From Thermomicrobiales bacterium (GTDB lineage Bacteria > Chloroflexota > Chloroflexia > Thermomicrobiales > CFX8): 64,000 nt of DNA. Within the stretch, counting starts at the first letter, position 1. Each line of letters begins with the position of its first letter. Shown here one piece after another: positions 1 to 64,000 of this stretch. Where the stretch lies: the NCBI GenBank assembly GCA_039810005.1, contig JBDHWD010000004.1:785-64784 (forward strand), given 5' to 3'. The notes under the pieces are model-generated. The model ran no database searches, was not told where the DNA came from, and saw nothing but the letters and a program-made list of their open reading frames with translations. Position numbers and translations under genes: made by a program.

Positions 1-1
1 T

Positions 2-1444
2 GCAACGCCGGGCGGACAAGGTGGCGAGCTTCGGGTAGCGACCGGATTTCTCCCAGCGACACTCGATCCGGGAGGGGATGGCTTCGGCATGGTCCAGTTC
101 GGAATCGCCGAGACGCTGACGCGAATCGGGGCCGATCAGCAGATTGAGCCGTGGTTGGCGGAGTCGGTCGAATCCGAGGACACGCGCCAGTGGCGGATCA
201 GGCTGCGGGACGGCGCGACGTTCTGGAACGGCGAGCCGGTGGATGCCGCCGCGGTTGAGGCGTCGCTGCGGCGTGCGCTGGACACGATCCCCTCGGCCGC
301 GCAGTATCTCGATCCGGACGTGACGATGACGGTCGTGGATGAGCGCACGCTCGATCTCAGCTTCGATGACCCACTCCCGACCCTGCCGAACAACCTGGCG
401 ACGTTCCACCTCGTGATTGCCACGGAGGATGCGAGCGCGCTCGGCGGTCTTTCGATGACCGGGCCGTATCAGGTGGCCCAGCATACGCCAGATGATCGTC
501 TGGTGCTGAATGCCTATGCGGGTCACTGGAGCGGGACACCGCCGTTCGACAGCGTGACGGTGCGGCTGGTTCGCGATGCCAACGCGCGCATGCTGGGGTT
601 GCAGGCGGGCGAGGTCGATCTGGTGACCGAGGTACCGACCGAGCTGACGGTCGGTGTCGGTGGCGGGGTCGAGATCATCTCCAGTGCGTCGACACGCGTG
701 CATCACGTCGTCCTCAATCACGCGCGCGCGCCGTTTGACGACTTTGCGGTGCGTGAGGCGTTCGCGGTTGGCATCGACCGGGACCTGCTGAACGACCTGA
801 CGCTGGCTGGGCTCGGCGCATCGACATCGACGTTCTTCCCGGCCGATCTCGGGCTCCCGACGATACCGCCGATCGAGACGGACGTCGATCGCGCGGCTGA
901 GATTCTGGACGCCGCCGGTTGGGTCGAGGGTGGCGACGGCGTGCGACAGAAGGGCGGCGAAGCGCTGCGCTTCGTGCTGCACACCTACGCGCGGCGGCCG
1001 GAACTGCCGGCCATCGCGGTATCGATCCAGGACCAGCTGCGCGCCATCGGATTCGACGTCGAGATCCACCAGGTCGATGACATCAGCGCACAGATGAGCA
1101 GCGGCGATTTCGAGGCCGCCATGTTCTCAGTGAACCTCGTGCCGATCGGCGATCCGCGCTACGCGTTGAATGTGAGCCTCGTCAGCGACGGGATCTACAA
1201 CTATGGCGGAATCCAGAACGATCGCCTTGATGAGATCGCGACCGAGCTGCTGACTGAGGGCGACGCGCAGACGCGGGAGGGTCTGGTGCTGGAGGCGCAG
1301 CAGATTGTCCGAGACGACGCGTCGAACGTCTATCTCGTGGCCGCGCCGCTGGTCATTGCTTATCAGTCGGACACGATTGCGCCATTTGAGATGCGCAGCA
1401 ACGATCTGTACCTGATCGATACGTCGATTCAGCCGGCGTCGTAA
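2..1444 (+). CDS. ABC transporter substrate-binding protein, family 5 (NikA/metallophore-like), 5'-truncated by window edge
   Basis: Frame open from base 2 (ATPGGQGGELRVATG...TLDP). SBP5 motifs FGIAETL, PWLAES, GPY, YARRPELP; followed by two permeases. Confidence 0.9.
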   Translation, partial: ATPGGQGGELRVATGFLPATLDPGGDGFGMVQFGIAETLTRIGADQQIEPWLAESVESEDTRQWRIRLRDGATFWNGEPVDAAAVEASLRRALDTIPSAAQYLDPDVTMTVVDERTLDLSFDDPLPTLPNNLATFHLVIATEDASALGGLSMTGPYQVAQHTPDDRLVLNAYAGHWSGTPPFDSVTVRLVRDANARMLGLQAGEVDLVTEVPTELTVGVGGGVEIISSASTRVHHVVLNHARAPFDDFAVREAFAVGIDRDLLNDLTLAGLGASTSTFFPADLGLPTIPPIETDVDRAAEILDAAGWVEGGDGVRQKGGEALRFVLHTYARRPELPAIAVSIQDQLRAIGFDVEIHQVDDISAQMSSGDFEAAMFSVNLVPIGDPRYALNVSLVSDGIYNYGGIQNDRLDEIATELLTEGDAQTREGLVLEAQQIVRDDASNVYLVAAPLVIAYQSDTIAPFEMRSNDLYLIDTSIQPAS

Positions 1445-1472
1445 TTCGGCTCAGGCACGGTCGGGAACGATA

Positions 1473-2393
1473 GTGATCCAGCGCATACTCAGCATCTTTC
1501 CGGTTCTGCTCACCGTCGCGACGCTGGCGTTTGCGCTGCAGGCTATCGCGCCGGGTGACCCAGCCCGCTTGCTCGTTGAGGCGAGCGGGCTTTCGCCTGC
1601 GCCGCCGGAGGCTGTCGCGGCGAAGCGGCAGGAGCTCGGGCTGGATGCACCGGTGATTGAGCGCTACCTGCGCTGGATCGGCGATGCGGCGCAGGGCGAC
1701 CTCGGTCGCTCACACCGCACCTACCAGCCCGTCACATCGATGTACCTGGAGCGGATGCCGGCGACACTGGCGCTGGCACTTGTTGCGGCGGCGATCAGCG
1801 CGGTGATTGCGTTGCCGCTCGGCATCCTGACGGCCTGGCAGCGCGGAAGCTGGATCGATCGGCTCGGACAGCTGGTCGCGGTGATCGGCACTGCCGCGCC
1901 CGGCTTCTGGGTCGCGCTGATGCTGATGTATGTCTTTGGCATCCGGCTCGGCTGGCTGCCGGTCTTCGGATCGCTAACACCCTCGGGCATCATCCTGCCG
2001 GCAATCGTCGTTGCGCTGCCGAATATTGCTTTCCTGACACGCCTGACGCGCATGGCGACGCTGGAGGTGCTCAGCGCCGACTTCCTGACCGTCGCGCGGA
2101 TGAAGGGGTTGTCGGAGTGGCGGCTTGCGCTGCGCCACGTCACGCCCAACGTGCTGGCCGAGATTTCGACGATGCTGGGGTTGCAGTTGGCCGGGCTGAT
2201 GACCGGCGCGGCGGTCGTTGAATACGTCTTCGCCTGGCCCGGCATCGGCCGCCTCGCGGTCGAGAGCGCGCTGGTGCGGGACACGCCGGTTGTCGTCGGG
2301 TTCGCGGTGATGGCCGGGCTGATCTTCGTCGTCGTCAACCTCATCACCGACCTGCTGGTCGCGCGGCTCGACCCGCGCGTGCGGAGCCTGTGA
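1473..2393 (+). CDS. ABC transporter permease (DppB/NikB family)
   Basis: PGDPA, LGLDAP, GDLGRS, EAA-like loop TVARMKGLSE, VFAWPGIG, LDPR C-terminus. Confidence 0.93.
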   Translation: MIQRILSIFPVLLTVATLAFALQAIAPGDPARLLVEASGLSPAPPEAVAAKRQELGLDAPVIERYLRWIGDAAQGDLGRSHRTYQPVTSMYLERMPATLALALVAAAISAVIALPLGILTAWQRGSWIDRLGQLVAVIGTAAPGFWVALMLMYVFGIRLGWLPVFGSLTPSGIILPAIVVALPNIAFLTRLTRMATLEVLSADFLTVARMKGLSEWRLALRHVTPNVLAEISTMLGLQLAGLMTGAAVVEYVFAWPGIGRLAVESALVRDTPVVVGFAVMAGLIFVVVNLITDLLVARLDPRVRSL

Positions 2394-3274
2394 CGATGGA
2401 ACAGCCGACGGTTGACATCGCAACGCTTGAGCGGGCACTGCCGACAGACGGGGCGCGGCGGCGGTCGGTGGGTCGGCCGCGCTGGCTGCTGCCCACCATC
2501 GCGCTGGCAACACTCGCCCTCATCACAATCGTCGGGCCGATGGTCTGGAACCACGGACAGTACGAGCACAATCCCGTGGCGCGGCTGCAGGTTCCGTCGC
2601 TCGACCATCCGGCCGGCACGGACGCATTTGGTCGCGACCTGCTGGCGCGGCTACTGCTCGGGGCGCGCTGGACGCTCGCGGGCGCTGCGGCGGTCAGTGT
2701 GGCGGGGAACCTGATCGGCCTGCTGGTCGCTGGCCTTGCGACGCGCCATCGTCTGCTGGATTCAGCGACCGGCCGCCTGATCGATGCGTTGCTGGCGATC
2801 CCGTCGCTGGTGGTAGCGCTGGCGCTGACGTCGGTGCTGGGGCCGTCGTTCCGCAACCTGCTGATCGCGCTGACGATCGCCAGTTGGCCGTGGTATGCGC
2901 GCATCTATCGTGGCGTGCTGATCCGTGAGTACGCGTCCGACTACGTCGAAGGAGCGACGGTTGCCGGGGCGTCGAATGCATCGATCCTGGTGCGGCACGT
3001 ACTGCCGAATGTGCTGGGGCCAACGATCGTGCTCGTGACGACGAACGCCGGCTCGGCGATGCTGAACCTGGCTGCGCTCTCGTTCCTCGGCCTCGGCGCG
3101 CAACCGCCGACGCCGGAGTGGGGGACGATGATCAGCGATGCGCGGGTCTACGTGCAGATCCGCCCGTGGCAGGTGCTCGCGCCGGGCCTCTGCATCATGC
3201 TGACCGTCTCGGTCATCAACCTCGCCGGTGACGCGCTACGCGATGCCTTCGATCCGCGCTTGCGGCATCGGTAG
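2390..3274 (+). CDS. ABC transporter permease (DppC/NikC family)
   Basis: HPAGTDAFGRD, YVEGATVAGA, LSFLGLGAQPPTPEWG, GDALRDAFDPR; GTGA overlap with upstream permease. Confidence 0.93.
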   Translation: MTMEQPTVDIATLERALPTDGARRRSVGRPRWLLPTIALATLALITIVGPMVWNHGQYEHNPVARLQVPSLDHPAGTDAFGRDLLARLLLGARWTLAGAAAVSVAGNLIGLLVAGLATRHRLLDSATGRLIDALLAIPSLVVALALTSVLGPSFRNLLIALTIASWPWYARIYRGVLIREYASDYVEGATVAGASNASILVRHVLPNVLGPTIVLVTTNAGSAMLNLAALSFLGLGAQPPTPEWGTMISDARVYVQIRPWQVLAPGLCIMLTVSVINLAGDALRDAFDPRLRHR

Positions 3275-3527
3275 GGCGGCGACTCGTCGGTAGCCCATAG
3301 TTGTTCGCGGCTCGGAGCCAGAGTTTACGTCGGCCTCCTGCTTCCTCACGCTTCCCAGGCGACAGCTCAGCACGTTCGAACCCTGTTACCGCGTCTTGAC
3401 GCCTGGATAGCAACGAACCACCGGAAGGATGGATGACTCCGATTGGATGCTGCCATTGGCTTTGCCGAGTGTCATGCTGGTGGGGCAGAAGGCATTTCGA
3501 CGCTCGCAGGCCAAAGGAGGGCATGAA

Positions 3528-4409
3528 TTGGACCAGTCCACATGGCGGACGAAAGTTGGCTTGGCGCAAATGCTCAAGGGTGGCGTCATCATGGATGTCG
3601 TCACGCCAGAGCAGGCGAAGATCGCGGAAGAGGCCGGGGCCGTCGCGGTCATGGCGCTGGAGCGCGTACCGGCGGACATCCGGCGCGACGGTGGCGTGGC
3701 GCGAATGAGCGACCCGGCGCTGATCCGCGAGATCAAGGCAACGGTCACGATCCCGGTCATGGCGAAGGCGCGCATCGGACACTTCGTTGAGGCGCAGGTA
3801 ATTGAGGCCTGCGACATTGATTACATCGACGAGTCGGAGGTGCTGACACCGGCCGACGAGGATCATCACATCGACAAATTCGCGTTCCGCATCCCGTTCG
3901 TCTGCGGCGCGCGCGACCTCGGCGAGGCGCTGCGGCGGCTGGGCGAGGGCGCCGCGATGATCCGCACGAAGGGCGAGGCCGGGACCGGCAACGTCGTCGA
4001 GGCCGTGCGGCACATGCGCACGATGCAATCGCAAATTCGCAGGGCAACCGGCATGACGCGCGACGAGTTGCCGGCATTCGCCAAGGAGCTTGGCGCGCCG
4101 CTGGATCTGCTGCGCGAGGTTGCTGATCTGGGCCGGATGCCGGTTGTCAACTTCGCTGCTGGTGGCATTGCGACTCCGGCCGACGCGGCGCTGATGATGC
4201 AGCTCGGCTGCGATGGCGTGTTTGTCGGCTCGGGCATCTTCAAGTCCGGTGATCCGGCGCGCCGTGCGGCGGCCATCGTCGAAGCGGTCACGCACTACAC
4301 CGACCCGATCCGCATCGCGAAGGTCAGCGAGAATCTGGGCGAGGCGATGGTCGGGATCAATGTCAGCACGCTGCCGGCCGACGAGCTGCTGGCGACACGC
4401 GGGTGGTAA
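3528..4409 (+). CDS. pdxS: Pyridoxal 5'-phosphate synthase lyase subunit
   Basis: [57 protein letters not shown] end. TTG start at 3528 chosen because AGGAGG lies at 3515-3520. Confidence 0.97.
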
Positions 4410-4413
4410 TCCA

Positions 4414-5058
4414 ATGAGCGGACGGTATCACGTACCGGCCCTGCTCTCGCATCCAGATGCAGCGGGCGAGGGCGCAATCGGCGTCCTCGCCCTGCAGGGC
4501 GCGTTCATCGAGCACGTCGCCGCGCTGACGGAGATCGGCGTTGCGGCGCGGGAGGTCAGACTGCCGGAGCATCTGGCCGGGTTGCGCGGGCTGATCATCC
4601 CCGGCGGCGAGAGCACGGTCATCGGCAAGCTGATGGTCAAATACGAGCTGGATCGCGCCATCAGGTCGTTTGTCGCGGGCGGCGGGGCTGTCTGGGGCAC
4701 GTGCGCCGGCATGATCCTGCTGGCAAACGATGTCGGTCGCGACCAGCCGCTGCTGGGGCTGCTGGATATCACCGTCGAGCGCAACGCCTACGGCTCGCAA
4801 TTGGCGTCGTTCGAGGAGGATGTCGCGCTGCCGAGCCTGGGCATCGCCGACCTGCGCGCCGTATTCATTCGAGCACCGGTCGTGGCGCGGGTCGGGCCGG
4901 ATGTGCGCATTGAAGCGCGCGACGGACGCGACAACATCGTTGCCGTGTCTTGCGGCAATATCCTCGCAACAGCATTCCACCCTGAGCTGACCGCCGATCG
5001 GCGACTGCACGCATCGTTCGCGAAGCATGCAGGGCAGGCGGCCGCCGCGGTCAGTTAG
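4414..5058 (+). CDS. pdxT: Pyridoxal 5'-phosphate synthase glutaminase subunit
   Basis: GVLALQGAF, IIPGGEST, GTCAGMILLA, RNAYGSQ, FIRAP, FHPEL; ATG 4 nt after the pdxS stop. Confidence 0.96.
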   Translation: MSGRYHVPALLSHPDAAGEGAIGVLALQGAFIEHVAALTEIGVAAREVRLPEHLAGLRGLIIPGGESTVIGKLMVKYELDRAIRSFVAGGGAVWGTCAGMILLANDVGRDQPLLGLLDITVERNAYGSQLASFEEDVALPSLGIADLRAVFIRAPVVARVGPDVRIEARDGRDNIVAVSCGNILATAFHPELTADRRLHASFAKHAGQAAAAVS

Positions 5059-5576
5059 CTCTGGACGCTTTGGCCGTCGAGCGGGACGAGTTCCAGTACC
5101 GGCAGGTCGCCACCCTGCTCGACAGCCATGCGCAACTCGGCGTCGTAATCGAACAGGCCGGTCAGGCGCAGCAGTGGCCGAACCAGCTTCGGTGGCCCGC
5201 ACGAGCCGGAGCGCTTCTGCATACGCAGCATCAAGGCAGCGCGCTCATCTGGCGATTCGATCAAGCGGGCTTCGGCTTCCATCCGCTTGCGGCCAACCTG
5301 GATCGTGACGCGTGGGTTCGCGCGGATATTGCGGTACCAGTTTGAGCTGGTTCCCCAACCGGAGAAGACAATGTAGCGGTCGCCGTCGGGCATGAAGCTG
5401 ATGCAGACGGGGCGCGGCTCGCCGGATTTTCGTCCGGTCGCGATCAGCAGCAACACACAGCGCCAGCGCAACAGCTCGGCGATTGGCCCACGATAGAGCT
5501 TGACCGGGCTACGAAGGAAGAATCGTTGTAAGCCGGCCGCTTTCTGGCGCGTCATTCGTGGTTCGCTAGTCTCCAC
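5055..5576 (-). CDS. Deazaflavin (F420)-dependent nitroreductase-family oxidoreductase (Ddn-like)
   Basis: LLLIATGRKSGEPR and SNWYRNIRANPRVTIQVG motifs; GGAGG SD before the GTG. Confidence 0.88.
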   Translation of the reverse strand: METSEPRMTRQKAAGLQRFFLRSPVKLYRGPIAELLRWRCVLLLIATGRKSGEPRPVCISFMPDGDRYIVFSGWGTSSNWYRNIRANPRVTIQVGRKRMEAEARLIESPDERAALMLRMQKRSGSCGPPKLVRPLLRLTGLFDYDAELRMAVEQGGDLPVLELVPLDGQSVQS

Positions 5577-5682
5577 GCTTTCCTCCCTGCCGTTGTCACT
5601 GCCCGCACCGGAGCGTCAGCACGTTACGAGTAGAGATCTGTTCGCGTGGAGCATGCCACGAATCAGCAAACTGGTTGGATAC

Positions 5683-5898
5683 TCAGTCTCTCGCGTCAGA
5701 TAGAAATTCGATAGCGTCATCGCGTCTGATCATCACCACCGGCGAGTTGCGAGTGACCACGTCGCTGGTCGCGACGCGCTCGCGTTTCGCCCCGCCGCCC
5801 TCGTCGATGTCATCCGAGCGAACCATGCCGGTCCTGGCATGTTCCCCGACCATCTCCGGGGTTTCCACACTTACCAATGATGCCTGCAGTCGCTTCAT
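5683..5898 (-). CDS. Small hypothetical protein (71 aa)
   Basis: ATG at 5898 preceded by SD-like GGGGTG; fills an otherwise empty gap; no recognisable motif. Confidence 0.45.
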   Translation of the reverse strand: MKRLQASLVSVETPEMVGEHARTGMVRSDDIDEGGGAKRERVATSDVVTRNSPVVMIRRDDAIEFLSDARD

Positions 5899-6321
5899 TG
5901 ATGTCACCCCCTGATTCAACTGGTCACCATCGATTGCGTAGTGTCACGCACTACCACTCTACGCATGCCGGAGACTGGAAAGAATACGTAAAAACCCCGA
6001 ATTGGGCGCGATTCCGACAGAATAGGATCAACAGAGATGTCCGAAAGCGCGAACAGCACGCCCAAGCGGAGGGAACGACCCAATCGAAGTCGAAACAATA
6101 TCGCAACCTCAGGTCGCTTTATCGCATAGAGATCACAGGAAACACCAGGAGATCCTGTTGCAGGCGCTCTTTACCTCAACAGTAGTTGCTCATGCGCCGT
6201 ACGACAGACAACAGCCAAGATCAGATCGGCTTCTCCTGAGTTGGACGAACGAGGGTGGCACGGAATCTGGTATGTACCAGGTTGCCGCACCACTGAGCCG
6301 GTGCGGAGGGTAGGAGGACAC

Positions 6322-6699
6322 GTGATTTGCATCCTGCTCGTCGAAGATGATCCTGCCATTCGGTCCGTCCTCCGTGAGTTCCTGTCCGAGGAAGGATTCG
6401 AGGTTCGAGGCGTCGCAGACGGGCGCGCGGGAATCAACGCCGCGCGAACAATTCAGCCCGACCTGATCGTAATGGATTTGATGCTCCCGGTACTCGACGG
6501 AGTAACTGCGACCAGGCAATTGAAAGCCGACCCGGTGACTCGTGATATCCCAATCATTGCCGTTTCCGCGGCGTGTGAAGAACGACCGCGCACACGAGAG
6601 CTTCCAGCCGACGACTTCGTCTTGAAGCCTTTCGAGCTGGATGCGCTGCTGGCAACGATCTCCGACAATCTCGGGCATTCGTCGCATATGTCTGTTTGA
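6322..6699 (+). CDS. Single-domain response regulator (receiver only)
   Basis: ILLVEDD, PDLIVMDLMLP (phospho-Asp), IIAVSA, LKPF; AGGAGG SD before GTG 6322. Confidence 0.92.
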   Translation: MICILLVEDDPAIRSVLREFLSEEGFEVRGVADGRAGINAARTIQPDLIVMDLMLPVLDGVTATRQLKADPVTRDIPIIAVSAACEERPRTRELPADDFVLKPFELDALLATISDNLGHSSHMSV

Positions 6700-6731
6700 A
6701 CCGAGCAGTGGTGTCTGGCACTGTCGGACGA

Positions 6732-7631
6732 TCATTCATCGTCGAAGCGAAGCGTCGTCGTCAGGCCAGGGATGCCGACAACTGCGTCGGGGTATTCCTG
6801 GCTTGCGATCATAGAAACGGCAGACGGATCCTCAACCGCCGGGCTCAGATGCGTGAGCCACAGAGAGCGCACATCAGCGTCGGCTGCCAGCCGCGCGGCC
6901 TGACGCGCCGTCATGTGTCCGCGCTTGCGGGCACGCTCGGTCAGGGCGTCATCGGCGTACATCGCCTCACAGACCAGCAGGTCGCTATCGGCCACAAACG
7001 GAGTCAGCTCGTCGAAGATCGCGGTGTCGGTGACGAGTGAAACGCTTAAGCCACGCCGCGGCGGCCCGAGCACATCGTCCGGGTCCACGTCGTCAACTGC
7101 CTCTCCCGCCTGCAGACGTGACCACTGCTCGATCGGGATATCAAGCTCTCGCGCGCGCTCGGCATTGAAGCGTCGTGTCCGGGCGACATTGAGACGGTAG
7201 GCAAGGCACGGGACATGGTGCTGCGCGAGGATCGCTGATGCCTGCACGCCGCCAGGTAGATCGAAAGACTCACCACCTTCCAGCTCAGCGACGCCAAGCT
7301 CGTACGGTACACGCCCGACAATGCTGAACAGGTGTTGCACCACCTCGTGTGTGCGAGGCGGGCCGTAGATCGTGACCGGCTCGCGACGACCCGAGTGGGC
7401 GATCTGAAAGAGGATCCCCGGTAATCCAGCGACGTGATCGGCGTGCAGATGGCTCAGCAGGATCGCGCCGGTCGAGCGAAACGGCCAGCCGCTGGCGCGC
7501 CAGTTGACCTGTGTTCCCTCGCCGCAGTCCCAGAGAATCGTCTCGCCATTGACCCGAATGAGGCAGGCCGAGAGTGGACGGCCCGGCAGAGGCATCATGC
7601 CGCCGTTACCGAGAAGACAGATGTCGATCAG
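6732..7631 (-). CDS. rnz: Ribonuclease Z
   Basis: CLLGNGGMMPLP, WDCGEGTQ, SHLHADH metallo-beta-lactamase motif, exosite GPPRRG, CEAMY, GHMT, THLSP. Probable CTG start at 7631. Confidence 0.92.
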   Translation of the reverse strand: MIDICLLGNGGMMPLPGRPLSACLIRVNGETILWDCGEGTQVNWRASGWPFRSTGAILLSHLHADHVAGLPGILFQIAHSGRREPVTIYGPPRTHEVVQHLFSIVGRVPYELGVAELEGGESFDLPGGVQASAILAQHHVPCLAYRLNVARTRRFNAERARELDIPIEQWSRLQAGEAVDDVDPDDVLGPPRRGLSVSLVTDTAIFDELTPFVADSDLLVCEAMYADDALTERARKRGHMTARQAARLAADADVRSLWLTHLSPAVEDPSAVSMIASQEYPDAVVGIPGLTTTLRFDDE

Positions 7632-7691
7632 ACGATCTTCCCTCCTGCCGGGCACGTGTGCGACGACGAGCGTCGCCGCTTGAGTGTTCGG

Positions 7692-8387
7692 CTATTCGTC
7701 GTCCGCGCTGACGACGCCGGCGCGCTCGAATTCGACGCGGCGCTCCTGCGTTTGCCGGATCGCCTCGGGCGGCAGCGCCTGCGCGCCGCCGATGACATTG
7801 GCCATCAGCGAGAACTGGGCCGCTTCCTCCAGGACGAAGACGAGGTGCGTCGCCTTCTCCAGCGTATCGTCGAACGCCAGCAGGCCATGGTTGGCCAGCA
7901 GCACAGCTTTGTTTGTGTCGTTCACAACATCAATGATGTTGCTCACCGAGCGCTCCGAACCGCGCGCGCCATAGGCCGCGACTGGGACTGCCTCGTTGAT
8001 GTCGAAGCGCACCATCGCTTCGTAGGTCGGCTCGATCGGTTTGTTGGCAATGGCGAACGAGGTGACGTATGGCGAGTGGGTGTGGACGATGCCGTTGATA
8101 TCGGGGCGGCGTCGGTAGACCGCCGCGTGCATCTGAATGATCTCGTTTGATGCCGGGCCGATCTGCCCATCGAGAATGTCGCCATCAGTCGACAGCAGCG
8201 CCAGATCGGACGTCTGCAGATCGGCGAGGGCGCCGACGCCAGTCAGCAGGAAGCGATTGGAGTCCGGCAACCTGATGCTGATGTTCCCGTGCTGGGAGTG
8301 CGAGAGGACGGCGTGTCCCTCCACAAGCCGACGCGCGCTCTCAACGACTCGCTCGGCGAATGGCTGGATCTCGGGTGACCACGACAT
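7692..8387 (-). CDS. Class II aldolase/adducin family protein
   Basis: GNISIR, EIIQMH, VHTHSPY, LLANHGLL zinc ligands; ATG at 8387. Confidence 0.9.
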   Translation of the reverse strand: MSWSPEIQPFAERVVESARRLVEGHAVLSHSQHGNISIRLPDSNRFLLTGVGALADLQTSDLALLSTDGDILDGQIGPASNEIIQMHAAVYRRRPDINGIVHTHSPYVTSFAIANKPIEPTYEAMVRFDINEAVPVAAYGARGSERSVSNIIDVVNDTNKAVLLANHGLLAFDDTLEKATHLVFVLEEAAQFSLMANVIGGAQALPPEAIRQTQERRVEFERAGVVSADDE

Positions 8388-8408
8388 GGCAGGGGCTCCC
8401 TTCACGAA

Positions 8409-8443
8409 CGCGTGGCTCACAGGGTTCGATTGTGAGCCACGCG
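8409..8443. terminator. Perfect 13-bp stem-loop downstream of the GH gene (terminator or mRNA-stabilising hairpin)
   Basis: CGCGTGGCTCACA-gggttcgat-TGTGAGCCACGCG; no U tract. Confidence 0.6.
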
Positions 8444-8475
8444 CGTGTCGGGCGCAAGGAGCAATGTCCTGTGGA

Positions 8476-10221
8476 CTACTCCTTTGGCATCGTCCTGAGC
8501 GCATCGTAGGCCGGTCGCGGCGACCAGTCGCTGTTCAGCACTGCCCACGGATACTTCTCGTCGGCCGGGTCGGTGATCACGCTGTAGTTCAGGTTCCAGA
8601 CAAACATCGGGCCGATCCATGGCCACTCGGTGCGACCGATCTCGAAGGCACGCAGGAGGTAGTTGGCCTGCATCTCGTCTGAGATCGCCGCGCCGTACTC
8701 GTAGCCGGGAGCCTCGTTCGCTGTCGACCAGCCAAACTCGGTCAGCCAGATGCGCTTGCCACTGTCTCCCCAGCGCACCATGATGTCACGCAGATCCTCG
8801 ACGCGCCGGAAGTAGAACGAGTTGTCGTTGTCCCAGCCATCGGTTCCCGGGTTGTCCGGCCACGATTGATCCGGCGAGTTGTCGTTGCTGCCGGGATGTG
8901 CGCCCAGCGCATCGAAGTAGTTGGAGAGCGCGCCACCGGTGTACTCGTACGCGCGTTGCAGATACAGATCGTCGGCGATCGCGATGTCCGGCTTGTCGAG
9001 CCCGTTCGGTGTCAGCGCGCCGAACAGCACCCAGGCCGACGGATCGCCGGCACGCACGCCGTCGTGGCCCGCCTTGAGCAGCTCGACATAGGGGCCGACC
9101 TGAACCCAGCCTCCGCTGTTGGATGCCAGGTTCTGCTCATTCCAGATCTCCCAGGCCTGCACCTTGCCCTTGTAGCGGCCCGAGAGGAACTCCATGAGAT
9201 CGCGGAAGTGCGCAGTGTCGGTCGGGATGTCGCCATTGACACCGGCCCAGCCGGGGCTCGGCCCGACGACGCTGACGAGGAGCTTGATGCCGGCGGCGCT
9301 GGTCTGGGCGGTGATCCGGTCCAGACCGATCGGGTCATAAAGACCGGGGCCGACGTGCTCCAGCGAGTCCCAGCGGGCCTGAAAATGAACCCACTCGAAG
9401 CCGGCCGCCTTGACCATCTCGATGGTCTTCGCGTTGAACGCCGTCGCTTCGGGGCTGCCGTCGCCTGCCAGGAACGCGTTGAAGCCCGGTGCGGCCTGTG
9501 CAGCCTCGGCGCGGCCGCTGGTCGGATCTACAGGTGGGGCGTTCGGGTCCTGTCGCGCGACAGCATCGGCTGGCGCGGGGTGGGCGACGAGATACTCGGA
9601 ACCGAGCAGGCCGAGCAGCGTTTCGTACTGCGTTCCGGCGTACTCCGGGTGGTATTCAAAGCGTGTGCGCTCGAAGTACTGGACGGTGTGAATCTCGCCG
9701 TCACCGGCTGGTGGTGGCTGGTTGCGCTCGTCAAATTCTTCCGAGATCGGGAAGCCGAAGTTCGGCAGACCACCATGATCCTGCCAGTACGAGCGGAAGC
9801 CGAAGCAGAGGCGGTGGCCAGTCTCCGCATAGAACGTGCAGTTCTCGTCGGAATCAGTCTGGATCGGCTTGAAGGCCGCTTCGTTCTCGCGCCCTTCGGC
9901 GCGTATCGCGCCGAGGCGCTGGAGCAGGACTTCGTACTCGGTCCCGGCGTACTCCGGGTGATACTCAAAGATGGCGCGCTCGAAATATTGCTTCCAGAGG
10001 CCGTTGTCCATGAAGATACCGGTGATGGGGTAGCCAAAGATGTAGAGGCCGCCGTGCGTCTCCCAGTACTCGCGGAAGCTGCCCTGCAACCAGTAGCCGG
10101 TTGTGTCGAAATAGACGGGCTGGCGGAGATCAGCTGCCTCTGCCGAGCGCTGCGGTGGCGCGGAGATCGTTAGTGCACCAGCGAGCATCAACACGGCAAG
10201 CAGCGATGAGAACAACCTCAC
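8476..10221 (-). CDS. Secreted clan GH-A (GH5/GH39-like) glycoside hydrolase with two N-terminal Chloroflexi-type surface repeats
   Basis: Signal peptide (VRLFSSLLAVLMLAGA...AEA); two YFxxTG...GG...FGxPI...QYFER repeats; catalytic WEIWNEQN and WLTEFGW; GTG start at 10221. Confidence 0.85.
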   Translation of the reverse strand: MRLFSSLLAVLMLAGALTISAPPQRSAEAADLRQPVYFDTTGYWLQGSFREYWETHGGLYIFGYPITGIFMDNGLWKQYFERAIFEYHPEYAGTEYEVLLQRLGAIRAEGRENEAAFKPIQTDSDENCTFYAETGHRLCFGFRSYWQDHGGLPNFGFPISEEFDERNQPPPAGDGEIHTVQYFERTRFEYHPEYAGTQYETLLGLLGSEYLVAHPAPADAVARQDPNAPPVDPTSGRAEAAQAAPGFNAFLAGDGSPEATAFNAKTIEMVKAAGFEWVHFQARWDSLEHVGPGLYDPIGLDRITAQTSAAGIKLLVSVVGPSPGWAGVNGDIPTDTAHFRDLMEFLSGRYKGKVQAWEIWNEQNLASNSGGWVQVGPYVELLKAGHDGVRAGDPSAWVLFGALTPNGLDKPDIAIADDLYLQRAYEYTGGALSNYFDALGAHPGSNDNSPDQSWPDNPGTDGWDNDNSFYFRRVEDLRDIMVRWGDSGKRIWLTEFGWSTANEAPGYEYGAAISDEMQANYLLRAFEIGRTEWPWIGPMFVWNLNYSVITDPADEKYPWAVLNSDWSPRPAYDALRTMPKE

Positions 10222-10259
10222 GGACAATCCCTTCGATCTGCGGCAGCGGAGCGTCAGTT

Positions 10260-12710
10260 TCACTTCCTGTCGGCACGGGTTTGTGATCGTATCACAGCGC
10301 GTCCCACGGGCCAGCGCGGCTGGATAACCGACCAGGCGCCGAGACCAACGATAGCCAGCAACGAGACGAGCGTCATGAATGTACCAAGCGTGCGGTGCGT
10401 CGAGCGATAGGTGAAGACAACGTCGTGCGTACCTTCCGACAGCCAGACAGCGCGCAGCGCGTGGTCTGCCCGCACGACTTCGGCAGCAGCGCCATCGACC
10501 GTCGCCGACCAGCCGGGATAATACGGATCGGCCAGGACAAGGTAGCCGGCGGTCGGCAACGATGCGCGGACGACGACGCGTGTGTTGCCATACTCGACGA
10601 TGTCGGCGCTACCGCCCGTGGCTGGCGCGCTGGAGGTCAATCCCTCAACCGGCGGGTCGCTGACCACGACCGTGTCGCGGAGCGAACCGGCGTTGGTCGT
10701 CATCCACGACAGCACATGCTCGTCAGGCTGTGCGACCCAGTGCTCTGCAATCCAGACGCGCGGCATCGCGTCCGTGTTCTCGTAGATTTGCATCCAGCCA
10801 TCCATCGCCAACTGGAATCCCGACAGATCGAAGCCTGGATAGAGCTCGGCCAGCGGGCGCGTGACCGGCACGTAGCGGATGTTGAGCAGGTCGTAGATCG
10901 GCGAGCCCGGATTGCCGACGGCCAGATTGAAAAGCTCCTGATATTCCAGCGGCCAGAGGACGCTATAGCCGTTGATGCTCTGCAGGTCCCAAACGAGCGA
11001 GCCATTGATCCAGATTGAGCCAGCTTGATCGGGATAGATACGGAACTGATCCGGCTCGGCCGCAGTCTGACGGTCAAGCAACCAGCGGACGAACGGGTCC
11101 TCCGGCGCTGCGGCCCAGTCGGGCCCGATGTACGAGTCCGGCTTGCTCGCGTGATCGGCGTAGACGCGGTTGGCGTTGGCCAGCCCGACGTCAGCCCCGA
11201 CGATCATGACCAGCGCGATGACCAGCGCCGAAGCCGGGAAGCGCCAGATGACGCGGGCGTAGACGACGACAATCGCCAGCAGCGCCACGACAATGGCGAC
11301 GAGCAGGTCGATCTCAATGTTGCGCAGCCGATCGAGCCAGACTGCCTCGTCAGCGCCGTTACGCCGTAGCGCGGCGAATGCGAGCCCGAGGACGAGCAAC
11401 CCAGTTCCGACCAGCAGGAATCGGCCCAGCATCCGCGCTGCCAGAACACCATCGGCGCGATAGCGCTCCTCGAGAGCGCGGACGCCGAAGGCGGCCAGCA
11501 GACCGATGCACAGCGTGACAAGGGCAATGAAGTTGCCGGGCCGGCGAACATGATCGAAGCCGGGCATGATCTCGAAGACGAGCCGATAGATCAGGCCGTG
11601 GCTACCGAACGCCAGCACCAGGCTGATCGCTCCAGCCGCGAGAATGCCGCCAACCAGTCGACGATGCTGGCGGTCAGCACACGCAACGCCGAGGACGGCC
11701 AGGAAGAGCGGGACGAGACCGAGGTACATGTTCGTCTCGGCCGGATCGCCGGTCGCCCAGTAGAGCGCCGGATCGTTCGGTGAGAAGTAATCCGGCGCGA
11801 TGGCCGTCAGTAGCCAGAGGGGCCTGAATGACGAGCCGCTAGCCTCGACCCAGCTCAGACCGGCGCGCGATGTCTGGCTGCTCAGCTCCCAGGATGGCAG
11901 CAGCTGAATGGCAGCCAGCCCGGTTCCGAGCAAGCCAACAGCGACCGCTGCGCCAAACGCCCAGGCGGCGCGGCGCGGGTCATTGCGCCAGGTGAATAGC
12001 GCGACCGTCACGCCCAGCAAGCCAAGCAGATAGCCAGATTGCAGGATGGTGAGCGCATGACCGGCAAGAACGAGCATGCCGAAGGCACCTGCCCCGAGCG
12101 CGACCCAGAGCAGATTCCGGCGGCGGACTGCCTGGTGATAGGCGAAGAGCATCCAGGGCAGCCAGCTGAGCGACGACAGCGGCGACAGGTGTGGCACATG
12201 CCAGGCGAAGAAGCCCCCGAACGCAAACGTGAGTCCCGCTACCAGCCCACCGGCCCGCGAGCCGGTCAGCGAGCGAGCCAGCGCATACGCGCCAAGCGCC
12301 GCCCAGAGGACGTGCAGCGTGAGCTGCACCTCCATACGGAAATACGGCAGAAAGTCGCCGCGCGTCAGGAAGTGCATCGCAGCGTTCGGCGGGTAGAAGA
12401 GCGCCGAGAGCGGATCGGCGATGATCGGATAGCCGCTGAGGATGTTGGGTGTCCACCATGGCGAGTCACCAGCCGCAAGCGCGCGGTGAATGAATGCCTG
12501 GAACATGTAGTGCTGGTCGATCAGGTCGAACGGGATGAAATGGTCACGCGAGATGAGGACCGGGCGGAAGAACAGGAGCCAGAAGAGAATCAGCAACGCA
12601 ACATCGAGCGCAGTCAGGCCGATTGCGCGCATCGGGAAGCGCGACGCCGGCGGGTCATCGCCAGCCTCACGCCGGGGAATTCGCTGGTAACGCTCGGCAG
12701 GATAGCTCAA
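10260..12710 (-). CDS. YfhO-family multi-pass membrane protein (GT-C-type glycosyltransferase)
   Basis: FDLIDQHY, PWWTPNILSGYPIIADP...FYPPN, many TM helices, QLLPSWE, INGYS, LLNIRY, LVLADPYYPGWSATVDG...ALRAVWLSEGTHDVVFTY. Start uncertain (12710 TTG or 12632 ATG). Confidence 0.85.
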   Translation of the reverse strand: MSYPAERYQRIPRREAGDDPPASRFPMRAIGLTALDVALLILFWLLFFRPVLISRDHFIPFDLIDQHYMFQAFIHRALAAGDSPWWTPNILSGYPIIADPLSALFYPPNAAMHFLTRGDFLPYFRMEVQLTLHVLWAALGAYALARSLTGSRAGGLVAGLTFAFGGFFAWHVPHLSPLSSLSWLPWMLFAYHQAVRRRNLLWVALGAGAFGMLVLAGHALTILQSGYLLGLLGVTVALFTWRNDPRRAAWAFGAAVAVGLLGTGLAAIQLLPSWELSSQTSRAGLSWVEASGSSFRPLWLLTAIAPDYFSPNDPALYWATGDPAETNMYLGLVPLFLAVLGVACADRQHRRLVGGILAAGAISLVLAFGSHGLIYRLVFEIMPGFDHVRRPGNFIALVTLCIGLLAAFGVRALEERYRADGVLAARMLGRFLLVGTGLLVLGLAFAALRRNGADEAVWLDRLRNIEIDLLVAIVVALLAIVVVYARVIWRFPASALVIALVMIVGADVGLANANRVYADHASKPDSYIGPDWAAAPEDPFVRWLLDRQTAAEPDQFRIYPDQAGSIWINGSLVWDLQSINGYSVLWPLEYQELFNLAVGNPGSPIYDLLNIRYVPVTRPLAELYPGFDLSGFQLAMDGWMQIYENTDAMPRVWIAEHWVAQPDEHVLSWMTTNAGSLRDTVVVSDPPVEGLTSSAPATGGSADIVEYGNTRVVVRASLPTAGYLVLADPYYPGWSATVDGAAAEVVRADHALRAVWLSEGTHDVVFTYRSTHRTLGTFMTLVSLLAIVGLGAWSVIQPRWPVGRAVIRSQTRADRK

Positions 12711-12725
12711 GCGTCTGCGCCTGGT

Positions 12726-12776
12726 TGGTCGTGGCGCGGAGCGGCAGCATGCTGCCACTCCGCTGGTCGCCGACCA
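12726..12776. promoter_or_regulatory. Intercistronic stem-loop between the GH lipoprotein and YfhO-like genes
   Basis: GCGGAGCGGCAGC-at-GCTGCCACTCCGC (12736-12763; the single mismatch is a G-U pair on the minus-strand RNA), plus outer TGGTCG/CGACCA. Confidence 0.55.
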
Positions 12777-12785
12777 TCACGAAGC

Positions 12786-14102
12786 TCAGGGCTTCGGCAT
12801 CGCCCGCAGGGCGTCATAGGCTGGGCGTGGTGAGAAGTCACCATTGACCACCGACCACGGGTACTTTTCGTCGTCCGGCTCGGTGACAACCGAGAAGTTC
12901 AGGTTCCAGACGAACAACCCCTCACACCATTCGGCCCAGTCGGTGCGAGCAATCTCGAACGCGCGCACCAGATACTCGGCCTGCTGCTCTTCGCTGACAT
13001 CTGCGCCGTACTCGTAACCAGCGGCCTGGTTATCGGTCGTCCAGCCGAACTCGGTGATCCAGGCCGGGCGCGTATCGCCGAATTCCGTCATCAGGTCGTG
13101 CAGCTGCTCGACGCGCCGGAAGTAGAAGCTGGCGTCCTGCGACCAGTCGCCAGTGCCCGGATTGTCTGGATACATCAGGTCCGGCGCATTGTTCGTCGCG
13201 TTGGCGTGCATGCCCATGACATCAAAGTACTGAGTGTACGACCCACCCTGGTACTCGTAAAACGAGCGCAGGTATTCGACATCGTCAATGGCAACTGCCG
13301 GATCGTTGACGCCGGTCGGAGTCAGGCCGCCGAAGACAACGAGCGCCGATGAATCTGCCGCCTTGACGCCCTGATAGCCGGCCTGCAACAGCTCGGCATA
13401 CTGGCCGACATCCACATTGCCGCCGAAGGTACTAGCGAGGTTCTGCTCGTTCCAGATCTCCCACGCCTGAACCTTGCCCTTGTAGCGATCAGCCATGAAG
13501 AACATGAAGTTCTGCCAGTCAGCGACGTTACCGACGAGCTGCTCGCCGCTCGGGTCCTTCGCCCAGTCGGGCGGATTCGACACGGTGGCGAGGATCTTCA
13601 CGCCGGCGGCTGAGTACTGATCGACGATGTTGTCAATCGGCAGCGGGTCCCACCAGTCCGGCGCGCGCTGGATCGCGCCCCAGTAGAAGTGCAAGCGCAC
13701 CCAGTTGAAGCCAGCATCCTGGACGAGAGCGATCGTCTCCTGGTTGTGCTGGATCTCGGACTCGTTACCCCAGGCAAAGACGTTGAAGCCGTAGGCGACA
13801 TCATCCGGGGCGACCGGCGCATCGACCGGCTCCGACGTCGCGGCAGTCGTCGGGCTCGCCTCAGCCGGTTGCGTTGCTTCGGCGCTATCCTCAGTCGCTG
13901 TCGCCTCGCCCGTCGGCTCAGCAGCGGTCGTTGAGGTCGCTTCTGCTTCCGCTTCTGTTGCCGCTGGTGAGGACTGTTCAGCGACCGTCGGCTCAGCCGT
14001 CGCAGTCGGATCGTCGTCACCACCACCGCAAGCAGCAATCGCCGGAATCAGGAGCATCGCGGCAAACATAATCAGCGCCGCACGACGCAGATTGATCGAC
14101 AT
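12786..14102 (-). CDS. Lipoprotein clan GH-A (GH5/GH39-like) glycoside hydrolase with Ala/Thr/Glu/Pro linker
   Basis: Lipobox IAAC-GGG after MSINLRRAALIMFAAMLL; low-complexity linker; WEIWNEQN and WITEFGW; GGGAG SD before ATG 14102. Confidence 0.87.
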   Translation of the reverse strand: MSINLRRAALIMFAAMLLIPAIAACGGGDDDPTATAEPTVAEQSSPAATEAEAEATSTTAAEPTGEATATEDSAEATQPAEASPTTAATSEPVDAPVAPDDVAYGFNVFAWGNESEIQHNQETIALVQDAGFNWVRLHFYWGAIQRAPDWWDPLPIDNIVDQYSAAGVKILATVSNPPDWAKDPSGEQLVGNVADWQNFMFFMADRYKGKVQAWEIWNEQNLASTFGGNVDVGQYAELLQAGYQGVKAADSSALVVFGGLTPTGVNDPAVAIDDVEYLRSFYEYQGGSYTQYFDVMGMHANATNNAPDLMYPDNPGTGDWSQDASFYFRRVEQLHDLMTEFGDTRPAWITEFGWTTDNQAAGYEYGADVSEEQQAEYLVRAFEIARTDWAEWCEGLFVWNLNFSVVTEPDDEKYPWSVVNGDFSPRPAYDALRAMPKP

Positions 14103-14228
14103 GAAATCGGGACTCCCCACGCTCACAAACGAGTGATTCGCACAGTGCTGTCCGTACAGAGACGGACGCCGGAGTATACCGAAGCCTGCCGAGAGCTGGA
14201 CGCGGGAGGTGGGGATGTGACTGCAGGA

Positions 14229-14416
14229 GTACTGTGGTTCCAAAAATGTAGGGGCGTATCGCATACGCCCGGTTAGACCGCTACTACCTCCGCGCGTGCC
14301 GGACGGGTTGGCCGGTGCAGGGGTGTGTGCAATGCGGACGCATGCCGCGCGCCTGCGCCGCCGTTGTGCCAGCCGGGCGTATGCGATACGCCCCTACATT
14401 TCCGTGACCGCAGTAC
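14229..14416. repeat. Inverted pair of GTAG-type REP sequences (REPIN/BIME-like doublet)
   Basis: GTAGGGGCGTATCGCATACGCCC at 14248-14270 and its exact reverse complement at 14375-14397; each has a GGGCGTAT-cgc-ATACGCCC hairpin; flanks also partly inverted. Confidence 0.85.
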
Positions 14417-14459
14417 GCAAACGCTGTTTGAGTAACCAACCAGCGCATCGAGCAGTGAT

Positions 14460-15320
14460 TCAGGCTTGTGAGTCATCGGCCTCCAGCGCTGCAATCACCT
14501 CGCGTGACATGGCGAAGCCGTGTTCCTGTTCGGGGAATTGACCGGCGCGGACTTCGGCTGCGTAGGTCGCGAAGGCATCGCGCATCGTTGTCGCCAGATC
14601 GGCGTAGCGCTTGGCGAAGCGCGGGATGAAGCGGTCGAACGAGCCGAGCAGATCGCCATTGACCAGTACCTGCCCGTCGCACTCGACGCCTGCGCCGATT
14701 CCGATGGTCGGGATCGACAGGCGCGAGGTGATGATGCGGGCCAGTTGCCGTGGTACGGCCTCGACGACGACAGCGTAGGCGCCTGCTGCCTCGACGGCCA
14801 GAGCGTCGTCAATCACGCCGCGTGCGGCATCGAGCGAACGGCCCTGCACCTTGAAGCCGCCCAGCGCGGCGGAAGCCTGCGGCGTCAGGCCGATGTGCGC
14901 CATGACCGGGATACCGCAGCGAACGATCGCCTCGATGCGGCTGGCCATTGTCTTGCCGCCTTCGAGCTTAACGGCGTCCGCACCGCCCTCCTTCATCAGC
15001 CGACCGGCGTTTTCAACCGCCTGTGCCTTGCTGACGTGATAGGACATGAATGGCAGATCGGCGACAACATGCACCGTCTCAACCCCACGCATGACAGCGC
15101 GGGTGTGATGGATCATGTCGTCCATCGTTACCGGGATCGTCGACTCGTAGCCCAGAACGATCATGCCGAGTGAGTCGCCGACGAGGATGGCGTCGAGACC
15201 GGCCGCCTCGACGGCGCGGGCGGTCGGGTAATCGTAGGCGGTCACCATCGCGATCCGCTCAGAACCTTTCATCGCGCGGAGCGCAGGGGCAGTGATCTTC
15301 TCGCGTTGTGCTTCAGCCAT
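14460..15320 (-). CDS. panB: 3-methyl-2-oxobutanoate hydroxymethyltransferase
   Basis: MVTAYD, ILVGDSLG, ADLPFMSY, AVKLEGG, HIGLTPQ, PTIGIGAG, DGQVLV; GAGGAG SD before ATG 15320. Confidence 0.97.
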   Translation of the reverse strand: MAEAQREKITAPALRAMKGSERIAMVTAYDYPTARAVEAAGLDAILVGDSLGMIVLGYESTIPVTMDDMIHHTRAVMRGVETVHVVADLPFMSYHVSKAQAVENAGRLMKEGGADAVKLEGGKTMASRIEAIVRCGIPVMAHIGLTPQASAALGGFKVQGRSLDAARGVIDDALAVEAAGAYAVVVEAVPRQLARIITSRLSIPTIGIGAGVECDGQVLVNGDLLGSFDRFIPRFAKRYADLATTMRDAFATYAAEVRAGQFPEQEHGFAMSREVIAALEADDSQA

Positions 15321-16284
15321 CTGGTGATTCCTCCTCGGTCGTCGGCGGCTGCTCGCGTCGGGCAGCGCGCTCGCGGTTATGCACAAGCACGGTCAGCAGA
15401 CGGTTGAGCGGCGTCGCGACGCCCAGCTCAGCGCCCAGGCGCGTGACCGCGCCATTGATCGAATCTATTTCGGTCCGTCGGCAGTTGCGGACATCCTGCA
15501 GCATCGACGAGTAGTTCGTCGCCGTGTCGCGCATGACCTTGCGTGCATACGCCAGGTGGTCATGCGTGCCAACCGGCACACCGGCGGCGCGCATAACGTT
15601 CACTGATTCGTCGACGAGCTGAGCGATAACCGGCTGAAGCTCTGGATCATCGAGCAGCTCGCCGTTGCGCAGGCCGGTCAGCGCCGTCAGCGCGTTGATC
15701 GCGACGTTGACGATGAGCTTGTCCCAGATCGCGGTGTGGATATTTTCGGCGACTGTCGTCTCGAATCCGGCACGGGTGAGCGCCCGGCTGATCGGTGTCA
15801 GGTCGAAGCGGCGGTTGCCTGGTTGAGCCGGATCGCCAATCATGGTTGCGCCCTTGCCGGTGTGACGCAGTCGGCCGGGACCGAGCAGCGCAGCACCGTG
15901 CGCGGTGGTGCCGAGGATGATGCGTTCGTGACCGGGCAGCGCGGCGCGGATGAGATCGAGATTGCCGAGGCCGTTCTGCAGCGACAGCACGAACGTGTCG
16001 GCCGGCAGGCGAGCGGCAAACGGTCTCAGCGCCGATGCTGTGTGATAGCTCTTGACGAAGACAAGAACCAGGTCGACGCCATCGAGAGCGGGAGGCGTCG
16101 TCGTCGCCGGAATCCGAAAGCGCAGGATCGAGTCATCGTATTCGGTTATCAGGATGCCGGATCGCTCAATCGCGGCGACGTGCTCATCCCAGGTGTCGTA
16201 GAGGGTGACGTGATGGCCGGTAACGGCGAGCCGTGTACCAATCAACCCACCCATCGCCCCTGCGCCGATGACGACAATCCGCAT
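15313..16284 (-). CDS. panE: 2-dehydropantoate 2-reductase
   Basis: GAGAMG, VKSY, LQNGLG, WDKLIVNVAINALTAL, SSMLQD, TEIDSING. Confidence 0.95.
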   Translation of the reverse strand: MRIVVIGAGAMGGLIGTRLAVTGHHVTLYDTWDEHVAAIERSGILITEYDDSILRFRIPATTTPPALDGVDLVLVFVKSYHTASALRPFAARLPADTFVLSLQNGLGNLDLIRAALPGHERIILGTTAHGAALLGPGRLRHTGKGATMIGDPAQPGNRRFDLTPISRALTRAGFETTVAENIHTAIWDKLIVNVAINALTALTGLRNGELLDDPELQPVIAQLVDESVNVMRAAGVPVGTHDHLAYARKVMRDTATNYSSMLQDVRNCRRTEIDSINGAVTRLGAELGVATPLNRLLTVLVHNRERAARREQPPTTEEESPDG

Positions 16285-17519
16285 TAGCCCGACTCCTGGA
16301 GATCAAAGAACCGTAGCGCCGCCCCAGCGTAGGTGCGGGCGTAGCGCACTACCTCATCGAGCGCGATCCACTCATCAGCCTGATGCGGCAGAGTCGTCGC
16401 TCCGGGGCCGTAGGTGACGAGCGGAAGGCGCGTTGCGGCCCAGAAGATCGTACCGTCCGTCGAGCCGGGAACCCCACCGAATGGCGGCGTCTCGCCAGTC
16501 TCGGCTTTGTGCGCGTCACTGACGGCGGCGACAATCGCTGCATCGGGGGACGTCTCGGTCGCCGGGCGATCGTCGAGCCATTCAATCGCCATTCCGGCGC
16601 CGGGAATGCGCTGCGCAGCACGTTGCAAACGCTCAGCTATGAGCGCCCGGAGCTCGGCGTGGTTGTGGTCTGCAGTGGTGCGGACGTCCAGCAGCAGCTC
16701 CGCGGCGGACGGGATGACGTTCGCCTGCGCCGGCTCGCCAGCCAGAGCAACGGTCGGCGTCAGCGAGAAGTGACCCAGCAGGGAATGTGGCAGGCTGGCA
16801 GAGCGCACCTCCTGCTCGATCCGGCGGCACTCGACGACGACCTCACCGAGGGCGGCCACCGGGTTGATACCCTGCTCGGGCATGCAGCCGTGCGCCATCC
16901 GGCCGTGCAGCGTCACACGCGCGCGAAGTGCACCTTTCTGGGCGATGCAGAGGCGATCGCCTTCCGGCTCGCAGATGATCGCGGCAGCAACGCCATCAAG
17001 CTCACCATCGGCGACGAACGCCTTCGCGCCGGTCATCATGCCCTCTTCATCAACGAGAACCGCCAGGCGGACGGTGCCGCCGTACTCGCAGCCGGAGAGC
17101 TGCAATGCCCGCGCGGCGAAGAGCATGGCGACGAGGCCGCCCTTCATATCACACGCGCCGCGCCCATACAGCCGACCATCGACGATCGCAGCACCGAATG
17201 GATCGACCGACCAGGCCGACCGATCTCCGGCGGTCACGACATCGGTGTGGCCCTCGAGCACCAGCACCGGCCCGGGTCTACGACCCGGCAGATCAACCAC
17301 GAGATTCGGGCGACCGGGCGCGACCTCGCGGCGGCGGTAGCCCATCCCCCAGCTATCGAGCAGATCGGCGACGAAATCAGCCGCGGCACGCTCGTTGCCG
17401 TCAAGTCGGTCAGGGTCGTAGACGCTGCGGATGCGCACCAGCTGCTCTAGCGTCTTGACCAGCGCCTGCTCGTCGATCATTCGCTGGGCAGCCGAAATGC
17501 GATCTGTGAGTGCGGTCAT
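16284..17519 (-). CDS. M20 family metallo-amidohydrolase (ArgE/DapE-like)
   Basis: EGHTDVV, GRGACDMKGG, VDEEG, ICEP, HGRMAHG, GSTDG, PHQADE; stop overlaps the panE start (TAATG). Confidence 0.9.
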   Translation of the reverse strand: MTALTDRISAAQRMIDEQALVKTLEQLVRIRSVYDPDRLDGNERAAADFVADLLDSWGMGYRRREVAPGRPNLVVDLPGRRPGPVLVLEGHTDVVTAGDRSAWSVDPFGAAIVDGRLYGRGACDMKGGLVAMLFAARALQLSGCEYGGTVRLAVLVDEEGMMTGAKAFVADGELDGVAAAIICEPEGDRLCIAQKGALRARVTLHGRMAHGCMPEQGINPVAALGEVVVECRRIEQEVRSASLPHSLLGHFSLTPTVALAGEPAQANVIPSAAELLLDVRTTADHNHAELRALIAERLQRAAQRIPGAGMAIEWLDDRPATETSPDAAIVAAVSDAHKAETGETPPFGGVPGSTDGTIFWAATRLPLVTYGPGATTLPHQADEWIALDEVVRYARTYAGAALRFFDLQESG

Positions 17520-17652
17520 CGTGGTGGACTCAATCGCGGGGACATGGGCGATGCACCTCATTCCGTCCGGCAATTCGCGGTATGGTAGCACGACACCTGC
17601 GAGTACACTGATTATGGTGATCAATCGAGAGACACCAGGGTGGAGAGAAAGC

Positions 17653-18186
17653 TTGGCAGAGCGACGATTCGATTTTGATGATGTTGACCGTTCGGACGCG
17701 GAAGCGATAGGTGAGCCGGGTCAGCGAACGTTCCGCATGATCTTCGGAGCGGCCTCCGATACCGTCGTCCTGTGGTTAGAGAAGCAGCAGCTTCAGGCGC
17801 TCGGCATGGCGTTCGAGCAGATGATCGCGCAGCTGCGCGCAGCCGGTGTCGCCGCAGCGCGGGTCAGCGAGATCGAGCCAGATCCAGTCGGGCCGACGCC
17901 AGTTGTGAACGCCGAATTCCACGTCGGTCGGCTGGCGGTCGGGTTCGACGAGGAGCGCTCGCGGATCACGCTGTTCGTCCATGACATTGAGGCAGAAGAG
18001 GAGGATCCGCCGAGCGTTGTCGTTCGGCTGGAGCTCCAGCGTGCCCGCACGATGGCGACGCAGATCGAGCGCGTTGTGTCAGCCGGTCGTCCCACGTGCC
18101 CGCGCTGCGGTGCGCCGATCGGGCCCGAAGGACACGTCTGCCCACACGACAATGGCCACTTCCCACACCTGCTCGGGACGGTCTAA
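17653..18186 (+). CDS. DUF3090 family protein with C-terminal Zn-ribbon-like CPxCG...HxCP
   Basis: AIGEPGQRTF, LEKQQLQAL, EFHVGRLAVGFD, VVSAGRPTCPRCGAPIGPEGHVCPHDNGH; TTG start after GGAGAG. Confidence 0.85.
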   Translation: MAERRFDFDDVDRSDAEAIGEPGQRTFRMIFGAASDTVVLWLEKQQLQALGMAFEQMIAQLRAAGVAAARVSEIEPDPVGPTPVVNAEFHVGRLAVGFDEERSRITLFVHDIEAEEEDPPSVVVRLELQRARTMATQIERVVSAGRPTCPRCGAPIGPEGHVCPHDNGHFPHLLGTV

Positions 18187-18193
18187 CAACCGT

Positions 18194-18616
18194 TCATGCG
18201 AAGGCGTGCGCAGCCGCGTCCGCCTCGGCCAGCAGCGCGACCATGCGCAGCGTCTGACGCGCCATGCTCCTAACAAGCAGGCTGCCAATGAACGCGAAGC
18301 GCGAGCCTCGCTCGATCGCGAGCCGGACACGCGTCCGGCTCGCGTCGTTTTCGTCGATCTGCCACCGCCAACGAACGCCGCGAGCGAACCCTTTGATGGC
18401 CTGAACCTCGATGCAATTGCTCGCCGGAGCAGTTAGCCGGCAGACGCTCGTGAGCGGGACACCGTGCCAGGTCAGGCATACGCGATAGTCGTCAGGACCA
18501 ACCCGCTTGGCTGACTGAACGTGCGGAAACAGCCCCGGCCAGGCCTCCACGTCCCGAACAAGACGCTGGACCGCCAGCGCCGGCGCAGCAATCTCGGCGG
18601 TCAGCTCGGCACGCAC
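18194..18616 (-). CDS. SRPBCC/polyketide cyclase-like (START-fold) protein
   Basis: LVRDVEAWPGLFPHVQS and GVRWRWQI pattern; GTG 4 nt after the ggt stop. Confidence 0.7.
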   Translation of the reverse strand: MRAELTAEIAAPALAVQRLVRDVEAWPGLFPHVQSAKRVGPDDYRVCLTWHGVPLTSVCRLTAPASNCIEVQAIKGFARGVRWRWQIDENDASRTRVRLAIERGSRFAFIGSLLVRSMARQTLRMVALLAEADAAAHAFA

Positions 18617-18620
18617 GCGC

Positions 18621-20201
18621 TTACCAGCCGGCCGCAATCCCATCCGCACGCGGATCGGACGCGCCGCCGTAGGCTCCGCGCTCGCGATCGATGCGGATGC
18701 AGTGCGCGTGGCCCATCGCCGAATCCCACGCGTTGCCGACGACGACGCCGTGGCCCCGGGCGCGCAGATCAGCGATGGTCGCCTCGCCGACGCGCGGCTC
18801 GACGCGCACCCAGCGTGTGCGATCCGCATCTGCGCCGGACACCCAGCGCGGCGTCTCGATGACCTGCTGCGGCTCCAGCTCGAAATCGACCATGCCGAGC
18901 AGCATCTGAAGCTGCACCTGCGCCTGAGCGTCAGCGCCCATCGTCCCGAACACCCACTCCGGCTGGCCGTCGCGCAGCAGCATGGCCGGGATCAGCGTGT
19001 GATACGGACGCTTACCCGGCTGCAAGCAGTTGAGGTGGCTCGGATCGACTGAGAAGCCGCGACCGCGATTGTGGAACAGGACGCCCGCGCCCGGTGCAAG
19101 AACGCCCGAGCCGAAATTATTGTAGACGCTCTGGATCAACGAGACGGCCATGCCGTCGCGATCGACGACGCAGAGGTAGATCGTGTCGCCGTCCTGGAAG
19201 TCGCTGCCGTCGGGTCCGGTGCGCTCCAGGTCGATCTCGGCCCGCATCCGTGCCGCCACGTCCTTGTCGAGGAACTGCTCGACCTTTGGATCGGCCATGC
19301 GCGGGTCGGCAACGTACTGGTCGCGATGAGCGAACGCCTTGAGCTTCGCCTCGACCCAGGCGTGAATGCCCTTGCCGGTCGTGTGGCCGAACTCCGTCAC
19401 CGGCCAGCCCTCGACGATGTTGGCCATTAGCAGAACCGTCGGGCCCTGCGTGTTCGGCGGCATCTCGACGATGTCGTAGCCACGATAGGACGTTGAGATC
19501 GGTTCGACCCACTCCGGCTCGAACGCCGCGAAATCATCGAGCGTGATCGCCGAGCCGGCGTCCTGGAGCGTGGCGACCATGTCTGCCGCCACCTCGCCCT
19601 CGTAGAAGGCCCGCGCGCCTTCGATGCCGATGCGCTCCAGCGTCTTCGCCAGAGCCGGCTGGCGCATGATCTCGCCGGTACGTTTCGGTCCACCGAAGAC
19701 GCCTCGCGTACCCGGGTGGCCGTCCACGACATCGCGCAGACGCACGCACGCCTCGGCGAAGTTGCTGGCGATCGGCGCGCCGTCGCGGGCGTATGCAACA
19801 GCCGCAGACAGCACGCGATCGAGCGAGCGCGAGCCGAAACGATCCTGCAGCGCGGCCCAGCCGCCGACTGTTCCCGGCACGGTGACGGTCAGCCCACCGC
19901 GCTCGGGGATCTCATCGTGTCCGGCTGCGTGCAGATAGTCGAGGCTCATGCCGGCCGGCGCGGGCCCGGACGAGTTCAGGCCGAACACGCGTCGCTCGCC
20001 GGGGTGCCAGACCATCGCGAAGAGATCGCCGCCGGTGTGACACTGGTGCGGATAGACGACATTGAGCACAGCGTTGGCCGCAATCGCGGCATCGACGGCA
20101 TTGCCGCCCTCCTGCAGAATGCGCAAGCCCGCCTGGCTGGCGAGATAGTGCGGTGAAGCGACTACCCCATTCGTCGCCCACGTCGTCGGTCGTCCAGTCA
20201 C
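18621..20201 (-). CDS. ggt: Gamma-glutamyltransferase family protein (no signal peptide)
   Basis: GGNAVDAAIA, TVPGTV, PPNTQG, nucleophile Thr in GDTIYLCVVD, SLIQS, KRPYHTLIP, SDPRADG. Confidence 0.93.
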   Translation of the reverse strand: MTGRPTTWATNGVVASPHYLASQAGLRILQEGGNAVDAAIAANAVLNVVYPHQCHTGGDLFAMVWHPGERRVFGLNSSGPAPAGMSLDYLHAAGHDEIPERGGLTVTVPGTVGGWAALQDRFGSRSLDRVLSAAVAYARDGAPIASNFAEACVRLRDVVDGHPGTRGVFGGPKRTGEIMRQPALAKTLERIGIEGARAFYEGEVAADMVATLQDAGSAITLDDFAAFEPEWVEPISTSYRGYDIVEMPPNTQGPTVLLMANIVEGWPVTEFGHTTGKGIHAWVEAKLKAFAHRDQYVADPRMADPKVEQFLDKDVAARMRAEIDLERTGPDGSDFQDGDTIYLCVVDRDGMAVSLIQSVYNNFGSGVLAPGAGVLFHNRGRGFSVDPSHLNCLQPGKRPYHTLIPAMLLRDGQPEWVFGTMGADAQAQVQLQMLLGMVDFELEPQQVIETPRWVSGADADRTRWVRVEPRVGEATIADLRARGHGVVVGNAWDSAMGHAHCIRIDRERGAYGGASDPRADGIAAGW

Positions 20202-20347
20202 CTCGAAGCCTCCCCAAACTCCCAGCCCATCATCACCCTGTCTAGGGCGATGCTACCGGAGAGATGCAGACAGGACAATTGCGAGGATAATGACCACATA
20301 CCTTGCACCGGATCTGCGCACCACTGCGGCACCACAAGCGAAGAGAG

Positions 20348-21139
20348 ATGAAGGTCACGATGGACTACACAGCTGCGGCAGAGCGACTTGAGCAGGCATG
20401 GAGAACTCGCGAGCTGATCCAGCCGCTGAGCCGGAGCGCAGGTATGTCGACCATCGACGACGCCTATGCGGTGCAGAGTCAATGGACCGCGCTACGCGAG
20501 GCTGCTGGCGATCGGGTTCTCGGTCGCAAGATCGGGTTGACCAGCAAGGCCATGCAGGAGCAAGCAGGATTCGACCGACCGGACTTCGGACGCCTGTGGG
20601 CATCGCGCTACGTCGCTGCCGATGACGGCCAGGCGGAGATCGACACGAGCCTGTTTCTGCAACCGCGCATTGAGGGCGAAATTGCGTTTCTGCTCAAGGC
20701 ACCATTGCGAGGTGAGGTATCGATCGAAGAGGTGCTGGCAGCCACGGAAGCAGTCGCTCCATCGTTCGAGATCGTGGATAGCCGCTTCGAACGTCGCGAC
20801 TTCCAGGTCATCGACACGATTGCTGACAACGCCTCCTTCGGCGCGTTCACCATCGGGCAGTGGGGACAGGGGTTGCTGCGCGGCGACCTGCGCGACGTGC
20901 CGATGACGATGGAGCGCAACGGCGAAGTCGTCGTCACCGGCACCGGCGCGGACAGTCTCGGCCACCCGGCCAGCGCGGTTGCATGGCTGGCGGCAACGCT
21001 GGGCAGCTACGGTGAGGGTCTGCAAGCGGGAGACTGGATTCTCTCCGGCTCGCTCGGTCGGGCAATTCCTGTCAGTCGCGGCGACGTGTTCCGACTGTTG
21101 ATCGGTGAGGAACAGGCATTAGAGCTGACCTTCACCTGA
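20348..21139 (+). CDS. 2-keto-4-pentenoate hydratase-like protein (fumarylacetoacetate hydrolase superfamily)
   Basis: DDAYAVQ, GRKIGLTS, PDFGRL, PRIEGEIAF, EIVDSR, DTIADNAS, LGHPASAVAWLA, ILSGS. Confidence 0.9.
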   Translation: MKVTMDYTAAAERLEQAWRTRELIQPLSRSAGMSTIDDAYAVQSQWTALREAAGDRVLGRKIGLTSKAMQEQAGFDRPDFGRLWASRYVAADDGQAEIDTSLFLQPRIEGEIAFLLKAPLRGEVSIEEVLAATEAVAPSFEIVDSRFERRDFQVIDTIADNASFGAFTIGQWGQGLLRGDLRDVPMTMERNGEVVVTGTGADSLGHPASAVAWLAATLGSYGEGLQAGDWILSGSLGRAIPVSRGDVFRLLIGEEQALELTFT

Positions 21140-21455
21140 CCGGGCAGCCTGCTCGCAACCAGGCGTCTCTCGCTGAGGCTTGAATTCTCAGCATCAGGCG
21201 CAAGGTTCCAACCAGATTCTGCATGTTCGTCAAAATATTGTGCGGCTCGTCAGCGCCATATTGCCAGGCTCTGTCGTGTGCCAGTCGCCCTCGAAGCCTG
21301 CCATCGTGAACTGCGGTGAGAAACTTCTCCTGCGCAGGAATGTGTCGATCGGGTGAGAGAGTTCTCGGCTGCGCGGATGCCCCTTGGACGGCGGACGACA
21401 GCCCGCTGCGCCTCCCGTCGGTCGGCCCCGTCGTGCTGGTCGATTCATCGATCCT

Positions 21456-21484
21456 GTGACCACCTGTCATAGCGCGGCTATACT
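21456..21484 (+). promoter_or_regulatory. Putative sigma70 promoter of mutS-mutL
   Basis: GTGACC (21456-61), 17 bp spacer, TATACT (21479-84), 32 nt before the ATG. Confidence 0.55.
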
Positions 21485-21516
21485 GAACCCTCGTCACAGG
21501 GGGGCGCAGAGCGGTC

Positions 21517-24075
21517 ATGGTGATTACGCCGGCACGACAGCAGTATCTGCAACTGAAGGCCGAGCAGCCGGATGCGATCCTGCTCTTCCGGATGGGCGAC
21601 TTCTACGAGATGTTCGACGAGGATGCGCACACCGCAGCCCGCGTCCTCGGCATCACGCTGACGTCGCGCGAGTTCGGTCGTGGTGGCCGCGTGCCGATGG
21701 CCGGCATTCCGTATCACGCATTGAACGGCTATCTCCGCCGCTTCCTGCGCGCCGGCTACCGGCTGGCGATCTGCGAGCAGCTGTCGGAGCCGGGGAAGGG
21801 CCTCGTCGAACGCGGCATCACCCGCGTGCTTTCGCCCGGCACGATCGACGATCCAGCGCTGCTTGATGCCGGACGGCTGAACCTGCTCCTGTCGATCGTC
21901 ACCCACGGCGCATTGGTGGGCCTCGCCTGGGTCGATGTCTCCACCGGCGCCTGTGAGTACCGCGCACTGCCGGCAGATGATTCGGTTGGACTGGCCGCAT
22001 TCATCGATCAGCTGGACCCTGCCGAGATCGTCGGGCCTGAGTCGGACGACCTGGAGATTGACACACGCGTTGCCATTCGCCCAATCACCGGGGAGTGGAC
22101 GGTCGACTCCGCAACCCGCCTGCTGGCGAGTCGGTTCCCGGGTTGTGAGCCCATCCGTCCGGCTGGAGCGTTAGCTGTTGCTGTCCTCATTTCCTACCTG
22201 GAACACGGACAACCGGACCTGCTGAAGGCGCTGGAAGCGCCGCTGCCGTATCAGACCGACGGCATCATGGTGCTGGACCGCCAGACGCGGCTGAACCTGG
22301 AGATCGACCTGCGCTCGCGCGACCGCCACGATCTCTTCGGCCTGCTGAACCGCACGCACACTGCGCCAGGTGCGCGTCGGCTGCGCACGCTGCTCGACCG
22401 ACCGTTGCTGGATCGCAATGCGCTCGGCCGACGGTTGGACGCGATTGAGGAGCTGGTCGGCGATACGCCGCTCAGGTCGGGACTGGCGAAGGCGCTGAGC
22501 GGGTTGCTGGATCTGGAGCGCCTGGCGGCACGCATCGCGACCGGCGCTGCGCGAGCCAGCGAGCTGCTGGCGCTGGCCGAGACACTTGAGGGCGCAGAGC
22601 GAGTACGGGACGTACTGGGTGGCCGCGCCGAAACGGCATTGCTGGTCGAGCTGACCGCCGACATCGATGCGTTGCCTGCGATCAGGAGTCGCATTCGCGC
22701 TGAGCTGGACAACGGATCGTCACGGCTGCTACGCACCGGCATCGATCGACGGCTCGACCTGATTTACGCCGCCATCGACCGCGACCGCGACGGCATTGCT
22801 GCGATGGAGCGTAGCGAGCGCGAGCGAACCGGCATCCGCACGCTGAAGGTCGGCTACAACAAAGTCTTCGGCTACTACCTCGAGATCACGCGGGCGCACC
22901 GCGACAAAGCGCCGGACGACTACATCCGCAAGCAGACGCTGACGAACGCCGAGCGCTTCGTCACGCCAGCGCTCAAGGAGGCCGAGAGCCGCATTCTGGC
23001 CAACGAGGAGCGCGCGGCGGAGCTGGAGGCCGAGCTTTACGCACGGCTCGTTCGCGAGCTGGGCGACTCAGTCGCGACAATCCGGACGACCGCTGCGGCC
23101 CTGGCGACGATCGACGCGCTGGTCGCGCTCGCTACCGTCGCTGTCGAGCAACGCTTTGCCCGACCGGTACTGGATGACTCGACGGTGCTGCACATCGAAG
23201 GCGGACGGCATCCGATCGTCGAGCGTCAGCTCCCGTACGGCGAGTTCGTCCCCAACGACACGCGGCTGAGCGATGACGCGCCGGTCGTCATCCTGACCGG
23301 CCCGAACATGGCTGGGAAGTCGACATGGTTGCGGCAGGTGGCGCTGATTGTCTTCCTGGCGCAGGTCGGCTCGTTCGTTCCGGCAGACCGAGCGCGGATC
23401 GGTCTGGTCGATCGCATCTTCACCCGCATTGGCGCGCACGACGATCTGGCCAACGGGCGCTCGACGTTTATGGTCGAGATGCTGGAGACGGCGACGATCC
23501 TGCATCACGCGACCGAGCGCTCGCTGGTTGTGCTGGACGAGATCGGGCGCGGCACGAGTACTGAGGACGGCGTCGCGATTGCCGGTGCCGTTGTCGAGCA
23601 TCTGATCGAGCGTGTCGGTGCGCGGACACTCTTCGCCACGCACTTTCGCGAGCTGGCGGAGATCGCTGCCGATAATGAACGTGTCGCGGCCTTGCAGACG
23701 GCGATCGAGCAGCGCCCGGATGGTCTCGTCTTCCTGCATGCGATTGTGCCCGGCATCGCCGAAGCGGCATTCGGCCTGGAGATCGCACGGCTGGCGGGCC
23801 TGCCAACGGCGGTCATTCAGCGCGCGCAGACATCGTTCGGGAAGACGACCCGGGCAATCCCGACAGTTGCGGCGAAGACGACCAGCGCCGCCGACGTGGT
23901 GCGCGAGCGCATCGCGGACGATGTGCTGGCGGTCGACCTGGCCAACACAACGCCGCTGGCCGCGCTGAACCTCCTGGCGGAGTGGCAGCAGCGGCTGCGC
24001 GCCGCGACTGAGGAGCCGATTGGTCCACGCGCGTTGCTAGTCGCCGAAGACCAGCGCGCTGCGCAGGCGGACTGA
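21517..24075 (+). CDS. mutS: DNA mismatch repair protein MutS
   Basis: FRMGDFYEMF, PMAGIP, LKVGYNKVFGYYLE, QTLTNAERF, GPNMAGKS, RIFTRIGA, STFMVEM, LDEIGRGTS, FATHF. Confidence 0.97.
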   Translation: MVITPARQQYLQLKAEQPDAILLFRMGDFYEMFDEDAHTAARVLGITLTSREFGRGGRVPMAGIPYHALNGYLRRFLRAGYRLAICEQLSEPGKGLVERGITRVLSPGTIDDPALLDAGRLNLLLSIVTHGALVGLAWVDVSTGACEYRALPADDSVGLAAFIDQLDPAEIVGPESDDLEIDTRVAIRPITGEWTVDSATRLLASRFPGCEPIRPAGALAVAVLISYLEHGQPDLLKALEAPLPYQTDGIMVLDRQTRLNLEIDLRSRDRHDLFGLLNRTHTAPGARRLRTLLDRPLLDRNALGRRLDAIEELVGDTPLRSGLAKALSGLLDLERLAARIATGAARASELLALAETLEGAERVRDVLGGRAETALLVELTADIDALPAIRSRIRAELDNGSSRLLRTGIDRRLDLIYAAIDRDRDGIAAMERSERERTGIRTLKVGYNKVFGYYLEITRAHRDKAPDDYIRKQTLTNAERFVTPALKEAESRILANEERAAELEAELYARLVRELGDSVATIRTTAAALATIDALVALATVAVEQRFARPVLDDSTVLHIEGGRHPIVERQLPYGEFVPNDTRLSDDAPVVILTGPNMAGKSTWLRQVALIVFLAQVGSFVPADRARIGLVDRIFTRIGAHDDLANGRSTFMVEMLETATILHHATERSLVVLDEIGRGTSTEDGVAIAGAVVEHLIERVGARTLFATHFRELAEIAADNERVAALQTAIEQRPDGLVFLHAIVPGIAEAAFGLEIARLAGLPTAVIQRAQTSFGKTTRAIPTVAAKTTSAADVVRERIADDVLAVDLANTTPLAALNLLAEWQQRLRAATEEPIGPRALLVAEDQRAAQAD

Positions 24076-25694
24076 TGGCGATCCGCGTTCTCCCGCCTCC
24101 GCTCGTCCAGCGCATCGCCGCCGGTGAGGTGATCACGCAGCCGCGTGCGGCGGTCCGCGAACTGATCGACAACGCGCTCGATGCCGGATCCACCCGGGTG
24201 GAAGTCGAGATCGCGGCCGGTGGCTACAACCTGATCGTCGTCCACGACAACGGGCACGGTATTGCCGCCGATGACGGCGACCTCCTCTTCGCTCGCCACG
24301 CCACCAGCAAGCTGGCGAGCGCCGATGGGCTGGACGCGGTGACGACGCTCGGCTTCCGCGGCGAAGCACTCGCCAGCCTGGCGACTATCGGCGAGGTCGA
24401 GATCAGCACGCGCCATAGCAATGAACAGGTCGGTTTCCGCATCACGAGTGGTGGTGCGCGCTCGCCGATCGCACGGCAGGCTGGGACGACAGTGACCGTC
24501 CGGCAGCTGTTCTCGCGCTACCCGGTACGACGCGAGGCAGCGACGCCAGTGACTGAAGCACGGGCCATCCGGCGCGTGCTCACGCACCTGGCGCTGATCC
24601 ATCCAGAGATCGGCTGGGTACTGCGCATCGACGGGCGCGTGGCGCTGCTGACGACCGGCGGCGGGCTGCGGGATGTCATCGCAACGCTGGAGGGCGACCG
24701 CTCGCGGCATCTGCTGGAGGTCGGGCCGCTGGAGGTGGACGGAGCATGTATCCGGGGCCTGGCTGATGGACCGAACCCGGCCAGCGGACGTGGAGACGGC
24801 ATCGTCCTGTCGGTCAACGGGCGACTGTGCGATGTGCCGGAGATTCGGCGCGCAATCGCTCGCGCGTACGCCGATGTGCTGCCGCGCCAGCGGACGCCGC
24901 GCGTCATCCTGACGATTGAGGTCGATCCGGCGCGGGTCGATGCGAACGTCCATCCAGCGAAGGAGCGCGTTGCCATCCACGATGTCGCGGCGATCACTGG
25001 CCCGCTGGTCGACGAGCTGAGGGCAATGCTCGGGCGGACTGCGCACAGCGTCAGCGGCCAGCGCTCATTGGCGCTCGATCTGGGTCGGCTAACCGGCATG
25101 GGTGTTGCCGAGGACCGCAGTCCCTATCACGCCGATGGTTGGCAGACGCGCGACATCCCGGCAGGCTCGCTCCCGGCGTTGCGAGTGGTTGGGCAGATCG
25201 CTGACACGCTGATTGTCTGTGAGTCGGAGATCGGCACGTTACTGATTGATCAGCACCGTGCCCACGAGCGCGTCATCTACGAACGGCTGCTGGCCGGCGA
25301 ATCGGTTGAAGCTGACGAGCCGGCGCGCATCGCTATTCCGCCGCGCCTGGTGTCGGCGCTCGAAGCGTGCGCAATCGATGCGCAACAGGCTGGCTGGCGC
25401 TGGAGTGAGTTCGGGCTGGATGACGTGCTGGTGACGGCCACGCCGCCGGAAATGGACCCGGGCGACCTGCCGGACGTGCTGGCCCAGCTGGCCACTGAGC
25501 CGAAGCATGACATGGCGGCGGCGACTGCCTGCCACGCTGCGCTGCGAAAGCGGCGGCCTCTGTCGCCGACGACGGCCGTCGCATTGGTCGAGGCGCTAAC
25601 GCAGACGCAAACACCGGCGACCTGCCCGCACGGCCAGCCGATCATTCTTAACCTCGACCGTGACTTCCTGGAGCGGCAGTTCGGCTGGCGCTGA
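24075..25694 (+). CDS. mutL: DNA mismatch repair endonuclease MutL
   Basis: IAAGEVI, ELIDNALDAG, DNGHGI, RHATSK, LGFRGEALAS, DANVHPAK, DQHRAHERVIYE, ACH, CPHGQP; TGATG coupling to mutS. Confidence 0.95.
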   Translation: MAIRVLPPPLVQRIAAGEVITQPRAAVRELIDNALDAGSTRVEVEIAAGGYNLIVVHDNGHGIAADDGDLLFARHATSKLASADGLDAVTTLGFRGEALASLATIGEVEISTRHSNEQVGFRITSGGARSPIARQAGTTVTVRQLFSRYPVRREAATPVTEARAIRRVLTHLALIHPEIGWVLRIDGRVALLTTGGGLRDVIATLEGDRSRHLLEVGPLEVDGACIRGLADGPNPASGRGDGIVLSVNGRLCDVPEIRRAIARAYADVLPRQRTPRVILTIEVDPARVDANVHPAKERVAIHDVAAITGPLVDELRAMLGRTAHSVSGQRSLALDLGRLTGMGVAEDRSPYHADGWQTRDIPAGSLPALRVVGQIADTLIVCESEIGTLLIDQHRAHERVIYERLLAGESVEADEPARIAIPPRLVSALEACAIDAQQAGWRWSEFGLDDVLVTATPPEMDPGDLPDVLAQLATEPKHDMAAATACHAALRKRRPLSPTTAVALVEALTQTQTPATCPHGQPIILNLDRDFLERQFGWR

Positions 25695-25723
25695 CAGGCA
25701 CTCTTTGCCCGTTTCTGGCGATA

Positions 25724-25752
25724 TTGACACGGCAAACCGGCGCTGATAGGTT
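25724..25752 (+). promoter_or_regulatory. Putative sigma70 promoter of the M24 peptidase gene
   Basis: TTGACA (25724-29), 17 bp spacer, TAGGTT with extended -10 TGn. Confidence 0.6.
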
Positions 25753-25809
25753 GACCTCCCACGCACGGCATTTGGCGCGACGCCCGGCAGCGCCGCAGAG
25801 GAGGACGGC

Positions 25810-26913
25810 ATGGACTTGAGTAGCATTTCGCAACGTATCGCAAAAGCGCAGGAGCTGATGGCCGAGCGCGGCCTCGACTTCCTGTTCGTCGCGCCGTCTT
25901 CCGACATGATCTATATGTTCGACGGGCCATCACATGCGAGCGAGCGGCTGGCGCTCGTCATCATCCCGCAGAGTGGTCGACCGGAGGTCGTTGTCCCGCA
26001 GCTGGAGTATTCGCGATTCGCCGACAAAGCCTCGATCGCCGGTATCCACACCTGGCCGGAGACGGCCCAGCCGGTCGATCTGGTCGCCGAGCTCCTGAGC
26101 GGAATCGAGAAGCCGAAGGTCGCGATCAGCGACAAGATGTGGAGCGTCTTCCTCGTCCGCATGCTCGAAGCCATCCCCGACGCGACCTACAGCAGCGCGA
26201 CACCGATCATCCGCGAACTGCGGATGGTGAAGGACGAGGACGAGATCGAGAAGCTGCGGATCGCTGCGGCAGCGGCAGATCGCGCCTGGGACGAGTTCGC
26301 AACCACGGCCAGCATCATTGGCAAGACTGAGCGAGAAGCGGCGACGATGCTTACCGAATTGCGTCGGAAGCATGGGCTGGACATCACCGGCATCGGCATC
26401 TGCGCCAGCGGTCCGAACGGGGCCAACCCGCATCACTCAACCGGCGACCGCGTGTTGCAGGAGGGCGACGCTGTCGTGTTCGACTTCGGCGGGACGATCG
26501 ATAACTACCACGCCGATGTCACCCGTACCGTCTTCCTCGGCGAGCCGACCGACGAGTATCGCAAGGTCTACGAGATTGTCCTGCAGGCGAACCGCGAGGC
26601 GGTTGGCGCATATCGGCTCGGCAACACCTGTCAGGATGTCGACCGGGTTGCGCGCAAGATCATCACCGACGCGGGCTACGGCGAGTACTTCATCCACCGA
26701 CTCGGACACGGGCTCGGTCTTGATGGCCACGAAGAGCCGTATCTCGTTGAGGGCAACGATTTGCCGCTGCGCGTCGGCATGGTCTTCAGCGATGAGCCGG
26801 GGATCTACCTGCCGGGCAAATTCGGTGTGCGCATCGAGGATTCCGTCGTCGTGCGGGAGGATGGCGGCGAGGTTATCAACCACAGCAACCGCGAGCTAAC
26901 GGTGATGTCGTAG
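25810..26913 (+). CDS. Xaa-Pro peptidase (M24 family)
   Basis: LRMVKDEDEI, NPHH, FDFGG, ADVTRT, HRLGHGLGLDGHEEP, SDEPGIY, GVRIED; GAGGAGG SD. Confidence 0.95.
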   Translation: MDLSSISQRIAKAQELMAERGLDFLFVAPSSDMIYMFDGPSHASERLALVIIPQSGRPEVVVPQLEYSRFADKASIAGIHTWPETAQPVDLVAELLSGIEKPKVAISDKMWSVFLVRMLEAIPDATYSSATPIIRELRMVKDEDEIEKLRIAAAAADRAWDEFATTASIIGKTEREAATMLTELRRKHGLDITGIGICASGPNGANPHHSTGDRVLQEGDAVVFDFGGTIDNYHADVTRTVFLGEPTDEYRKVYEIVLQANREAVGAYRLGNTCQDVDRVARKIITDAGYGEYFIHRLGHGLGLDGHEEPYLVEGNDLPLRVGMVFSDEPGIYLPGKFGVRIEDSVVVREDGGEVINHSNRELTVMS

Positions 26914-27113
26914 GCCGAGAAGAGCGTTCGTACGGCCAACGTGCAGGAGATCGGCGTATACAGAAACAGCAGCGTACGCCTTGCGAAGTCGTAAGCCGGT
27001 TAATCGTGCTTCACGCATCTCTTCGCCACACGTACCCCTGCGGAGCTTGACGGAACGATGCCTTTGGGGGGCGCAGAGCCACCCGCAGGCAACAAGCATT
27101 GGGGAGACCATCA

Positions 27114-28874
27114 ATGTCTGATCTGCTCAAAACGTCTCTGTACCAGCGGCTGTCGCGGCGTCTGTTTCTGGGAGGGGTTGCGGCTTCAGCCGTCGGACTG
27201 CTCGTCGCCTGCGGCGGCGATGACGATGAAGAGGCGACTTCGACGCCATCGTCATCCGGCGAGGCGACCTCATCAACCGGTGGTGGCGCAGCGACTGAGC
27301 CAGCCGGTTCGCCAGAGGCGGCCGGTACGACCGAGACGGCCGGATCGCCAGAGGCCGGCGGCACACCGACGCAGGGCGGCAGCATTCTGATCGGCACGCT
27401 CGGCGAAGCAAATACGATCAACCCAATCGCTGCCAGCCAGTCGGAGGATTATTTCCGGTGCAGCCTGATCTACGAGCAGCTCGTGCGGCTCGATCCTGCG
27501 ACCTACGAGCCGAAGCCGAGCCTGGCTGCCTCGTGGGAAGTGAACGACCTGACCTACACGTTCACGCTGCACGACAACATCAAGTTCTCCGATGGCTCAG
27601 ACCTCACAGCTGACGACATCGCCTTCACGTTGCAGGCGATGCTCGATACGGCCAACGCCAGCCCGCGGCAGTCGCGCCTGTTCTCGATCGAGGGCGCGCA
27701 GGAGTTCGCTGATGGTTCGGCCACCGAAGTCTCCGGTATCAAGGTGGTTGATCCAACCACGCTGGAAGTGACACTGGCAGAGCCGGACGCTTCAATCCTG
27801 TTCAACTTCTATTACGTCCGGCCACTGCCGAAGGCACTGCTGGAAGGCAAAGACCTGTCGAAGGCCTCGACCGATCCGTTCTTCCAGAACCCGGTCGGAG
27901 CGGGACCGTTCAAGTTCGTCTCCTGGGCGGTCGGCAGCGACTTTGTCGGCGAGCGCAACGAGCACTACTATCAGGAGGGCAAGCCCTACCTGGACAAGTT
28001 CACGCACCGCACGATCACCGACTCGCAGGCGCTGGTGAACTCGCTGCTCTCCGGCGATATCGATGGCTCGGTCTATCCGAGCCCGTCTGGTGCTGATCAG
28101 CTCAAGGCAAATGAGGATCTTGAAGTGCTGGTGCCGCCGTTCGGCTCGCCGGACGGCTGGATCTTCAACTTCCAGAACGAGTATCTGGCCAAGAAGGAAG
28201 TCCGCCAGGCAATCGCCTACGCGCTCAACATGGACCAGTTCTCGCAGGACTCGCTCTATGGCCTTGGGGCACCCGGCACCGGTCCGGTCGCGCCCGGCAA
28301 CTTCGTGTACGACGAGTCGCTGGAGCCACATCCGTTCGATATGGATCAGGCGAAGACGCTGTTGGAGCAGGCGGGGCCGCCACCATCCGGTATCCGATTC
28401 ATGGTCAATCAGGGGAACGTTCTACGCGAGGACTTCCTGACCTACACCCAGGCGCAGCTATCCAAGCTGGGCTGGGAGATCGAGCCGGTCGTTATCGAGT
28501 ACGCGACGGCCGTCGACCAGGTCATCAACCGCTCCTACGACGTTGCCGAGAGCCAGATGGTCGGTGCCGGTATCACGATCGATCCGGGCGACCTGGCTTC
28601 GTACTATCAGACTGACGGCTCGGCCAACTACTCGGGCTACAGCAACCCCGATCTGGACGCGCTCTTCGATCAGGCGCGGCAGGCGACGGACGTCGCCGAG
28701 CAGAAGGACCTCTACGCGCAGATTCAGCAGATTCTGGTTGAAGATATTCCGGCCACGTTCTCGTGGTATCGGCCGTATCTGCACGTCGTGAAGAAGAAGT
28801 TCAAGGGCTATGTGGACAGCAACCTGTCAAATGGCCTGTTCGCCGAGCTGGAGAACGTCTACATCGAGGAGTAG
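27114..28874 (+). CDS. Peptide ABC transporter substrate-binding lipoprotein with Tat signal
   Basis: SRRLFLGG twin-arginine motif plus lipobox LVAC; SBP5 motifs PSLAASW, FSDG, PVGAGPFKF, VRQAI. Confidence 0.93.
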   Translation: MSDLLKTSLYQRLSRRLFLGGVAASAVGLLVACGGDDDEEATSTPSSSGEATSSTGGGAATEPAGSPEAAGTTETAGSPEAGGTPTQGGSILIGTLGEANTINPIAASQSEDYFRCSLIYEQLVRLDPATYEPKPSLAASWEVNDLTYTFTLHDNIKFSDGSDLTADDIAFTLQAMLDTANASPRQSRLFSIEGAQEFADGSATEVSGIKVVDPTTLEVTLAEPDASILFNFYYVRPLPKALLEGKDLSKASTDPFFQNPVGAGPFKFVSWAVGSDFVGERNEHYYQEGKPYLDKFTHRTITDSQALVNSLLSGDIDGSVYPSPSGADQLKANEDLEVLVPPFGSPDGWIFNFQNEYLAKKEVRQAIAYALNMDQFSQDSLYGLGAPGTGPVAPGNFVYDESLEPHPFDMDQAKTLLEQAGPPPSGIRFMVNQGNVLREDFLTYTQAQLSKLGWEIEPVVIEYATAVDQVINRSYDVAESQMVGAGITIDPGDLASYYQTDGSANYSGYSNPDLDALFDQARQATDVAEQKDLYAQIQQILVEDIPATFSWYRPYLHVVKKKFKGYVDSNLSNGLFAELENVYIEE

Positions 28875-28891
28875 CCTGGCTAACTCCTGGT

Positions 28892-28951
28892 GCCGATCGC
28901 GGGCGTCGCAGCATTGCCCGCGATCGGCGACGGCGGGCACGGTGTCCGCCG
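28892..28951 (+). promoter_or_regulatory. Tandem intercistronic stem-loops after the SBP gene
   Basis: GCCGATCGCGGGC-11nt-GCCCGCGATCGGC perfect 13-bp stem (28892-28928), then CGGCGGGCA-cgg-TGTCCGCCG. Confidence 0.6.
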
Positions 28952-28991
28952 GGACTTGCTTTTGCAGACGTGCAGAGAGAGGTGATCGCCA

Positions 28992-29957
28992 ATGTCGAGC
29001 GGAGTCCTGCGCTACGCAATCCGCCGCATTTTCGGGGCGATCCCTCTCCTGCTCGGCCTGAGCCTGATCATGTTCGGCCTTGTCCACATCGCGCCGGGGG
29101 ATCCAATTCAGTCGATGATCTCACCGGACAACACTGACCCGGCATTCATCGAGCAAGCGCGCAAGAATTACGGGCTGGACAAGCCGCTGCCGATTCAATA
29201 CGCGATCTATATCGGCAAGCTCGTGCGCGGCGACTTCGGGCGCGCCATTACGTTCAATGGCAAGCCGGTCCTGGAGCTGATCAAGGAGCGTGCGGGCGCA
29301 ACGATCATCCTGCAGATCGTCTCGCTGGCCATCGCGCTGCTGATCGCTATACCGCTCGGTGTGCTGTCGGCGACGAAGCAATACAGCCTGCTCGACAACA
29401 CAACGACCGTTGGCGCATTCATCGGATTGGCGTTGCCAAACTTCTGGATCGCACTGCTGCTGCAGTTCTATCTGAGCGTGAAGCTGGGCTGGCTGCCGGC
29501 GATCAGTACGGACGTCAACAACGCCGCGCTGCTGGGCAAGGTCAAGTATTCGGTCATGCCGGTGGCGGTGCTGGCGTTTCCTTCGATCGCCTACTTCGCG
29601 CGCTTCATGCGCTCGGCGATGCTGGAAGTCATCAACCAGGACTACATGACGATGGCGCGCGCCAAGGGGCTGACCGATCGCAAGGTGCTGTATCGCCACG
29701 GATTCCGCAACGCGCTGATCCCGATGATCACCGTCACCGGCTTGCAGGTGTCACGCATTCTGGGCGGCTCGGTCATCATCGAGAAGATCTTCGCCTGGCC
29801 GGGGCTGGGATCGCTGGCCTATGACGCGATCACCCAGCGCGACTATCCGGTGATCCTCGGCGTCACGATTATCGCCGGGGCGTTCGTCATCATGGTCAAC
29901 CTCATCGTCGACCTGCTCTATGTCGTCGTCGATCCGCGCGTGTCGCTGACACGGTAG
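28992..29957 (+). CDS. Peptide ABC transporter permease (DppB/OppB)
   Basis: PGDP, YGLDKP, GDFG, DYMTMARAKGL, IFAWPGLG, RDYPVI, DPR. Confidence 0.95.
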   Translation: MSSGVLRYAIRRIFGAIPLLLGLSLIMFGLVHIAPGDPIQSMISPDNTDPAFIEQARKNYGLDKPLPIQYAIYIGKLVRGDFGRAITFNGKPVLELIKERAGATIILQIVSLAIALLIAIPLGVLSATKQYSLLDNTTTVGAFIGLALPNFWIALLLQFYLSVKLGWLPAISTDVNNAALLGKVKYSVMPVAVLAFPSIAYFARFMRSAMLEVINQDYMTMARAKGLTDRKVLYRHGFRNALIPMITVTGLQVSRILGGSVIIEKIFAWPGLGSLAYDAITQRDYPVILGVTIIAGAFVIMVNLIVDLLYVVVDPRVSLTR

Positions 29958-29974
29958 CCACGGACGGAGCGAAG

Positions 29975-30880
29975 GTGGCAGAGCTGCAATCCACAAGCGA
30001 CCTGCGGGAACAGGCCCAGGCTGAGCAGGAAGCTGGCAAGCGACAGCGACCGGTATTGCGTCGGTTCATGCAGAACAAGCTCGCGGTCGCGGGCATGGTT
30101 GTCATCGTCTTCATGTATGCGGTGGCGATCGCCGCACCGGTCATCCAGCGCTACGACTATCGTGAGATCACGCCGGGCGCGCGGAACCTCCCACCATCGT
30201 CCGAGCACTGGCTGGGGACGGATCGCAACGGACGCGACACCTACTCACGGTTGGTCTATGGCTCGCGTGTGTCGCTGGCCGTCGGCTTCGTCGCCGTCGC
30301 GATCGTGATGACGATCGGCACCTCGTTTGGCGCACTGGCTGGGTACTTCGGTGGCTGGGTCGATGGCACGCTGATGCGATTGACCGATGTGCTGCTGTCG
30401 ATACCGCAGATCCTGTTACTAATCGCGGCCGCGGCATTGTTTCGGCCCAGCCTGAAGACAACGGTGATCGTGATCGGCGTGACATCGTGGCCCGGCGCGG
30501 CCCGGCTGATCCGCGGACAGTTTCTGTCGCTGCGCGATCAGGAATACGTGACGGCAGCGCGGACGATCGGAGCACCGCCATTCCGCATCATCATGCGGCA
30601 CCTGATGCCGAACGCGATGGCGATCATCATCGTCGAGACGACGCTCTGGCTGTCGTACGCGATCCTGCTGGAGGCAAGCCTGTCGTACCTCGGGCTCGGC
30701 GTGCAGATTCCGACGCCGTCGTGGGGCAACATGCTGCAGGACGGCCAGCGCGAGCTGCTTGTCGGCGCGTGGTGGCTGACGTTCTTCCCCGGCCTGGCGA
30801 TCTTCATGACCGCGCTGGCCTTCAATCTCGTCGGCGATGGTCTGCGCGACGCATTCGACCCACGCCAGCGCCGCCGGTAA
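29975..30880 (+). CDS. Peptide ABC transporter permease (DppC/OppC)
   Basis: HWLGTDRNGRD, EYVTAARTIGA, LSYLGLG, PSWGNML, GDGLRDAFDPR. Confidence 0.95.
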   Translation: MAELQSTSDLREQAQAEQEAGKRQRPVLRRFMQNKLAVAGMVVIVFMYAVAIAAPVIQRYDYREITPGARNLPPSSEHWLGTDRNGRDTYSRLVYGSRVSLAVGFVAVAIVMTIGTSFGALAGYFGGWVDGTLMRLTDVLLSIPQILLLIAAAALFRPSLKTTVIVIGVTSWPGAARLIRGQFLSLRDQEYVTAARTIGAPPFRIIMRHLMPNAMAIIIVETTLWLSYAILLEASLSYLGLGVQIPTPSWGNMLQDGQRELLVGAWWLTFFPGLAIFMTALAFNLVGDGLRDAFDPRQRRR

Positions 30881-30902
30881 AGGCGGCCGGAGAGAGAAAT
30901 CG

Positions 30903-30931
30903 AGCGGGCCAACCAGTGAGGTTGGCCCGCT
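30903..30931. terminator. Hairpin between convergent genes (probable bidirectional terminator)
   Basis: AGCGGGCCAACC-agtga-GGTTGGCCCGCT, 12-bp perfect stem. Confidence 0.7.
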
Positions 30932-30957
30932 GGCGATTTCGAGGTTGAGCCGCCGTC

Positions 30958-33900
30958 CTAGCCGATAGCCGGGACGCCAGCGGCCGCAATCTTGTCGTTG
31001 AGATCCTTCGTCACCGCATCGACGACCTTCTGCAACGCAGCGAGGTTCTCGTCGGCCTGAGCCGCCAGGACATCAAATACCTCGTAGGTCTGCTGTGGCG
31101 GGTGCGAGTCGCCGTAGGCGACAGTGCCTTGTAGCGACGCGAGCTTCGAGTTGACCTTCGGCGGGTAGTTAAACGAGTCGGCTGCGCCCTTCGAGCGCGA
31201 TTCGACCAGCTCACCTTCGGCCGCCAGCAATTGCTCGCTCGCCTGCTTCAACGTCGGGATGAGGTCGTCCTTGCCGGCGTCGCGCAGGCGGACCGCCCAG
31301 GCGTCGATCTGCTCGCGCAGCTTGCGACTGGCCAGCACCGCCTCATGGACAGCGCCGAGCTTGTCGCGGATCTGCAGCAGCAGGTCGCGCTGCGCGATGA
31401 GATCGTCGTCGGTGGCGCTGACGCGCGGGTCACGCTTGACCTCAAACGGTTGGCGATACGTGTTGCCGCCGACCTCCAGTCGCGCTTCGTACTGACCGGG
31501 GGCAACGACCGGGCCAATCGTGCTGCCGCCCCAGTAGAGCGAGAGTGCTGCGCCCTCAATCTTGGTTGCGTCCGGGTAGCGCATGTTCCAGACGAAGCGG
31601 TGCAGGCCCGGCTCGCCGCGCAAGCGCATCTCGGCCGGTTGCTTCGACTGATCTTCGGCGAGCGCGAAGCGCTGGATCTGCTCGCCTTCGGCGGTCCAGA
31701 AGCTGAGCGAGATATCCTGAGCCGGCTTCTCACCAGAGAGAGCGTAGTGGACTGTTACGCCGAGGTCCGGATTCTCGCCGGCGTTGAGCAGCTCGAAGCG
31801 CGTACCGCCATCCTCGGCGGCGTGGACGATACCCATGACCTGGCTACCGCCGGTGTTGACGTAAGACTTGTAGCCGACGGTGCCCGAGCGACCCCATGAG
31901 TTGACAGGTTTGATCCGGTACGTGGTTGCGATGGGGAACAGCGTGGCTGGCGCATCGCCATCGGCGGCCCGCCACTCGCGGACCGGCGCGAGATCATCGA
32001 GCAGCCAGAAGGAGCGCCCGTGCGTGCCGATGACGAGGCTGTTGTCGTGCACGATCAGGTCGTGGATCGGGACAACCGGCAGCGCGCGCCGACCATTTCC
32101 GCCAGCTCCGCCGGAGAGCTGCTGCCAACTGTCGCCAGCATCCCACGATACATACAGGCCAGTCTCGGTTCCGGCGTAGAGCAGTCCGGGCACCGCCGGA
32201 TCCTCACGGACGACGCGGGTGAAGTCATCATCCGGGATGCCGCTGGTGACCATCTGCCAGGTCGCACCATAATCGGTCGTGCGCAGCAGATAGGGACGGA
32301 AATCGTCCAGCTTGTAACGGGTGGCGGCGACCCAGGCAGTGGCTGGGTCGTGCGGGGAGGCGTCGATGATACTGATCAGCGCCCAGTCGGGCAGCTCGCT
32401 CGGGGTAACGTCGGTCCAGCTTTCACCGCCGTCGCGAGAGACGTTGATCCGGCCGTCGTCCGAGCCGGCCCACAGGATACCGGGCTGCACGGGGGACTCG
32501 GCGAAGGCGAAGATCGTTCCGTAATACTCGGTACTGACGTTGTCCTTGGTGATCGGCCCGCCGGATGGGCCAAGCGTTTCAGGATCGCCGCGCGTCAGAT
32601 CGGGGCTGATCGGCGCGAACTGCTGGCCGCCGTTGGTTGAGCGAAAGACGTGGTTGCCGGTGACATAGAGGACATCGGGGTCGTGCGGCGAGAGGACGAT
32701 CGGGAAGGTCCACTGGAAGCGATACTTCATCGCCTCAGCACCGTAGCCGATTGGATCCTCGGGCCAGACAGTGATGTCCACCTCCTGGCGCGCGCCGTGG
32801 TCGTAGCGCGTCATCCGGGTGGCGTAACTGCCGGCAAAGATGATGTCGGGGTCATCGGGGCGCACAGCAATGTAGCCGGACTCGCCGCCGCCGACGGGCC
32901 AGGTGTCGTCTTCAGTGATTGCACCGCGGTCGGAGTAGCTTGGGATCGTGATCGTCGTGTTGTCCTGCTGCGCACCATAGATGCGAAAGGGGAACTGGGT
33001 ATCAGTGGTGACGTGATAGAGCTGAGCAGTCGGCTGATTGTAGATACTCGACCAGGTCACGCCGCCGTCAAATGAGACGCAGGCACCGCCATCGTTAGCC
33101 TCGATCATCCGCTTTGTATTGGCCGGGTCGATCCAGAGATCGTGGTTGTCGCCGTGCGGCGTCGGTATCTGGATAAAGCTGGTGCCGGCGTCGGTTGACT
33201 TCCACATGCCGAGGTTCAGGACGTAGACCGTATCGGGATCGACCGGGTCAGCAAAGATGTGCATGTAGTACCAGGGGCGCTGGCGCAACTCCGGGTTGTC
33301 GCTGACGCGAGTCCAGGTGTCACCGCCGTTGTCGGAGCGGAAGAGACCACCCTCCTTCGCCTCGACGATGGCCCAGACGCGCTGCGGGCGAGCGGGGGAG
33401 ACAGTGACGCCGATGCGACCCTTGAGTCCCTGGGGAAGGCCGGGGTTGTCGGTCAGCTCGATCCATGTATCGCCGCCGTCGGTCGTCTTGAAGATGCCGC
33501 TGCCTGGTCCTCCCGAAACGAGTGACCACGGCGAGCGCTGAGCGTCCCACATCGCAGCGTAGAGCGTGCGCGGGTTCGTGGCATCCATCGAGAGGTCGCA
33601 CGCGCCGGTGCGCTCGTCACGGTACAGAACCTTTTCCCAGGTCGCGCCGCCGTCGAGCGTGCGGTAGACGCCGCGATCCTCGTGCGGACCGAAGGCGTGA
33701 CCGAACGCGGCGACGTAGACGTGATCGGGGTTGTTCGGGTGGACACGAACGCGCGCTATATGGCGGGTCGTCTCCAACCCCAGGTGTCGCCAGGATTCGC
33801 CGGCATCGTCAGAACGGTAGACGCCATCACCGTGGGAGACGTTGCCACGGATGCACGACTCGCCCATGCCGGCGTAGACGACATTTGGAGCGGATTCCGC

Positions 33901-34122
33901 GACGGCGACCGCGCCAACCGAGGCGGTCTTGAAGTAGCCATCGGACACGTTCAGCCACGAGGCACCGGCATCGTCGGTCTTCCAGATGCCACCGGAGCAG
34001 GCACCAAAGTAGTAGGTCATTGGCTGGCTGGTGTGCCCGGCGACAGCGACGCTGCGTCCTCCGCGGAACGGTCCCGCCTGCCGCCAATGCAAACCCGCAA
34101 CAAGATCATGAATGTTGGACAT
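30958..34122 (-). CDS. Vps10/sortilin-like BNR (Asp-box) repeat beta-propeller protein, putative glycosyl hydrolase
   Basis: WRQAGPFRGGR start; many S/TxDxGxS/TW Asp-boxes (KTDDAGASW, RSDDAGESW, RTLDGGATW, KTTDGGDTW, RSDNGGDTW); PHGDNH, GAQQDN, GTHGRSFW; GGGAGG SD before ATG 34122. Confidence 0.88.
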   Translation of the reverse strand: MSNIHDLVAGLHWRQAGPFRGGRSVAVAGHTSQPMTYYFGACSGGIWKTDDAGASWLNVSDGYFKTASVGAVAVAESAPNVVYAGMGESCIRGNVSHGDGVYRSDDAGESWRHLGLETTRHIARVRVHPNNPDHVYVAAFGHAFGPHEDRGVYRTLDGGATWEKVLYRDERTGACDLSMDATNPRTLYAAMWDAQRSPWSLVSGGPGSGIFKTTDGGDTWIELTDNPGLPQGLKGRIGVTVSPARPQRVWAIVEAKEGGLFRSDNGGDTWTRVSDNPELRQRPWYYMHIFADPVDPDTVYVLNLGMWKSTDAGTSFIQIPTPHGDNHDLWIDPANTKRMIEANDGGACVSFDGGVTWSSIYNQPTAQLYHVTTDTQFPFRIYGAQQDNTTITIPSYSDRGAITEDDTWPVGGGESGYIAVRPDDPDIIFAGSYATRMTRYDHGARQEVDITVWPEDPIGYGAEAMKYRFQWTFPIVLSPHDPDVLYVTGNHVFRSTNGGQQFAPISPDLTRGDPETLGPSGGPITKDNVSTEYYGTIFAFAESPVQPGILWAGSDDGRINVSRDGGESWTDVTPSELPDWALISIIDASPHDPATAWVAATRYKLDDFRPYLLRTTDYGATWQMVTSGIPDDDFTRVVREDPAVPGLLYAGTETGLYVSWDAGDSWQQLSGGAGGNGRRALPVVPIHDLIVHDNSLVIGTHGRSFWLLDDLAPVREWRAADGDAPATLFPIATTYRIKPVNSWGRSGTVGYKSYVNTGGSQVMGIVHAAEDGGTRFELLNAGENPDLGVTVHYALSGEKPAQDISLSFWTAEGEQIQRFALAEDQSKQPAEMRLRGEPGLHRFVWNMRYPDATKIEGAALSLYWGGSTIGPVVAPGQYEARLEVGGNTYRQPFEVKRDPRVSATDDDLIAQRDLLLQIRDKLGAVHEAVLASRKLREQIDAWAVRLRDAGKDDLIPTLKQASEQLLAAEGELVESRSKGAADSFNYPPKVNSKLASLQGTVAYGDSHPPQQTYEVFDVLAAQADENLAALQKVVDAVTKDLNDKIAAAGVPAIG

Positions 34123-34313
34123 CAGTGAAATCCTCCCATCGGTGCCACCCAGCCGGTTGAGGCGATGGTAGTCGTGAGTGCTACGCTGGTCAACCACGCC
34201 CACTCACATTCCACCGTGACTCAACCCTTGCTTGTGTCGTTGCACAATCAATGCTATTGTGGCAGCGCTCCGGCAAATCGCACTCATGCATCTAAAGACT
34301 GGGAGGTAGGGCG

Positions 34314-35969
34314 ATGCTCGATCGTAGTCGACTTAGCCGTCGATCTTTCATGCAACGCTCCGCCGCCGTGGCCGCCGGGGCGGCGATGGCGGGGTGGTCA
34401 GGTATTCACACGGGTAAGGTGGCGATGGCCGGGTCTCTCTGGAATCCGGTCTATGAAGACATCCAGGAAGCGACGATTGCCGACCTGCAGGCGCGGCTGA
34501 CGGATGGCTCACTCACTGCACAACAGTTGACCGGAATGTACCTGGCCCGAATTGCGCAACTGGATCAGGACGGCCCGCGGCTCAATTCAGTGATGATGAC
34601 CAATCCGGACGCACTCAACATCGCGATCAACCTCGATCGCGAGCGCGCCGAAGGAAACGTGCGCGGTCCGCTCCACGGCATCCCGATCCTGCTCAAGGAC
34701 AACATCGACACGGCCGACCAGATGCCGAACACGGGCGGGTCGATCGCGCTGGCCAACAACTTCCGCACCCAGGACGCGACGATCGCGGCGCGGCTGCGCG
34801 AGGCGGGGGCGATCGTGCTGGGCAAGACGAACCTCAGCGAGTGGGCGAACTTCCGCTCGACGCAGTCGTCCAGCGGCTGGAGCGGTGCCGGTCGCCAGAC
34901 GAAGAACCCGTACGTCCTGACGCACAACCCGTGCGGGTCGAGTTCCGGTTCGGGTGCGGCAGCATCGGCCAACTTCGCCGCCGCTGCCATCGGCACCGAG
35001 ACGGATGGCTCGATCGTCTGTCCGGCCAACGCCAATGGGCTAGTCGGCATCAAACCAACAGTCGGCCTGACCAGCCGCGCCGGCGTCATTCCGATCGCCC
35101 ATTCGCAGGACACCATCGGGCCGTTAGCACGAACGGTGGCGGACGCTGCAGCGGTTCTCAGCGCAATCGCCGGCCCAGATCCGCGTGATCCAATGACGGC
35201 CGCCAGTTCCGCGCAGGTGAAGCCTGACTATACGGAATTCCTCGATCCGGACGCGCTGGCCGGGGCGCGCATCGGCGTGCCGCGAACTGGCGGGATGTGG
35301 GGCTACAGTCCTGAGGCAGACGGAATCGTCGAGGCAGCCATTCAGGCGATGCGCGACATGGGTGCCACGATCGTCGATCCGGCCGACATCCCGACGGCGG
35401 ATCAGATGGCGAGCAGCAACGCCGAGTTCACGGTGCTGCTCTACGAGTTCAAGGCGGACCTCAACGACTATCTCGCGACGGTCGGGCCGGATGTGCCGGT
35501 GCGCTCGCTCGCCGATCTGATCGACTTCAACACCGCAAACTGGCAGGTCGAGATGCCCTACTTCGGGCAGGAGATCTTCGAGATGGCGGTCGATCTCGGC
35601 GGGCTGGACGACCCGGTCTACCTGGCTGCGCTGGCCGAAAGCCATTCACTCTCACGCGAGCAAGGGCTCGATGCCATCCTGGATCAGTACGACCTCGACG
35701 CGCTGGTCGCGCCGACCGGGAGTCCGGCCTGGCCGACTGACGTGATCAATGGCGACCACTTCCTCGGCGCGAGCTCCGGGCCGGCAGCGATGGCCGGATA
35801 TCCACTCGTCTCGGTGCCGGCCGGTGACTCGTTCGGGCTGCCCGTGAACGTTACGTTCATGGGGCGCGCATGGAGCGAGCCGACGCTGATTGCACTGGCC
35901 TACGCCTTCGAGCAAGGAACAATGCATCGACGCGCGCCGAGGATGCTGCCGTCGCTCGATCTGCCGTAG
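34314..35969 (+). CDS. Amidase-signature family amidase with Tat signal (peptide amidase-like)
   Basis: SRRSFMQ Tat motif; GPLHGIPILLKDN (Lys), GKTNLSEWANFRS, GSSSGS, GTETDGSIVCP. Confidence 0.93.
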   Translation: MLDRSRLSRRSFMQRSAAVAAGAAMAGWSGIHTGKVAMAGSLWNPVYEDIQEATIADLQARLTDGSLTAQQLTGMYLARIAQLDQDGPRLNSVMMTNPDALNIAINLDRERAEGNVRGPLHGIPILLKDNIDTADQMPNTGGSIALANNFRTQDATIAARLREAGAIVLGKTNLSEWANFRSTQSSSGWSGAGRQTKNPYVLTHNPCGSSSGSGAAASANFAAAAIGTETDGSIVCPANANGLVGIKPTVGLTSRAGVIPIAHSQDTIGPLARTVADAAAVLSAIAGPDPRDPMTAASSAQVKPDYTEFLDPDALAGARIGVPRTGGMWGYSPEADGIVEAAIQAMRDMGATIVDPADIPTADQMASSNAEFTVLLYEFKADLNDYLATVGPDVPVRSLADLIDFNTANWQVEMPYFGQEIFEMAVDLGGLDDPVYLAALAESHSLSREQGLDAILDQYDLDALVAPTGSPAWPTDVINGDHFLGASSGPAAMAGYPLVSVPAGDSFGLPVNVTFMGRAWSEPTLIALAYAFEQGTMHRRAPRMLPSLDLP

Positions 35970-35990
35970 CATTCGAGCCGCACCCAATCC

Positions 35991-36038
35991 GGGCGCTAGC
36001 GGACGCACCAGCCGGAGCAGCGTCCGCCTGCGCCCTAC
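35991..36038 (-). repeat. GTAG-headed REP-like long hairpin (or terminator)
   Basis: Minus strand reads GTAGGGCGC-AG-GCGGACGC-13nt-GCGTCCGC-TA-GCGCCC. Confidence 0.5.
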
Positions 36039-36073
36039 GTCTGCAATGCACCAAGAGAGCACGGACAAGACTG

Positions 36074-36910
36074 ATGCAATTCACGGTACAGACAGCCGCC
36101 GATCTGAGCATCGACGAGCTTGCCGAGGCGATGAACAGCGTCTATCAGGGCTACGTCATGCCCATTCAGGTCAATGGCGACTGGATGGCAACGCATGTCG
36201 AGGCGAACGACATCCGGCTCGACGCGTCGCCGGTCTGGCGCGAAGATGGCCGGATCGTCGGGATGGCGCTGGTAGGCGTGCGTGGCGAGCGATCGTGGAT
36301 CGGCGGCTTCGGCATCGCACCGGAGTGGCGCGGGAAGCGGCTTGCCGGACCGTTGCTGGACGCGACTCTCGCCGCGGCACTAGCAACCGGAGCAAGCACC
36401 ATCCAGCTTGAGGTCATCACGACGAACGCCGCAGCGATCTATGTCTACAAGCGCGGCGGCTTTGTCGTGACAAGGGAAGTTGGCGTCTATCAGCGCGACC
36501 CGCATCAGGCTGCGGTTGCGGATGAGCCATCGAGTGTGGTCGAGGCTGCCGATTCGAGTGTGGTGCTGTCCAACCGCGAACGGCTCGGTGGTAGTCCACT
36601 CGCCTGGCAGCGCGAGTCCAGCGTATCGGCAGCGACCACCGACATGGAGGCACTGACCAGCACGTCAGGTAACGAGTGCGGCTACATCGTCTGGAAATCC
36701 GGGCCTCGTGGCGTCCAGATTGTCGATATTGGCGGGACTGATGCTACAACGATCGGTGCTGTCATCGCTGCTGCCAGCGAACGCCACCCCGATCAGCCCA
36801 TGTCGTTGCTCAATGAAGCGATTGACGGGCCAACCACCCAGGCGCTGCACGCTGATGGATGGCGTGAGATCGTCCGTCAGCTTGAGATGGAGCGCCCACT
36901 ACTCGGCTGA
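36074..36910 (+). CDS. GNAT family N-acetyltransferase
   Basis: WIGGFGIAPEWRGKRLA (motif A), LEVITTNAAAIYVYKRGGF (motif B). Confidence 0.9.
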   Translation: MQFTVQTAADLSIDELAEAMNSVYQGYVMPIQVNGDWMATHVEANDIRLDASPVWREDGRIVGMALVGVRGERSWIGGFGIAPEWRGKRLAGPLLDATLAAALATGASTIQLEVITTNAAAIYVYKRGGFVVTREVGVYQRDPHQAAVADEPSSVVEAADSSVVLSNRERLGGSPLAWQRESSVSAATTDMEALTSTSGNECGYIVWKSGPRGVQIVDIGGTDATTIGAVIAAASERHPDQPMSLLNEAIDGPTTQALHADGWREIVRQLEMERPLLG

Positions 36911-37684
36911 AGCGTTCACCTCTGCCAGCGCCTGATTCACACCCTCAGCCGAGGCACTATCGAGGATGAAGATGACGCGGCCATCGGTTGGCTGGACATA
37001 CCAGGATGGCGGACGGTCGGTGACAGTCGGCGAGAAGATGCGATAGAGCGCATCGACCTTCTCCGCACCAGTCGCCAGGAAGACGGTCAGACGCGCGGCG
37101 TTCAGCACCGGATAGGTAAGCGTTATGCGCCAGGTGTCCTGTTGCGGGACGAAGTTGGCGACGACCCAGCGTTCGCGCTCGCCCAGCGCCTCCGTGCCGG
37201 GGAAGAGCGACGCGGTGTGGCCATCTGAGCCGATCCCGAGGACGCTGACATCAAGCGCCGGAAACTCACCGGCCGGCAAATCGCCGAAGACCTGGCGCAG
37301 CTCGGATTCGTATTCGTCCGCCGCTTTGCTCGGGTCGATCTCGCCGCGCATACGATGGATATGGGAGTCATCGACCTCGACACGCGACAGGAGCGATTCC
37401 TCGGCCATGCGGTAGTTGCTCTGGTCGTCGTCGGGCGGGACAGTACGTTCGTCGCCCCAGAAGACCTGCACGCGCGACCAGTCGATGCCGGGCAGCGCGG
37501 CCAGATGCTCGTGCATGCCGCGCGGCGTCGAGCCGCCGGAGAGGGCAATGCTGTACATCTCGCCGGTCGCTGTCGGTCGCAACGCCTCGGCGATGATGTG
37601 CGCGGCGGCCTCCTGCGCGGCCTCGACGGTCTCGAAGACCTGCACTTCCGGCGCTCGCGCGGCCGGCTCAACTTGCTGCTTCAT
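36899..37684 (-). CDS. pgl: 6-phosphogluconolactonase
   Basis: ALSGGSTP, FWGDERTVP, SNY, LGIGSDGHTASLFP, RITLT. Confidence 0.96.
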   Translation of the reverse strand: MKQQVEPAARAPEVQVFETVEAAQEAAAHIIAEALRPTATGEMYSIALSGGSTPRGMHEHLAALPGIDWSRVQVFWGDERTVPPDDDQSNYRMAEESLLSRVEVDDSHIHRMRGEIDPSKAADEYESELRQVFGDLPAGEFPALDVSVLGIGSDGHTASLFPGTEALGERERWVVANFVPQQDTWRITLTYPVLNAARLTVFLATGAEKVDALYRIFSPTVTDRPPSWYVQPTDGRVIFILDSASAEGVNQALAEVNASAE

Positions 37685-38819
37685 GCGATCTCCCTAGCTC
37701 GGCAACGACCGTCACGACGAACGCGAGCGCATCGTGGTACTGCTCGTCGTGCGAACGCACCAGCAACTCCTGACCAATCAGGTCGCTGAGGCGCGGGGCA
37801 GGCAGACGGTCAACTCGATCCTGCCGTGGGACGCCCGGCCACTCGACCGACGTCACGAGGATGTTCTCGGCGCGCACGCGCACGCTGATGCGGGCGTTGC
37901 GCTCCTTCTCACGCGCGAGTATCCGGATCGACCGCAGGCCGACACCGGTGCTCGACTGCCGCAATAGATGGACATCAATCGGGCCGCCCGAGGCGTTGCG
38001 CGCGCGGATATGCAGTGTGGATCCTTCGCGCTGGGCGCTGTCGAGCGACCACTTCAGTCGTGATGCGAGCCAGCCAAGCAGCAGCAATGCCTGCGCTTCA
38101 GCCGTCGAATCAAAGCCGATCTCGATCGCCTCAATGGCTGGCAGGAGCTCAATCGTCTCGGGATGATCGAAGGCCTGCGCGATCGCCTCGCGCCAGCGAA
38201 CGATCCGTGCCCAGGCGAGGTCGGTGCCGGAGCAAAGCGAATCGTTGTGCCGCAGGAAGCTATCGAACGATGCGAACGTGTCCAGCGCCGAGTCAAAGCG
38301 CGATGAGTCGATGATGACGCGATCGGCGGTCGCAGCCAGGCGCTTGAACTCATCCGCTTCGAAATCAATCTGTCCGACCCACCACATCGCGGACGGGATG
38401 CCGGACAGCTCGAGCTGCGCCAGCAGGCTGGGGACGGCCTTAATGCGATCCGGCGGCGTGTGCAGTTCGATCACTTCGTAGCACGGTGTGCGCGGTCCAC
38501 TGTGCAAGCGGCAGTGTCCGGCCACGCTGGCATCGAAGGCGGAATCCTCCGGGCTCACCTCGACGACGATCACCCGTGAGGGCAGCTGCTCGACGAGCTC
38601 GTGCAGCGTCTCGTGCGCCACGCGGATCTGCGATTCGCCTCTGGCAATGATAATGAGCGTCAGAATGCTCGTCCGAATCGGGATTTCGCCGGTCTGCTGC
38701 TCGACTTCAGTCGAGATATCTGCCCAGACCCGCGACAGCTCGTTGACGATCTGGTCGATCGTGACGACGCGCTGCCCGTCGGCGCTGATGCTGATGCGGT
38801 GCGTTTGTGGAGCGCTCAT
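37668..38819 (-). CDS. opcA: Glucose-6-phosphate dehydrogenase assembly/activator protein OpcA
   Basis: Lies between zwf and pgl; PSRVI, PSAMWW, DRVIIDS, DLAWARIVRWREAIAQAFD, LLLGWLASRLKW. Confidence 0.9.
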   Translation of the reverse strand: MSAPQTHRISISADGQRVVTIDQIVNELSRVWADISTEVEQQTGEIPIRTSILTLIIIARGESQIRVAHETLHELVEQLPSRVIVVEVSPEDSAFDASVAGHCRLHSGPRTPCYEVIELHTPPDRIKAVPSLLAQLELSGIPSAMWWVGQIDFEADEFKRLAATADRVIIDSSRFDSALDTFASFDSFLRHNDSLCSGTDLAWARIVRWREAIAQAFDHPETIELLPAIEAIEIGFDSTAEAQALLLLGWLASRLKWSLDSAQREGSTLHIRARNASGGPIDVHLLRQSSTGVGLRSIRILAREKERNARISVRVRAENILVTSVEWPGVPRQDRVDRLPAPRLSDLIGQELLVRSHDEQYHDALAFVVTVVAELGRSHEAAS

Positions 38820-38823
38820 CGCA

Positions 38824-40395
38824 CTACGGCTCCCGCCATGTACGACCGTCCTTCTTCAGGAGCCGGTCTGCATCTTCAGGTCCCCACGTCCCTGCCTCGT
38901 AGGTGGGGATTTCATCGACGGTCTGACGCTCCCAGCCGGCGCGAATCTGGGTCATGATGTTCCAGGCCGCTGCCACCTCATCGCGGCGCGTGAAAAGCGT
39001 GCTATCGCCGAGCATGGCGTCCAGCAGCAGTCGCTCGTACGCATCCGGCGACTGGACATTGAACGCGGTCCCGTACTCAAAGCCCATATGCACCGAGCGC
39101 AGGTTCATCATCGGCCCAGGAACCTTGACACCGAACGTCAGGGCAATCCCTTCGTTGGGCTGAATGCCGAGGGCCAGCACGTTCGGGTCGAGCTCGTCGG
39201 CCACATCGGCGTTGAACAGCAGATGCGGCGCGCGCTTGAACTGGATCGCGATCTCGCTCACTCGCCGGGGCATGCGCTTGCCGGTGCGCAGATAGAACGG
39301 CACACCCGCCCAGCGCCAGTTGTCGATGAAGAGCTTGAGCGCGACGAAGGTCTCGGTCAGCGAGTGCGGATCGACCTTCTCCTCTTCGCGGTAGCCGGGC
39401 ACCGCCTCGCCGTCAGAGTATCCAGCGGTGTACTGCCCACGGACGGTGAACTCTTCAACATGGCGCGGGTCGATCGGTCGGACGGCATGGAGCACCTTGA
39501 CCTTCTCGTCGCGCACCGGATCGGCAGTGAGTGCGACCGGTGGCTCCATCGCGACCATCGTCAGCAGCTGCATCAGATGGTTCTGCATCATGTCGCGCAG
39601 CGCGCCAGTCTCTTCGTAATACCCGCCGCGCGTCTCGATGCCGATGGATTCGGCGACGGTGATCTGGACGTGGTCGACGTACTGACGGTTCCAGATCGGT
39701 TCCCAGACCCCGTTGGCGAAGCGGAAGGCGATGATGTTCTGAACCGTCTCTTTGCCGAGATAGTGGTCGATACGGAAGACATCACGCTCGTCGAAGACGT
39801 TGTTGACGACCTTGTTGAGATGGTCGGCTGAGTCGAGATCGTGCCCGAATGGCTTCTCGACGATGATCCGCTGCCACGAATTGTCCGGGCCATGGTTCAG
39901 ATCGTGCTGGCCGATCTGCTCGATGATGTCGTCATAAAAGTCCGGCGGCGTCGCGAGATAGTACATCCGGTTACCGAGCGTGCCGCGCTGGCCATCAAGC
40001 GTCGTCAGGCGATCCGAGAGGCCGTTGTAGTCATCGGAGTTGGTGAAGTCGCCCTTGACGTAAAAGACCCCCTGGCTGAACGAATCCCAGACGGCGTCAT
40101 CGACTGGCGTGCGTCGCGAGAACTCGTTGACGGCATCGCGCATCTTGGAGCGGAACGACTCATCCGTCTCGTCGTGGCGCGCGAAGCCGACGACGGTGAA
40201 GCCGATCGGCAGGAGCCGCTCAAGTGCGAGGTTGTAGAGCGCCGGAATCAGCTTGCGGCGCGTCAGGTCGCCCGACGCGCCGAAGATCACCATGATCGCC
40301 GGCGCGGGCGTGCGTTCTATCAGCAGCCCTTCGCGGAGCGGGTTGCTCCGCAGTTCGGCCTGCGGGGGAGAGATTGTCTGCGACAGGTTGGACAT
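38824..40395 (-). CDS. zwf: Glucose-6-phosphate 1-dehydrogenase
   Basis: FGASGDLTRRKL, EKPFG, RIDHYLGKE, RDMMQNHL, RWAGVPFYLRTGK, AYERLL. Confidence 0.98.
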   Translation of the reverse strand: MSNLSQTISPPQAELRSNPLREGLLIERTPAPAIMVIFGASGDLTRRKLIPALYNLALERLLPIGFTVVGFARHDETDESFRSKMRDAVNEFSRRTPVDDAVWDSFSQGVFYVKGDFTNSDDYNGLSDRLTTLDGQRGTLGNRMYYLATPPDFYDDIIEQIGQHDLNHGPDNSWQRIIVEKPFGHDLDSADHLNKVVNNVFDERDVFRIDHYLGKETVQNIIAFRFANGVWEPIWNRQYVDHVQITVAESIGIETRGGYYEETGALRDMMQNHLMQLLTMVAMEPPVALTADPVRDEKVKVLHAVRPIDPRHVEEFTVRGQYTAGYSDGEAVPGYREEEKVDPHSLTETFVALKLFIDNWRWAGVPFYLRTGKRMPRRVSEIAIQFKRAPHLLFNADVADELDPNVLALGIQPNEGIALTFGVKVPGPMMNLRSVHMGFEYGTAFNVQSPDAYERLLLDAMLGDSTLFTRRDEVAAAWNIMTQIRAGWERQTVDEIPTYEAGTWGPEDADRLLKKDGRTWREP

Positions 40396-40440
40396 CGATC
40401 GTCCTCACAAAGTCCGTGTGTCCGGAAAGATGGCTGAGGA

Positions 40441-41361
40441 TCAGTCGCTCGTCGGGAGCGGGTCCGATTCCTCAACGACGGCGTGTCCGCCAAATTGATG
40501 CCGCAGCGCGGCAATGACCTTGTTGGCGAACAGGTCTTCCTGCCGGGAAGCAAAGCGCGTCGCCAATGCGAGATAGATCGTTGGCGCTGGCACGTCGATA
40601 TCGATCGACTCGAAGACGGTCCAGCGGCCTTCGCCGGAATCGTTGACGTATCCGCGGATCGATTCGAGGTGCGGGTCCTCAGCGAAGGCGCGCTCGGCAA
40701 GCTCCAGCAGCCAGGAGCGGATAACCGACCCGTGATTCCAGAGCCCGGCGATGGCGCGCAGATCGAGGTCGTAGCGCGAGCGTTCGAGGATCTCGAAGCC
40801 TTCGGCATAGGCCTGCAGCATCGCGTACTCGATGCCGTTGTGAATCATCTTGACGTAGTGACCGGAGCCGCTTGGGCCGACGTGGAGGTAGCCGTTCTTC
40901 GGCGCGAGCGTCTTGACGGCGGGCTCGATGATTGCGAAGCCTTCGGGTGAGCCGCCGACCATCAGGCAGTAACCGACCTGCAGACCCCAGACGCCGCCGC
41001 TGGTGCCGGCATCCATGTAGTGGATGCCGTGGGCCGTCACGCGCTCGTGCCGGGCGATCGAATCGGTGAAGCGCGAGTTACCGCCATCAATGAGGACATC
41101 GCCCTCGCTCATCAGTGGGACAAGCTGGTCAATGTAGTCGTCGACCGGCTGCCCGGCCGGGACCATCAGCCAGACGGCACGCGGGCTGGGGAGCTTGCTG
41201 AGCATCTCCTCCAGCGTGTACGCCGGATCGGCACCTTCGCTGGCCAGCTCGTCGATTGGCTCGCGGCTACGGTTGTGAACGACGACGTGATGCTCATCGC
41301 GCAACAGCCGCCGTGCCATGTTGCCGCCCATGCGGCCCAGACCGATGATGGCGATATCCAC
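40441..41361 (-). CDS. gnd: 6-phosphogluconate dehydrogenase, decarboxylating (short form)
   Basis: GLGRMG, WLMVPAG, IDGGNS, DAGTSGG, GHYVKMIHNGIEY, DSGEGRW, FGGH. Confidence 0.97.
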   Translation of the reverse strand: MDIAIIGLGRMGGNMARRLLRDEHHVVVHNRSREPIDELASEGADPAYTLEEMLSKLPSPRAVWLMVPAGQPVDDYIDQLVPLMSEGDVLIDGGNSRFTDSIARHERVTAHGIHYMDAGTSGGVWGLQVGYCLMVGGSPEGFAIIEPAVKTLAPKNGYLHVGPSGSGHYVKMIHNGIEYAMLQAYAEGFEILERSRYDLDLRAIAGLWNHGSVIRSWLLELAERAFAEDPHLESIRGYVNDSGEGRWTVFESIDIDVPAPTIYLALATRFASRQEDLFANKVIAALRHQFGGHAVVEESDPLPTSD

Positions 41362-41405
41362 GCTACCTCCTCGTACGAATGTCTTCAGTCATCAGGGACC
41401 CGTAT

Positions 41406-44168
41406 CTAGTCGTCGGCCGCAGACGTCTGCTTCTGCGCGCCTTGCAGGACCTCGGCGATGCCAGTCGTTGCGTCCGAGCCGAGCTTGACAACGGCGAGCG
41501 GCAGATTGTGCCTGGCAAGCGTCGCGGCATCACCGGCTGATTGCGCGGCGAACAGCTCGGCAAAGGAGAAGCGCGCGTCCGGAATCGGCAGATCGTTGGT
41601 TGGTTGCTGCACCAGCAGCAGGAACGAGCCGTTGGGCGGTCCACCCTTGTGTAGCTGGCCGGTCGAGTGGAGATAGCGCGGACCGACGCCAACTGTTACG
41701 GCACGGCCGGTTTGTCGCCAGATCTCGGTGCGCAGCGTGTGCAGCGCGGTGCGCACATCCTCGGTCGGATCGACGTAGGCGAGGATGGCGATGTAGCCAC
41801 CTGCGCTCGATGCGTCGATGACCGCACGAACGGCGTCGGCTGCGTCGGTCGGCGGCTGGCTGTCGGTCGATTCGCCGTTGAGGACGGCATTCGTCGCGTC
41901 CTTCGCCTCCTGGACGTTCGGCTCGTCGAACGGGTTGATGCCGAGCACGCGGCCAGCGATGGCGGTCGCGATCTCCCAGCGGACAAACTCGCGGCCGAGG
42001 TCGGCCGGGATATCGACGCCGATCGAGATGACCGGCTGGCCTGCGTCGCGCAGTGCCTTCGCCAGCCTGGCAGCCTTGCCGTCTTCGCCGGCATCAAAGT
42101 GGACAAACAGGCGGTCATCGCCGTAGTGATCGGCATCATCGAGCGACTCGGCGATCACCGGCAGAATGCCGGTGCCGTGCTTGCCGGTGCTCTCAGCAAT
42201 CAACTGTTCAAGCCAGTCGGCGAATGGTGCCCAGCTCTCGTCAGCGATGATGGTCAGCTTGTCCCGTCCGGCCTGCTGCGCCGCGCCCAGCGTTGCGCCG
42301 AGCCAGACGCCCGGATGTTGCTCATCGTTGATCGGCAGCATCGTCATGGCGTGGTCGAGCACGTCGAGGACGTCCATGCCGAGCGTCGCCAGCGGCACCA
42401 GTCCAAAGTAGGAGAGGGCCGAGTAGCGCCCGCCGATGTCCGTTGGGTTGGCGAAGACGCGCCAGAAGCCGCGATCCTTTGCTTCCTTCTCCAGCGGCGT
42501 GCCCGGATCGGTGATGGCGATGAAGCGCGAGGCGTCGCCGCCAATGCGGTCGAAGAAGAAGCGATAGAGCGACATCGTCTCGACGGTCGTGCCGGACTTG
42601 GTGGAGACTATGAAGAGCGCATCGTCGCTAACTTCATCAGCGACGCGCGCGATCGGGTCCGGGTTCGTCGTGTCCAGTACGATCAGTTCCGGGAAGCCCG
42701 AGCCGACTCCGAACATGCGCGAGAAGACATCAGGCGCAAGCGACGAGCCACCCATGCCCAGCAGCACGGCGTAGCGGAAGCCGCGCTCGCGGACCTCGGC
42801 GGCGAAGTCAGTGAACTGGCCGGTGCGTGCCTCGGCGCGCATGGCCTGCACGACCGGAAGCCAGCCCAGGCGCGTCGATACCGACGCGCGCACCTTCTCA
42901 TCGTCACCCCAGAGCGTGGCGTCGCCCTTCTGCAAGCGACTGGCAACGTCCTGGTCGGCGAGTGCACTGATTATCTTGTCCACCGCGCCGGCCAGAGAGC
43001 CGATGGATTCCTGCCGCGCGCGCTCGATATCGGCGACGAACGCATTGCGCTTCTCATCGAGGTGGTGCAGCAGGTCTTCGAAGGACTTGCTGAATGATGC
43101 GACACCTTCGCGCACGAGCGTCTCGGTGATGTCGTCGTAGGAGACGCCCAGCGCCTCGAAGCGTCGGAAGATTTCGCGCGCGCCATCCACGTCTCGATCA
43201 ACTGTGCGGGCCACGTGGCCGTGGTCCCCGAAGGCCTCGATTGAGGCCGGGGCCAGCGTCTGGACGGTGTGCGGGCCGATCAGCTCATCAACGTAGAGCG
43301 TGTCCGGGTAGTTCGGGTTCTTGGTGCTGGTGCTGGCCCACAGTGGACGCTGCAGTCGCGCGCCCGCTTCCTGCAGCTTCTTGAAACGCTCGGAGTTGAA
43401 GATCTCCTGGAATGCTGCGTAGGCCAGGCGCGCGTTGGCGACTGCCAGTGTGCCGAGCAGCGACTTGGCCTCTTCGGCGCGCTCGCTTCCCGGCTCGGCG
43501 TCGATGATCGCCTGCAGGCGCTTGTCGGCCTCGGTATCGACGCGGCTGACGAAGAACGACGCGACCGAGTGGATGTCACTAATCGGCTTACCTTCGTCAA
43601 ACCGGCGCTCCAGCGCTCGCAGATACGCATCGGCAACGTTACGGTAGGCGTCCAGCGAGAAGAGCAGGGTGATATTGATGTTGATGCCCTCGTAGAGCAT
43701 CTGCTCGATCGCTGGCGTCCCCTCGGTCGTGCCGGGGATCTTGATCATCACGTTCGGCCGGTCGAGCGCTGCGTAGAGACGGCGCGCATCAGCGACGGTC
43801 GCAGACGTGTCATGCGCCAGCGACGGCGAGACTTCGAGCGAGACGAAACCGTCGGCGCTCTTGTCGTCGTGCTGGTCGTAGACAGGACGCAGGACGTCGG
43901 CGGCCGACTGGATATCCTGGATGACGATGGCGTCGTAGATCTCGCTGGTCGAGCGACCGCTGGCCGCGAGCCTGCGGATCTGATCGTCATACAAATCGGA
44001 GCCACTGATCGCCTTGTCGAAGATGGTCGGGTTCGAGGTAATGCCAACGACGCCGCAGTTATCAATCAGGTTCTGCAGGCCGCCGTTCTCAACCAGGTCG
44101 CGGCTGAGGTTGTCATACCAGACGCTTTGCCCGTAGTCTGTCAGCTGCTGTAGCGGGTTCTTTGCCAT
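41406..44168 (-). CDS. tal-pgi: Bifunctional transaldolase / glucose-6-phosphate isomerase
   Basis: Tal half: GQSVWYD, GITSNPTIF, NVMIKIPGT, ASFFVSRVD, RPLWASTS. Pgi half: LGMGGSSL, KSGTTVET, GGRYS, EQLIAESTGK, NPFDEPNV, HSTGQLHKGG. Confidence 0.95.
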   Translation of the reverse strand: MAKNPLQQLTDYGQSVWYDNLSRDLVENGGLQNLIDNCGVVGITSNPTIFDKAISGSDLYDDQIRRLAASGRSTSEIYDAIVIQDIQSAADVLRPVYDQHDDKSADGFVSLEVSPSLAHDTSATVADARRLYAALDRPNVMIKIPGTTEGTPAIEQMLYEGININITLLFSLDAYRNVADAYLRALERRFDEGKPISDIHSVASFFVSRVDTEADKRLQAIIDAEPGSERAEEAKSLLGTLAVANARLAYAAFQEIFNSERFKKLQEAGARLQRPLWASTSTKNPNYPDTLYVDELIGPHTVQTLAPASIEAFGDHGHVARTVDRDVDGAREIFRRFEALGVSYDDITETLVREGVASFSKSFEDLLHHLDEKRNAFVADIERARQESIGSLAGAVDKIISALADQDVASRLQKGDATLWGDDEKVRASVSTRLGWLPVVQAMRAEARTGQFTDFAAEVRERGFRYAVLLGMGGSSLAPDVFSRMFGVGSGFPELIVLDTTNPDPIARVADEVSDDALFIVSTKSGTTVETMSLYRFFFDRIGGDASRFIAITDPGTPLEKEAKDRGFWRVFANPTDIGGRYSALSYFGLVPLATLGMDVLDVLDHAMTMLPINDEQHPGVWLGATLGAAQQAGRDKLTIIADESWAPFADWLEQLIAESTGKHGTGILPVIAESLDDADHYGDDRLFVHFDAGEDGKAARLAKALRDAGQPVISIGVDIPADLGREFVRWEIATAIAGRVLGINPFDEPNVQEAKDATNAVLNGESTDSQPPTDAADAVRAVIDASSAGGYIAILAYVDPTEDVRTALHTLRTEIWRQTGRAVTVGVGPRYLHSTGQLHKGGPPNGSFLLLVQQPTNDLPIPDARFSFAELFAAQSAGDAATLARHNLPLAVVKLGSDATTGIAEVLQGAQKQTSAADD

Positions 44169-44287
44169 GCGGTGCCCTTCTCTCCCTTGAATCGATCTCA
44201 TTGCGTATCGTGGAGACCGGCCATCATGGCGCGGTCGAAATTCGCCTCCCGATCGTCTCTACAGACGAACTCGCTAGCACACCTTTG

Positions 44288-45775
44288 TCATCGCGCATCG
44301 CGTGCCATCGGCGGCGTTGTCGCGCCGAATCCTTCGCGCTCGTAGAGACGCTGCTGGCGAACGCGAAGCTCGCGATGCGCGTTGTGGGCGGATTGACGCG
44401 GCTCTACCAACGTGCTGCCTGCCGGCGGTTGATTGTCTGTCAATGCTTCTCCGCTCACATCATCCCAGGCCAGCAGCGCCGTGCCACGCAGCGACGATTC
44501 CTCAGTCGGCGCGACGACGAGCGGGACGCCAAGGCAGTCAGCAATGATCTGTTGCCAGGCCGACGAGCCGAGAAGCGCTCCACCAGTCGCGACAACGGTT
44601 TCGTCTCCGATTAATAGCGCATCGTAGACGGTCGCCAGGCGATATGCGACTGCTTCGAGACTGGCCTGCACGATATCTAGCGCGGATGTGCTCATTCGCA
44701 TTCCGTGGATGGCTGCGGTTGCGTCTCCGTTCCAGCCGATCGAGCGTTCCCCGGCCCAGAATGGCAGGACGGTCAGTTCGTGCTCGCCGGGCGCACGCTT
44801 CATCAGCGTCGCCTCGATTTCCGCGTGCGATGGAAGCCGCAGCGTTGCGCTGAGCCAGGCAAAGACGTTACCGCCCTCGCTCAGTGCCCCGCCCGTCAGG
44901 CTGTGGACAGGGTCGAGCGAGTAACGCCAGAGGCCGCTCGGCACCGGTGCATTCGGCTCACCAGGCTCACAGCGGCGCATGGCAGCGGAAGTCCCCAGCG
45001 TCAGCGCGAGTCGATCCGCACGGACGCAGCCGACGCCGACATTGGACGCGGCACCATCGCCGATTGGCGCACGCCACGGAACGCCGCGGAGCGCCGGCCA
45101 GCGGGCCGCGTAGCACGAGCGAATCGGCGGCAAGAGCTCGGGAGCGGCGGTGATGTCGCCGAGCATCTCGGGAGCGATGTCGAGATAGTTCAGGAGCTCC
45201 GCGTCCCAGGACATCGATTGCCGGTTGAACAGCCCGGAGCCGGAAGCGATCGAAACGGACGCGTCATCTGCGCCCAACCAGACACTCGTCAACGCCTGAG
45301 CGCAGGAGACGAGACGATGGGAATTGCGCAGCACGTCCGGCTGGTGACGCCGGAGCCAGAGGATCTTGGCCGGCAGGTAGGACGGATGCAGCGGGCAGCC
45401 CGTGCGCTGTCGGATCGCCTCAGCATCGAGATCGCTGCGGAGCAGTTCGGCTTCCGGAGCGGAGCGGGTATCGGCCCAGGTCAGGACGTCCGTCAGCGGC
45501 TGCCCGGCAGCGTCGAGCGCAACGAGCGAGTGCCAGAAGGTACAGACGCCGACGGCGTCAATACCCCGCTGAGCCTCAGGCGTCTGCAGCACAGCGTCGA
45601 TGACCTGTTCGGCCAGCGCACGGAGACGGTCGAGATCGACAACTGAGCTACCGGCGCGGTCAGTTTCCAGCGACAGGTCAGCGCGCTGGAGCGTGCCCGG
45701 TGCGATGACGCCACGGCGATCGATCAGCGCGGCCCGCACCGACGATGAGCCGATGTCAAGCGCCAGCACATACAT
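44288..45775 (-). CDS. gntK: Gluconokinase (FGGY family)
   Basis: ALDIGSSSVRA, FWHSL, TWADTRS, TGCPLH, DGAASNVG, TLGTSAAMR, PFWAGERS, TGGAL; lies next to gnd/zwf. Confidence 0.85.
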   Translation of the reverse strand: MYVLALDIGSSSVRAALIDRRGVIAPGTLQRADLSLETDRAGSSVVDLDRLRALAEQVIDAVLQTPEAQRGIDAVGVCTFWHSLVALDAAGQPLTDVLTWADTRSAPEAELLRSDLDAEAIRQRTGCPLHPSYLPAKILWLRRHQPDVLRNSHRLVSCAQALTSVWLGADDASVSIASGSGLFNRQSMSWDAELLNYLDIAPEMLGDITAAPELLPPIRSCYAARWPALRGVPWRAPIGDGAASNVGVGCVRADRLALTLGTSAAMRRCEPGEPNAPVPSGLWRYSLDPVHSLTGGALSEGGNVFAWLSATLRLPSHAEIEATLMKRAPGEHELTVLPFWAGERSIGWNGDATAAIHGMRMSTSALDIVQASLEAVAYRLATVYDALLIGDETVVATGGALLGSSAWQQIIADCLGVPLVVAPTEESSLRGTALLAWDDVSGEALTDNQPPAGSTLVEPRQSAHNAHRELRVRQQRLYEREGFGATTPPMARDAR

Positions 45776-46224
45776 CAGGACCGCTGACCGGCAGTTGCGC
45801 ACTCGCGGCAGTAACCGAAGATCGCCAGGTGGTCGATGCGCGGCTCGAAGCCGGTGCGCTGTCGCAGCGTCTGCCGCAGCCCGTCGAACAATGTGTCGTC
45901 GATCTCCTCGACAACCTGACAGGACAGGCAGATGAGATGGTGATGCAGGTCGTCGGAGAGCAGCGCGAAATGGCGGCGGCCGTTGCCCAGGTCCGTCTCT
46001 GTGACGATGCCCTGATCGCGAAAGAACTCGAGCGTCCGATAGACCGTGGACATGTTGATGTACGGGAAGCGGCGCTCGGCAGCGCTAAAGATCTCGTCTG
46101 CCGTCATGTGATCGCCGTGCGAATAGAGCAGCTCCAGAATGAGCAGGCGCTGTGGCGTCAGACGGTGGCCTTGCTGACGAAGACGAGTCTGCAAGCCGAG
46201 GAGCGCGTCCGATTTCTGAGGCAT
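45775..46224 (-). CDS. Fur family transcriptional regulator
   Basis: RLTPQRLLIL, HMTADEI, STVYRTL, HHHLICLSC, GYCREC; TGATG coupling to the kinase gene. Confidence 0.95.
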   Translation of the reverse strand: MPQKSDALLGLQTRLRQQGHRLTPQRLLILELLYSHGDHMTADEIFSAAERRFPYINMSTVYRTLEFFRDQGIVTETDLGNGRRHFALLSDDLHHHLICLSCQVVEEIDDTLFDGLRQTLRQRTGFEPRIDHLAIFGYCRECATAGQRS

Positions 46225-46364
46225 TCCTCACCACCTTCCGCGGTGCGTGGCGCGTCCACGCGGGTTCGCTGCTTCCGATTCTACCCCTGCCGTCAGTGGC
46301 ACCGACCGCCCTCGGACAGGCATCATCATTGATGGGGGAGGGTATGAGATCAGGAGAGCAGACG

Positions 46365-47081
46365 ATGGACGACGCGAATGGGCGAGAGCAAGCGCTGGTC
46401 CTTGTCGTCGAAGATGACCCGGATATTCAAACACTGATTGCCCGCCACCTGAGCGAGGCCGGCTTCAGCGTCATCACCGCAATGACCGCCGCCGAGGGAT
46501 TCCTGCTCTGGTCAGAGCGCCTGCCCGACTTACTGGTCGTTGACCTGATGCTGCCAGACGGCTCGGGGCGCGGGCTCGTCAGCCAGATCCGCGCAGCCGG
46601 AGACGTGCCGGTTGTCGTCGTGACGGCTGATACAAATGAGGAATCACTCGTTGCAACGCTCGATGCCGGCGCAGACGATTATCTGACCAAGCCGTTTCGG
46701 GTCAACGAACTTCTCGCGCGTGTGCGGTCGGTGATGCGACGACGCCCGCGTGAGCGCGAGCCGGACACCATCCAGGCCGGCTCGCTGACAGTCTCGGTCG
46801 TTGACCGGCGCGTCTGGCGCTCCGGCGAGGAAGTGCGGGTGACGCCGACCGAGTTCAGGTTGCTGCTGCAGCTCGCGCGGCACCCGAACCGCGTGTTCAC
46901 CCACGGGGCGCTGCTCACCGCCGTCTGGGGGCCGGAGTATGCCGATGAGCCGCATATCCTGCGGGTGACGCTCAATCGACTTCGCAACAAGCTCGGCGAG
47001 CCGCAGGTAATCGAGAACCGCCCGGCAGTTGGCTACGTGCTCGTGCCTGACTCCGGCGACGGCCAGACCCCGGTTTCGTAG
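46365..47081 (+). CDS. OmpR/KdpE-like DNA-binding response regulator (orphan)
   Basis: [48 protein letters not shown]; AGGAG SD. Confidence 0.93.
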
Positions 47082-48118
47082 GCAGCCGCCAGCTGGGTGA
47101 GATACGGCGTGATGTTGTGGCCGTTCTCGGCCAGCCAGTCATCATTGTAGTACGTGTCGAGATAGCGATCGCCCGGGTCGCCGGCGATCATCATGATTGC
47201 CCCGCTCTCGCCAGCAGCGACGAGCTCGGATGCGAGCTGCATCGCGCCATAGACGCAGGTGCCGGTCGAGCCGCCGTACTTGCGGCCGAGGTGCTGCTCC
47301 AGGAAGCGGATACCGGCATAGGATGCGGCGTTCGGCACGCGCATCATGCGGTCAACAACCTCGGGGACGAACGACGGCTCAACCCGTGGCCGGCCGATGC
47401 CCTCGACGCCGCTGCCCTTGTCGCTGCTGACGTTCGGGTCGCCGCTCTCGAAGTAATCGAGAAAAACCGAATTCTCAGGATCGACGACGCAGAGGCGCGT
47501 GTCCAGACCCTGATAGCGAATGTAGCGGCCGATGGTCGCCGAGGTGCCGCCGGTACCTGCGCCGGTCACAACCCAGCGCGGGCTCGGATGGCGCTCGTGG
47601 CTGACCTGGGCGAACATCGATTCGGCGATGTTGTTGTTGCCGCGCCAGTCGGTCGCGCGCTCGGCGAAGGTGAACTGATCCATGTTGTGGCCGCCGCACT
47701 CGTCAGCGAGGCGCTGCGCCTCGGAGTAGATCTCGGCTGGGTTATCGACGAAATGCGAGCGCCCGCCATAGAAGGCGATCTGCGCGACCTTGGCGGCGGA
47801 CGTACCGCGCGGCATGACGGCCACGAACGGCAGGCCGAGCAGGCGCGCGAAGTACGCTTCGGAAACAGCGGTGCTGCCCGACGACGCCTCGATAATCGTC
47901 GTACCCTCGGTGATCCAGCCGTTACAGAGACCGTAGAGGAAGAGCGAGCGCGCGAGCCGGTGCTTCAGGCTGCCGGTTGGATGCGTTGATTCGTCCTTGA
48001 TGTAGAGATCGACGCCGGGTGCGGCCGGCAGCTCCAGTCGCAGCAAGTGCGTATCGGCTGAGCGCTGAAAATCGCGCTCGATCTGGTTCACCGCCTCGAC
48101 AACCCAGGCTCGATTCAT
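47033..48118 (-). CDS. PLP-dependent cysteine synthase-family protein (Cds1-like L-cysteine desulfhydrase)
   Basis: [80 protein letters not shown]. Confidence 0.88.
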
Positions 48119-48277
48119 TCCGCATCCCTTCCCCCGATATCCGAAATCTACCCCGCTGGTCCGGATCGTACCCGCGTCACCATGCGGAGACAATCACAGC
48201 GGCAGCAGACACGTCCGGCATTACAGCCTGAGTCCGGGGCTCGGCGGGGCGTGTTGTTGCTGAGGGGGAGCGGCTGG

Positions 48278-48970
48278 CTAAGCGTCGAGGTCGAAGAACT
48301 CGTCGTACTCAGTGACGTAGCGATCGCGAAGGTACTGGCGCGTGCGCAGCGTAATGCGGCGAACTTCGTCGATATCGAGCCCTTCCAGTTCGGCGACCTC
48401 GCGGGCCGAGCGCTCCTGGACGGTGCGCTGGAGGAAGATGGTCCGCCAGAGATCCGGCACGTCGGAAAGAATGTCGATCAGGTAGGCGAGCGTCTCGCTG
48501 TCGACGACGACCTGTTCCGGCTCACGCGCGTTCGGATCGGGGATGAGGTCGGCAACGCGAACATCTTCGCCGCCTTCGCCATCATCACCGGATGTGACCG
48601 TCTGCTCCAGCGAAATGTGCTGGCGACGCTCCTGGCCGACGCGGCGCACCTCGCGGCTGATGACATCCTGGGCGCGTGAGCGCAAGTAGGACGAGATGTC
48701 GCGCAACGGCTCGCCCTGCTCCTGCAGGCGACCGAGCGCCGACGCGACGGCCGAATCGATGACCTCGTCGCGATAGATGTCATCGTAGGAGAGCTGGCCC
48801 ATCCTGACGCGGCGGCTCAACTCGTAGACGACGTAGGACGAGAGCGGCTGCAGCAGCTCGGACGGACGCTCGCGAAGCTGTGCGATCTGCTCCCGCACTC
48901 GGCGCTCACGTTCCAACGGGTGCAGCTTCTGGCCCGATGATGATTGTTGATCGTACCCCGCTGTTGACAT
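48278..48970 (-). CDS. Sigma-70 family (ECF-like) factor with degenerate region 2
   Basis: C-terminal region-4 HTH (VPDLWRTIFLQR...SAREVAELEGLDIDEVRRITLRTRQYLR); ISLEQ...VADLIPDP linker. Confidence 0.7.
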   Translation of the reverse strand: MSTAGYDQQSSSGQKLHPLERERRVREQIAQLRERPSELLQPLSSYVVYELSRRVRMGQLSYDDIYRDEVIDSAVASALGRLQEQGEPLRDISSYLRSRAQDVISREVRRVGQERRQHISLEQTVTSGDDGEGGEDVRVADLIPDPNAREPEQVVVDSETLAYLIDILSDVPDLWRTIFLQRTVQERSAREVAELEGLDIDEVRRITLRTRQYLRDRYVTEYDEFFDLDA

Positions 48971-49094
48971 GATCCCCCGACAATGACGAAGCGCCAGATG
49001 CGCCGCGTCGACACAAACCGATAACTACCGTATTGACTGATTGTAGTGGAGTCGGCAAGGGGGTTGCTATGGCTCGCGGCACTGCCGGAGCACA

Positions 49095-49544
49095 TCAGGG
49101 ATCCGTCTCGGTTGGCTCGATGTGGACCGTCGGGACCTGCGACCAGTCGAACTCGCGCAGCCGCTCGCGCCCGAGCGCCACGACGTCATCGAGGCAGCGC
49201 TGCGCCTCCTCTGCCAGGCGCGAGGTGTCAATAGACAGGCAAGTTGGCTCAAAGCGCCGGACCTTGTCGATGCCGGATGAGAGCAGCGAGACTGCGCCGC
49301 GGTGGTTGTTGTTGCGCAGATGGTGGAAGCCGACGCCGATCTGGAGGATGCCCTGATAGAGATAGCGGAGCGGGTCGCTCTCGGCACGCCAGATGTCTTC
49401 CAGCACCTCGTGGCACTCGAAGAACTCACCGTCGTTGAACAGGCGAATGCCCTCACGAAGGCCGGCTGATGGCTGCTCGCCGCAGCGTGGATTGGGGCGG
49501 TCGACGATGCCGGATGCAACGATCCGCCGCCAGGCTTCACCCAC
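49095..49544 (-). CDS. DUF309 domain protein
   Basis: GIRLFNDGEFFECHEVLEDIW, YQGILQIGVGFHH, GA; GGAGG SD before GTG. Confidence 0.9.
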   Translation of the reverse strand: MGEAWRRIVASGIVDRPNPRCGEQPSAGLREGIRLFNDGEFFECHEVLEDIWRAESDPLRYLYQGILQIGVGFHHLRNNNHRGAVSLLSSGIDKVRRFEPTCLSIDTSRLAEEAQRCLDDVVALGRERLREFDWSQVPTVHIEPTETDP

Positions 49545-49713
49545 GCACTGCCTCCATTCGGACTCGCGGCGATCTGCGCCGGGTCATGCACATGTCCCGG
49601 TGGCACAGCGATTGTACGTCTGGCGGATGGCAGCGTTGACATGAGTGCCGCTGAATGGCGCAGGCTCGTGTTACAACAACCCGGTAACTCGTGCGGGCTG
49701 AGCGGGTGGCAGG

Positions 49714-51078
49714 ATGTCGCAGGATCACACACAACATGTCACCAGTGTCACCGACATCGGTAGTGCTCCCAGCCAGGGCCGGGAAGACTTCCGGCTGCTC
49801 GACAACGACGCGTTTCGAGCCTGGTGGTTCTCGCGGCTCGTCGCGCAGACCGCACAGGCCGCGCTGCTCTATGGCCTGCTGATCCTGATCGTCGATCAGA
49901 CGAATCGCAGCATCTACGCGTCGCTCTTCGTTGTCTGCTCGATCGTCCCATCCTTGCTGTTCGGCCTGATCGGTGGCTGGGCGGCCGACCGCCTGCCGCA
50001 GCGGGCGCTGCTGACGACGCTGAACGTCTTGCGCGCGCTCGTTGTCATCCCGCTCGTTCGCGAGCCGGACAACCTGTTTGTGCTCTTTGCTGTCACCATC
50101 GGCATCTGGACGCTCCATCAATTCTATTCGCCCGGTGAGGCCGCCGTGATGGCGCGCATCCTTCCGGAGAGTCGTCTTGCCGACGGCACCTCGATGGGGA
50201 ATCTGGCACTGACGCTCGCGCAGGTCGCGGGCATGGTGATTCTCGCGCCGCTGCTGCTGCGCCTGCCGGATGCGCGACCGTTCGTCGCCATCTGCGCGGC
50301 CGGCTACGCGGTTGCTGCGATCTTCATGCTCGATATCGGTCGGTTGCGGCCGCGTGAGAGCGCCGGTCGAACAATCCCGTTCAATCTGCGGCGCGGCTGG
50401 GAGATCGCGACGAGCTCCGGTCGCGCGTTCAACGCCTTCGCCGATGCCGTGCTGATCGCGGTCGGGCTGAGCTCATTGCTGGCGATCGTGCCGGCCTATC
50501 TTGAGAACGTGCTGAATACCGGCGCAAACAACACGGTCTTCGTGTTCGCGCCAGCTGTCATCGGATTGGTTGTCGGCCTGCGGATCGCCCCGCCGCTGGG
50601 GCGCTGGCTGGGCCACGGACGCATCGCCATCGCGGCGACGATCTGCTTCGCGTTCTCTGCGGCTGCGTTTGGCGCGATCGATTCAGTGGCGCGGCTGATC
50701 GACACGGCAGGAATTCCGCTCGCATCAGTCGCGGATCAGCTCGGGCTGCCAACGCGAACGGCCGCGACGATGCTGGTGTCGATTCCGGCCGGGTTCTTCT
50801 CGGCGATCGTCAATGTCGCCGCCCGCGCCGTGCTGCTGGAGGTCGCTCCTGACGATGCGCGCGGTCAGGTCTTCGCCATGCAGGGTGTGATCGGCAACGC
50901 CGGCGCACTCATCCCGACGCTGCTGGCCGGTATTGCCGTCGACTTGCTCGGCGCACGACCGGTTGCCATCGTGCTCGCGCTGTCGCTGCTGGTCGCAACG
51001 ATTGCCGCAATCCGCTATGCGCGCGCATTGCCAGTCGAGACAAAGGATGCCGGCGCGTCCGTGCCGTCCGGCCCCTGA
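49714..51078 (+). CDS. MFS transporter
   Basis: About 12 hydrophobic segments; motif A GGWAADRLPQR; RGQVFA. Confidence 0.9.
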   Translation: MSQDHTQHVTSVTDIGSAPSQGREDFRLLDNDAFRAWWFSRLVAQTAQAALLYGLLILIVDQTNRSIYASLFVVCSIVPSLLFGLIGGWAADRLPQRALLTTLNVLRALVVIPLVREPDNLFVLFAVTIGIWTLHQFYSPGEAAVMARILPESRLADGTSMGNLALTLAQVAGMVILAPLLLRLPDARPFVAICAAGYAVAAIFMLDIGRLRPRESAGRTIPFNLRRGWEIATSSGRAFNAFADAVLIAVGLSSLLAIVPAYLENVLNTGANNTVFVFAPAVIGLVVGLRIAPPLGRWLGHGRIAIAATICFAFSAAAFGAIDSVARLIDTAGIPLASVADQLGLPTRTAATMLVSIPAGFFSAIVNVAARAVLLEVAPDDARGQVFAMQGVIGNAGALIPTLLAGIAVDLLGARPVAIVLALSLLVATIAAIRYARALPVETKDAGASVPSGP

Positions 51079-51161
51079 GTACGCGATGACTTCACAGACG
51101 CGCCCGGGGCGTGTAGTCTGCTCCTGCCGGGAGCGCGTGAGCCGAGAGGACAGGTCTGACA

Positions 51162-52325
51162 ATGAGTGACAGCGCTGAGCGAATCAGGCATGAGCAGTTG
51201 CGGGGCACCTGGGCCATGCAGGCCGAGGCCGAGATGGACAGCACCGCCGACAAAGAGCGCCAGCAAATGCTGCTCGAATACGGTCTGCCATCAGCAGAGA
51301 GCATCCGCGACCGGACCATGCCGCTCTTCACGCGCGGCCGTTGGCGGTTCAATTCCGGCAGCTTCATGAACGGCGAACATCTGGAGGACATGCGCAGGCT
51401 CGGCGGCCAGGATGTCGTCATCATGGGCGCGCCATATGACGGAGGCACAACGTTCCGTCCCGGCACGCGCTTCGGCCCGCAGGCGATGCGCCGCATCTCA
51501 GCGCTGGCCAGTGGCTACAATCCCGAGCGCGGCGTCGACCTGAACCGGGCGTTGAACATCGTCGACGCCGGCGACATCAACGTCGTCCCGTCGAACCTGG
51601 AGAAATCGTTCGACCAGATCGCCAAGGCCGTGTCCTACGCGGCGGAGCGCGAAGTCTTTCCGGTCATCCTCGGCGGCGACCACGCCATTGGCTACCCGGA
51701 CGTCCGCGGGCTCGCGCCATTCATCGATGGCAACATCGGCATCATCCACTTCGACCGCCACTCCGACCTCTCGGAATACGGGATGGACGAGCGCATGCAT
51801 GGCTCGCCCTTCTTCCATGCGACGAACATCCCCAACGCGCCGGCGGCGAACCTCGTCCAGATCGGTATCGGCGGCTGGACCGGATCGCGCGAGGGGCTCA
51901 AGGTCGCGCGCGAGCGCGAAGCGACAGTCATCACCATCGATGATGTCGATCGTTACGGCACGGACCGCGTCGTCGAGTACGCGCTGGAGATTGCCTGGCG
52001 CAACGCGAAGGCGGTCTGGATCTCGTTCGATGTTGACTCGGTCGATCCGGCCTATGCACCGGGCACCGGCACGCCGATGCCGGGCGGGTTGCTGCCGCGC
52101 GAGGCGCTGAAGATGATCCGCGACATCGCCGGCGAAGGGCTGGTCGGGATGGAAGTCGTTGAGGTTTCGCCGCCCTACGATGTCTCCGACAACACGGCGC
52201 TGCTCGGCGTGCATGCCATTCTCGATTGCCTGGCGGCGATGGTCATGTCCGGCAAGCTCGGGCGACGACCAACGGCCGAGCGCGACGAGAATCCAGCAGC
52301 GTCGGACGACGAAACCCGCGCCTGA
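51162..52325 (+). CDS. Ureohydrolase (agmatinase/arginase family), guanidine hydrolase GdmH-like
   Basis: Metal ligands GGDH, DRHSD, FDVDSVD; RPGTRFGP, EVSPPYD; N-terminal extension YGLPSAESIRDRTMPLFTRG as in GdmH-type enzymes. Confidence 0.9.
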   Translation: MSDSAERIRHEQLRGTWAMQAEAEMDSTADKERQQMLLEYGLPSAESIRDRTMPLFTRGRWRFNSGSFMNGEHLEDMRRLGGQDVVIMGAPYDGGTTFRPGTRFGPQAMRRISALASGYNPERGVDLNRALNIVDAGDINVVPSNLEKSFDQIAKAVSYAAEREVFPVILGGDHAIGYPDVRGLAPFIDGNIGIIHFDRHSDLSEYGMDERMHGSPFFHATNIPNAPAANLVQIGIGGWTGSREGLKVAREREATVITIDDVDRYGTDRVVEYALEIAWRNAKAVWISFDVDSVDPAYAPGTGTPMPGGLLPREALKMIRDIAGEGLVGMEVVEVSPPYDVSDNTALLGVHAILDCLAAMVMSGKLGRRPTAERDENPAASDDETRA

Positions 52326-52354
52326 CAGACGCACCACTCCCCAGCCATTGACTT

Positions 52355-52383
52355 GCGTGTCACGAGGCGAACTCGTGATGCGC
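52355..52383 (+). terminator. Hairpin downstream of the ureohydrolase gene
   Basis: GCGTGTCACGAG-gcgaa-CTCGTGATGCGC (two G-U pairs). Confidence 0.5.
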
Positions 52384-52609
52384 CTCACCGTTCCCTCCGG
52401 ACACGGGATATTACGCGGCGGCATTGCGTGATGAATGCATCACAATTGGCTCACAATGCGTCACGAGAGTGCAGATTCTTGCCTCAGAGTCACGCTTGTC
52501 GTGTTATAGAGTTCCGTGTTACGCTGCTGCGCATCGAGAGCGTTGCCAATCTTGCAATCATCGGTGTGCACCTCGTTACGTTTTGGGGAAGCGGAGAAAT
52601 GAGGATCGC

Positions 52610-53851
52610 ATGGGGGATCGGTATGTGCGACCTCGGCGCGGATTGTTCGTCGCCGCGGTTGTATTGCTGCTAACCACGTTTATTGGCGGATCGGCCGCAG
52701 CTGAGGATGCTCCGGTCGGTGAGCCTGCACCACAGCACGTCCACGATGTCGATCAGCACCAGCATCTTGGTGGCGCGACGTGGCGCGTCTATGGCTACCA
52801 GGAGGGACTGGTTGGCTATACGACGGCGAATGGCCACGTCATTCAGCCGAACGACCACTTCGTCGCGCTACCGTGCTTCTGCGTGCTTTCGAGCCAGGGC
52901 GGGGACGAGTTCCAGGTCAAGCTCGAATACAACGGCAAGACGGTGATCGCGCCGGTCTGGGACGTCGGCCCGTGGAACGTGGACGACAACTACTGGGACC
53001 CGCAGAGCGAGCGCAAGTATTCATCGCTTCCGCAGGGCTACCCCGAGGCAGCGGCTGCCTACTATGCCGGGTTCAACGGTGGTACGGATGGCTGGGGCCG
53101 CACCGTGCTTTCGCCGGGCGGCATTGACATTGCCGATGGGACGTTTGCCGAGTTGGGCATGAAGGGCTCGGACTGGGTCAACGTCACCTTCCTGTGGCTT
53201 GAGCAGGAGCATTGGGAACTGCCGGCGCCGGCAGTCGGCTTCTCGGATATTGCGACTGTCTGGTGGGATCAGCGTCCGCCGCTCGACTGGGCGACGCAGA
53301 AGACGGATGGCCGCTTCGCCTGGTTCGACATTACTGGCCATAACGTCCCGAACCAGATCAACGACTACTGGTGGGCAAACGGTGGCTGGCGCCGCTTCGG
53401 ACTCCCGATCAGCGAGTTCTTCCGTGAAGTGAGCATGGATGGCACTGTCCGCTACGTGCAGTACTTTGAGCGCTCGATCATCGCGCTTGATCCATCGACC
53501 GGGGAAGTGTCGCTGACACCAATCGGCTATCGCGCACACGTCGATTATCGCGCCAGCCTGCCGATCGATCCGTTCATCGAAACGTCTTCGGCGCTCTACT
53601 TCGACGAGACGCAACACTCGCTGCAGAACGGGTTCAAGGCGTACTGGGAGATGAATGGCGGCTACGCGACTTTCGGCGCGCCGATCTCTGAAGAGTGGAG
53701 CGACACAACGCCAGACGGGCGCAAGGTCGTCATGCAAATGTTTGAGTACGCGCGCTTCGAGTGGTGGCCGGATCGCATCGGCACCGACGAAGAAATCACC
53801 CGCGGCCTGCTGACGGTTGAGCTCATGCACGACCTGGGCTGGGTCGAATAG
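52610..53851 (+). CDS. Secreted protein: RlpA/barwin-like double-psi beta-barrel-like domain plus two Chloroflexi-type surface repeats
   Basis: Signal peptide ending SAAA-E; TTANGH...HFVALP...APVWDVGPWN...GIDIADGTF..LG...V.VTFLW; C-terminal WFDITGH...FGLPISE...QYFER and YFDETQH...FGAPISE...QMFEYARFE. Confidence 0.75.
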   Translation: MGDRYVRPRRGLFVAAVVLLLTTFIGGSAAAEDAPVGEPAPQHVHDVDQHQHLGGATWRVYGYQEGLVGYTTANGHVIQPNDHFVALPCFCVLSSQGGDEFQVKLEYNGKTVIAPVWDVGPWNVDDNYWDPQSERKYSSLPQGYPEAAAAYYAGFNGGTDGWGRTVLSPGGIDIADGTFAELGMKGSDWVNVTFLWLEQEHWELPAPAVGFSDIATVWWDQRPPLDWATQKTDGRFAWFDITGHNVPNQINDYWWANGGWRRFGLPISEFFREVSMDGTVRYVQYFERSIIALDPSTGEVSLTPIGYRAHVDYRASLPIDPFIETSSALYFDETQHSLQNGFKAYWEMNGGYATFGAPISEEWSDTTPDGRKVVMQMFEYARFEWWPDRIGTDEEITRGLLTVELMHDLGWVE

Positions 53852-53876
53852 CACGCACATCGAACCACAAGCGCAG

Positions 53877-53906
53877 GAAGCGACAGGCGATATCGCCTGC
53901 CGCTTC
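53877..53906 (+). terminator. Intrinsic terminator-like hairpin
   Basis: GAAGCG-a-CAGGCGA-ta-TCGCCTG-c-CGCTTC, 25 nt after the stop. Confidence 0.6.
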
Positions 53907-54031
53907 TCGTGGTTACCAGCCTGACATTATCCGTTGGTACCTTTTCTGCGAAAGTGGATTCAAATAGTAGCGAGGAGAGGTTGGTAGAACTGCTACACTA
54001 GCAGTGTGCTCCACATCTCATTGCGACGTGC

Positions 54032-54610
54032 ATGTACATGACTGGAAAGCTGGCATCGCAGATGCACTGGCATCGAGGCCCGTACGAGCTGTATCGCTAT
54101 TCACGGCTGCGGGATCGCGCGGGAGAGCCGTTCACACCGAACATCCCGACGATCGTTTCCGAGCGCCCGGCGCTGACCGGCGCGGCGCTGAGTGTGCTGG
54201 GTATCCTCGGCACCTGGCTCATCGTTTCGCAGATGGCAACCTGGCCAAACTGGACGCTGTTCCCGAGCATGATGCTCGCCATGCTGTCCCTGCTGGCCAT
54301 GATGCTGGGCTTCGTGCTGTTGACAATCCGCTGGCTGGAGCCGGTTATCTCACGCATGGACCTGAACTGGGATGCCGAGCCGGTTGGATCGCTGGGGCTG
54401 CCACCGGCGCTACAGACCAAGCTGGAGACGCTGGGATTCTGGTCGGCAGACGATGTCTGCCGCGCTGTAGATGACGGCAAGTTCCCGTGGTTGAGCCTTG
54501 AGCTCACCGAACGTCGCGTCCTCCAGAGTGCCGTCGCCTTTCGCTCTGTGAAAGCCACTGACACGCCGTCTTCAGGAAAACGCCGCCGACCACGAGTAAG
54601 CCGCACCTAG
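54032..54610 (+). CDS. Hypothetical 2-TM membrane protein with C-terminal alpha-CTD/SAM-like helical domain
   Basis: Two hydrophobic helices followed by EPVGSLGLPPALQTKLETLGFWSADDV. Start uncertain (54032, 54038 or 54062). Confidence 0.65.
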   Translation: MYMTGKLASQMHWHRGPYELYRYSRLRDRAGEPFTPNIPTIVSERPALTGAALSVLGILGTWLIVSQMATWPNWTLFPSMMLAMLSLLAMMLGFVLLTIRWLEPVISRMDLNWDAEPVGSLGLPPALQTKLETLGFWSADDVCRAVDDGKFPWLSLELTERRVLQSAVAFRSVKATDTPSSGKRRRPRVSRT

Positions 54611-54680
54611 GAGTTGGAGGCCGACAGATGGGCGACCGAGTGTCGCTGCAGGTCGTCTCTGAGAAATCGCAAACCCGCGC

Positions 54681-55832
54681 ATGAGACGTCTCATACTGAT
54701 CATCATCGTAATCGCCGCAGCGATCGCCCTGTCCAGGCTGGTCGATTTTTCGACGTTCTGGGAAGCAATTCGTGGCGTACCCACGACGACGCTAATCGCG
54801 GTCATCGCGCTGATGACAGTGTCGGCGATCGTCAAGGCGGTGCGCTGGGCGTATTACCTGCGGGCAGCGAAGCTGAACATCTCCTGGAAAGACGGGATGA
54901 CGAGCTACCTGGCCGGCATGTCGGCCGGCGCGCTGCCGGGCGGCTCATGGCTGCCTGCACGGTTGGCGCAGGAGCACGGCAACGTTTACATGCGCGAGGC
55001 GGCCTCGGGGCTGTTCGTCGGATTCGTCGCCGATACGCTGGGGATTTCGCTGGTCGCCTATTCGGCGATGCTGCTGGTGCATCAACCCGGCGGACGGTTC
55101 ATTCTCCCAATCTCGGGACTCGTTATTGCGGCAACGCTGATTGCGATGGGGCGTTCACGGCGCGTCTGGGCGACGATCGCCCGGTTGCTTGCTAAGACAC
55201 GCCTGACGCGCCGGTGGGTGCCGAAGGAGGCCGATATACAGCTTCGCGTGTCGGCGCTCATGCGCGCGCCGGTCATCTCCCGAGGTGTCGCGTTCAGCGT
55301 GACAACGACGACACTCGCGGCGGCGATGTTCTTCGCGCTGGCGAATGCGCTTACGTTCTCGGGCGTAAGTCCGAAGGAAGCGCTGTTTGTGCATTCTGTT
55401 TCTGAGTCTGCCGCGCTAGTGTTACCGGTCCCCGGAGGCTACGGAGTCAGTGATTCGTCAATGGCGGGGCTGATGGGGTCGCTCGGCATCGGCTGGGTGC
55501 GTGCGACGTTCGTGATTCTCGCAATTCGCTCGTTCGATCTTCTGTTCAAAACGATCGTCGGCTCGGCGATGCTTCTGCTGTTCTATCACCGAATGCTGCT
55601 CCGTATCCTCAAGGTGCGCCAGCGAGCGAGTGTGGCCTGGAGCTTCGGCATGCGGATGACCTGGCAGGGTCTGCGCGTCACCGGCATCGCCGCGATCCTG
55701 CGAATCACCGATTCACAACGATCAATATCACACCCCGCACCTGGCGCATCTCAGGTGCATCTGCGTCCGCGACACGTTCAGCCAGCCCCAATCGATGGTC
55801 TGGACGACGCGTCGGCCCACCACGACGACTGA
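54681..55832 (+). CDS. Lysylphosphatidylglycerol synthase TM (flippase-like, UPF0104) family membrane protein
   Basis: KAVRWAYYL, YLAGMSAGALPGG, LPVPGGYGVSD, IRSFDL; multi-TM. Confidence 0.85.
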   Translation: MRRLILIIIVIAAAIALSRLVDFSTFWEAIRGVPTTTLIAVIALMTVSAIVKAVRWAYYLRAAKLNISWKDGMTSYLAGMSAGALPGGSWLPARLAQEHGNVYMREAASGLFVGFVADTLGISLVAYSAMLLVHQPGGRFILPISGLVIAATLIAMGRSRRVWATIARLLAKTRLTRRWVPKEADIQLRVSALMRAPVISRGVAFSVTTTTLAAAMFFALANALTFSGVSPKEALFVHSVSESAALVLPVPGGYGVSDSSMAGLMGSLGIGWVRATFVILAIRSFDLLFKTIVGSAMLLLFYHRMLLRILKVRQRASVAWSFGMRMTWQGLRVTGIAAILRITDSQRSISHPAPGASQVHLRPRHVQPAPIDGLDDASAHHDD

Positions 55833-55850
55833 GGCTCAGCTGATCGGGTT

Positions 55851-56162
55851 CTACTTCGCGGAGCCGAGGGCACGCAGGCGCATCGGTGCGGCGGGGGTGC
55901 AGCACGCCAGAAGATCCGCAAGCTGAATCGAGCCCAGGACAGTGCCAGAGATCTCACGATCAGAATGCACAACGTACTGATTGTTGCGTCCCACGCGACG
56001 ACGGCTGATGTAGCCGGCCTCGTCGAGATCCCGAATCAAGCGCTGCGTTGCGCGCTCGGTGATACCGACTGCCTCGGCAATCCGCCGAGCCGTGCTGCTT
56101 GGGTATTGAGAGATGTACATCAGCACGCGTGCATGGTTCGTCAGGAATAACCATTCACTCAT
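55851..56162 (-). CDS. Winged helix-turn-helix transcriptional regulator (MarR/AsnC-like)
   Basis: WLFLTNHARVL, IAEAVGITERATQRLIRDLDEAGYISRRRVGRNNQY. Confidence 0.9.
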   Translation of the reverse strand: MSEWLFLTNHARVLMYISQYPSSTARRIAEAVGITERATQRLIRDLDEAGYISRRRVGRNNQYVVHSDREISGTVLGSIQLADLLACCTPAAPMRLRALGSAK

Positions 56163-56307
56163 GGGTCCTCGCATTCGCTACACATCCTCCGTCCTCCACC
56201 GTCACTGACCGAGAGATCAGGACAGGTGGGACGCGATATGCAAGTGCCGTTCCATCGGGTTTGGGGACATCTGGTCAGGCGCGGAAACTGTCCGTACTAT
56301 TCGCGGC

Positions 56308-57180
56308 ATGAGTATCGTGGCCGTCGGGCTCGTTCTGCTGTCTGCCGTCTTTCATGCAACCTGGAATACCCTTACAAAGCGCAGTGCGGACGCACTGTCG
56401 TTCATGTTCGTCTTCGGTTGGATCAGCCTTGCGGTCTATGCGATCCCAACCGGCTATCTACTGTGGCGTGACGGGCTGGCTCGCGAGGCGCTGCCATTCG
56501 TCCTGGCCAGCGGCTGCGTCCACGTTGTGTACGCATCGTCGCTTGCTGCCGCCTATAGCAACGGTGCGCTGTCGCTGACCTACCCGGTGGCGCGTGGAAC
56601 TGGCGTGCTGCTCGTACCGCTGCTGGCGATGCCGATCCTGGGCGAACGGCTGACGGTGCCGGCCGGCCTGGGGATCTTCGCAATCCTGCTCGGGATCGTC
56701 AGCCTGAATCTCATTGCCAATCGGCGCGGGGCGGCTCGCGAAGCCCGTGAGAATCGCCGTGGCCTGCTATTCGCCCTGCTGACCGGTCTGACAATAACGT
56801 CGTACTCGCTGATCGATAAGGCCGGAGTCGCCCACGTTCATCCCCTGGTCTACGTCTACCTGCTGATCGGCATCCTCACGATCGGAATTTCGCCGTACGT
56901 CCTGCTGAAGCGTCAGCGTTCCGTCGGCGTCATCTGGCGCACAGCACGGCGCGACGCTGCGGTCGCAGGGGTGCTGAACATGGGCACCTATCTCATCGTG
57001 CTGGCGGCGATGAAGGTCGCCGGAAGCAGCGTGTCGTACATCGTGCCGCTGCGCGAGACGAGCATCGTATTCGCGACGATCATGGGAGTTGTCGTGCTAG
57101 GCGAGCGCATGACTCCGCCCCGCGTTGTTGGTTCAGGTCTGATCGCGGTTGGCGTACTGGCGATTGCGCTGGGAAGCTAA
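56308..57180 (+). CDS. EamA/DMT family transporter
   Basis: SAVFHATWNTLTK, LSLTYPVARG, YSLIDK, PLRETSIVFA, LGER. Confidence 0.92.
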   Translation: MSIVAVGLVLLSAVFHATWNTLTKRSADALSFMFVFGWISLAVYAIPTGYLLWRDGLAREALPFVLASGCVHVVYASSLAAAYSNGALSLTYPVARGTGVLLVPLLAMPILGERLTVPAGLGIFAILLGIVSLNLIANRRGAAREARENRRGLLFALLTGLTITSYSLIDKAGVAHVHPLVYVYLLIGILTIGISPYVLLKRQRSVGVIWRTARRDAAVAGVLNMGTYLIVLAAMKVAGSSVSYIVPLRETSIVFATIMGVVVLGERMTPPRVVGSGLIAVGVLAIALGS

Positions 57181-57696
57181 TTAGCGCTGTGCGGCCGCCC
57201 TCGCTGCGGCAATGATGGCGGCGTCGTCCGCCATGGTGAGGTAGCCGCGCTCATCTGGCACCGACTCAAGGACCACAACACCCCAGGAGCGCAGTACCGC
57301 GATTGACTCGGCTGCGCGCGGATGCGCCCAGAGCGGGTCGTTGACTGACACAGCGACGACGACCGGCGTCCGTCGCCCAATCGCCTCGGCGGCAACTGAG
57401 AGCGCCAGTGTGTCGGCGATGCCGCCGGCCAGCTTGTTCAGTGAATTGAACGAGCAGGGCGCGATCAGGACGACGCCCTCGGGCGGTCGCGGCAGGATAG
57501 CGTCGTCGAAATAGCTGTCAACGATGCGATGGCCGGGCACGAGCGCCAGCTCTCGAGGGCTGACGATGCGCTGGGCATTTGGCGTCAGGATCATGATCGT
57601 GCTACTGAATGCAGCGGTTAGTGGCGGCAGCAGCGTCGGGATGCGGCGCGCCGTGCCCGCGCCAGTCACCAGAAGATAGAGCCTGTCGTAGGGCAT
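57181..57696 (-). CDS. Flavoprotein of the HFCD (PPC decarboxylase/EpiD-like) family, non-canonical
   Basis: LLVTGA, TPNA, IAPCSFNSLNKLAGGIADTL, VSVNDPLWAHP. Confidence 0.85.
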   Translation of the reverse strand: MPYDRLYLLVTGAGTARRIPTLLPPLTAAFSSTIMILTPNAQRIVSPRELALVPGHRIVDSYFDDAILPRPPEGVVLIAPCSFNSLNKLAGGIADTLALSVAAEAIGRRTPVVVAVSVNDPLWAHPRAAESIAVLRSWGVVVLESVPDERGYLTMADDAAIIAAARAAAQR

Positions 57697-57716
57697 GGCG
57701 TACTCCGAGATGAGAA

Positions 57717-57748
57717 GCGCGGCCCGCCCGGTTAAGGATGGGCCGCGC
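57717..57748 (-). terminator. Intergenic hairpin after the M28 peptidase
   Basis: GCGCGGCCC...GGGCCGCGC 9-bp stem followed by TTCT on the minus strand. Confidence 0.45.
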
Positions 57749-57762
57749 GACAGGTTGGCGGA

Positions 57763-59178
57763 TCAGGCCTGCTGTGGCGGGAAGCGTCCGCTGCGCTCAG
57801 ATCGCGCCAGCAGGTTGTTGCGCTCCAGCAGTGCCCGCGTCTCGTCCTCGCTCATGCGCTCGACCGGCCAGTCTTCGGCGTTGGCGACGGCCAGCGCGAC
57901 GCGCGCTACCAGCGCGGCTGACATTTGCAGGCCACGCAGGTGGATCTTGTCGAACGTGTCGGCCTCGGTATGGCCCCAGCCGCGTCCGATCATACCGGCG
58001 GTCGAATCGCGCGAGTTGAGCGTGCCGTTCGGGATGCCCCGCAGCGCGAACGGGAAGTGGTCGGAGTGCGAATTCAGCTGATCCTGAATCGTGAACGGGT
58101 AGGCACTGTCCTTCGAGAACTTCTCGAACCAGGAGCGCAGTGCCGGCCAGCCGGAGAGCGTGATCTGCTCCTGTCCGCCCTGACCACGGCCAGCGCCGTC
58201 GAGGTTCAGCACGAAGCGGTAGGTGTCGGGATCGGTCACCTTGGCATGGTGGGCAGCACCGAGCAGGCCGACTTCTTCCGAACCGAAGCAGATCACCCGG
58301 ATGGTGCGCTTGATCTTGCCGGCATGCGGGGCCAGCACGCGTCCCGCTTCAAGGCCAGTCACGGTCCCGGCACCGTCATCGCCAGCGGCCTGTGAGATGT
58401 CATGACCGTCATAGTGTCCACCGATGAGAACGACCTCGTCGGGGAACTCGCTACCGACGATCTCACCGATGACGTTCTGGCTGGTGCTCTCGAAGGTGCG
58501 GTTTTCCAGCTTGAGATGGACCTTGCCCTTACCATCGCTGCGCTCGATCAGGCGCAGGATCATTGAGCCGGCCTCCAGCGAGACGCCGACTGCCGGGATC
58601 GGGGCTTCGCGATCGGCAGCGGAATCGCCAGACGGGTTGCGGCCAGTGATCGACCCGGTGATGCGGAGCATGCCCGGGTTCTGGTTGACGTAAATGTAGC
58701 CAGCCGCGCCGCGCTCGACTGCCCAACCATACTTGTCCGTTCGATGGCTGCCGCGCTCGCCCGGCCTGTTCGTCTCAGCAGCGGAAATGACAATCTTGCC
58801 GCGCACCTGGTCGGCCAGCCGCTCGAAATCGGCCAGCTCGCCGTCGCCGACATCAAGCAGTTCGGCAGTCAGGTCGGCGGCAGGGCAGTAGGGCAGTGAC
58901 ACGCAGGAGAACGAACGCTCGACCGGCTCGATAAGGGTGAGCTCGGCTGAGCCGCGATCCCAGCCGGCCATGCTGAATTCTTCCAGCCGGACGTTTTGCA
59001 GCCCGTACTCTTCCATCTTCTTCTTGAGAAATTCAGCGCCCTGCTTCTCGGACTCTGAACCGCCGTAGCGGTGTCCGATGTCGTCGCAGAGCTCGCGCAA
59101 AACCTGATACGGCTCGTCGGTCGTCCAGATGTCGCCAAGAATCGCGCGCTCTATGGCGCGGCGGTCGTCATCTACCAT
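57763..59178 (-). CDS. M28 family aminopeptidase with PA domain (no signal peptide)
   Basis: IGHRYGGS, SQNVIGEI, GGHYDGHD, DDGAG, SEEVGLLG, NLDG, HSDH, HTEADT; GGAGGAGG SD. Confidence 0.92.
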   Translation of the reverse strand: MVDDDRRAIERAILGDIWTTDEPYQVLRELCDDIGHRYGGSESEKQGAEFLKKKMEEYGLQNVRLEEFSMAGWDRGSAELTLIEPVERSFSCVSLPYCPAADLTAELLDVGDGELADFERLADQVRGKIVISAAETNRPGERGSHRTDKYGWAVERGAAGYIYVNQNPGMLRITGSITGRNPSGDSAADREAPIPAVGVSLEAGSMILRLIERSDGKGKVHLKLENRTFESTSQNVIGEIVGSEFPDEVVLIGGHYDGHDISQAAGDDGAGTVTGLEAGRVLAPHAGKIKRTIRVICFGSEEVGLLGAAHHAKVTDPDTYRFVLNLDGAGRGQGGQEQITLSGWPALRSWFEKFSKDSAYPFTIQDQLNSHSDHFPFALRGIPNGTLNSRDSTAGMIGRGWGHTEADTFDKIHLRGLQMSAALVARVALAVANAEDWPVERMSEDETRALLERNNLLARSERSGRFPPQQA

Positions 59179-59302
59179 GCGTCCTCCTCCGACTCGTACC
59201 TGACGGCCACGCCGGCCGATTTCGGTCTGTGACCGGCGGGCGCATCATAGCACTGCCCGATTTGTTGACCAGATTGTCAGACGAGAACCGGTTCTGCGAA
59301 AG

Positions 59303-60646
59303 CTAACCGGCGCCGTGGATGTCGTCGGTTGCGCGCTGGATGATCGCCAGGACGATGTCAGGCGAGGGCGGTTCAGGGGCTGTCACGATAACGACGTTCA
59401 TGATCGCGCCGGTTTGCGTTACTGATAGTGCGCCATAGCGCTCGTCGCCGTCGCGGTTCGCGTGGAATTGCACGGTGACGCCTTCCGCCGCGCCAACGGA
59501 CGGTTGCGGTTGATCGAGCGTGTAGACAACGCCGTCGGCATCGACCCACTCGCCGCAGGTGAGCGCCGCAGCCGCCCCTTCCATTGCCGGCTGCAACTCG
59601 CTCGATGGCAGGGCAATCAACCGCTGACGCACCATCCAGCCGGTGTCCGCCTGCTCGAAGATAGCAAAGCTATCGCCCAGCGGTGCGCCGGCAGCACCGA
59701 ACAGCGGACTGCCGCAATAGGCCGCGAAGGCAGGATCGGGGTTCGGACCAGACGCGCGCTTGAGCCAGCCAGGCCCGATGTCGTCAGCGTGCAGCATCAT
59801 ACCGACGAGCGCGGCCTGCACGGCGGGGTCGATCGTCGCAGCAGCCAGCCGCTGCGGGTCCAGCAGCGCGACCGCGGCATTGACAACATCAGGGGACTCA
59901 TTGATGGCTGCCTCGTCGTCGCTGACGATCGCCATCTGAGCGATGATGCCTCCCCGACGAATGAGGTACCAGCGGCCATGCAGGCGGCTGCTTGCATCGG
60001 CCATGATCGAGAAATCTGCCACGATTGATTCATCGCCAAAGTCGGATTCCTCGAACGGCGACAGCTCGATACGGGAGCCATCGCCATCGGTCCAGTCACG
60101 ACAATCGAGCGACTCCCGTGCCCAGGTCATTGCCGCGATAGCGTCCGGGTCGCGATAGGCGGTCAGTTCCTGAATGACCGACAGCGATGGGGAGTCCAGG
60201 CGCTGGTATTCGGTTTCGACAGCGCCGAGCTTCTGTGGCGCTCCGGGGAACGGCTCAATGCCGCAGAGCAGGGAGCCGGTCGGGCGGTCGCGCAGTGGAT
60301 TCGCGGAGACGATCTCCCAGCCGGAGGGCAGGCTGCCTTCGACCGGGAGCATTGCCAGCAACGCGCTCTCGATTGCGCTGGGCGGGACGACGGCAGTGGG
60401 GGTTGGCGATGGTCGCGGTGTAGGGGTTGACATCGGGATCTGCGTCGGCGTGACCGTGGCGGTCGGCTCGACGGTCGCGACGATCGGCGTTTCCTGTGTC
60501 TCAACAGTTTCGGGCACTGTCGGAACGATCGGCGCAGGAGATTCGACGATTGCGGGTGTGGCATCGCGGCGACTCGGACCCGAGCAGGCGACAATCACGC
60601 CGAGAAGAATCAATGCAATCGAGAGTCGTATCGCCGTGCTATACAC
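59303..60646 (-). CDS. Hypothetical lipoprotein with Pro/Thr linker and two tandem sensor-like domains
   Basis: Lipobox IVAC-S; TPTP linker; internal duplication LPSGW...LCG...LDCRDWTDGDG and IGPGW...YCG...LTCGEWVDADG. Confidence 0.75.
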   Translation of the reverse strand: MYSTAIRLSIALILLGVIVACSGPSRRDATPAIVESPAPIVPTVPETVETQETPIVATVEPTATVTPTQIPMSTPTPRPSPTPTAVVPPSAIESALLAMLPVEGSLPSGWEIVSANPLRDRPTGSLLCGIEPFPGAPQKLGAVETEYQRLDSPSLSVIQELTAYRDPDAIAAMTWARESLDCRDWTDGDGSRIELSPFEESDFGDESIVADFSIMADASSRLHGRWYLIRRGGIIAQMAIVSDDEAAINESPDVVNAAVALLDPQRLAAATIDPAVQAALVGMMLHADDIGPGWLKRASGPNPDPAFAAYCGSPLFGAAGAPLGDSFAIFEQADTGWMVRQRLIALPSSELQPAMEGAAAALTCGEWVDADGVVYTLDQPQPSVGAAEGVTVQFHANRDGDERYGALSVTQTGAIMNVVIVTAPEPPSPDIVLAIIQRATDDIHGAG

Positions 60647-60695
60647 CTGCCGCTCCCGCTATGGATGAATCGATGCTGTGATGGTAGCAGGATCG

Positions 60696-61877
60696 CTAGG
60701 AGAGGAACGCCGCGCAAACCTCGTTCGCAACCAGAACGCCGCGCGGAGTCAGACGCAAGCGCTGCGCCTGCCACTCGACGAGACCGATATCCAGCAGCCG
60801 TGCAACCTCTTCCGCGTAGCGCTCGCTGATACCGACACCATGACGGGCCCGGACGTCTGCGTCTGACACGCCATCACGCAGTAAGCGCATGCCGAGCATC
60901 ATCGTCTCGCTCAGCGCGGTAGCGTCGTCAATCGTCTCGCGCGTCGCGACTGGCAGATCACCGGCGGCGAGCGCGGCGATGTAGCGGTCGGGCAGCAAGT
61001 GATTGCTGTGGCGCTCGCCACCCGACGTACCGAACGCTCCTGCACCGATGCCCAGATACGGGCCGTTCTGCCAGTACAGCTGGTTGTGGCGTGAGCGGTA
61101 CTGCGGCTCACGGGCCCAGTTCGAGATCTCGTAATGCTCCCAGCCCGCGTTGCCAAGCACCTCTGCGGCACGATCGTAGCGATCGGCGACGACATCGTCG
61201 TCCAGCGGTCGCAGGATGCCGCGCTTCACCGCCATCTGCATCGGCGTTCCCGGCTCGACAATGAGCGCGTAGAGCGAAACATGCTCCGGCGACCAGTCGA
61301 GAATCGTCTGCAGATCGTGCTCCCAATCCTCGGCCGACTGGCCCGGCCAGCCGTAGATGAAATCGAGACTGACATTCTCGAAGCCTGCCTGCCGGGCGAG
61401 GGTGAGCGACGTCGTTGCTGTCATGGCGGTGTGGCCGCGCCCGAGGACGCGAAGACCAGCCCGCTGCTGCGACTGGATGCCGATCGAGAGTCGGTTGACT
61501 CCAGCAGCCCGGTAGCCGGTAAGCATCTCAAGATCGAGCGTCTCCGGGTTGGCTTCCATCGACACTTCGGCGTCAGGACGCAGCCCGAACGATTCGCGCG
61601 CCGCAGCGATGATCTGCGCGATTTGCGCCGGGGCCAGCAGCGACGGCGTGCCGCCGCCGAAATAGAGCGTCGGCGCTCCGGTCGTTTCTCCCTCGCGGAG
61701 ACGCATCTCGCGCACAACGGCGTCAACGTAAGCCGGGATGCGATCTTCCTGCCCGGCGTAGGTATTGAAGTCGCAGTACGGGCAGATGTGTCGACAGAAC
61801 GGCACATGCACATAGATACCAGCCGATACACCGGCGGGCAATGGAACGGGCAGCGTAGAAACCAGAGCGTCAGACAT
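60696..61877 (-). CDS. hemW: Radical SAM heme chaperone HemW (HemN-like)
   Basis: YVHVPFCRHICPYCDFN, YFGGGTPS, EANPE, RLSIGIQS, HYEISN, HNQLYW. Confidence 0.93.
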   Translation of the reverse strand: MSDALVSTLPVPLPAGVSAGIYVHVPFCRHICPYCDFNTYAGQEDRIPAYVDAVVREMRLREGETTGAPTLYFGGGTPSLLAPAQIAQIIAAARESFGLRPDAEVSMEANPETLDLEMLTGYRAAGVNRLSIGIQSQQRAGLRVLGRGHTAMTATTSLTLARQAGFENVSLDFIYGWPGQSAEDWEHDLQTILDWSPEHVSLYALIVEPGTPMQMAVKRGILRPLDDDVVADRYDRAAEVLGNAGWEHYEISNWAREPQYRSRHNQLYWQNGPYLGIGAGAFGTSGGERHSNHLLPDRYIAALAAGDLPVATRETIDDATALSETMMLGMRLLRDGVSDADVRARHGVGISERYAEEVARLLDIGLVEWQAQRLRLTPRGVLVANEVCAAFLS

Positions 61878-61902
61878 GGTGGGGGTTGCTCTTCTCAGCA
61901 GA

Positions 61903-63402
61903 TCAGTCAGAACTTCGCCCGCCGCGCTCGATCTCCTGCCAGGCGCGCGCGGCATCTTCCGCGTCGGCGGCGGTGGCCGGCTCACCGCTATAGCGCGCGT
62001 CCCGGTAGCGATCGGTGATCGAACGCACGGCGGAATCGCCGTTGGGCACGGATAATCGGCCAGTCACACCGGGGCGGTACTCGTCGGCCGTCTCGGCAGG
62101 GCGGCGGCCACGTCCGAGATCAGCGCCACGGCGCTGCAAACGCTGATACGTCTCGCGAATCGCCACGGTGTACCGCCAGCGCGGATCGTCGCGCAACTCC
62201 GCCAGCGGATCGACGACGACTGGTTGCTCGCGCTGAAACAGCGACCGGAAGCGATTGGCCAGCGACCCCAGCATATCGTCCCAGTCCATGATCGACTCGC
62301 GCTCTTCGTCGGTCGGTTGGCGTTCACGACGGCGACGACGGAACACGAACTTGGTCAGGACAGCGAAAATCGCCAGGAGAATCAGCGCCGCGACGAGGTA
62401 GCGAATCGCGTCTGGTACATCGACAGCACGCTGTGTGAGCTGGTCGAACTGGCTATTGTCTTCCATGGGCGCGGGCGTTGAGACTGTGCGGGAAATCGGT
62501 TCGCGAGTGCCAATCAGCCAGACAAGCGGGGTGAGGATGATGTAGGCCAGCACGGCCATGATCAGGATAACCGCCTCAAAGATGAAATTGAGCAGGAAGA
62601 GGAGCGGCGAAAGCATCCAGAGAACCGTGTCGAGGAACTGCCGCGAGAAGATGCCTGCGCCGATGATCGCCAGCGCGAGCACGGTCAGGATCGGCGCAGC
62701 GAACGTCGCCAGCCAGCGCGGGCCAAGCGGCGAACTCGTTCGGAAGCCCTCAAGCTTGAGCCGGGCAAAACCGATCGCACCCAGGGCGCAGACATAGAAC
62801 GCGATCGTCGCAACGCTGAGGCGCTGATGCACCTGATCTGTCGGGCTGGTCGCTGCCAGCACAATGACGATCAGCAACGCCAGGATGGCGCTGCCAACCC
62901 GCAACATCAAGTAGGCACTATCGACAGCCGGGAGGTCACGGGTTCGTCCGCGCCACCAGGCATAGGCGACGAGGGCGACGAGGCCCCAGACCGGCCGAAC
63001 CGAATCGGTGCCGAGCAACGCGAAGGCGCGTACGGTCTGGCGCAGCCAGCTGAAATCCCAGAGCGCGATGTTGGGGAACGCGCCGGCCTTGAGCGCGACG
63101 AGCAGCGTCACGACGATGCCGGCGCCCATGATGGCCTCGTATTGCCCACCCCAGACGCGCCATTCGTCCAGGGCGCGGGGGATGATGTGGGCAGTGAGCA
63201 TCACGAAGCCGACGATCCAGGCGGACAGGACACGCGATTCGGGCGAACTGTCGCTCAGCAGAATGCCGCTGACGAGGTAAACGAGCGACGCCTCGGCCAG
63301 CACCAGCGCAATGCCGATCAGCTCCAGCCGCCAGTCGAGCGAGCGGAGCAAGTCCATCAGGCTGGTTGGGGTAACGCGATCAGCGTCGTGTGTCTCACTC
63401 AT
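61903..63402 (-). CDS. Membrane protein with C-terminal DUF4129 domain
   Basis: Multi-TM; C-terminal IRETYQRL...RRPAETADEY...ITDRYRDARYSG. Confidence 0.85.
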   Translation of the reverse strand: MSETHDADRVTPTSLMDLLRSLDWRLELIGIALVLAEASLVYLVSGILLSDSSPESRVLSAWIVGFVMLTAHIIPRALDEWRVWGGQYEAIMGAGIVVTLLVALKAGAFPNIALWDFSWLRQTVRAFALLGTDSVRPVWGLVALVAYAWWRGRTRDLPAVDSAYLMLRVGSAILALLIVIVLAATSPTDQVHQRLSVATIAFYVCALGAIGFARLKLEGFRTSSPLGPRWLATFAAPILTVLALAIIGAGIFSRQFLDTVLWMLSPLLFLLNFIFEAVILIMAVLAYIILTPLVWLIGTREPISRTVSTPAPMEDNSQFDQLTQRAVDVPDAIRYLVAALILLAIFAVLTKFVFRRRRRERQPTDEERESIMDWDDMLGSLANRFRSLFQREQPVVVDPLAELRDDPRWRYTVAIRETYQRLQRRGADLGRGRRPAETADEYRPGVTGRLSVPNGDSAVRSITDRYRDARYSGEPATAADAEDAARAWQEIERGGRSSD

Positions 63403-63998
63403 CAGGCGTCTCGCTGTCGTTCGACCAGACCGGCCAGCGCAACCGGGTTCATCTGGATCGCGTAGCGCCGCCGCGACTGGCGCGGCGTGCCGATCGATGC
63501 CGAATCGAGCTTGAAGACGTCAATCCCACGAATTGACGGCAGCTCAACCTCGTCAATCGTCACCAGGACGACGCGGTGTCCAGCGCGTTGCAGATCGACG
63601 AGGACTGCGGCTGTGGCGTCGGTAATGAGCGCCGTTACGATAACGACAGTGCTTCCCATCGGAAAACGTGACGTTTCGGCGCGTAGCAAGCGGGCGAAAT
63701 TGATTGAGGCGATCGGTGAGAGCTTGGCCAGACCGGCCAGCACCTCACCGCGCTGGCTGGGGCTGCGGCTGGGGCGCACGCGCAACGGCTGATCCGAGCC
63801 GCCACTAACGCCATTTGCATAGACGCCGACCGTCCGGCGCTCATCAAGCGCACGAATCGCGATCGAGGCGGTCGCCGTGATGGCGTCTTCCGCCCGCTCG
63901 TAGTCGATACCTTCCCAGTAGTGTTCGAACGTATCGAGGTTGAGAAAGACGCCGAACTGGATCGTCGTCGTTGGCTCGAACACCTTGGATTGCAGCGC
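63402..63998 (-). CDS. DUF58 family protein (MoxR-associated), 5'-truncated by window edge
   Basis: Frame open to the edge: LQSKVFEPTT, FLNLDT, EDAITATASI, VGVYANG, GSTVVIVT; TGATG coupling to the DUF4129 gene. Confidence 0.88.
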   Translation of the reverse strand, partial: ALQSKVFEPTTTIQFGVFLNLDTFEHYWEGIDYERAEDAITATASIAIRALDERRTVGVYANGVSGGSDQPLRVRPSRSPSQRGEVLAGLAKLSPIASINFARLLRAETSRFPMGSTVVIVTALITDATAAVLVDLQRAGHRVVLVTIDEVELPSIRGIDVFKLDSASIGTPRQSRRRYAIQMNPVALAGLVERQRDA

Positions 63999-64000
63999 TC

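Follow-up and report, generated by a model that had tools for sequence, protein, structure and literature searches.

PslG of Pseudomonas aeruginosa is a periplasmic enzyme, and a C-terminal beta-sandwich packed on the barrel is a feature of PslG and of family GH39. It is described as an endo-beta-glucosidase of GH39 type whose gene lies in the psl polysaccharide cluster (PMC11912335), and is represented in the PDB by entries 5bx9, 4zn2, and 9g17. In Firmicutes, the multi-component transmembrane glycosylation systems CsbB/GtcA/YfhO, as outlined in PMC8035078, decorate LTA or WTA with GlcNAc by a GT-A/GT-C pairing, in which the YfhO GT-C works with a C55-P-sugar-forming GT-A (a CsbB-like GT2) and a GtrA-type flippase. 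The LGFP domains of mycoloyltransferase A (MytA) of Corynebacterium glutamicum are reported to interact with peptidoglycan-arabinogalactan (PMC11299179). A full-text literature search found no paper joining YfhO with Chloroflex* and none joining PslG with Thermomicrobi*. To our knowledge, little is understood of the Chloroflexota cell envelope, no system for wall-glycan synthesis or turnover has been tied to genes there, and teichoic acids are not known in this phylum.

The window, i.e. the whole stretch of 64,000 nucleotides analysed here, contains three minus-strand genes in the same orientation, which encode a lipoprotein glycoside hydrolase (GH-A; the clan of that name is always written as clan GH-A), a YfhO-family GT-C, and a secreted glycoside hydrolase (GH-B), in this order. 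Their features are as follows.

12786..14102, minus strand: GH-A, a lipoprotein PslG-like glycoside hydrolase of clan GH-A (translation, Pfam PF00150, PslG as the best PDB sequence match)
14028..14102, minus strand: signal peptide of GH-A with lipobox, …LLIPAIAA-C79 (read off the sequence)
13794..14027, minus strand: T/A/E/P/S-rich low-complexity linker of GH-A, about 78 residues, connecting the lipid anchor to the catalytic domain (translation)
12789..13793, minus strand: catalytic (beta/alpha)8 domain of GH-A, putative acid/base E273 (WNEQN) and putative nucleophile E405 (TEFGW) (HMMER against PslG, BLASTP against GH-B)
10260..12758, minus strand: YfhO-family GT-C glycosyltransferase (Pfam PF09586, hydropathy scan)
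8476..10263, minus strand: GH-B, a secreted PslG-like glycoside hydrolase with N-terminal repeats (translation, PslG match, AF2 model, Foldseek)
9577..10125, minus strand: two LGFP-like repeats of GH-B (residues ~47-229), a putative wall-binding module (AF2 model and PDB fold match)
8479..9492, minus strand: catalytic (beta/alpha)8 domain of GH-B, E376 (WNEQN) and E509 (TEFGW) (PslG alignment, homologue conservation, secondary structure of the model)

The corresponding open reading frames lie at 12786-14264, 10260-12758, and 8476-10263 of the minus strand. The stop of GH-A is separated from the GTG start of the YfhO gene by a 27-nt gap, and the YfhO stop overlaps the GTG start of GH-B by 4 nt, confirming the tight, co-oriented packing and the gene order described in the earlier note. 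The ATG at 14102 opens 'MSINLRRAALIMFAAMLLIPAIAAC', which is a signal peptide with a lipobox, whereas the longer GH-A frame (to 14264) crosses a terminator-like palindrome at 14270-14252; hence 14102 is a likelier start than 14264. In this Thermomicrobiales bacterium, the three genes probably form an operon of three extracytoplasmic carbohydrate enzymes. RNA-library contigs from three studies contained the locus; contigs of X5 bridged both the GH-A/YfhO and the YfhO/GH-B junction, and those of X17 and X20 the former. This is weak evidence for co-transcription, given that a contig need not represent a single transcript and that DNA may be present in RNA libraries.

Both hydrolases belong to clan GH-A, are of the retaining type, and are paralogues of each other; their closest characterised relative is PslG. 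BLASTP between the two proteins gave 188 identities in 367 positions (51%, E = 5e-122), far beyond chance, and every motif previously listed as a sign of paralogy was found in both, namely RYKGKVQAWEIWNEQNLAS, SFYFRRVE, TEFGW, GYEYGA, FVWNLN, and DEKYPW...SPRPAYDALR.MPK. The Pfam profile search gave a weak match of GH-A to PF00150 (GH5; E = 5.3e-11) and no match for GH-B. PslG was the best PDB sequence match for both GH-A (E = 1.9e-11) and GH-B (E = 5.3e-11). The two catalytic Glu residues, said in the earlier note to be kept in both enzymes, indeed aligned with WNEPN and TEWGW of PslG (E273 and E405 in GH-A, P0001; E376 and E509 in GH-B, P0003), and E376 and E509 were invariant across 46 GH-B homologues; the acid/base and nucleophile roles of each Glu are assigned by analogy only. 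Structure prediction, suggested earlier as a check, was run on GH-B and gave a (beta/alpha)8 barrel of clan GH-A (AF2, pLDDT 88.7) nearest to PslG and GH39. Foldseek placed PslG entry 5bx9 at the top (E = 1.8e-17, 26% identity), followed by GH39 entry 5jvk (3.1e-15) and by further GH39, GH5, and GH10 entries at about 1e-10. The PslG-type C-terminal beta-sandwich was absent, both hydrolases ending about five residues past the last barrel helix (H584-591 of the 595 residues in the GH-B model), and the structural alignment of GH-B with PslG comprised 349 columns against the 414-residue PslG chain.

The replacement of the usual NEP by NEQN had also been pointed out. NEQN was present in both hydrolases, but its Q was only the majority residue among the 46 GH-B homologues and lay outside the columns conserved at 90% or more. 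This motif, unusual in comparison with NEP, the conserved retaining-type two-Glu machinery, and the anchoring of the enzymes in the envelope would fit hydrolases that act mainly as transglycosylases, cross-linking or grafting wall glycans through the retaining mechanism. Such a role is highly improbable in our judgement, since the Q is not strictly conserved and PslG, their closest characterised relative, is described in PMC11912335 as an endo-beta-glucosidase that acts by hydrolysis.

The two paralogues carry different anchors, in agreement with the earlier note, and both anchor types are found throughout the class. In GH-A, the lipobox is followed by GGGDDD and fits the pattern [LVI][ASTVI][GAS]C, and lipidation is predicted. 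By regular expression, a lipobox was found in 12 of 15 short-form, non-GH-C proteins from 21 sources, with variant boxes (LVGC, FPAC) in two more; GH-A orthologues had the same architecture of lipobox and linker, as did the short member of the pair in other orders. Residues ~55-145 of GH-A resembled N-terminal signal/linker stretches found in 27 further open frames of this genome (30 matches, the remaining three being GH paralogues). GH-B carries a Sec signal peptide, and its two repeats each span about 90 residues. The segment containing them (residues ~42-241) gave no Pfam match, PF08310 included, even at E ≤ 10. The AF2 model of the repeat module (pLDDT 95.6) showed a helix and a small antiparallel sheet in each unit, and the only PDB fold matches at E ≤ 0.001 were MytA of C. 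glutamicum, 6swz (4e-4, probability 0.99) and 6sx4 (6.8e-4); a second chain of 6sx4 followed at 1.1e-3, and the next matches had E values of at least 0.096. In the closest Atlas cluster, 13% of the members have PF08310, which is a lead only. Both the form with a lipobox and T/A/E/P-rich linker and the form with LGFP-like repeats were conserved across class Chloroflexia, and binding of the latter to the wall is putative.

The hallmark of GT-C enzymes is a polytopic membrane domain whose first extracytoplasmic loop bears a conserved acidic residue. The central protein of the cluster (P0002), which had been called a YfhO-type GT-C, conformed to this description. It matched PF09586 with 52.2 bits against a cut-off of 28.5 (E = 4.7e-14), most strongly in its C-terminal part (residues 723-794), while the N-terminal half matched profile positions 6-311 weakly (E = 0.044). 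The hydropathy scan indicated about 10 transmembrane segments in residues 46-521, a soluble domain at ~522-793, and a last transmembrane segment at 794-812. D78, located in the first outer loop 14 residues past the first segment, was invariant in all 12 orthologues and paralogues, as were W102, G109, P111, D115, and P116, with Q82 and Y84 conserved at 90% or more. Sugar transfer by this protein is accordingly predicted from its family and topology.

Next, the distribution of the genes was examined in related genomes. The GH family was present in 41 of 41 genomes of the order Thermomicrobiales and in 231 of 251 sampled genomes of class Chloroflexia. It was also present in complete genomes likened to Chloroflexus, Roseiflexus, and Herpetosiphon, with 40-60% identity across orders and homologues named from Nitrolancea. 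A genome may contain up to 12 copies with varied N-termini. Database entries label the family 'cellulase family glycosylhydrolase' or 'beta-galactosidase', and some homologues are named 'PslG' at JGI. What is old and widespread is the GH pair itself: the repeat form together with the lipoprotein form, frequently in tandem, throughout class Chloroflexia. The database names and the number and N-terminal variety of copies, as in expanding nutrient CAZyme families, would suit a different explanation, in which the genes are adjacent but independent: the hydrolases, anchored at the surface, would attack foreign polysaccharides, such as the beta-glycans of matrix or plant material present in sludge, as nutrients or to move through biofilm, YfhO would decorate an unrelated wall polymer, and the linkage would be a lineage-specific accident. 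The occurrence of the source organism in sludge metagenomes favours this explanation, as does a compost study listing nine GH39 in a Sphaerobacter bin deemed a degrader (PMC3716776). We consider it possible but doubtful, because the family is nearly universal and well conserved, Nitrolancea included, and because PslG, the best relative, belongs to a biosynthesis cluster (PMC11912335).

A synteny search for GH/YfhO/GH triplets had been suggested in the earlier note, and the linkage proved to be conserved in part: a GH adjoined the YfhO orthologue in 8 of 13 distinct loci (G000, G003, G001/L024, L068, L071, G002, G011/L018, and L027), but the exact order was seen only in the window's own genus. 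Even within this group the arrangement varied, the triplet being split across two contigs in G003, only its first half preceding a contig end in G001, and GH-B lying 10 kb off on the opposite strand in G002, of the same genus. G005 had a GH pair without YfhO. With the triplet seen in one genus only and with pairs and YfhO orthologues also occurring apart, it is the GH pair that shows the deeper conservation. Five of the 13 YfhO-orthologue loci lacked a GH, and in four of these the orthologue was convergent to a Wzm/Wzt-type ABC-2 exporter pair. No GH was found in 34 more distant YfhO-like loci within the flanks covered; five complete genomes had no YfhO match within 21 kb of a GH, and the Chloroflexus-like complete genome had the GH pair and no YfhO-family match at all. 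The missing linkage in 5 of 13 loci and in all other orders examined again favours independence of the genes. In G029, a decayed YfhO remnant lay between GH-A and GH-B in the same order as in the window. We infer that the YfhO gene joined an older GH pair in one sub-lineage of Thermomicrobiales. Since the genomes are related, the locus counts are not independent and represent roughly three or four distinct arrangements.

An ArnC/PgfS-like GT2 gene followed GH-B or the GH pair in six loci of sister Thermomicrobiales. The order was FhaA>FHA>GH-B>GH-A>YfhO>GT2 in L027, all co-oriented, and FHA>GH-B>GH-A>GT2 in G197, followed by a gene for a 669-aa polytopic protein (a putative second GT-C); in one of its nearest Atlas clusters (rank 7), 44% of the members carry PMT_2. 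G029, G021, G098, and G124 had GH-B>GT2. The best NCBIfam matches of the GT2 were ArnC, PgfS (E ~4e-19), dolichyl-phosphate hexose transferase, and PpgS, all below cut-offs. This recurrence of the pair beside parts of the same kind of glycosylation pathway (GT2, YfhO, and second GT-C), in at least three arrangements, rescues the functional link and argues against independence. In the window itself, tblastn gave no match to the ArnC/PgfS-like GT2; no GT2 and no flippase is encoded in its first 34 kb, and the three-gene cluster contains no GT2, flippase, or polymer-synthesis gene. ArnC/PgfS-like GT2 genes occur elsewhere in the same genome, on C5 and C117, and GtrA (PF04138) was not found in this 84% complete genome. 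An FhaA>FHA>GT2 arrangement without any GH also exists in this genome, so that the GT2 may be tied to the FHA genes and not to the hydrolases. With respect to nutrition, no sugar-transporter or regulator neighbours were seen in the Thermomicrobiales loci examined, which supports the earlier statement that these enzymes are not nutrient cellulases; however, an ABC importer lay about 0.5 kb downstream of the GH pair in the Chloroflexus-like genome, in favour of the independent reading.

PMT-type enzymes are of the protein O-mannosyltransferase kind. The PMT_2-like character of the G197 protein, the PgfS match of the GT2, and the T/A/E/P/S-rich stretch past the GH-A lipobox, with its counterparts in 27 other frames, would be compatible with protein O-glycosylation, in which the Ser/Thr/Pro-rich linkers of surface lipoproteins, that of GH-A included, would receive their sugars from a YfhO-type GT-C akin to PgfM1/PgfM2 of Streptococcus mutans, and the hydrolases would trim or recycle the glycans. 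Indeed, the only NCBIfam matches of P0002 were PgfM2 and PgfM1 (E = 1.6e-6 and 2e-6), far below cut-offs and spanning only about 70-80 C-terminal residues. This short span, the Wzm/Wzt neighbours of the YfhO orthologue, which point to a polymer, and the teichoic acids given in PMC8035078 as targets of characterised YfhO enzymes make O-glycosylation unlikely.

Taken together, our main proposal, to which we give an even chance, is that the hydrolases trim or remodel a wall glycan which the cell makes itself and decorates from polyprenyl-phosphate sugars. An ArnC/PgfS-like GT2 encoded elsewhere, for which G000:C5:26267-27157 is a candidate, would make the polyprenyl-phosphate sugar donor; the YfhO GT-C would take the sugar off this donor and add it, outside the membrane, to a wall-associated glycopolymer. 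The exporter of this polymer is possibly the Wzm/Wzt-type ABC-2 transporter found beside the YfhO orthologue in other genomes. Both hydrolases would act by cutting or trimming on this self-made glycan or on one connected with it, one enzyme near the membrane and the other bound in the wall, in a role comparable to that of PslG in Psl synthesis. Counting against the proposal are the lack of GT2, flippase, and polymer-synthesis genes in the cluster, the non-obligatory YfhO linkage, the possible tie of the GT2 to the FHA genes, the ABC importer in the Chloroflexus-like genome, and the distance from PslG (26% identity, no beta-sandwich). Such a set of enzymes could be termed a 'build-and-edit' system, as in the earlier note. 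More tentatively, and with less confidence, the pair may be a Chloroflexia-wide two-tier system (lipid and linker on one form, LGFP-like repeats on the other) that remodels the envelope glycan, either an undescribed wall glycopolymer or a surface glycoprotein glycan, built or decorated by GT2 and GT-C enzymes (YfhO type here, PMT_2-like elsewhere).

If the main proposal is correct, the GH family of 231 of the 251 sampled Chloroflexia would be envelope housekeeping enzymes and not 'cellulases' or 'beta-galactosidases', and inferences of carbohydrate degradation from metagenomes would be corrected. The L027 and G197 clusters (GH pair, GT2, and GT-C) would define a testable pathway in the cultivable Sphaerobacter and Thermomicrobium, and the rule that a hydrolase is encoded with glycan synthesis, known for PslG, would extend to GT-C-based extracytoplasmic glycosylation. 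If the two-tier reading is also true, the Thermomicrobiales clusters would be the first genetic handle on that polymer.

In comparison with known systems, the hydrolases resemble PslG in the (beta/alpha)8 barrel, the aligned catalytic Glu pair, and the best sequence and fold match, as well as in being encoded beside glycan-building enzymes, as PslG is according to PMC11912335. Unlike PslG, they end at the barrel without the beta-sandwich, have NEQN in place of NEP, are anchored by a lipid and linker or by LGFP-like repeats, and come as a paralogue pair; furthermore, the partner is a GT-C here, whereas PslG belongs to a Wzx/Wzy-type cluster. The repeats of GH-B share with the MytA LGFP domain a fold of one helix and a small antiparallel sheet per unit, but they do not match PF08310, they comprise two units, both about 90 residues long and bearing an additional N-terminal hairpin, where MytA has five of about 54, and the module is N-terminal instead of C-terminal. 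The low TM-score (0.29) is due to this different arrangement of the repeats. In contrast to the Firmicutes systems, neither a GT2 nor a GtrA-type flippase is present in the cluster, GtrA was also not found in the rest of the 84%-complete genome sequence, and the YfhO gene is flanked by glycoside hydrolases, which are not mentioned in the available text of PMC8035078. P0002 nevertheless resembles the Firmicutes enzymes in scoring above the PF09586 cut-off, in its polytopic form with a large outer domain, and in the invariant Asp past the first transmembrane segment. The YfhO orthologue of L027, followed by a GT2 resembling polyprenyl-phosphate-sugar synthases, likewise recalls the GT-A/GT-C pairing outlined for Firmicutes in PMC8035078.

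The cluster comprises three closely packed, co-oriented genes, in which the gene of a YfhO-family GT-C protein stands between those of two differently anchored glycoside hydrolases (GHs):

12786-14264 (ORF), minus strand: GH-A (P0001), lipoprotein or short form, with signal peptide and lipobox, linker, and catalytic domain
10260-12758, minus strand: YfhO protein (P0002), with a Pfam YfhO match
8476-10263, minus strand: GH-B (P0003), repeat-bearing or long form, with Sec-type signal peptide, two repeats of ~90 residues, and catalytic domain

The intergenic spacing was 27 nt for GH-A/YfhO and -4 nt for YfhO/GH-B. Judging from the sequence, the translation start of GH-A is most likely the ATG at 14102, which yields 'MSINLRRAALIMFAAMLLIPAIAAC', a signal peptide with a lipobox, followed by a linker of ~78 residues rich in T, A, E, P, and S and then by the catalytic domain; the longer frame (to 14264) crosses a terminator-like palindrome at 14270-14252. 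Housekeeping genes flank the cluster, namely panB, panE, and genes for an M20 peptidase, DUF3090, and gamma-glutamyltranspeptidase upstream, and those for a class II aldolase and a metallo-beta-lactamase (MBL)-fold protein downstream. The aldolase, MBL-fold, gamma-glutamyltranspeptidase, and DUF3090 genes (6732-8504 and 17431-20201 in the window) are also the conserved surroundings of GH-A in genomes of family f3 (loci L061 and L063). Because this flanking set is shared, GH-A appears to be at its ancestral position.

No promoter-like site was found on the minus strand, and terminator-like sites within the three genes were weak. An Rfam scan of 13900-14600, upstream of GH-A, gave no riboswitch; its single match, to a miRNA (E 0.62), was at chance level. 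The region between panB and GH-A contains two inverted copies of a palindromic element (14245-14271 and 14374-14399; core GGGCGTAT[G/C]CGATACGCCC), separated by ~100 nt. With up to two mismatches allowed, the genome has 93 copies of the core, often paired at 90-130 nt spacing, and the element resembles a REP/MITE-type repeat. RNA-library contigs showed a depth peak at the pair, and some variants omitted the ~100 nt between the copies.

By sampled words, 97-99% of the window was present in four runs filed as RNA-Seq/cDNA, namely X5, X7, and X13 of study P4 and X15 of study P8, for which the RNA nature is only guessed; ~40% was present in metatranscriptome runs from two additional studies. Contigs spanned the GH-A/YfhO junction in X5 (10338-14254), X17 (12550-13521), and X20 (12579-13773), and the YfhO/GH-B junction in X5 (8657-10335), while X17, X18, and X20 left parts of the stretch uncovered. 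These data are compatible with an expressed operon and nothing stronger, since contigs are not single transcripts and RNA libraries may hold DNA.

The motifs that the earlier note had listed as common to the two hydrolases were all found in both proteins, and the catalytic domains share 188 of 367 positions (E 5e-122). Pfam gave only a weak GH5 'Cellulase' match for P0001 (5.3e-11) and no match for the GH-B catalytic domain even at E≤10; NCBIfam gave no usable match for either. In a PDB-wide sequence search, PslG was the top match of both hydrolases (1.9e-11 for P0001 and 5.3e-11 for P0003), followed for P0001 by the Bacteroides GH39 enzyme 5jvk (4.8e-7). The fold search with the AF2 model of P0003 (pLDDT 88.7) likewise returned PslG first (E 1.8e-17, 26% identity) and 5jvk second (3.1e-15), with further GH39, GH5, and GH10 barrels at ~1e-10. 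The catalytic domains correspond to residues 158-492 of GH-A and 258-595 of GH-B. Both catalytic Glu of each hydrolase, E273 and E405 in GH-A and E376 and E509 in GH-B, aligned in register with those of PslG, and the GH-B pair was invariant among 46 homologues. PslG is described as a retaining endo-beta-glucosidase whose gene lies within the Psl biosynthesis cluster (PMC11912335). With the catalytic pair intact, transglycosylation by the GHs, which the earlier note had offered as a variant, is conceivable; we regard it as very improbable. Homologues from Thermomicrobiales, Sphaerobacter, Thermomicrobium, Thermorudis, and Nitrolancea carry differing database names ('cellulase family glycosylhydrolase', 'beta-galactosidase', and 'polysaccharide biosynthesis protein PslG'); Sphaerobacter thermophilus and Thermomicrobium roseum are among the species with orthologues. 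By these homologues, the organism belongs to Thermomicrobiales. Elsewhere in the window (30958-34203, minus strand), a 1081-aa protein with Sortilin-Vps10 and BNR/Asp-box repeats is encoded; a compost study reported a Sphaerobacter 'BNR/Asp-box repeat' GH74 as the most abundant over-represented glycoside hydrolase of its supernatant proteome (PMC3716776).

The GH-B repeats, at residues ~47-229, had no Pfam match even at E≤10. When they were folded alone with the family alignment (pLDDT 95.6), the only PDB fold matches at E≤0.001 were two entries of the LGFP-bearing mycoloyltransferase A (MytA) of C. glutamicum, 6swz (the C-terminal LGFP domain; E 4e-4) and 6sx4 (6.8e-4), the next matches being at 0.096 or above. 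As a lead only, the nearest Atlas cluster had PF08310 in 13% of its members. Since the LGFP domains of MytA reportedly interact with peptidoglycan-arabinogalactan (PMC11299179), it is reasonable by analogy to call the repeats a putative 'wall-binding' module.

P0002 matched Pfam YfhO with E 4.7e-14 (52.2 bits; cut-off 28.5). A hydropathy scan indicated about ten transmembrane segments in residues 46-521, a soluble region at 522-793, and a last transmembrane segment at 794-812. D78, 14 residues past the first transmembrane segment, was invariant among 12 orthologues and paralogues. The NCBIfam search gave PgfM1/M2 alone, C-terminal and sub-threshold, and the PDB sequence search gave no match.

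The GH family was present in all 41 genomes sampled from the order (1-12 copies each) and in 231 of 251 sampled from the class, including 36 of 48 in family f4 and none of eight in f9; both tallies take in unpublished genomes (G031, G128, G071, G051, G163, and G179), and because the counted genomes are related, the counts are not independent events. The pair itself occurs class-wide, and the pairing of two anchor types is old. Co-localisation in the class was judged from a 41-genome subsample and five complete genomes. In three other orders or families, complete genomes (G129, G132, and G146) carry a tandem of a repeat-bearing GH followed by a lipoprotein GH with a T/P-rich linker, and the complete genome G149 carries a tandem of two repeat forms. 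Close members (E≤1e-45) were found in 34 of the 41 subsample genomes, of which 13, by our count, had a same-strand tandem: all those of f8 (7/7), f12 (4/4), and f13 (2/2), and none of f7 (0/7), f10 (0/7), genus g11 (0/5), or f11 (0/1). In the window's genome, the YfhO gene separates the two copies.

In a maximum-likelihood tree of 33 catalytic domains, the Thermomicrobiales short forms formed a supported clade (12 rows, 100/99), and the short and long forms of other orders clustered together (99/93). This clustering would imply either more than one duplication or homogenisation of tandem copies. One early duplication giving rise to separate 'all-lipo' and 'all-repeat' clades was rejected, as the tree splits Thermomicrobiales from the other orders first. 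A third, divergent clade (~30% identity), with an N-terminal transmembrane anchor and a long C-terminal extension, has members on contig C257 of the window's genome (L003) and in genus g4 (L020, G006:C22; L021, G012:C429). In g4, this GH lies ~2 kb from a PAP2_3>YfhO-paralogue pair, with an opposite-strand ParA/NUBPL gene between.

The spread of YfhO orthologues is much narrower than that of the GH family. In the order sample, orthologue-grade YfhO (≥47% identity) was confined to the window's own genus (G001-G003) and G011. Pooled genome and metagenome scans gave 13 distinct orthologue loci, L065-L067 being the same population as the window's genome (G000) and counted with it. A GH adjoined YfhO in eight (G000, G003, G001/L024, L068, L071, G002, G011/L018, and L027) and was not adjacent in five (L025/L070, L026, L069, L028, and L029). 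The order GH-A>YfhO>GH-B was seen in the window and G003, YfhO>GH-B in G011, and GH-B>GH-A>YfhO in L027; G002 has GH-A>YfhO, with GH-B 10 kb off on the opposite strand, still beside the aldolase and beta-lactamase-fold genes. The available flanks of the 34 YfhO-like loci that are more distantly related (L030-L051 and L072-L083) contained no GH. No YfhO match lay within 21 kb of any GH in five complete genomes, and a Chloroflexus-like complete genome has the GH pair and no YfhO-family match. In the complete genome G029, a YfhO-orthologue remnant separates GH-A from GH-B, matching the gene order of the window (L016 7645-8090; G029:C2, ~386.1-386.6 kb; residues 43-190, 46-56% identity, one in-frame TAG); its sister genome G021 has none. 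This remnant suggests that the linkage is older than the f1/f3 split and later decayed.

Within Thermomicrobiales, the hydrolases are repeatedly sited beside GT2/GT-C genes, in gene orders that come from greedy ORF picking, so that some loci may still hide genes. In f3, GH-B or the pair lies between FHA-domain genes and an ArnC/PgfS-like glycosyltransferase gene (GT2), as GH-B>GT2 in G029, G021, G098, and G124 and as FHA>GH-B>GH-A>GT2>669-aa protein in G197. The Thermomicrobiaceae MAG locus L027 reads FhaA>FHA>GH-B>GH-A>YfhO>GT2, co-oriented with gaps of 16-235 nt. In the window's genome, a FhaA>FHA>GT2 block lies on contig C5 with no GH. The top NCBIfam matches of GT2, all below cut-off, were ArnC (1e-26 to 7e-23), PgfS (~4e-19), dolichyl-phosphate hexose transferase, and PpgS. 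Such enzymes place a sugar on polyprenyl phosphate for use by a GT-C, in line with the described GT-A/GT-C logic (PMC8035078).

The 669-aa protein of G197 (L058 8117-10126, G197:C63) has at least eight hydrophobic segments, no Pfam or NCBIfam match, and no BLASTP similarity to P0002. Its Atlas neighbours were Chloroflexota hypotheticals, one cluster (rank 7) having PMT_2 in 44% of members, and it is by this lead alone that the protein is possibly a second GT-C type. A 40%-identical relative is encoded in the window's genome (C254:1570-2628). In four of the five orthologue loci lacking an adjacent GH, YfhO and a Wzm/Wzt-type ABC-2 pair are convergently oriented (Wzt_C match in L026); the window's genome has such a pair on C36, with no YfhO gene. 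Such a pair stands beside a class A beta-lactamase-like/D-Ala-D-Ala carboxypeptidase-like gene in G000:C36:1534-4883 (L064) and in L029 (8387-11831), where the YfhO orthologue completes the group.

The earlier note had proposed a build-and-edit module for a surface glycan. In this reading, the YfhO enzyme would transfer sugar from a polyprenyl-phosphate donor to a wall polymer, and the two hydrolases, at different depths of the envelope, would act on that polymer or on another self-made glycan connected with it; we give it an even chance. The repeated siting beside GT2/GT-C genes speaks for it; against it, the window's cluster itself contains neither a donor-making nor a flippase gene. That the hydrolases are independent of YfhO and act on foreign glycans accords with the many relatives that keep the GHs while the YfhO linkage is lost; set beside the gene orders of f3 and L027, it seems to us rather doubtful. 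A linker such as that of GH-A would offer a substrate for O-glycosylation of protein linker regions, a reading that we hold to be improbable. Literature searches found no description of a dual-anchor PslG-like pair conserved in Chloroflexia, of its association with GT2/GT-C glycosylation genes, or of the GH/YfhO/GH arrangement. Taken singly, the proteins are new representatives of kinds already known. GH-A and GH-B terminate with the barrel and thus lack the C-terminal beta-sandwich of PslG and GH39 enzymes.
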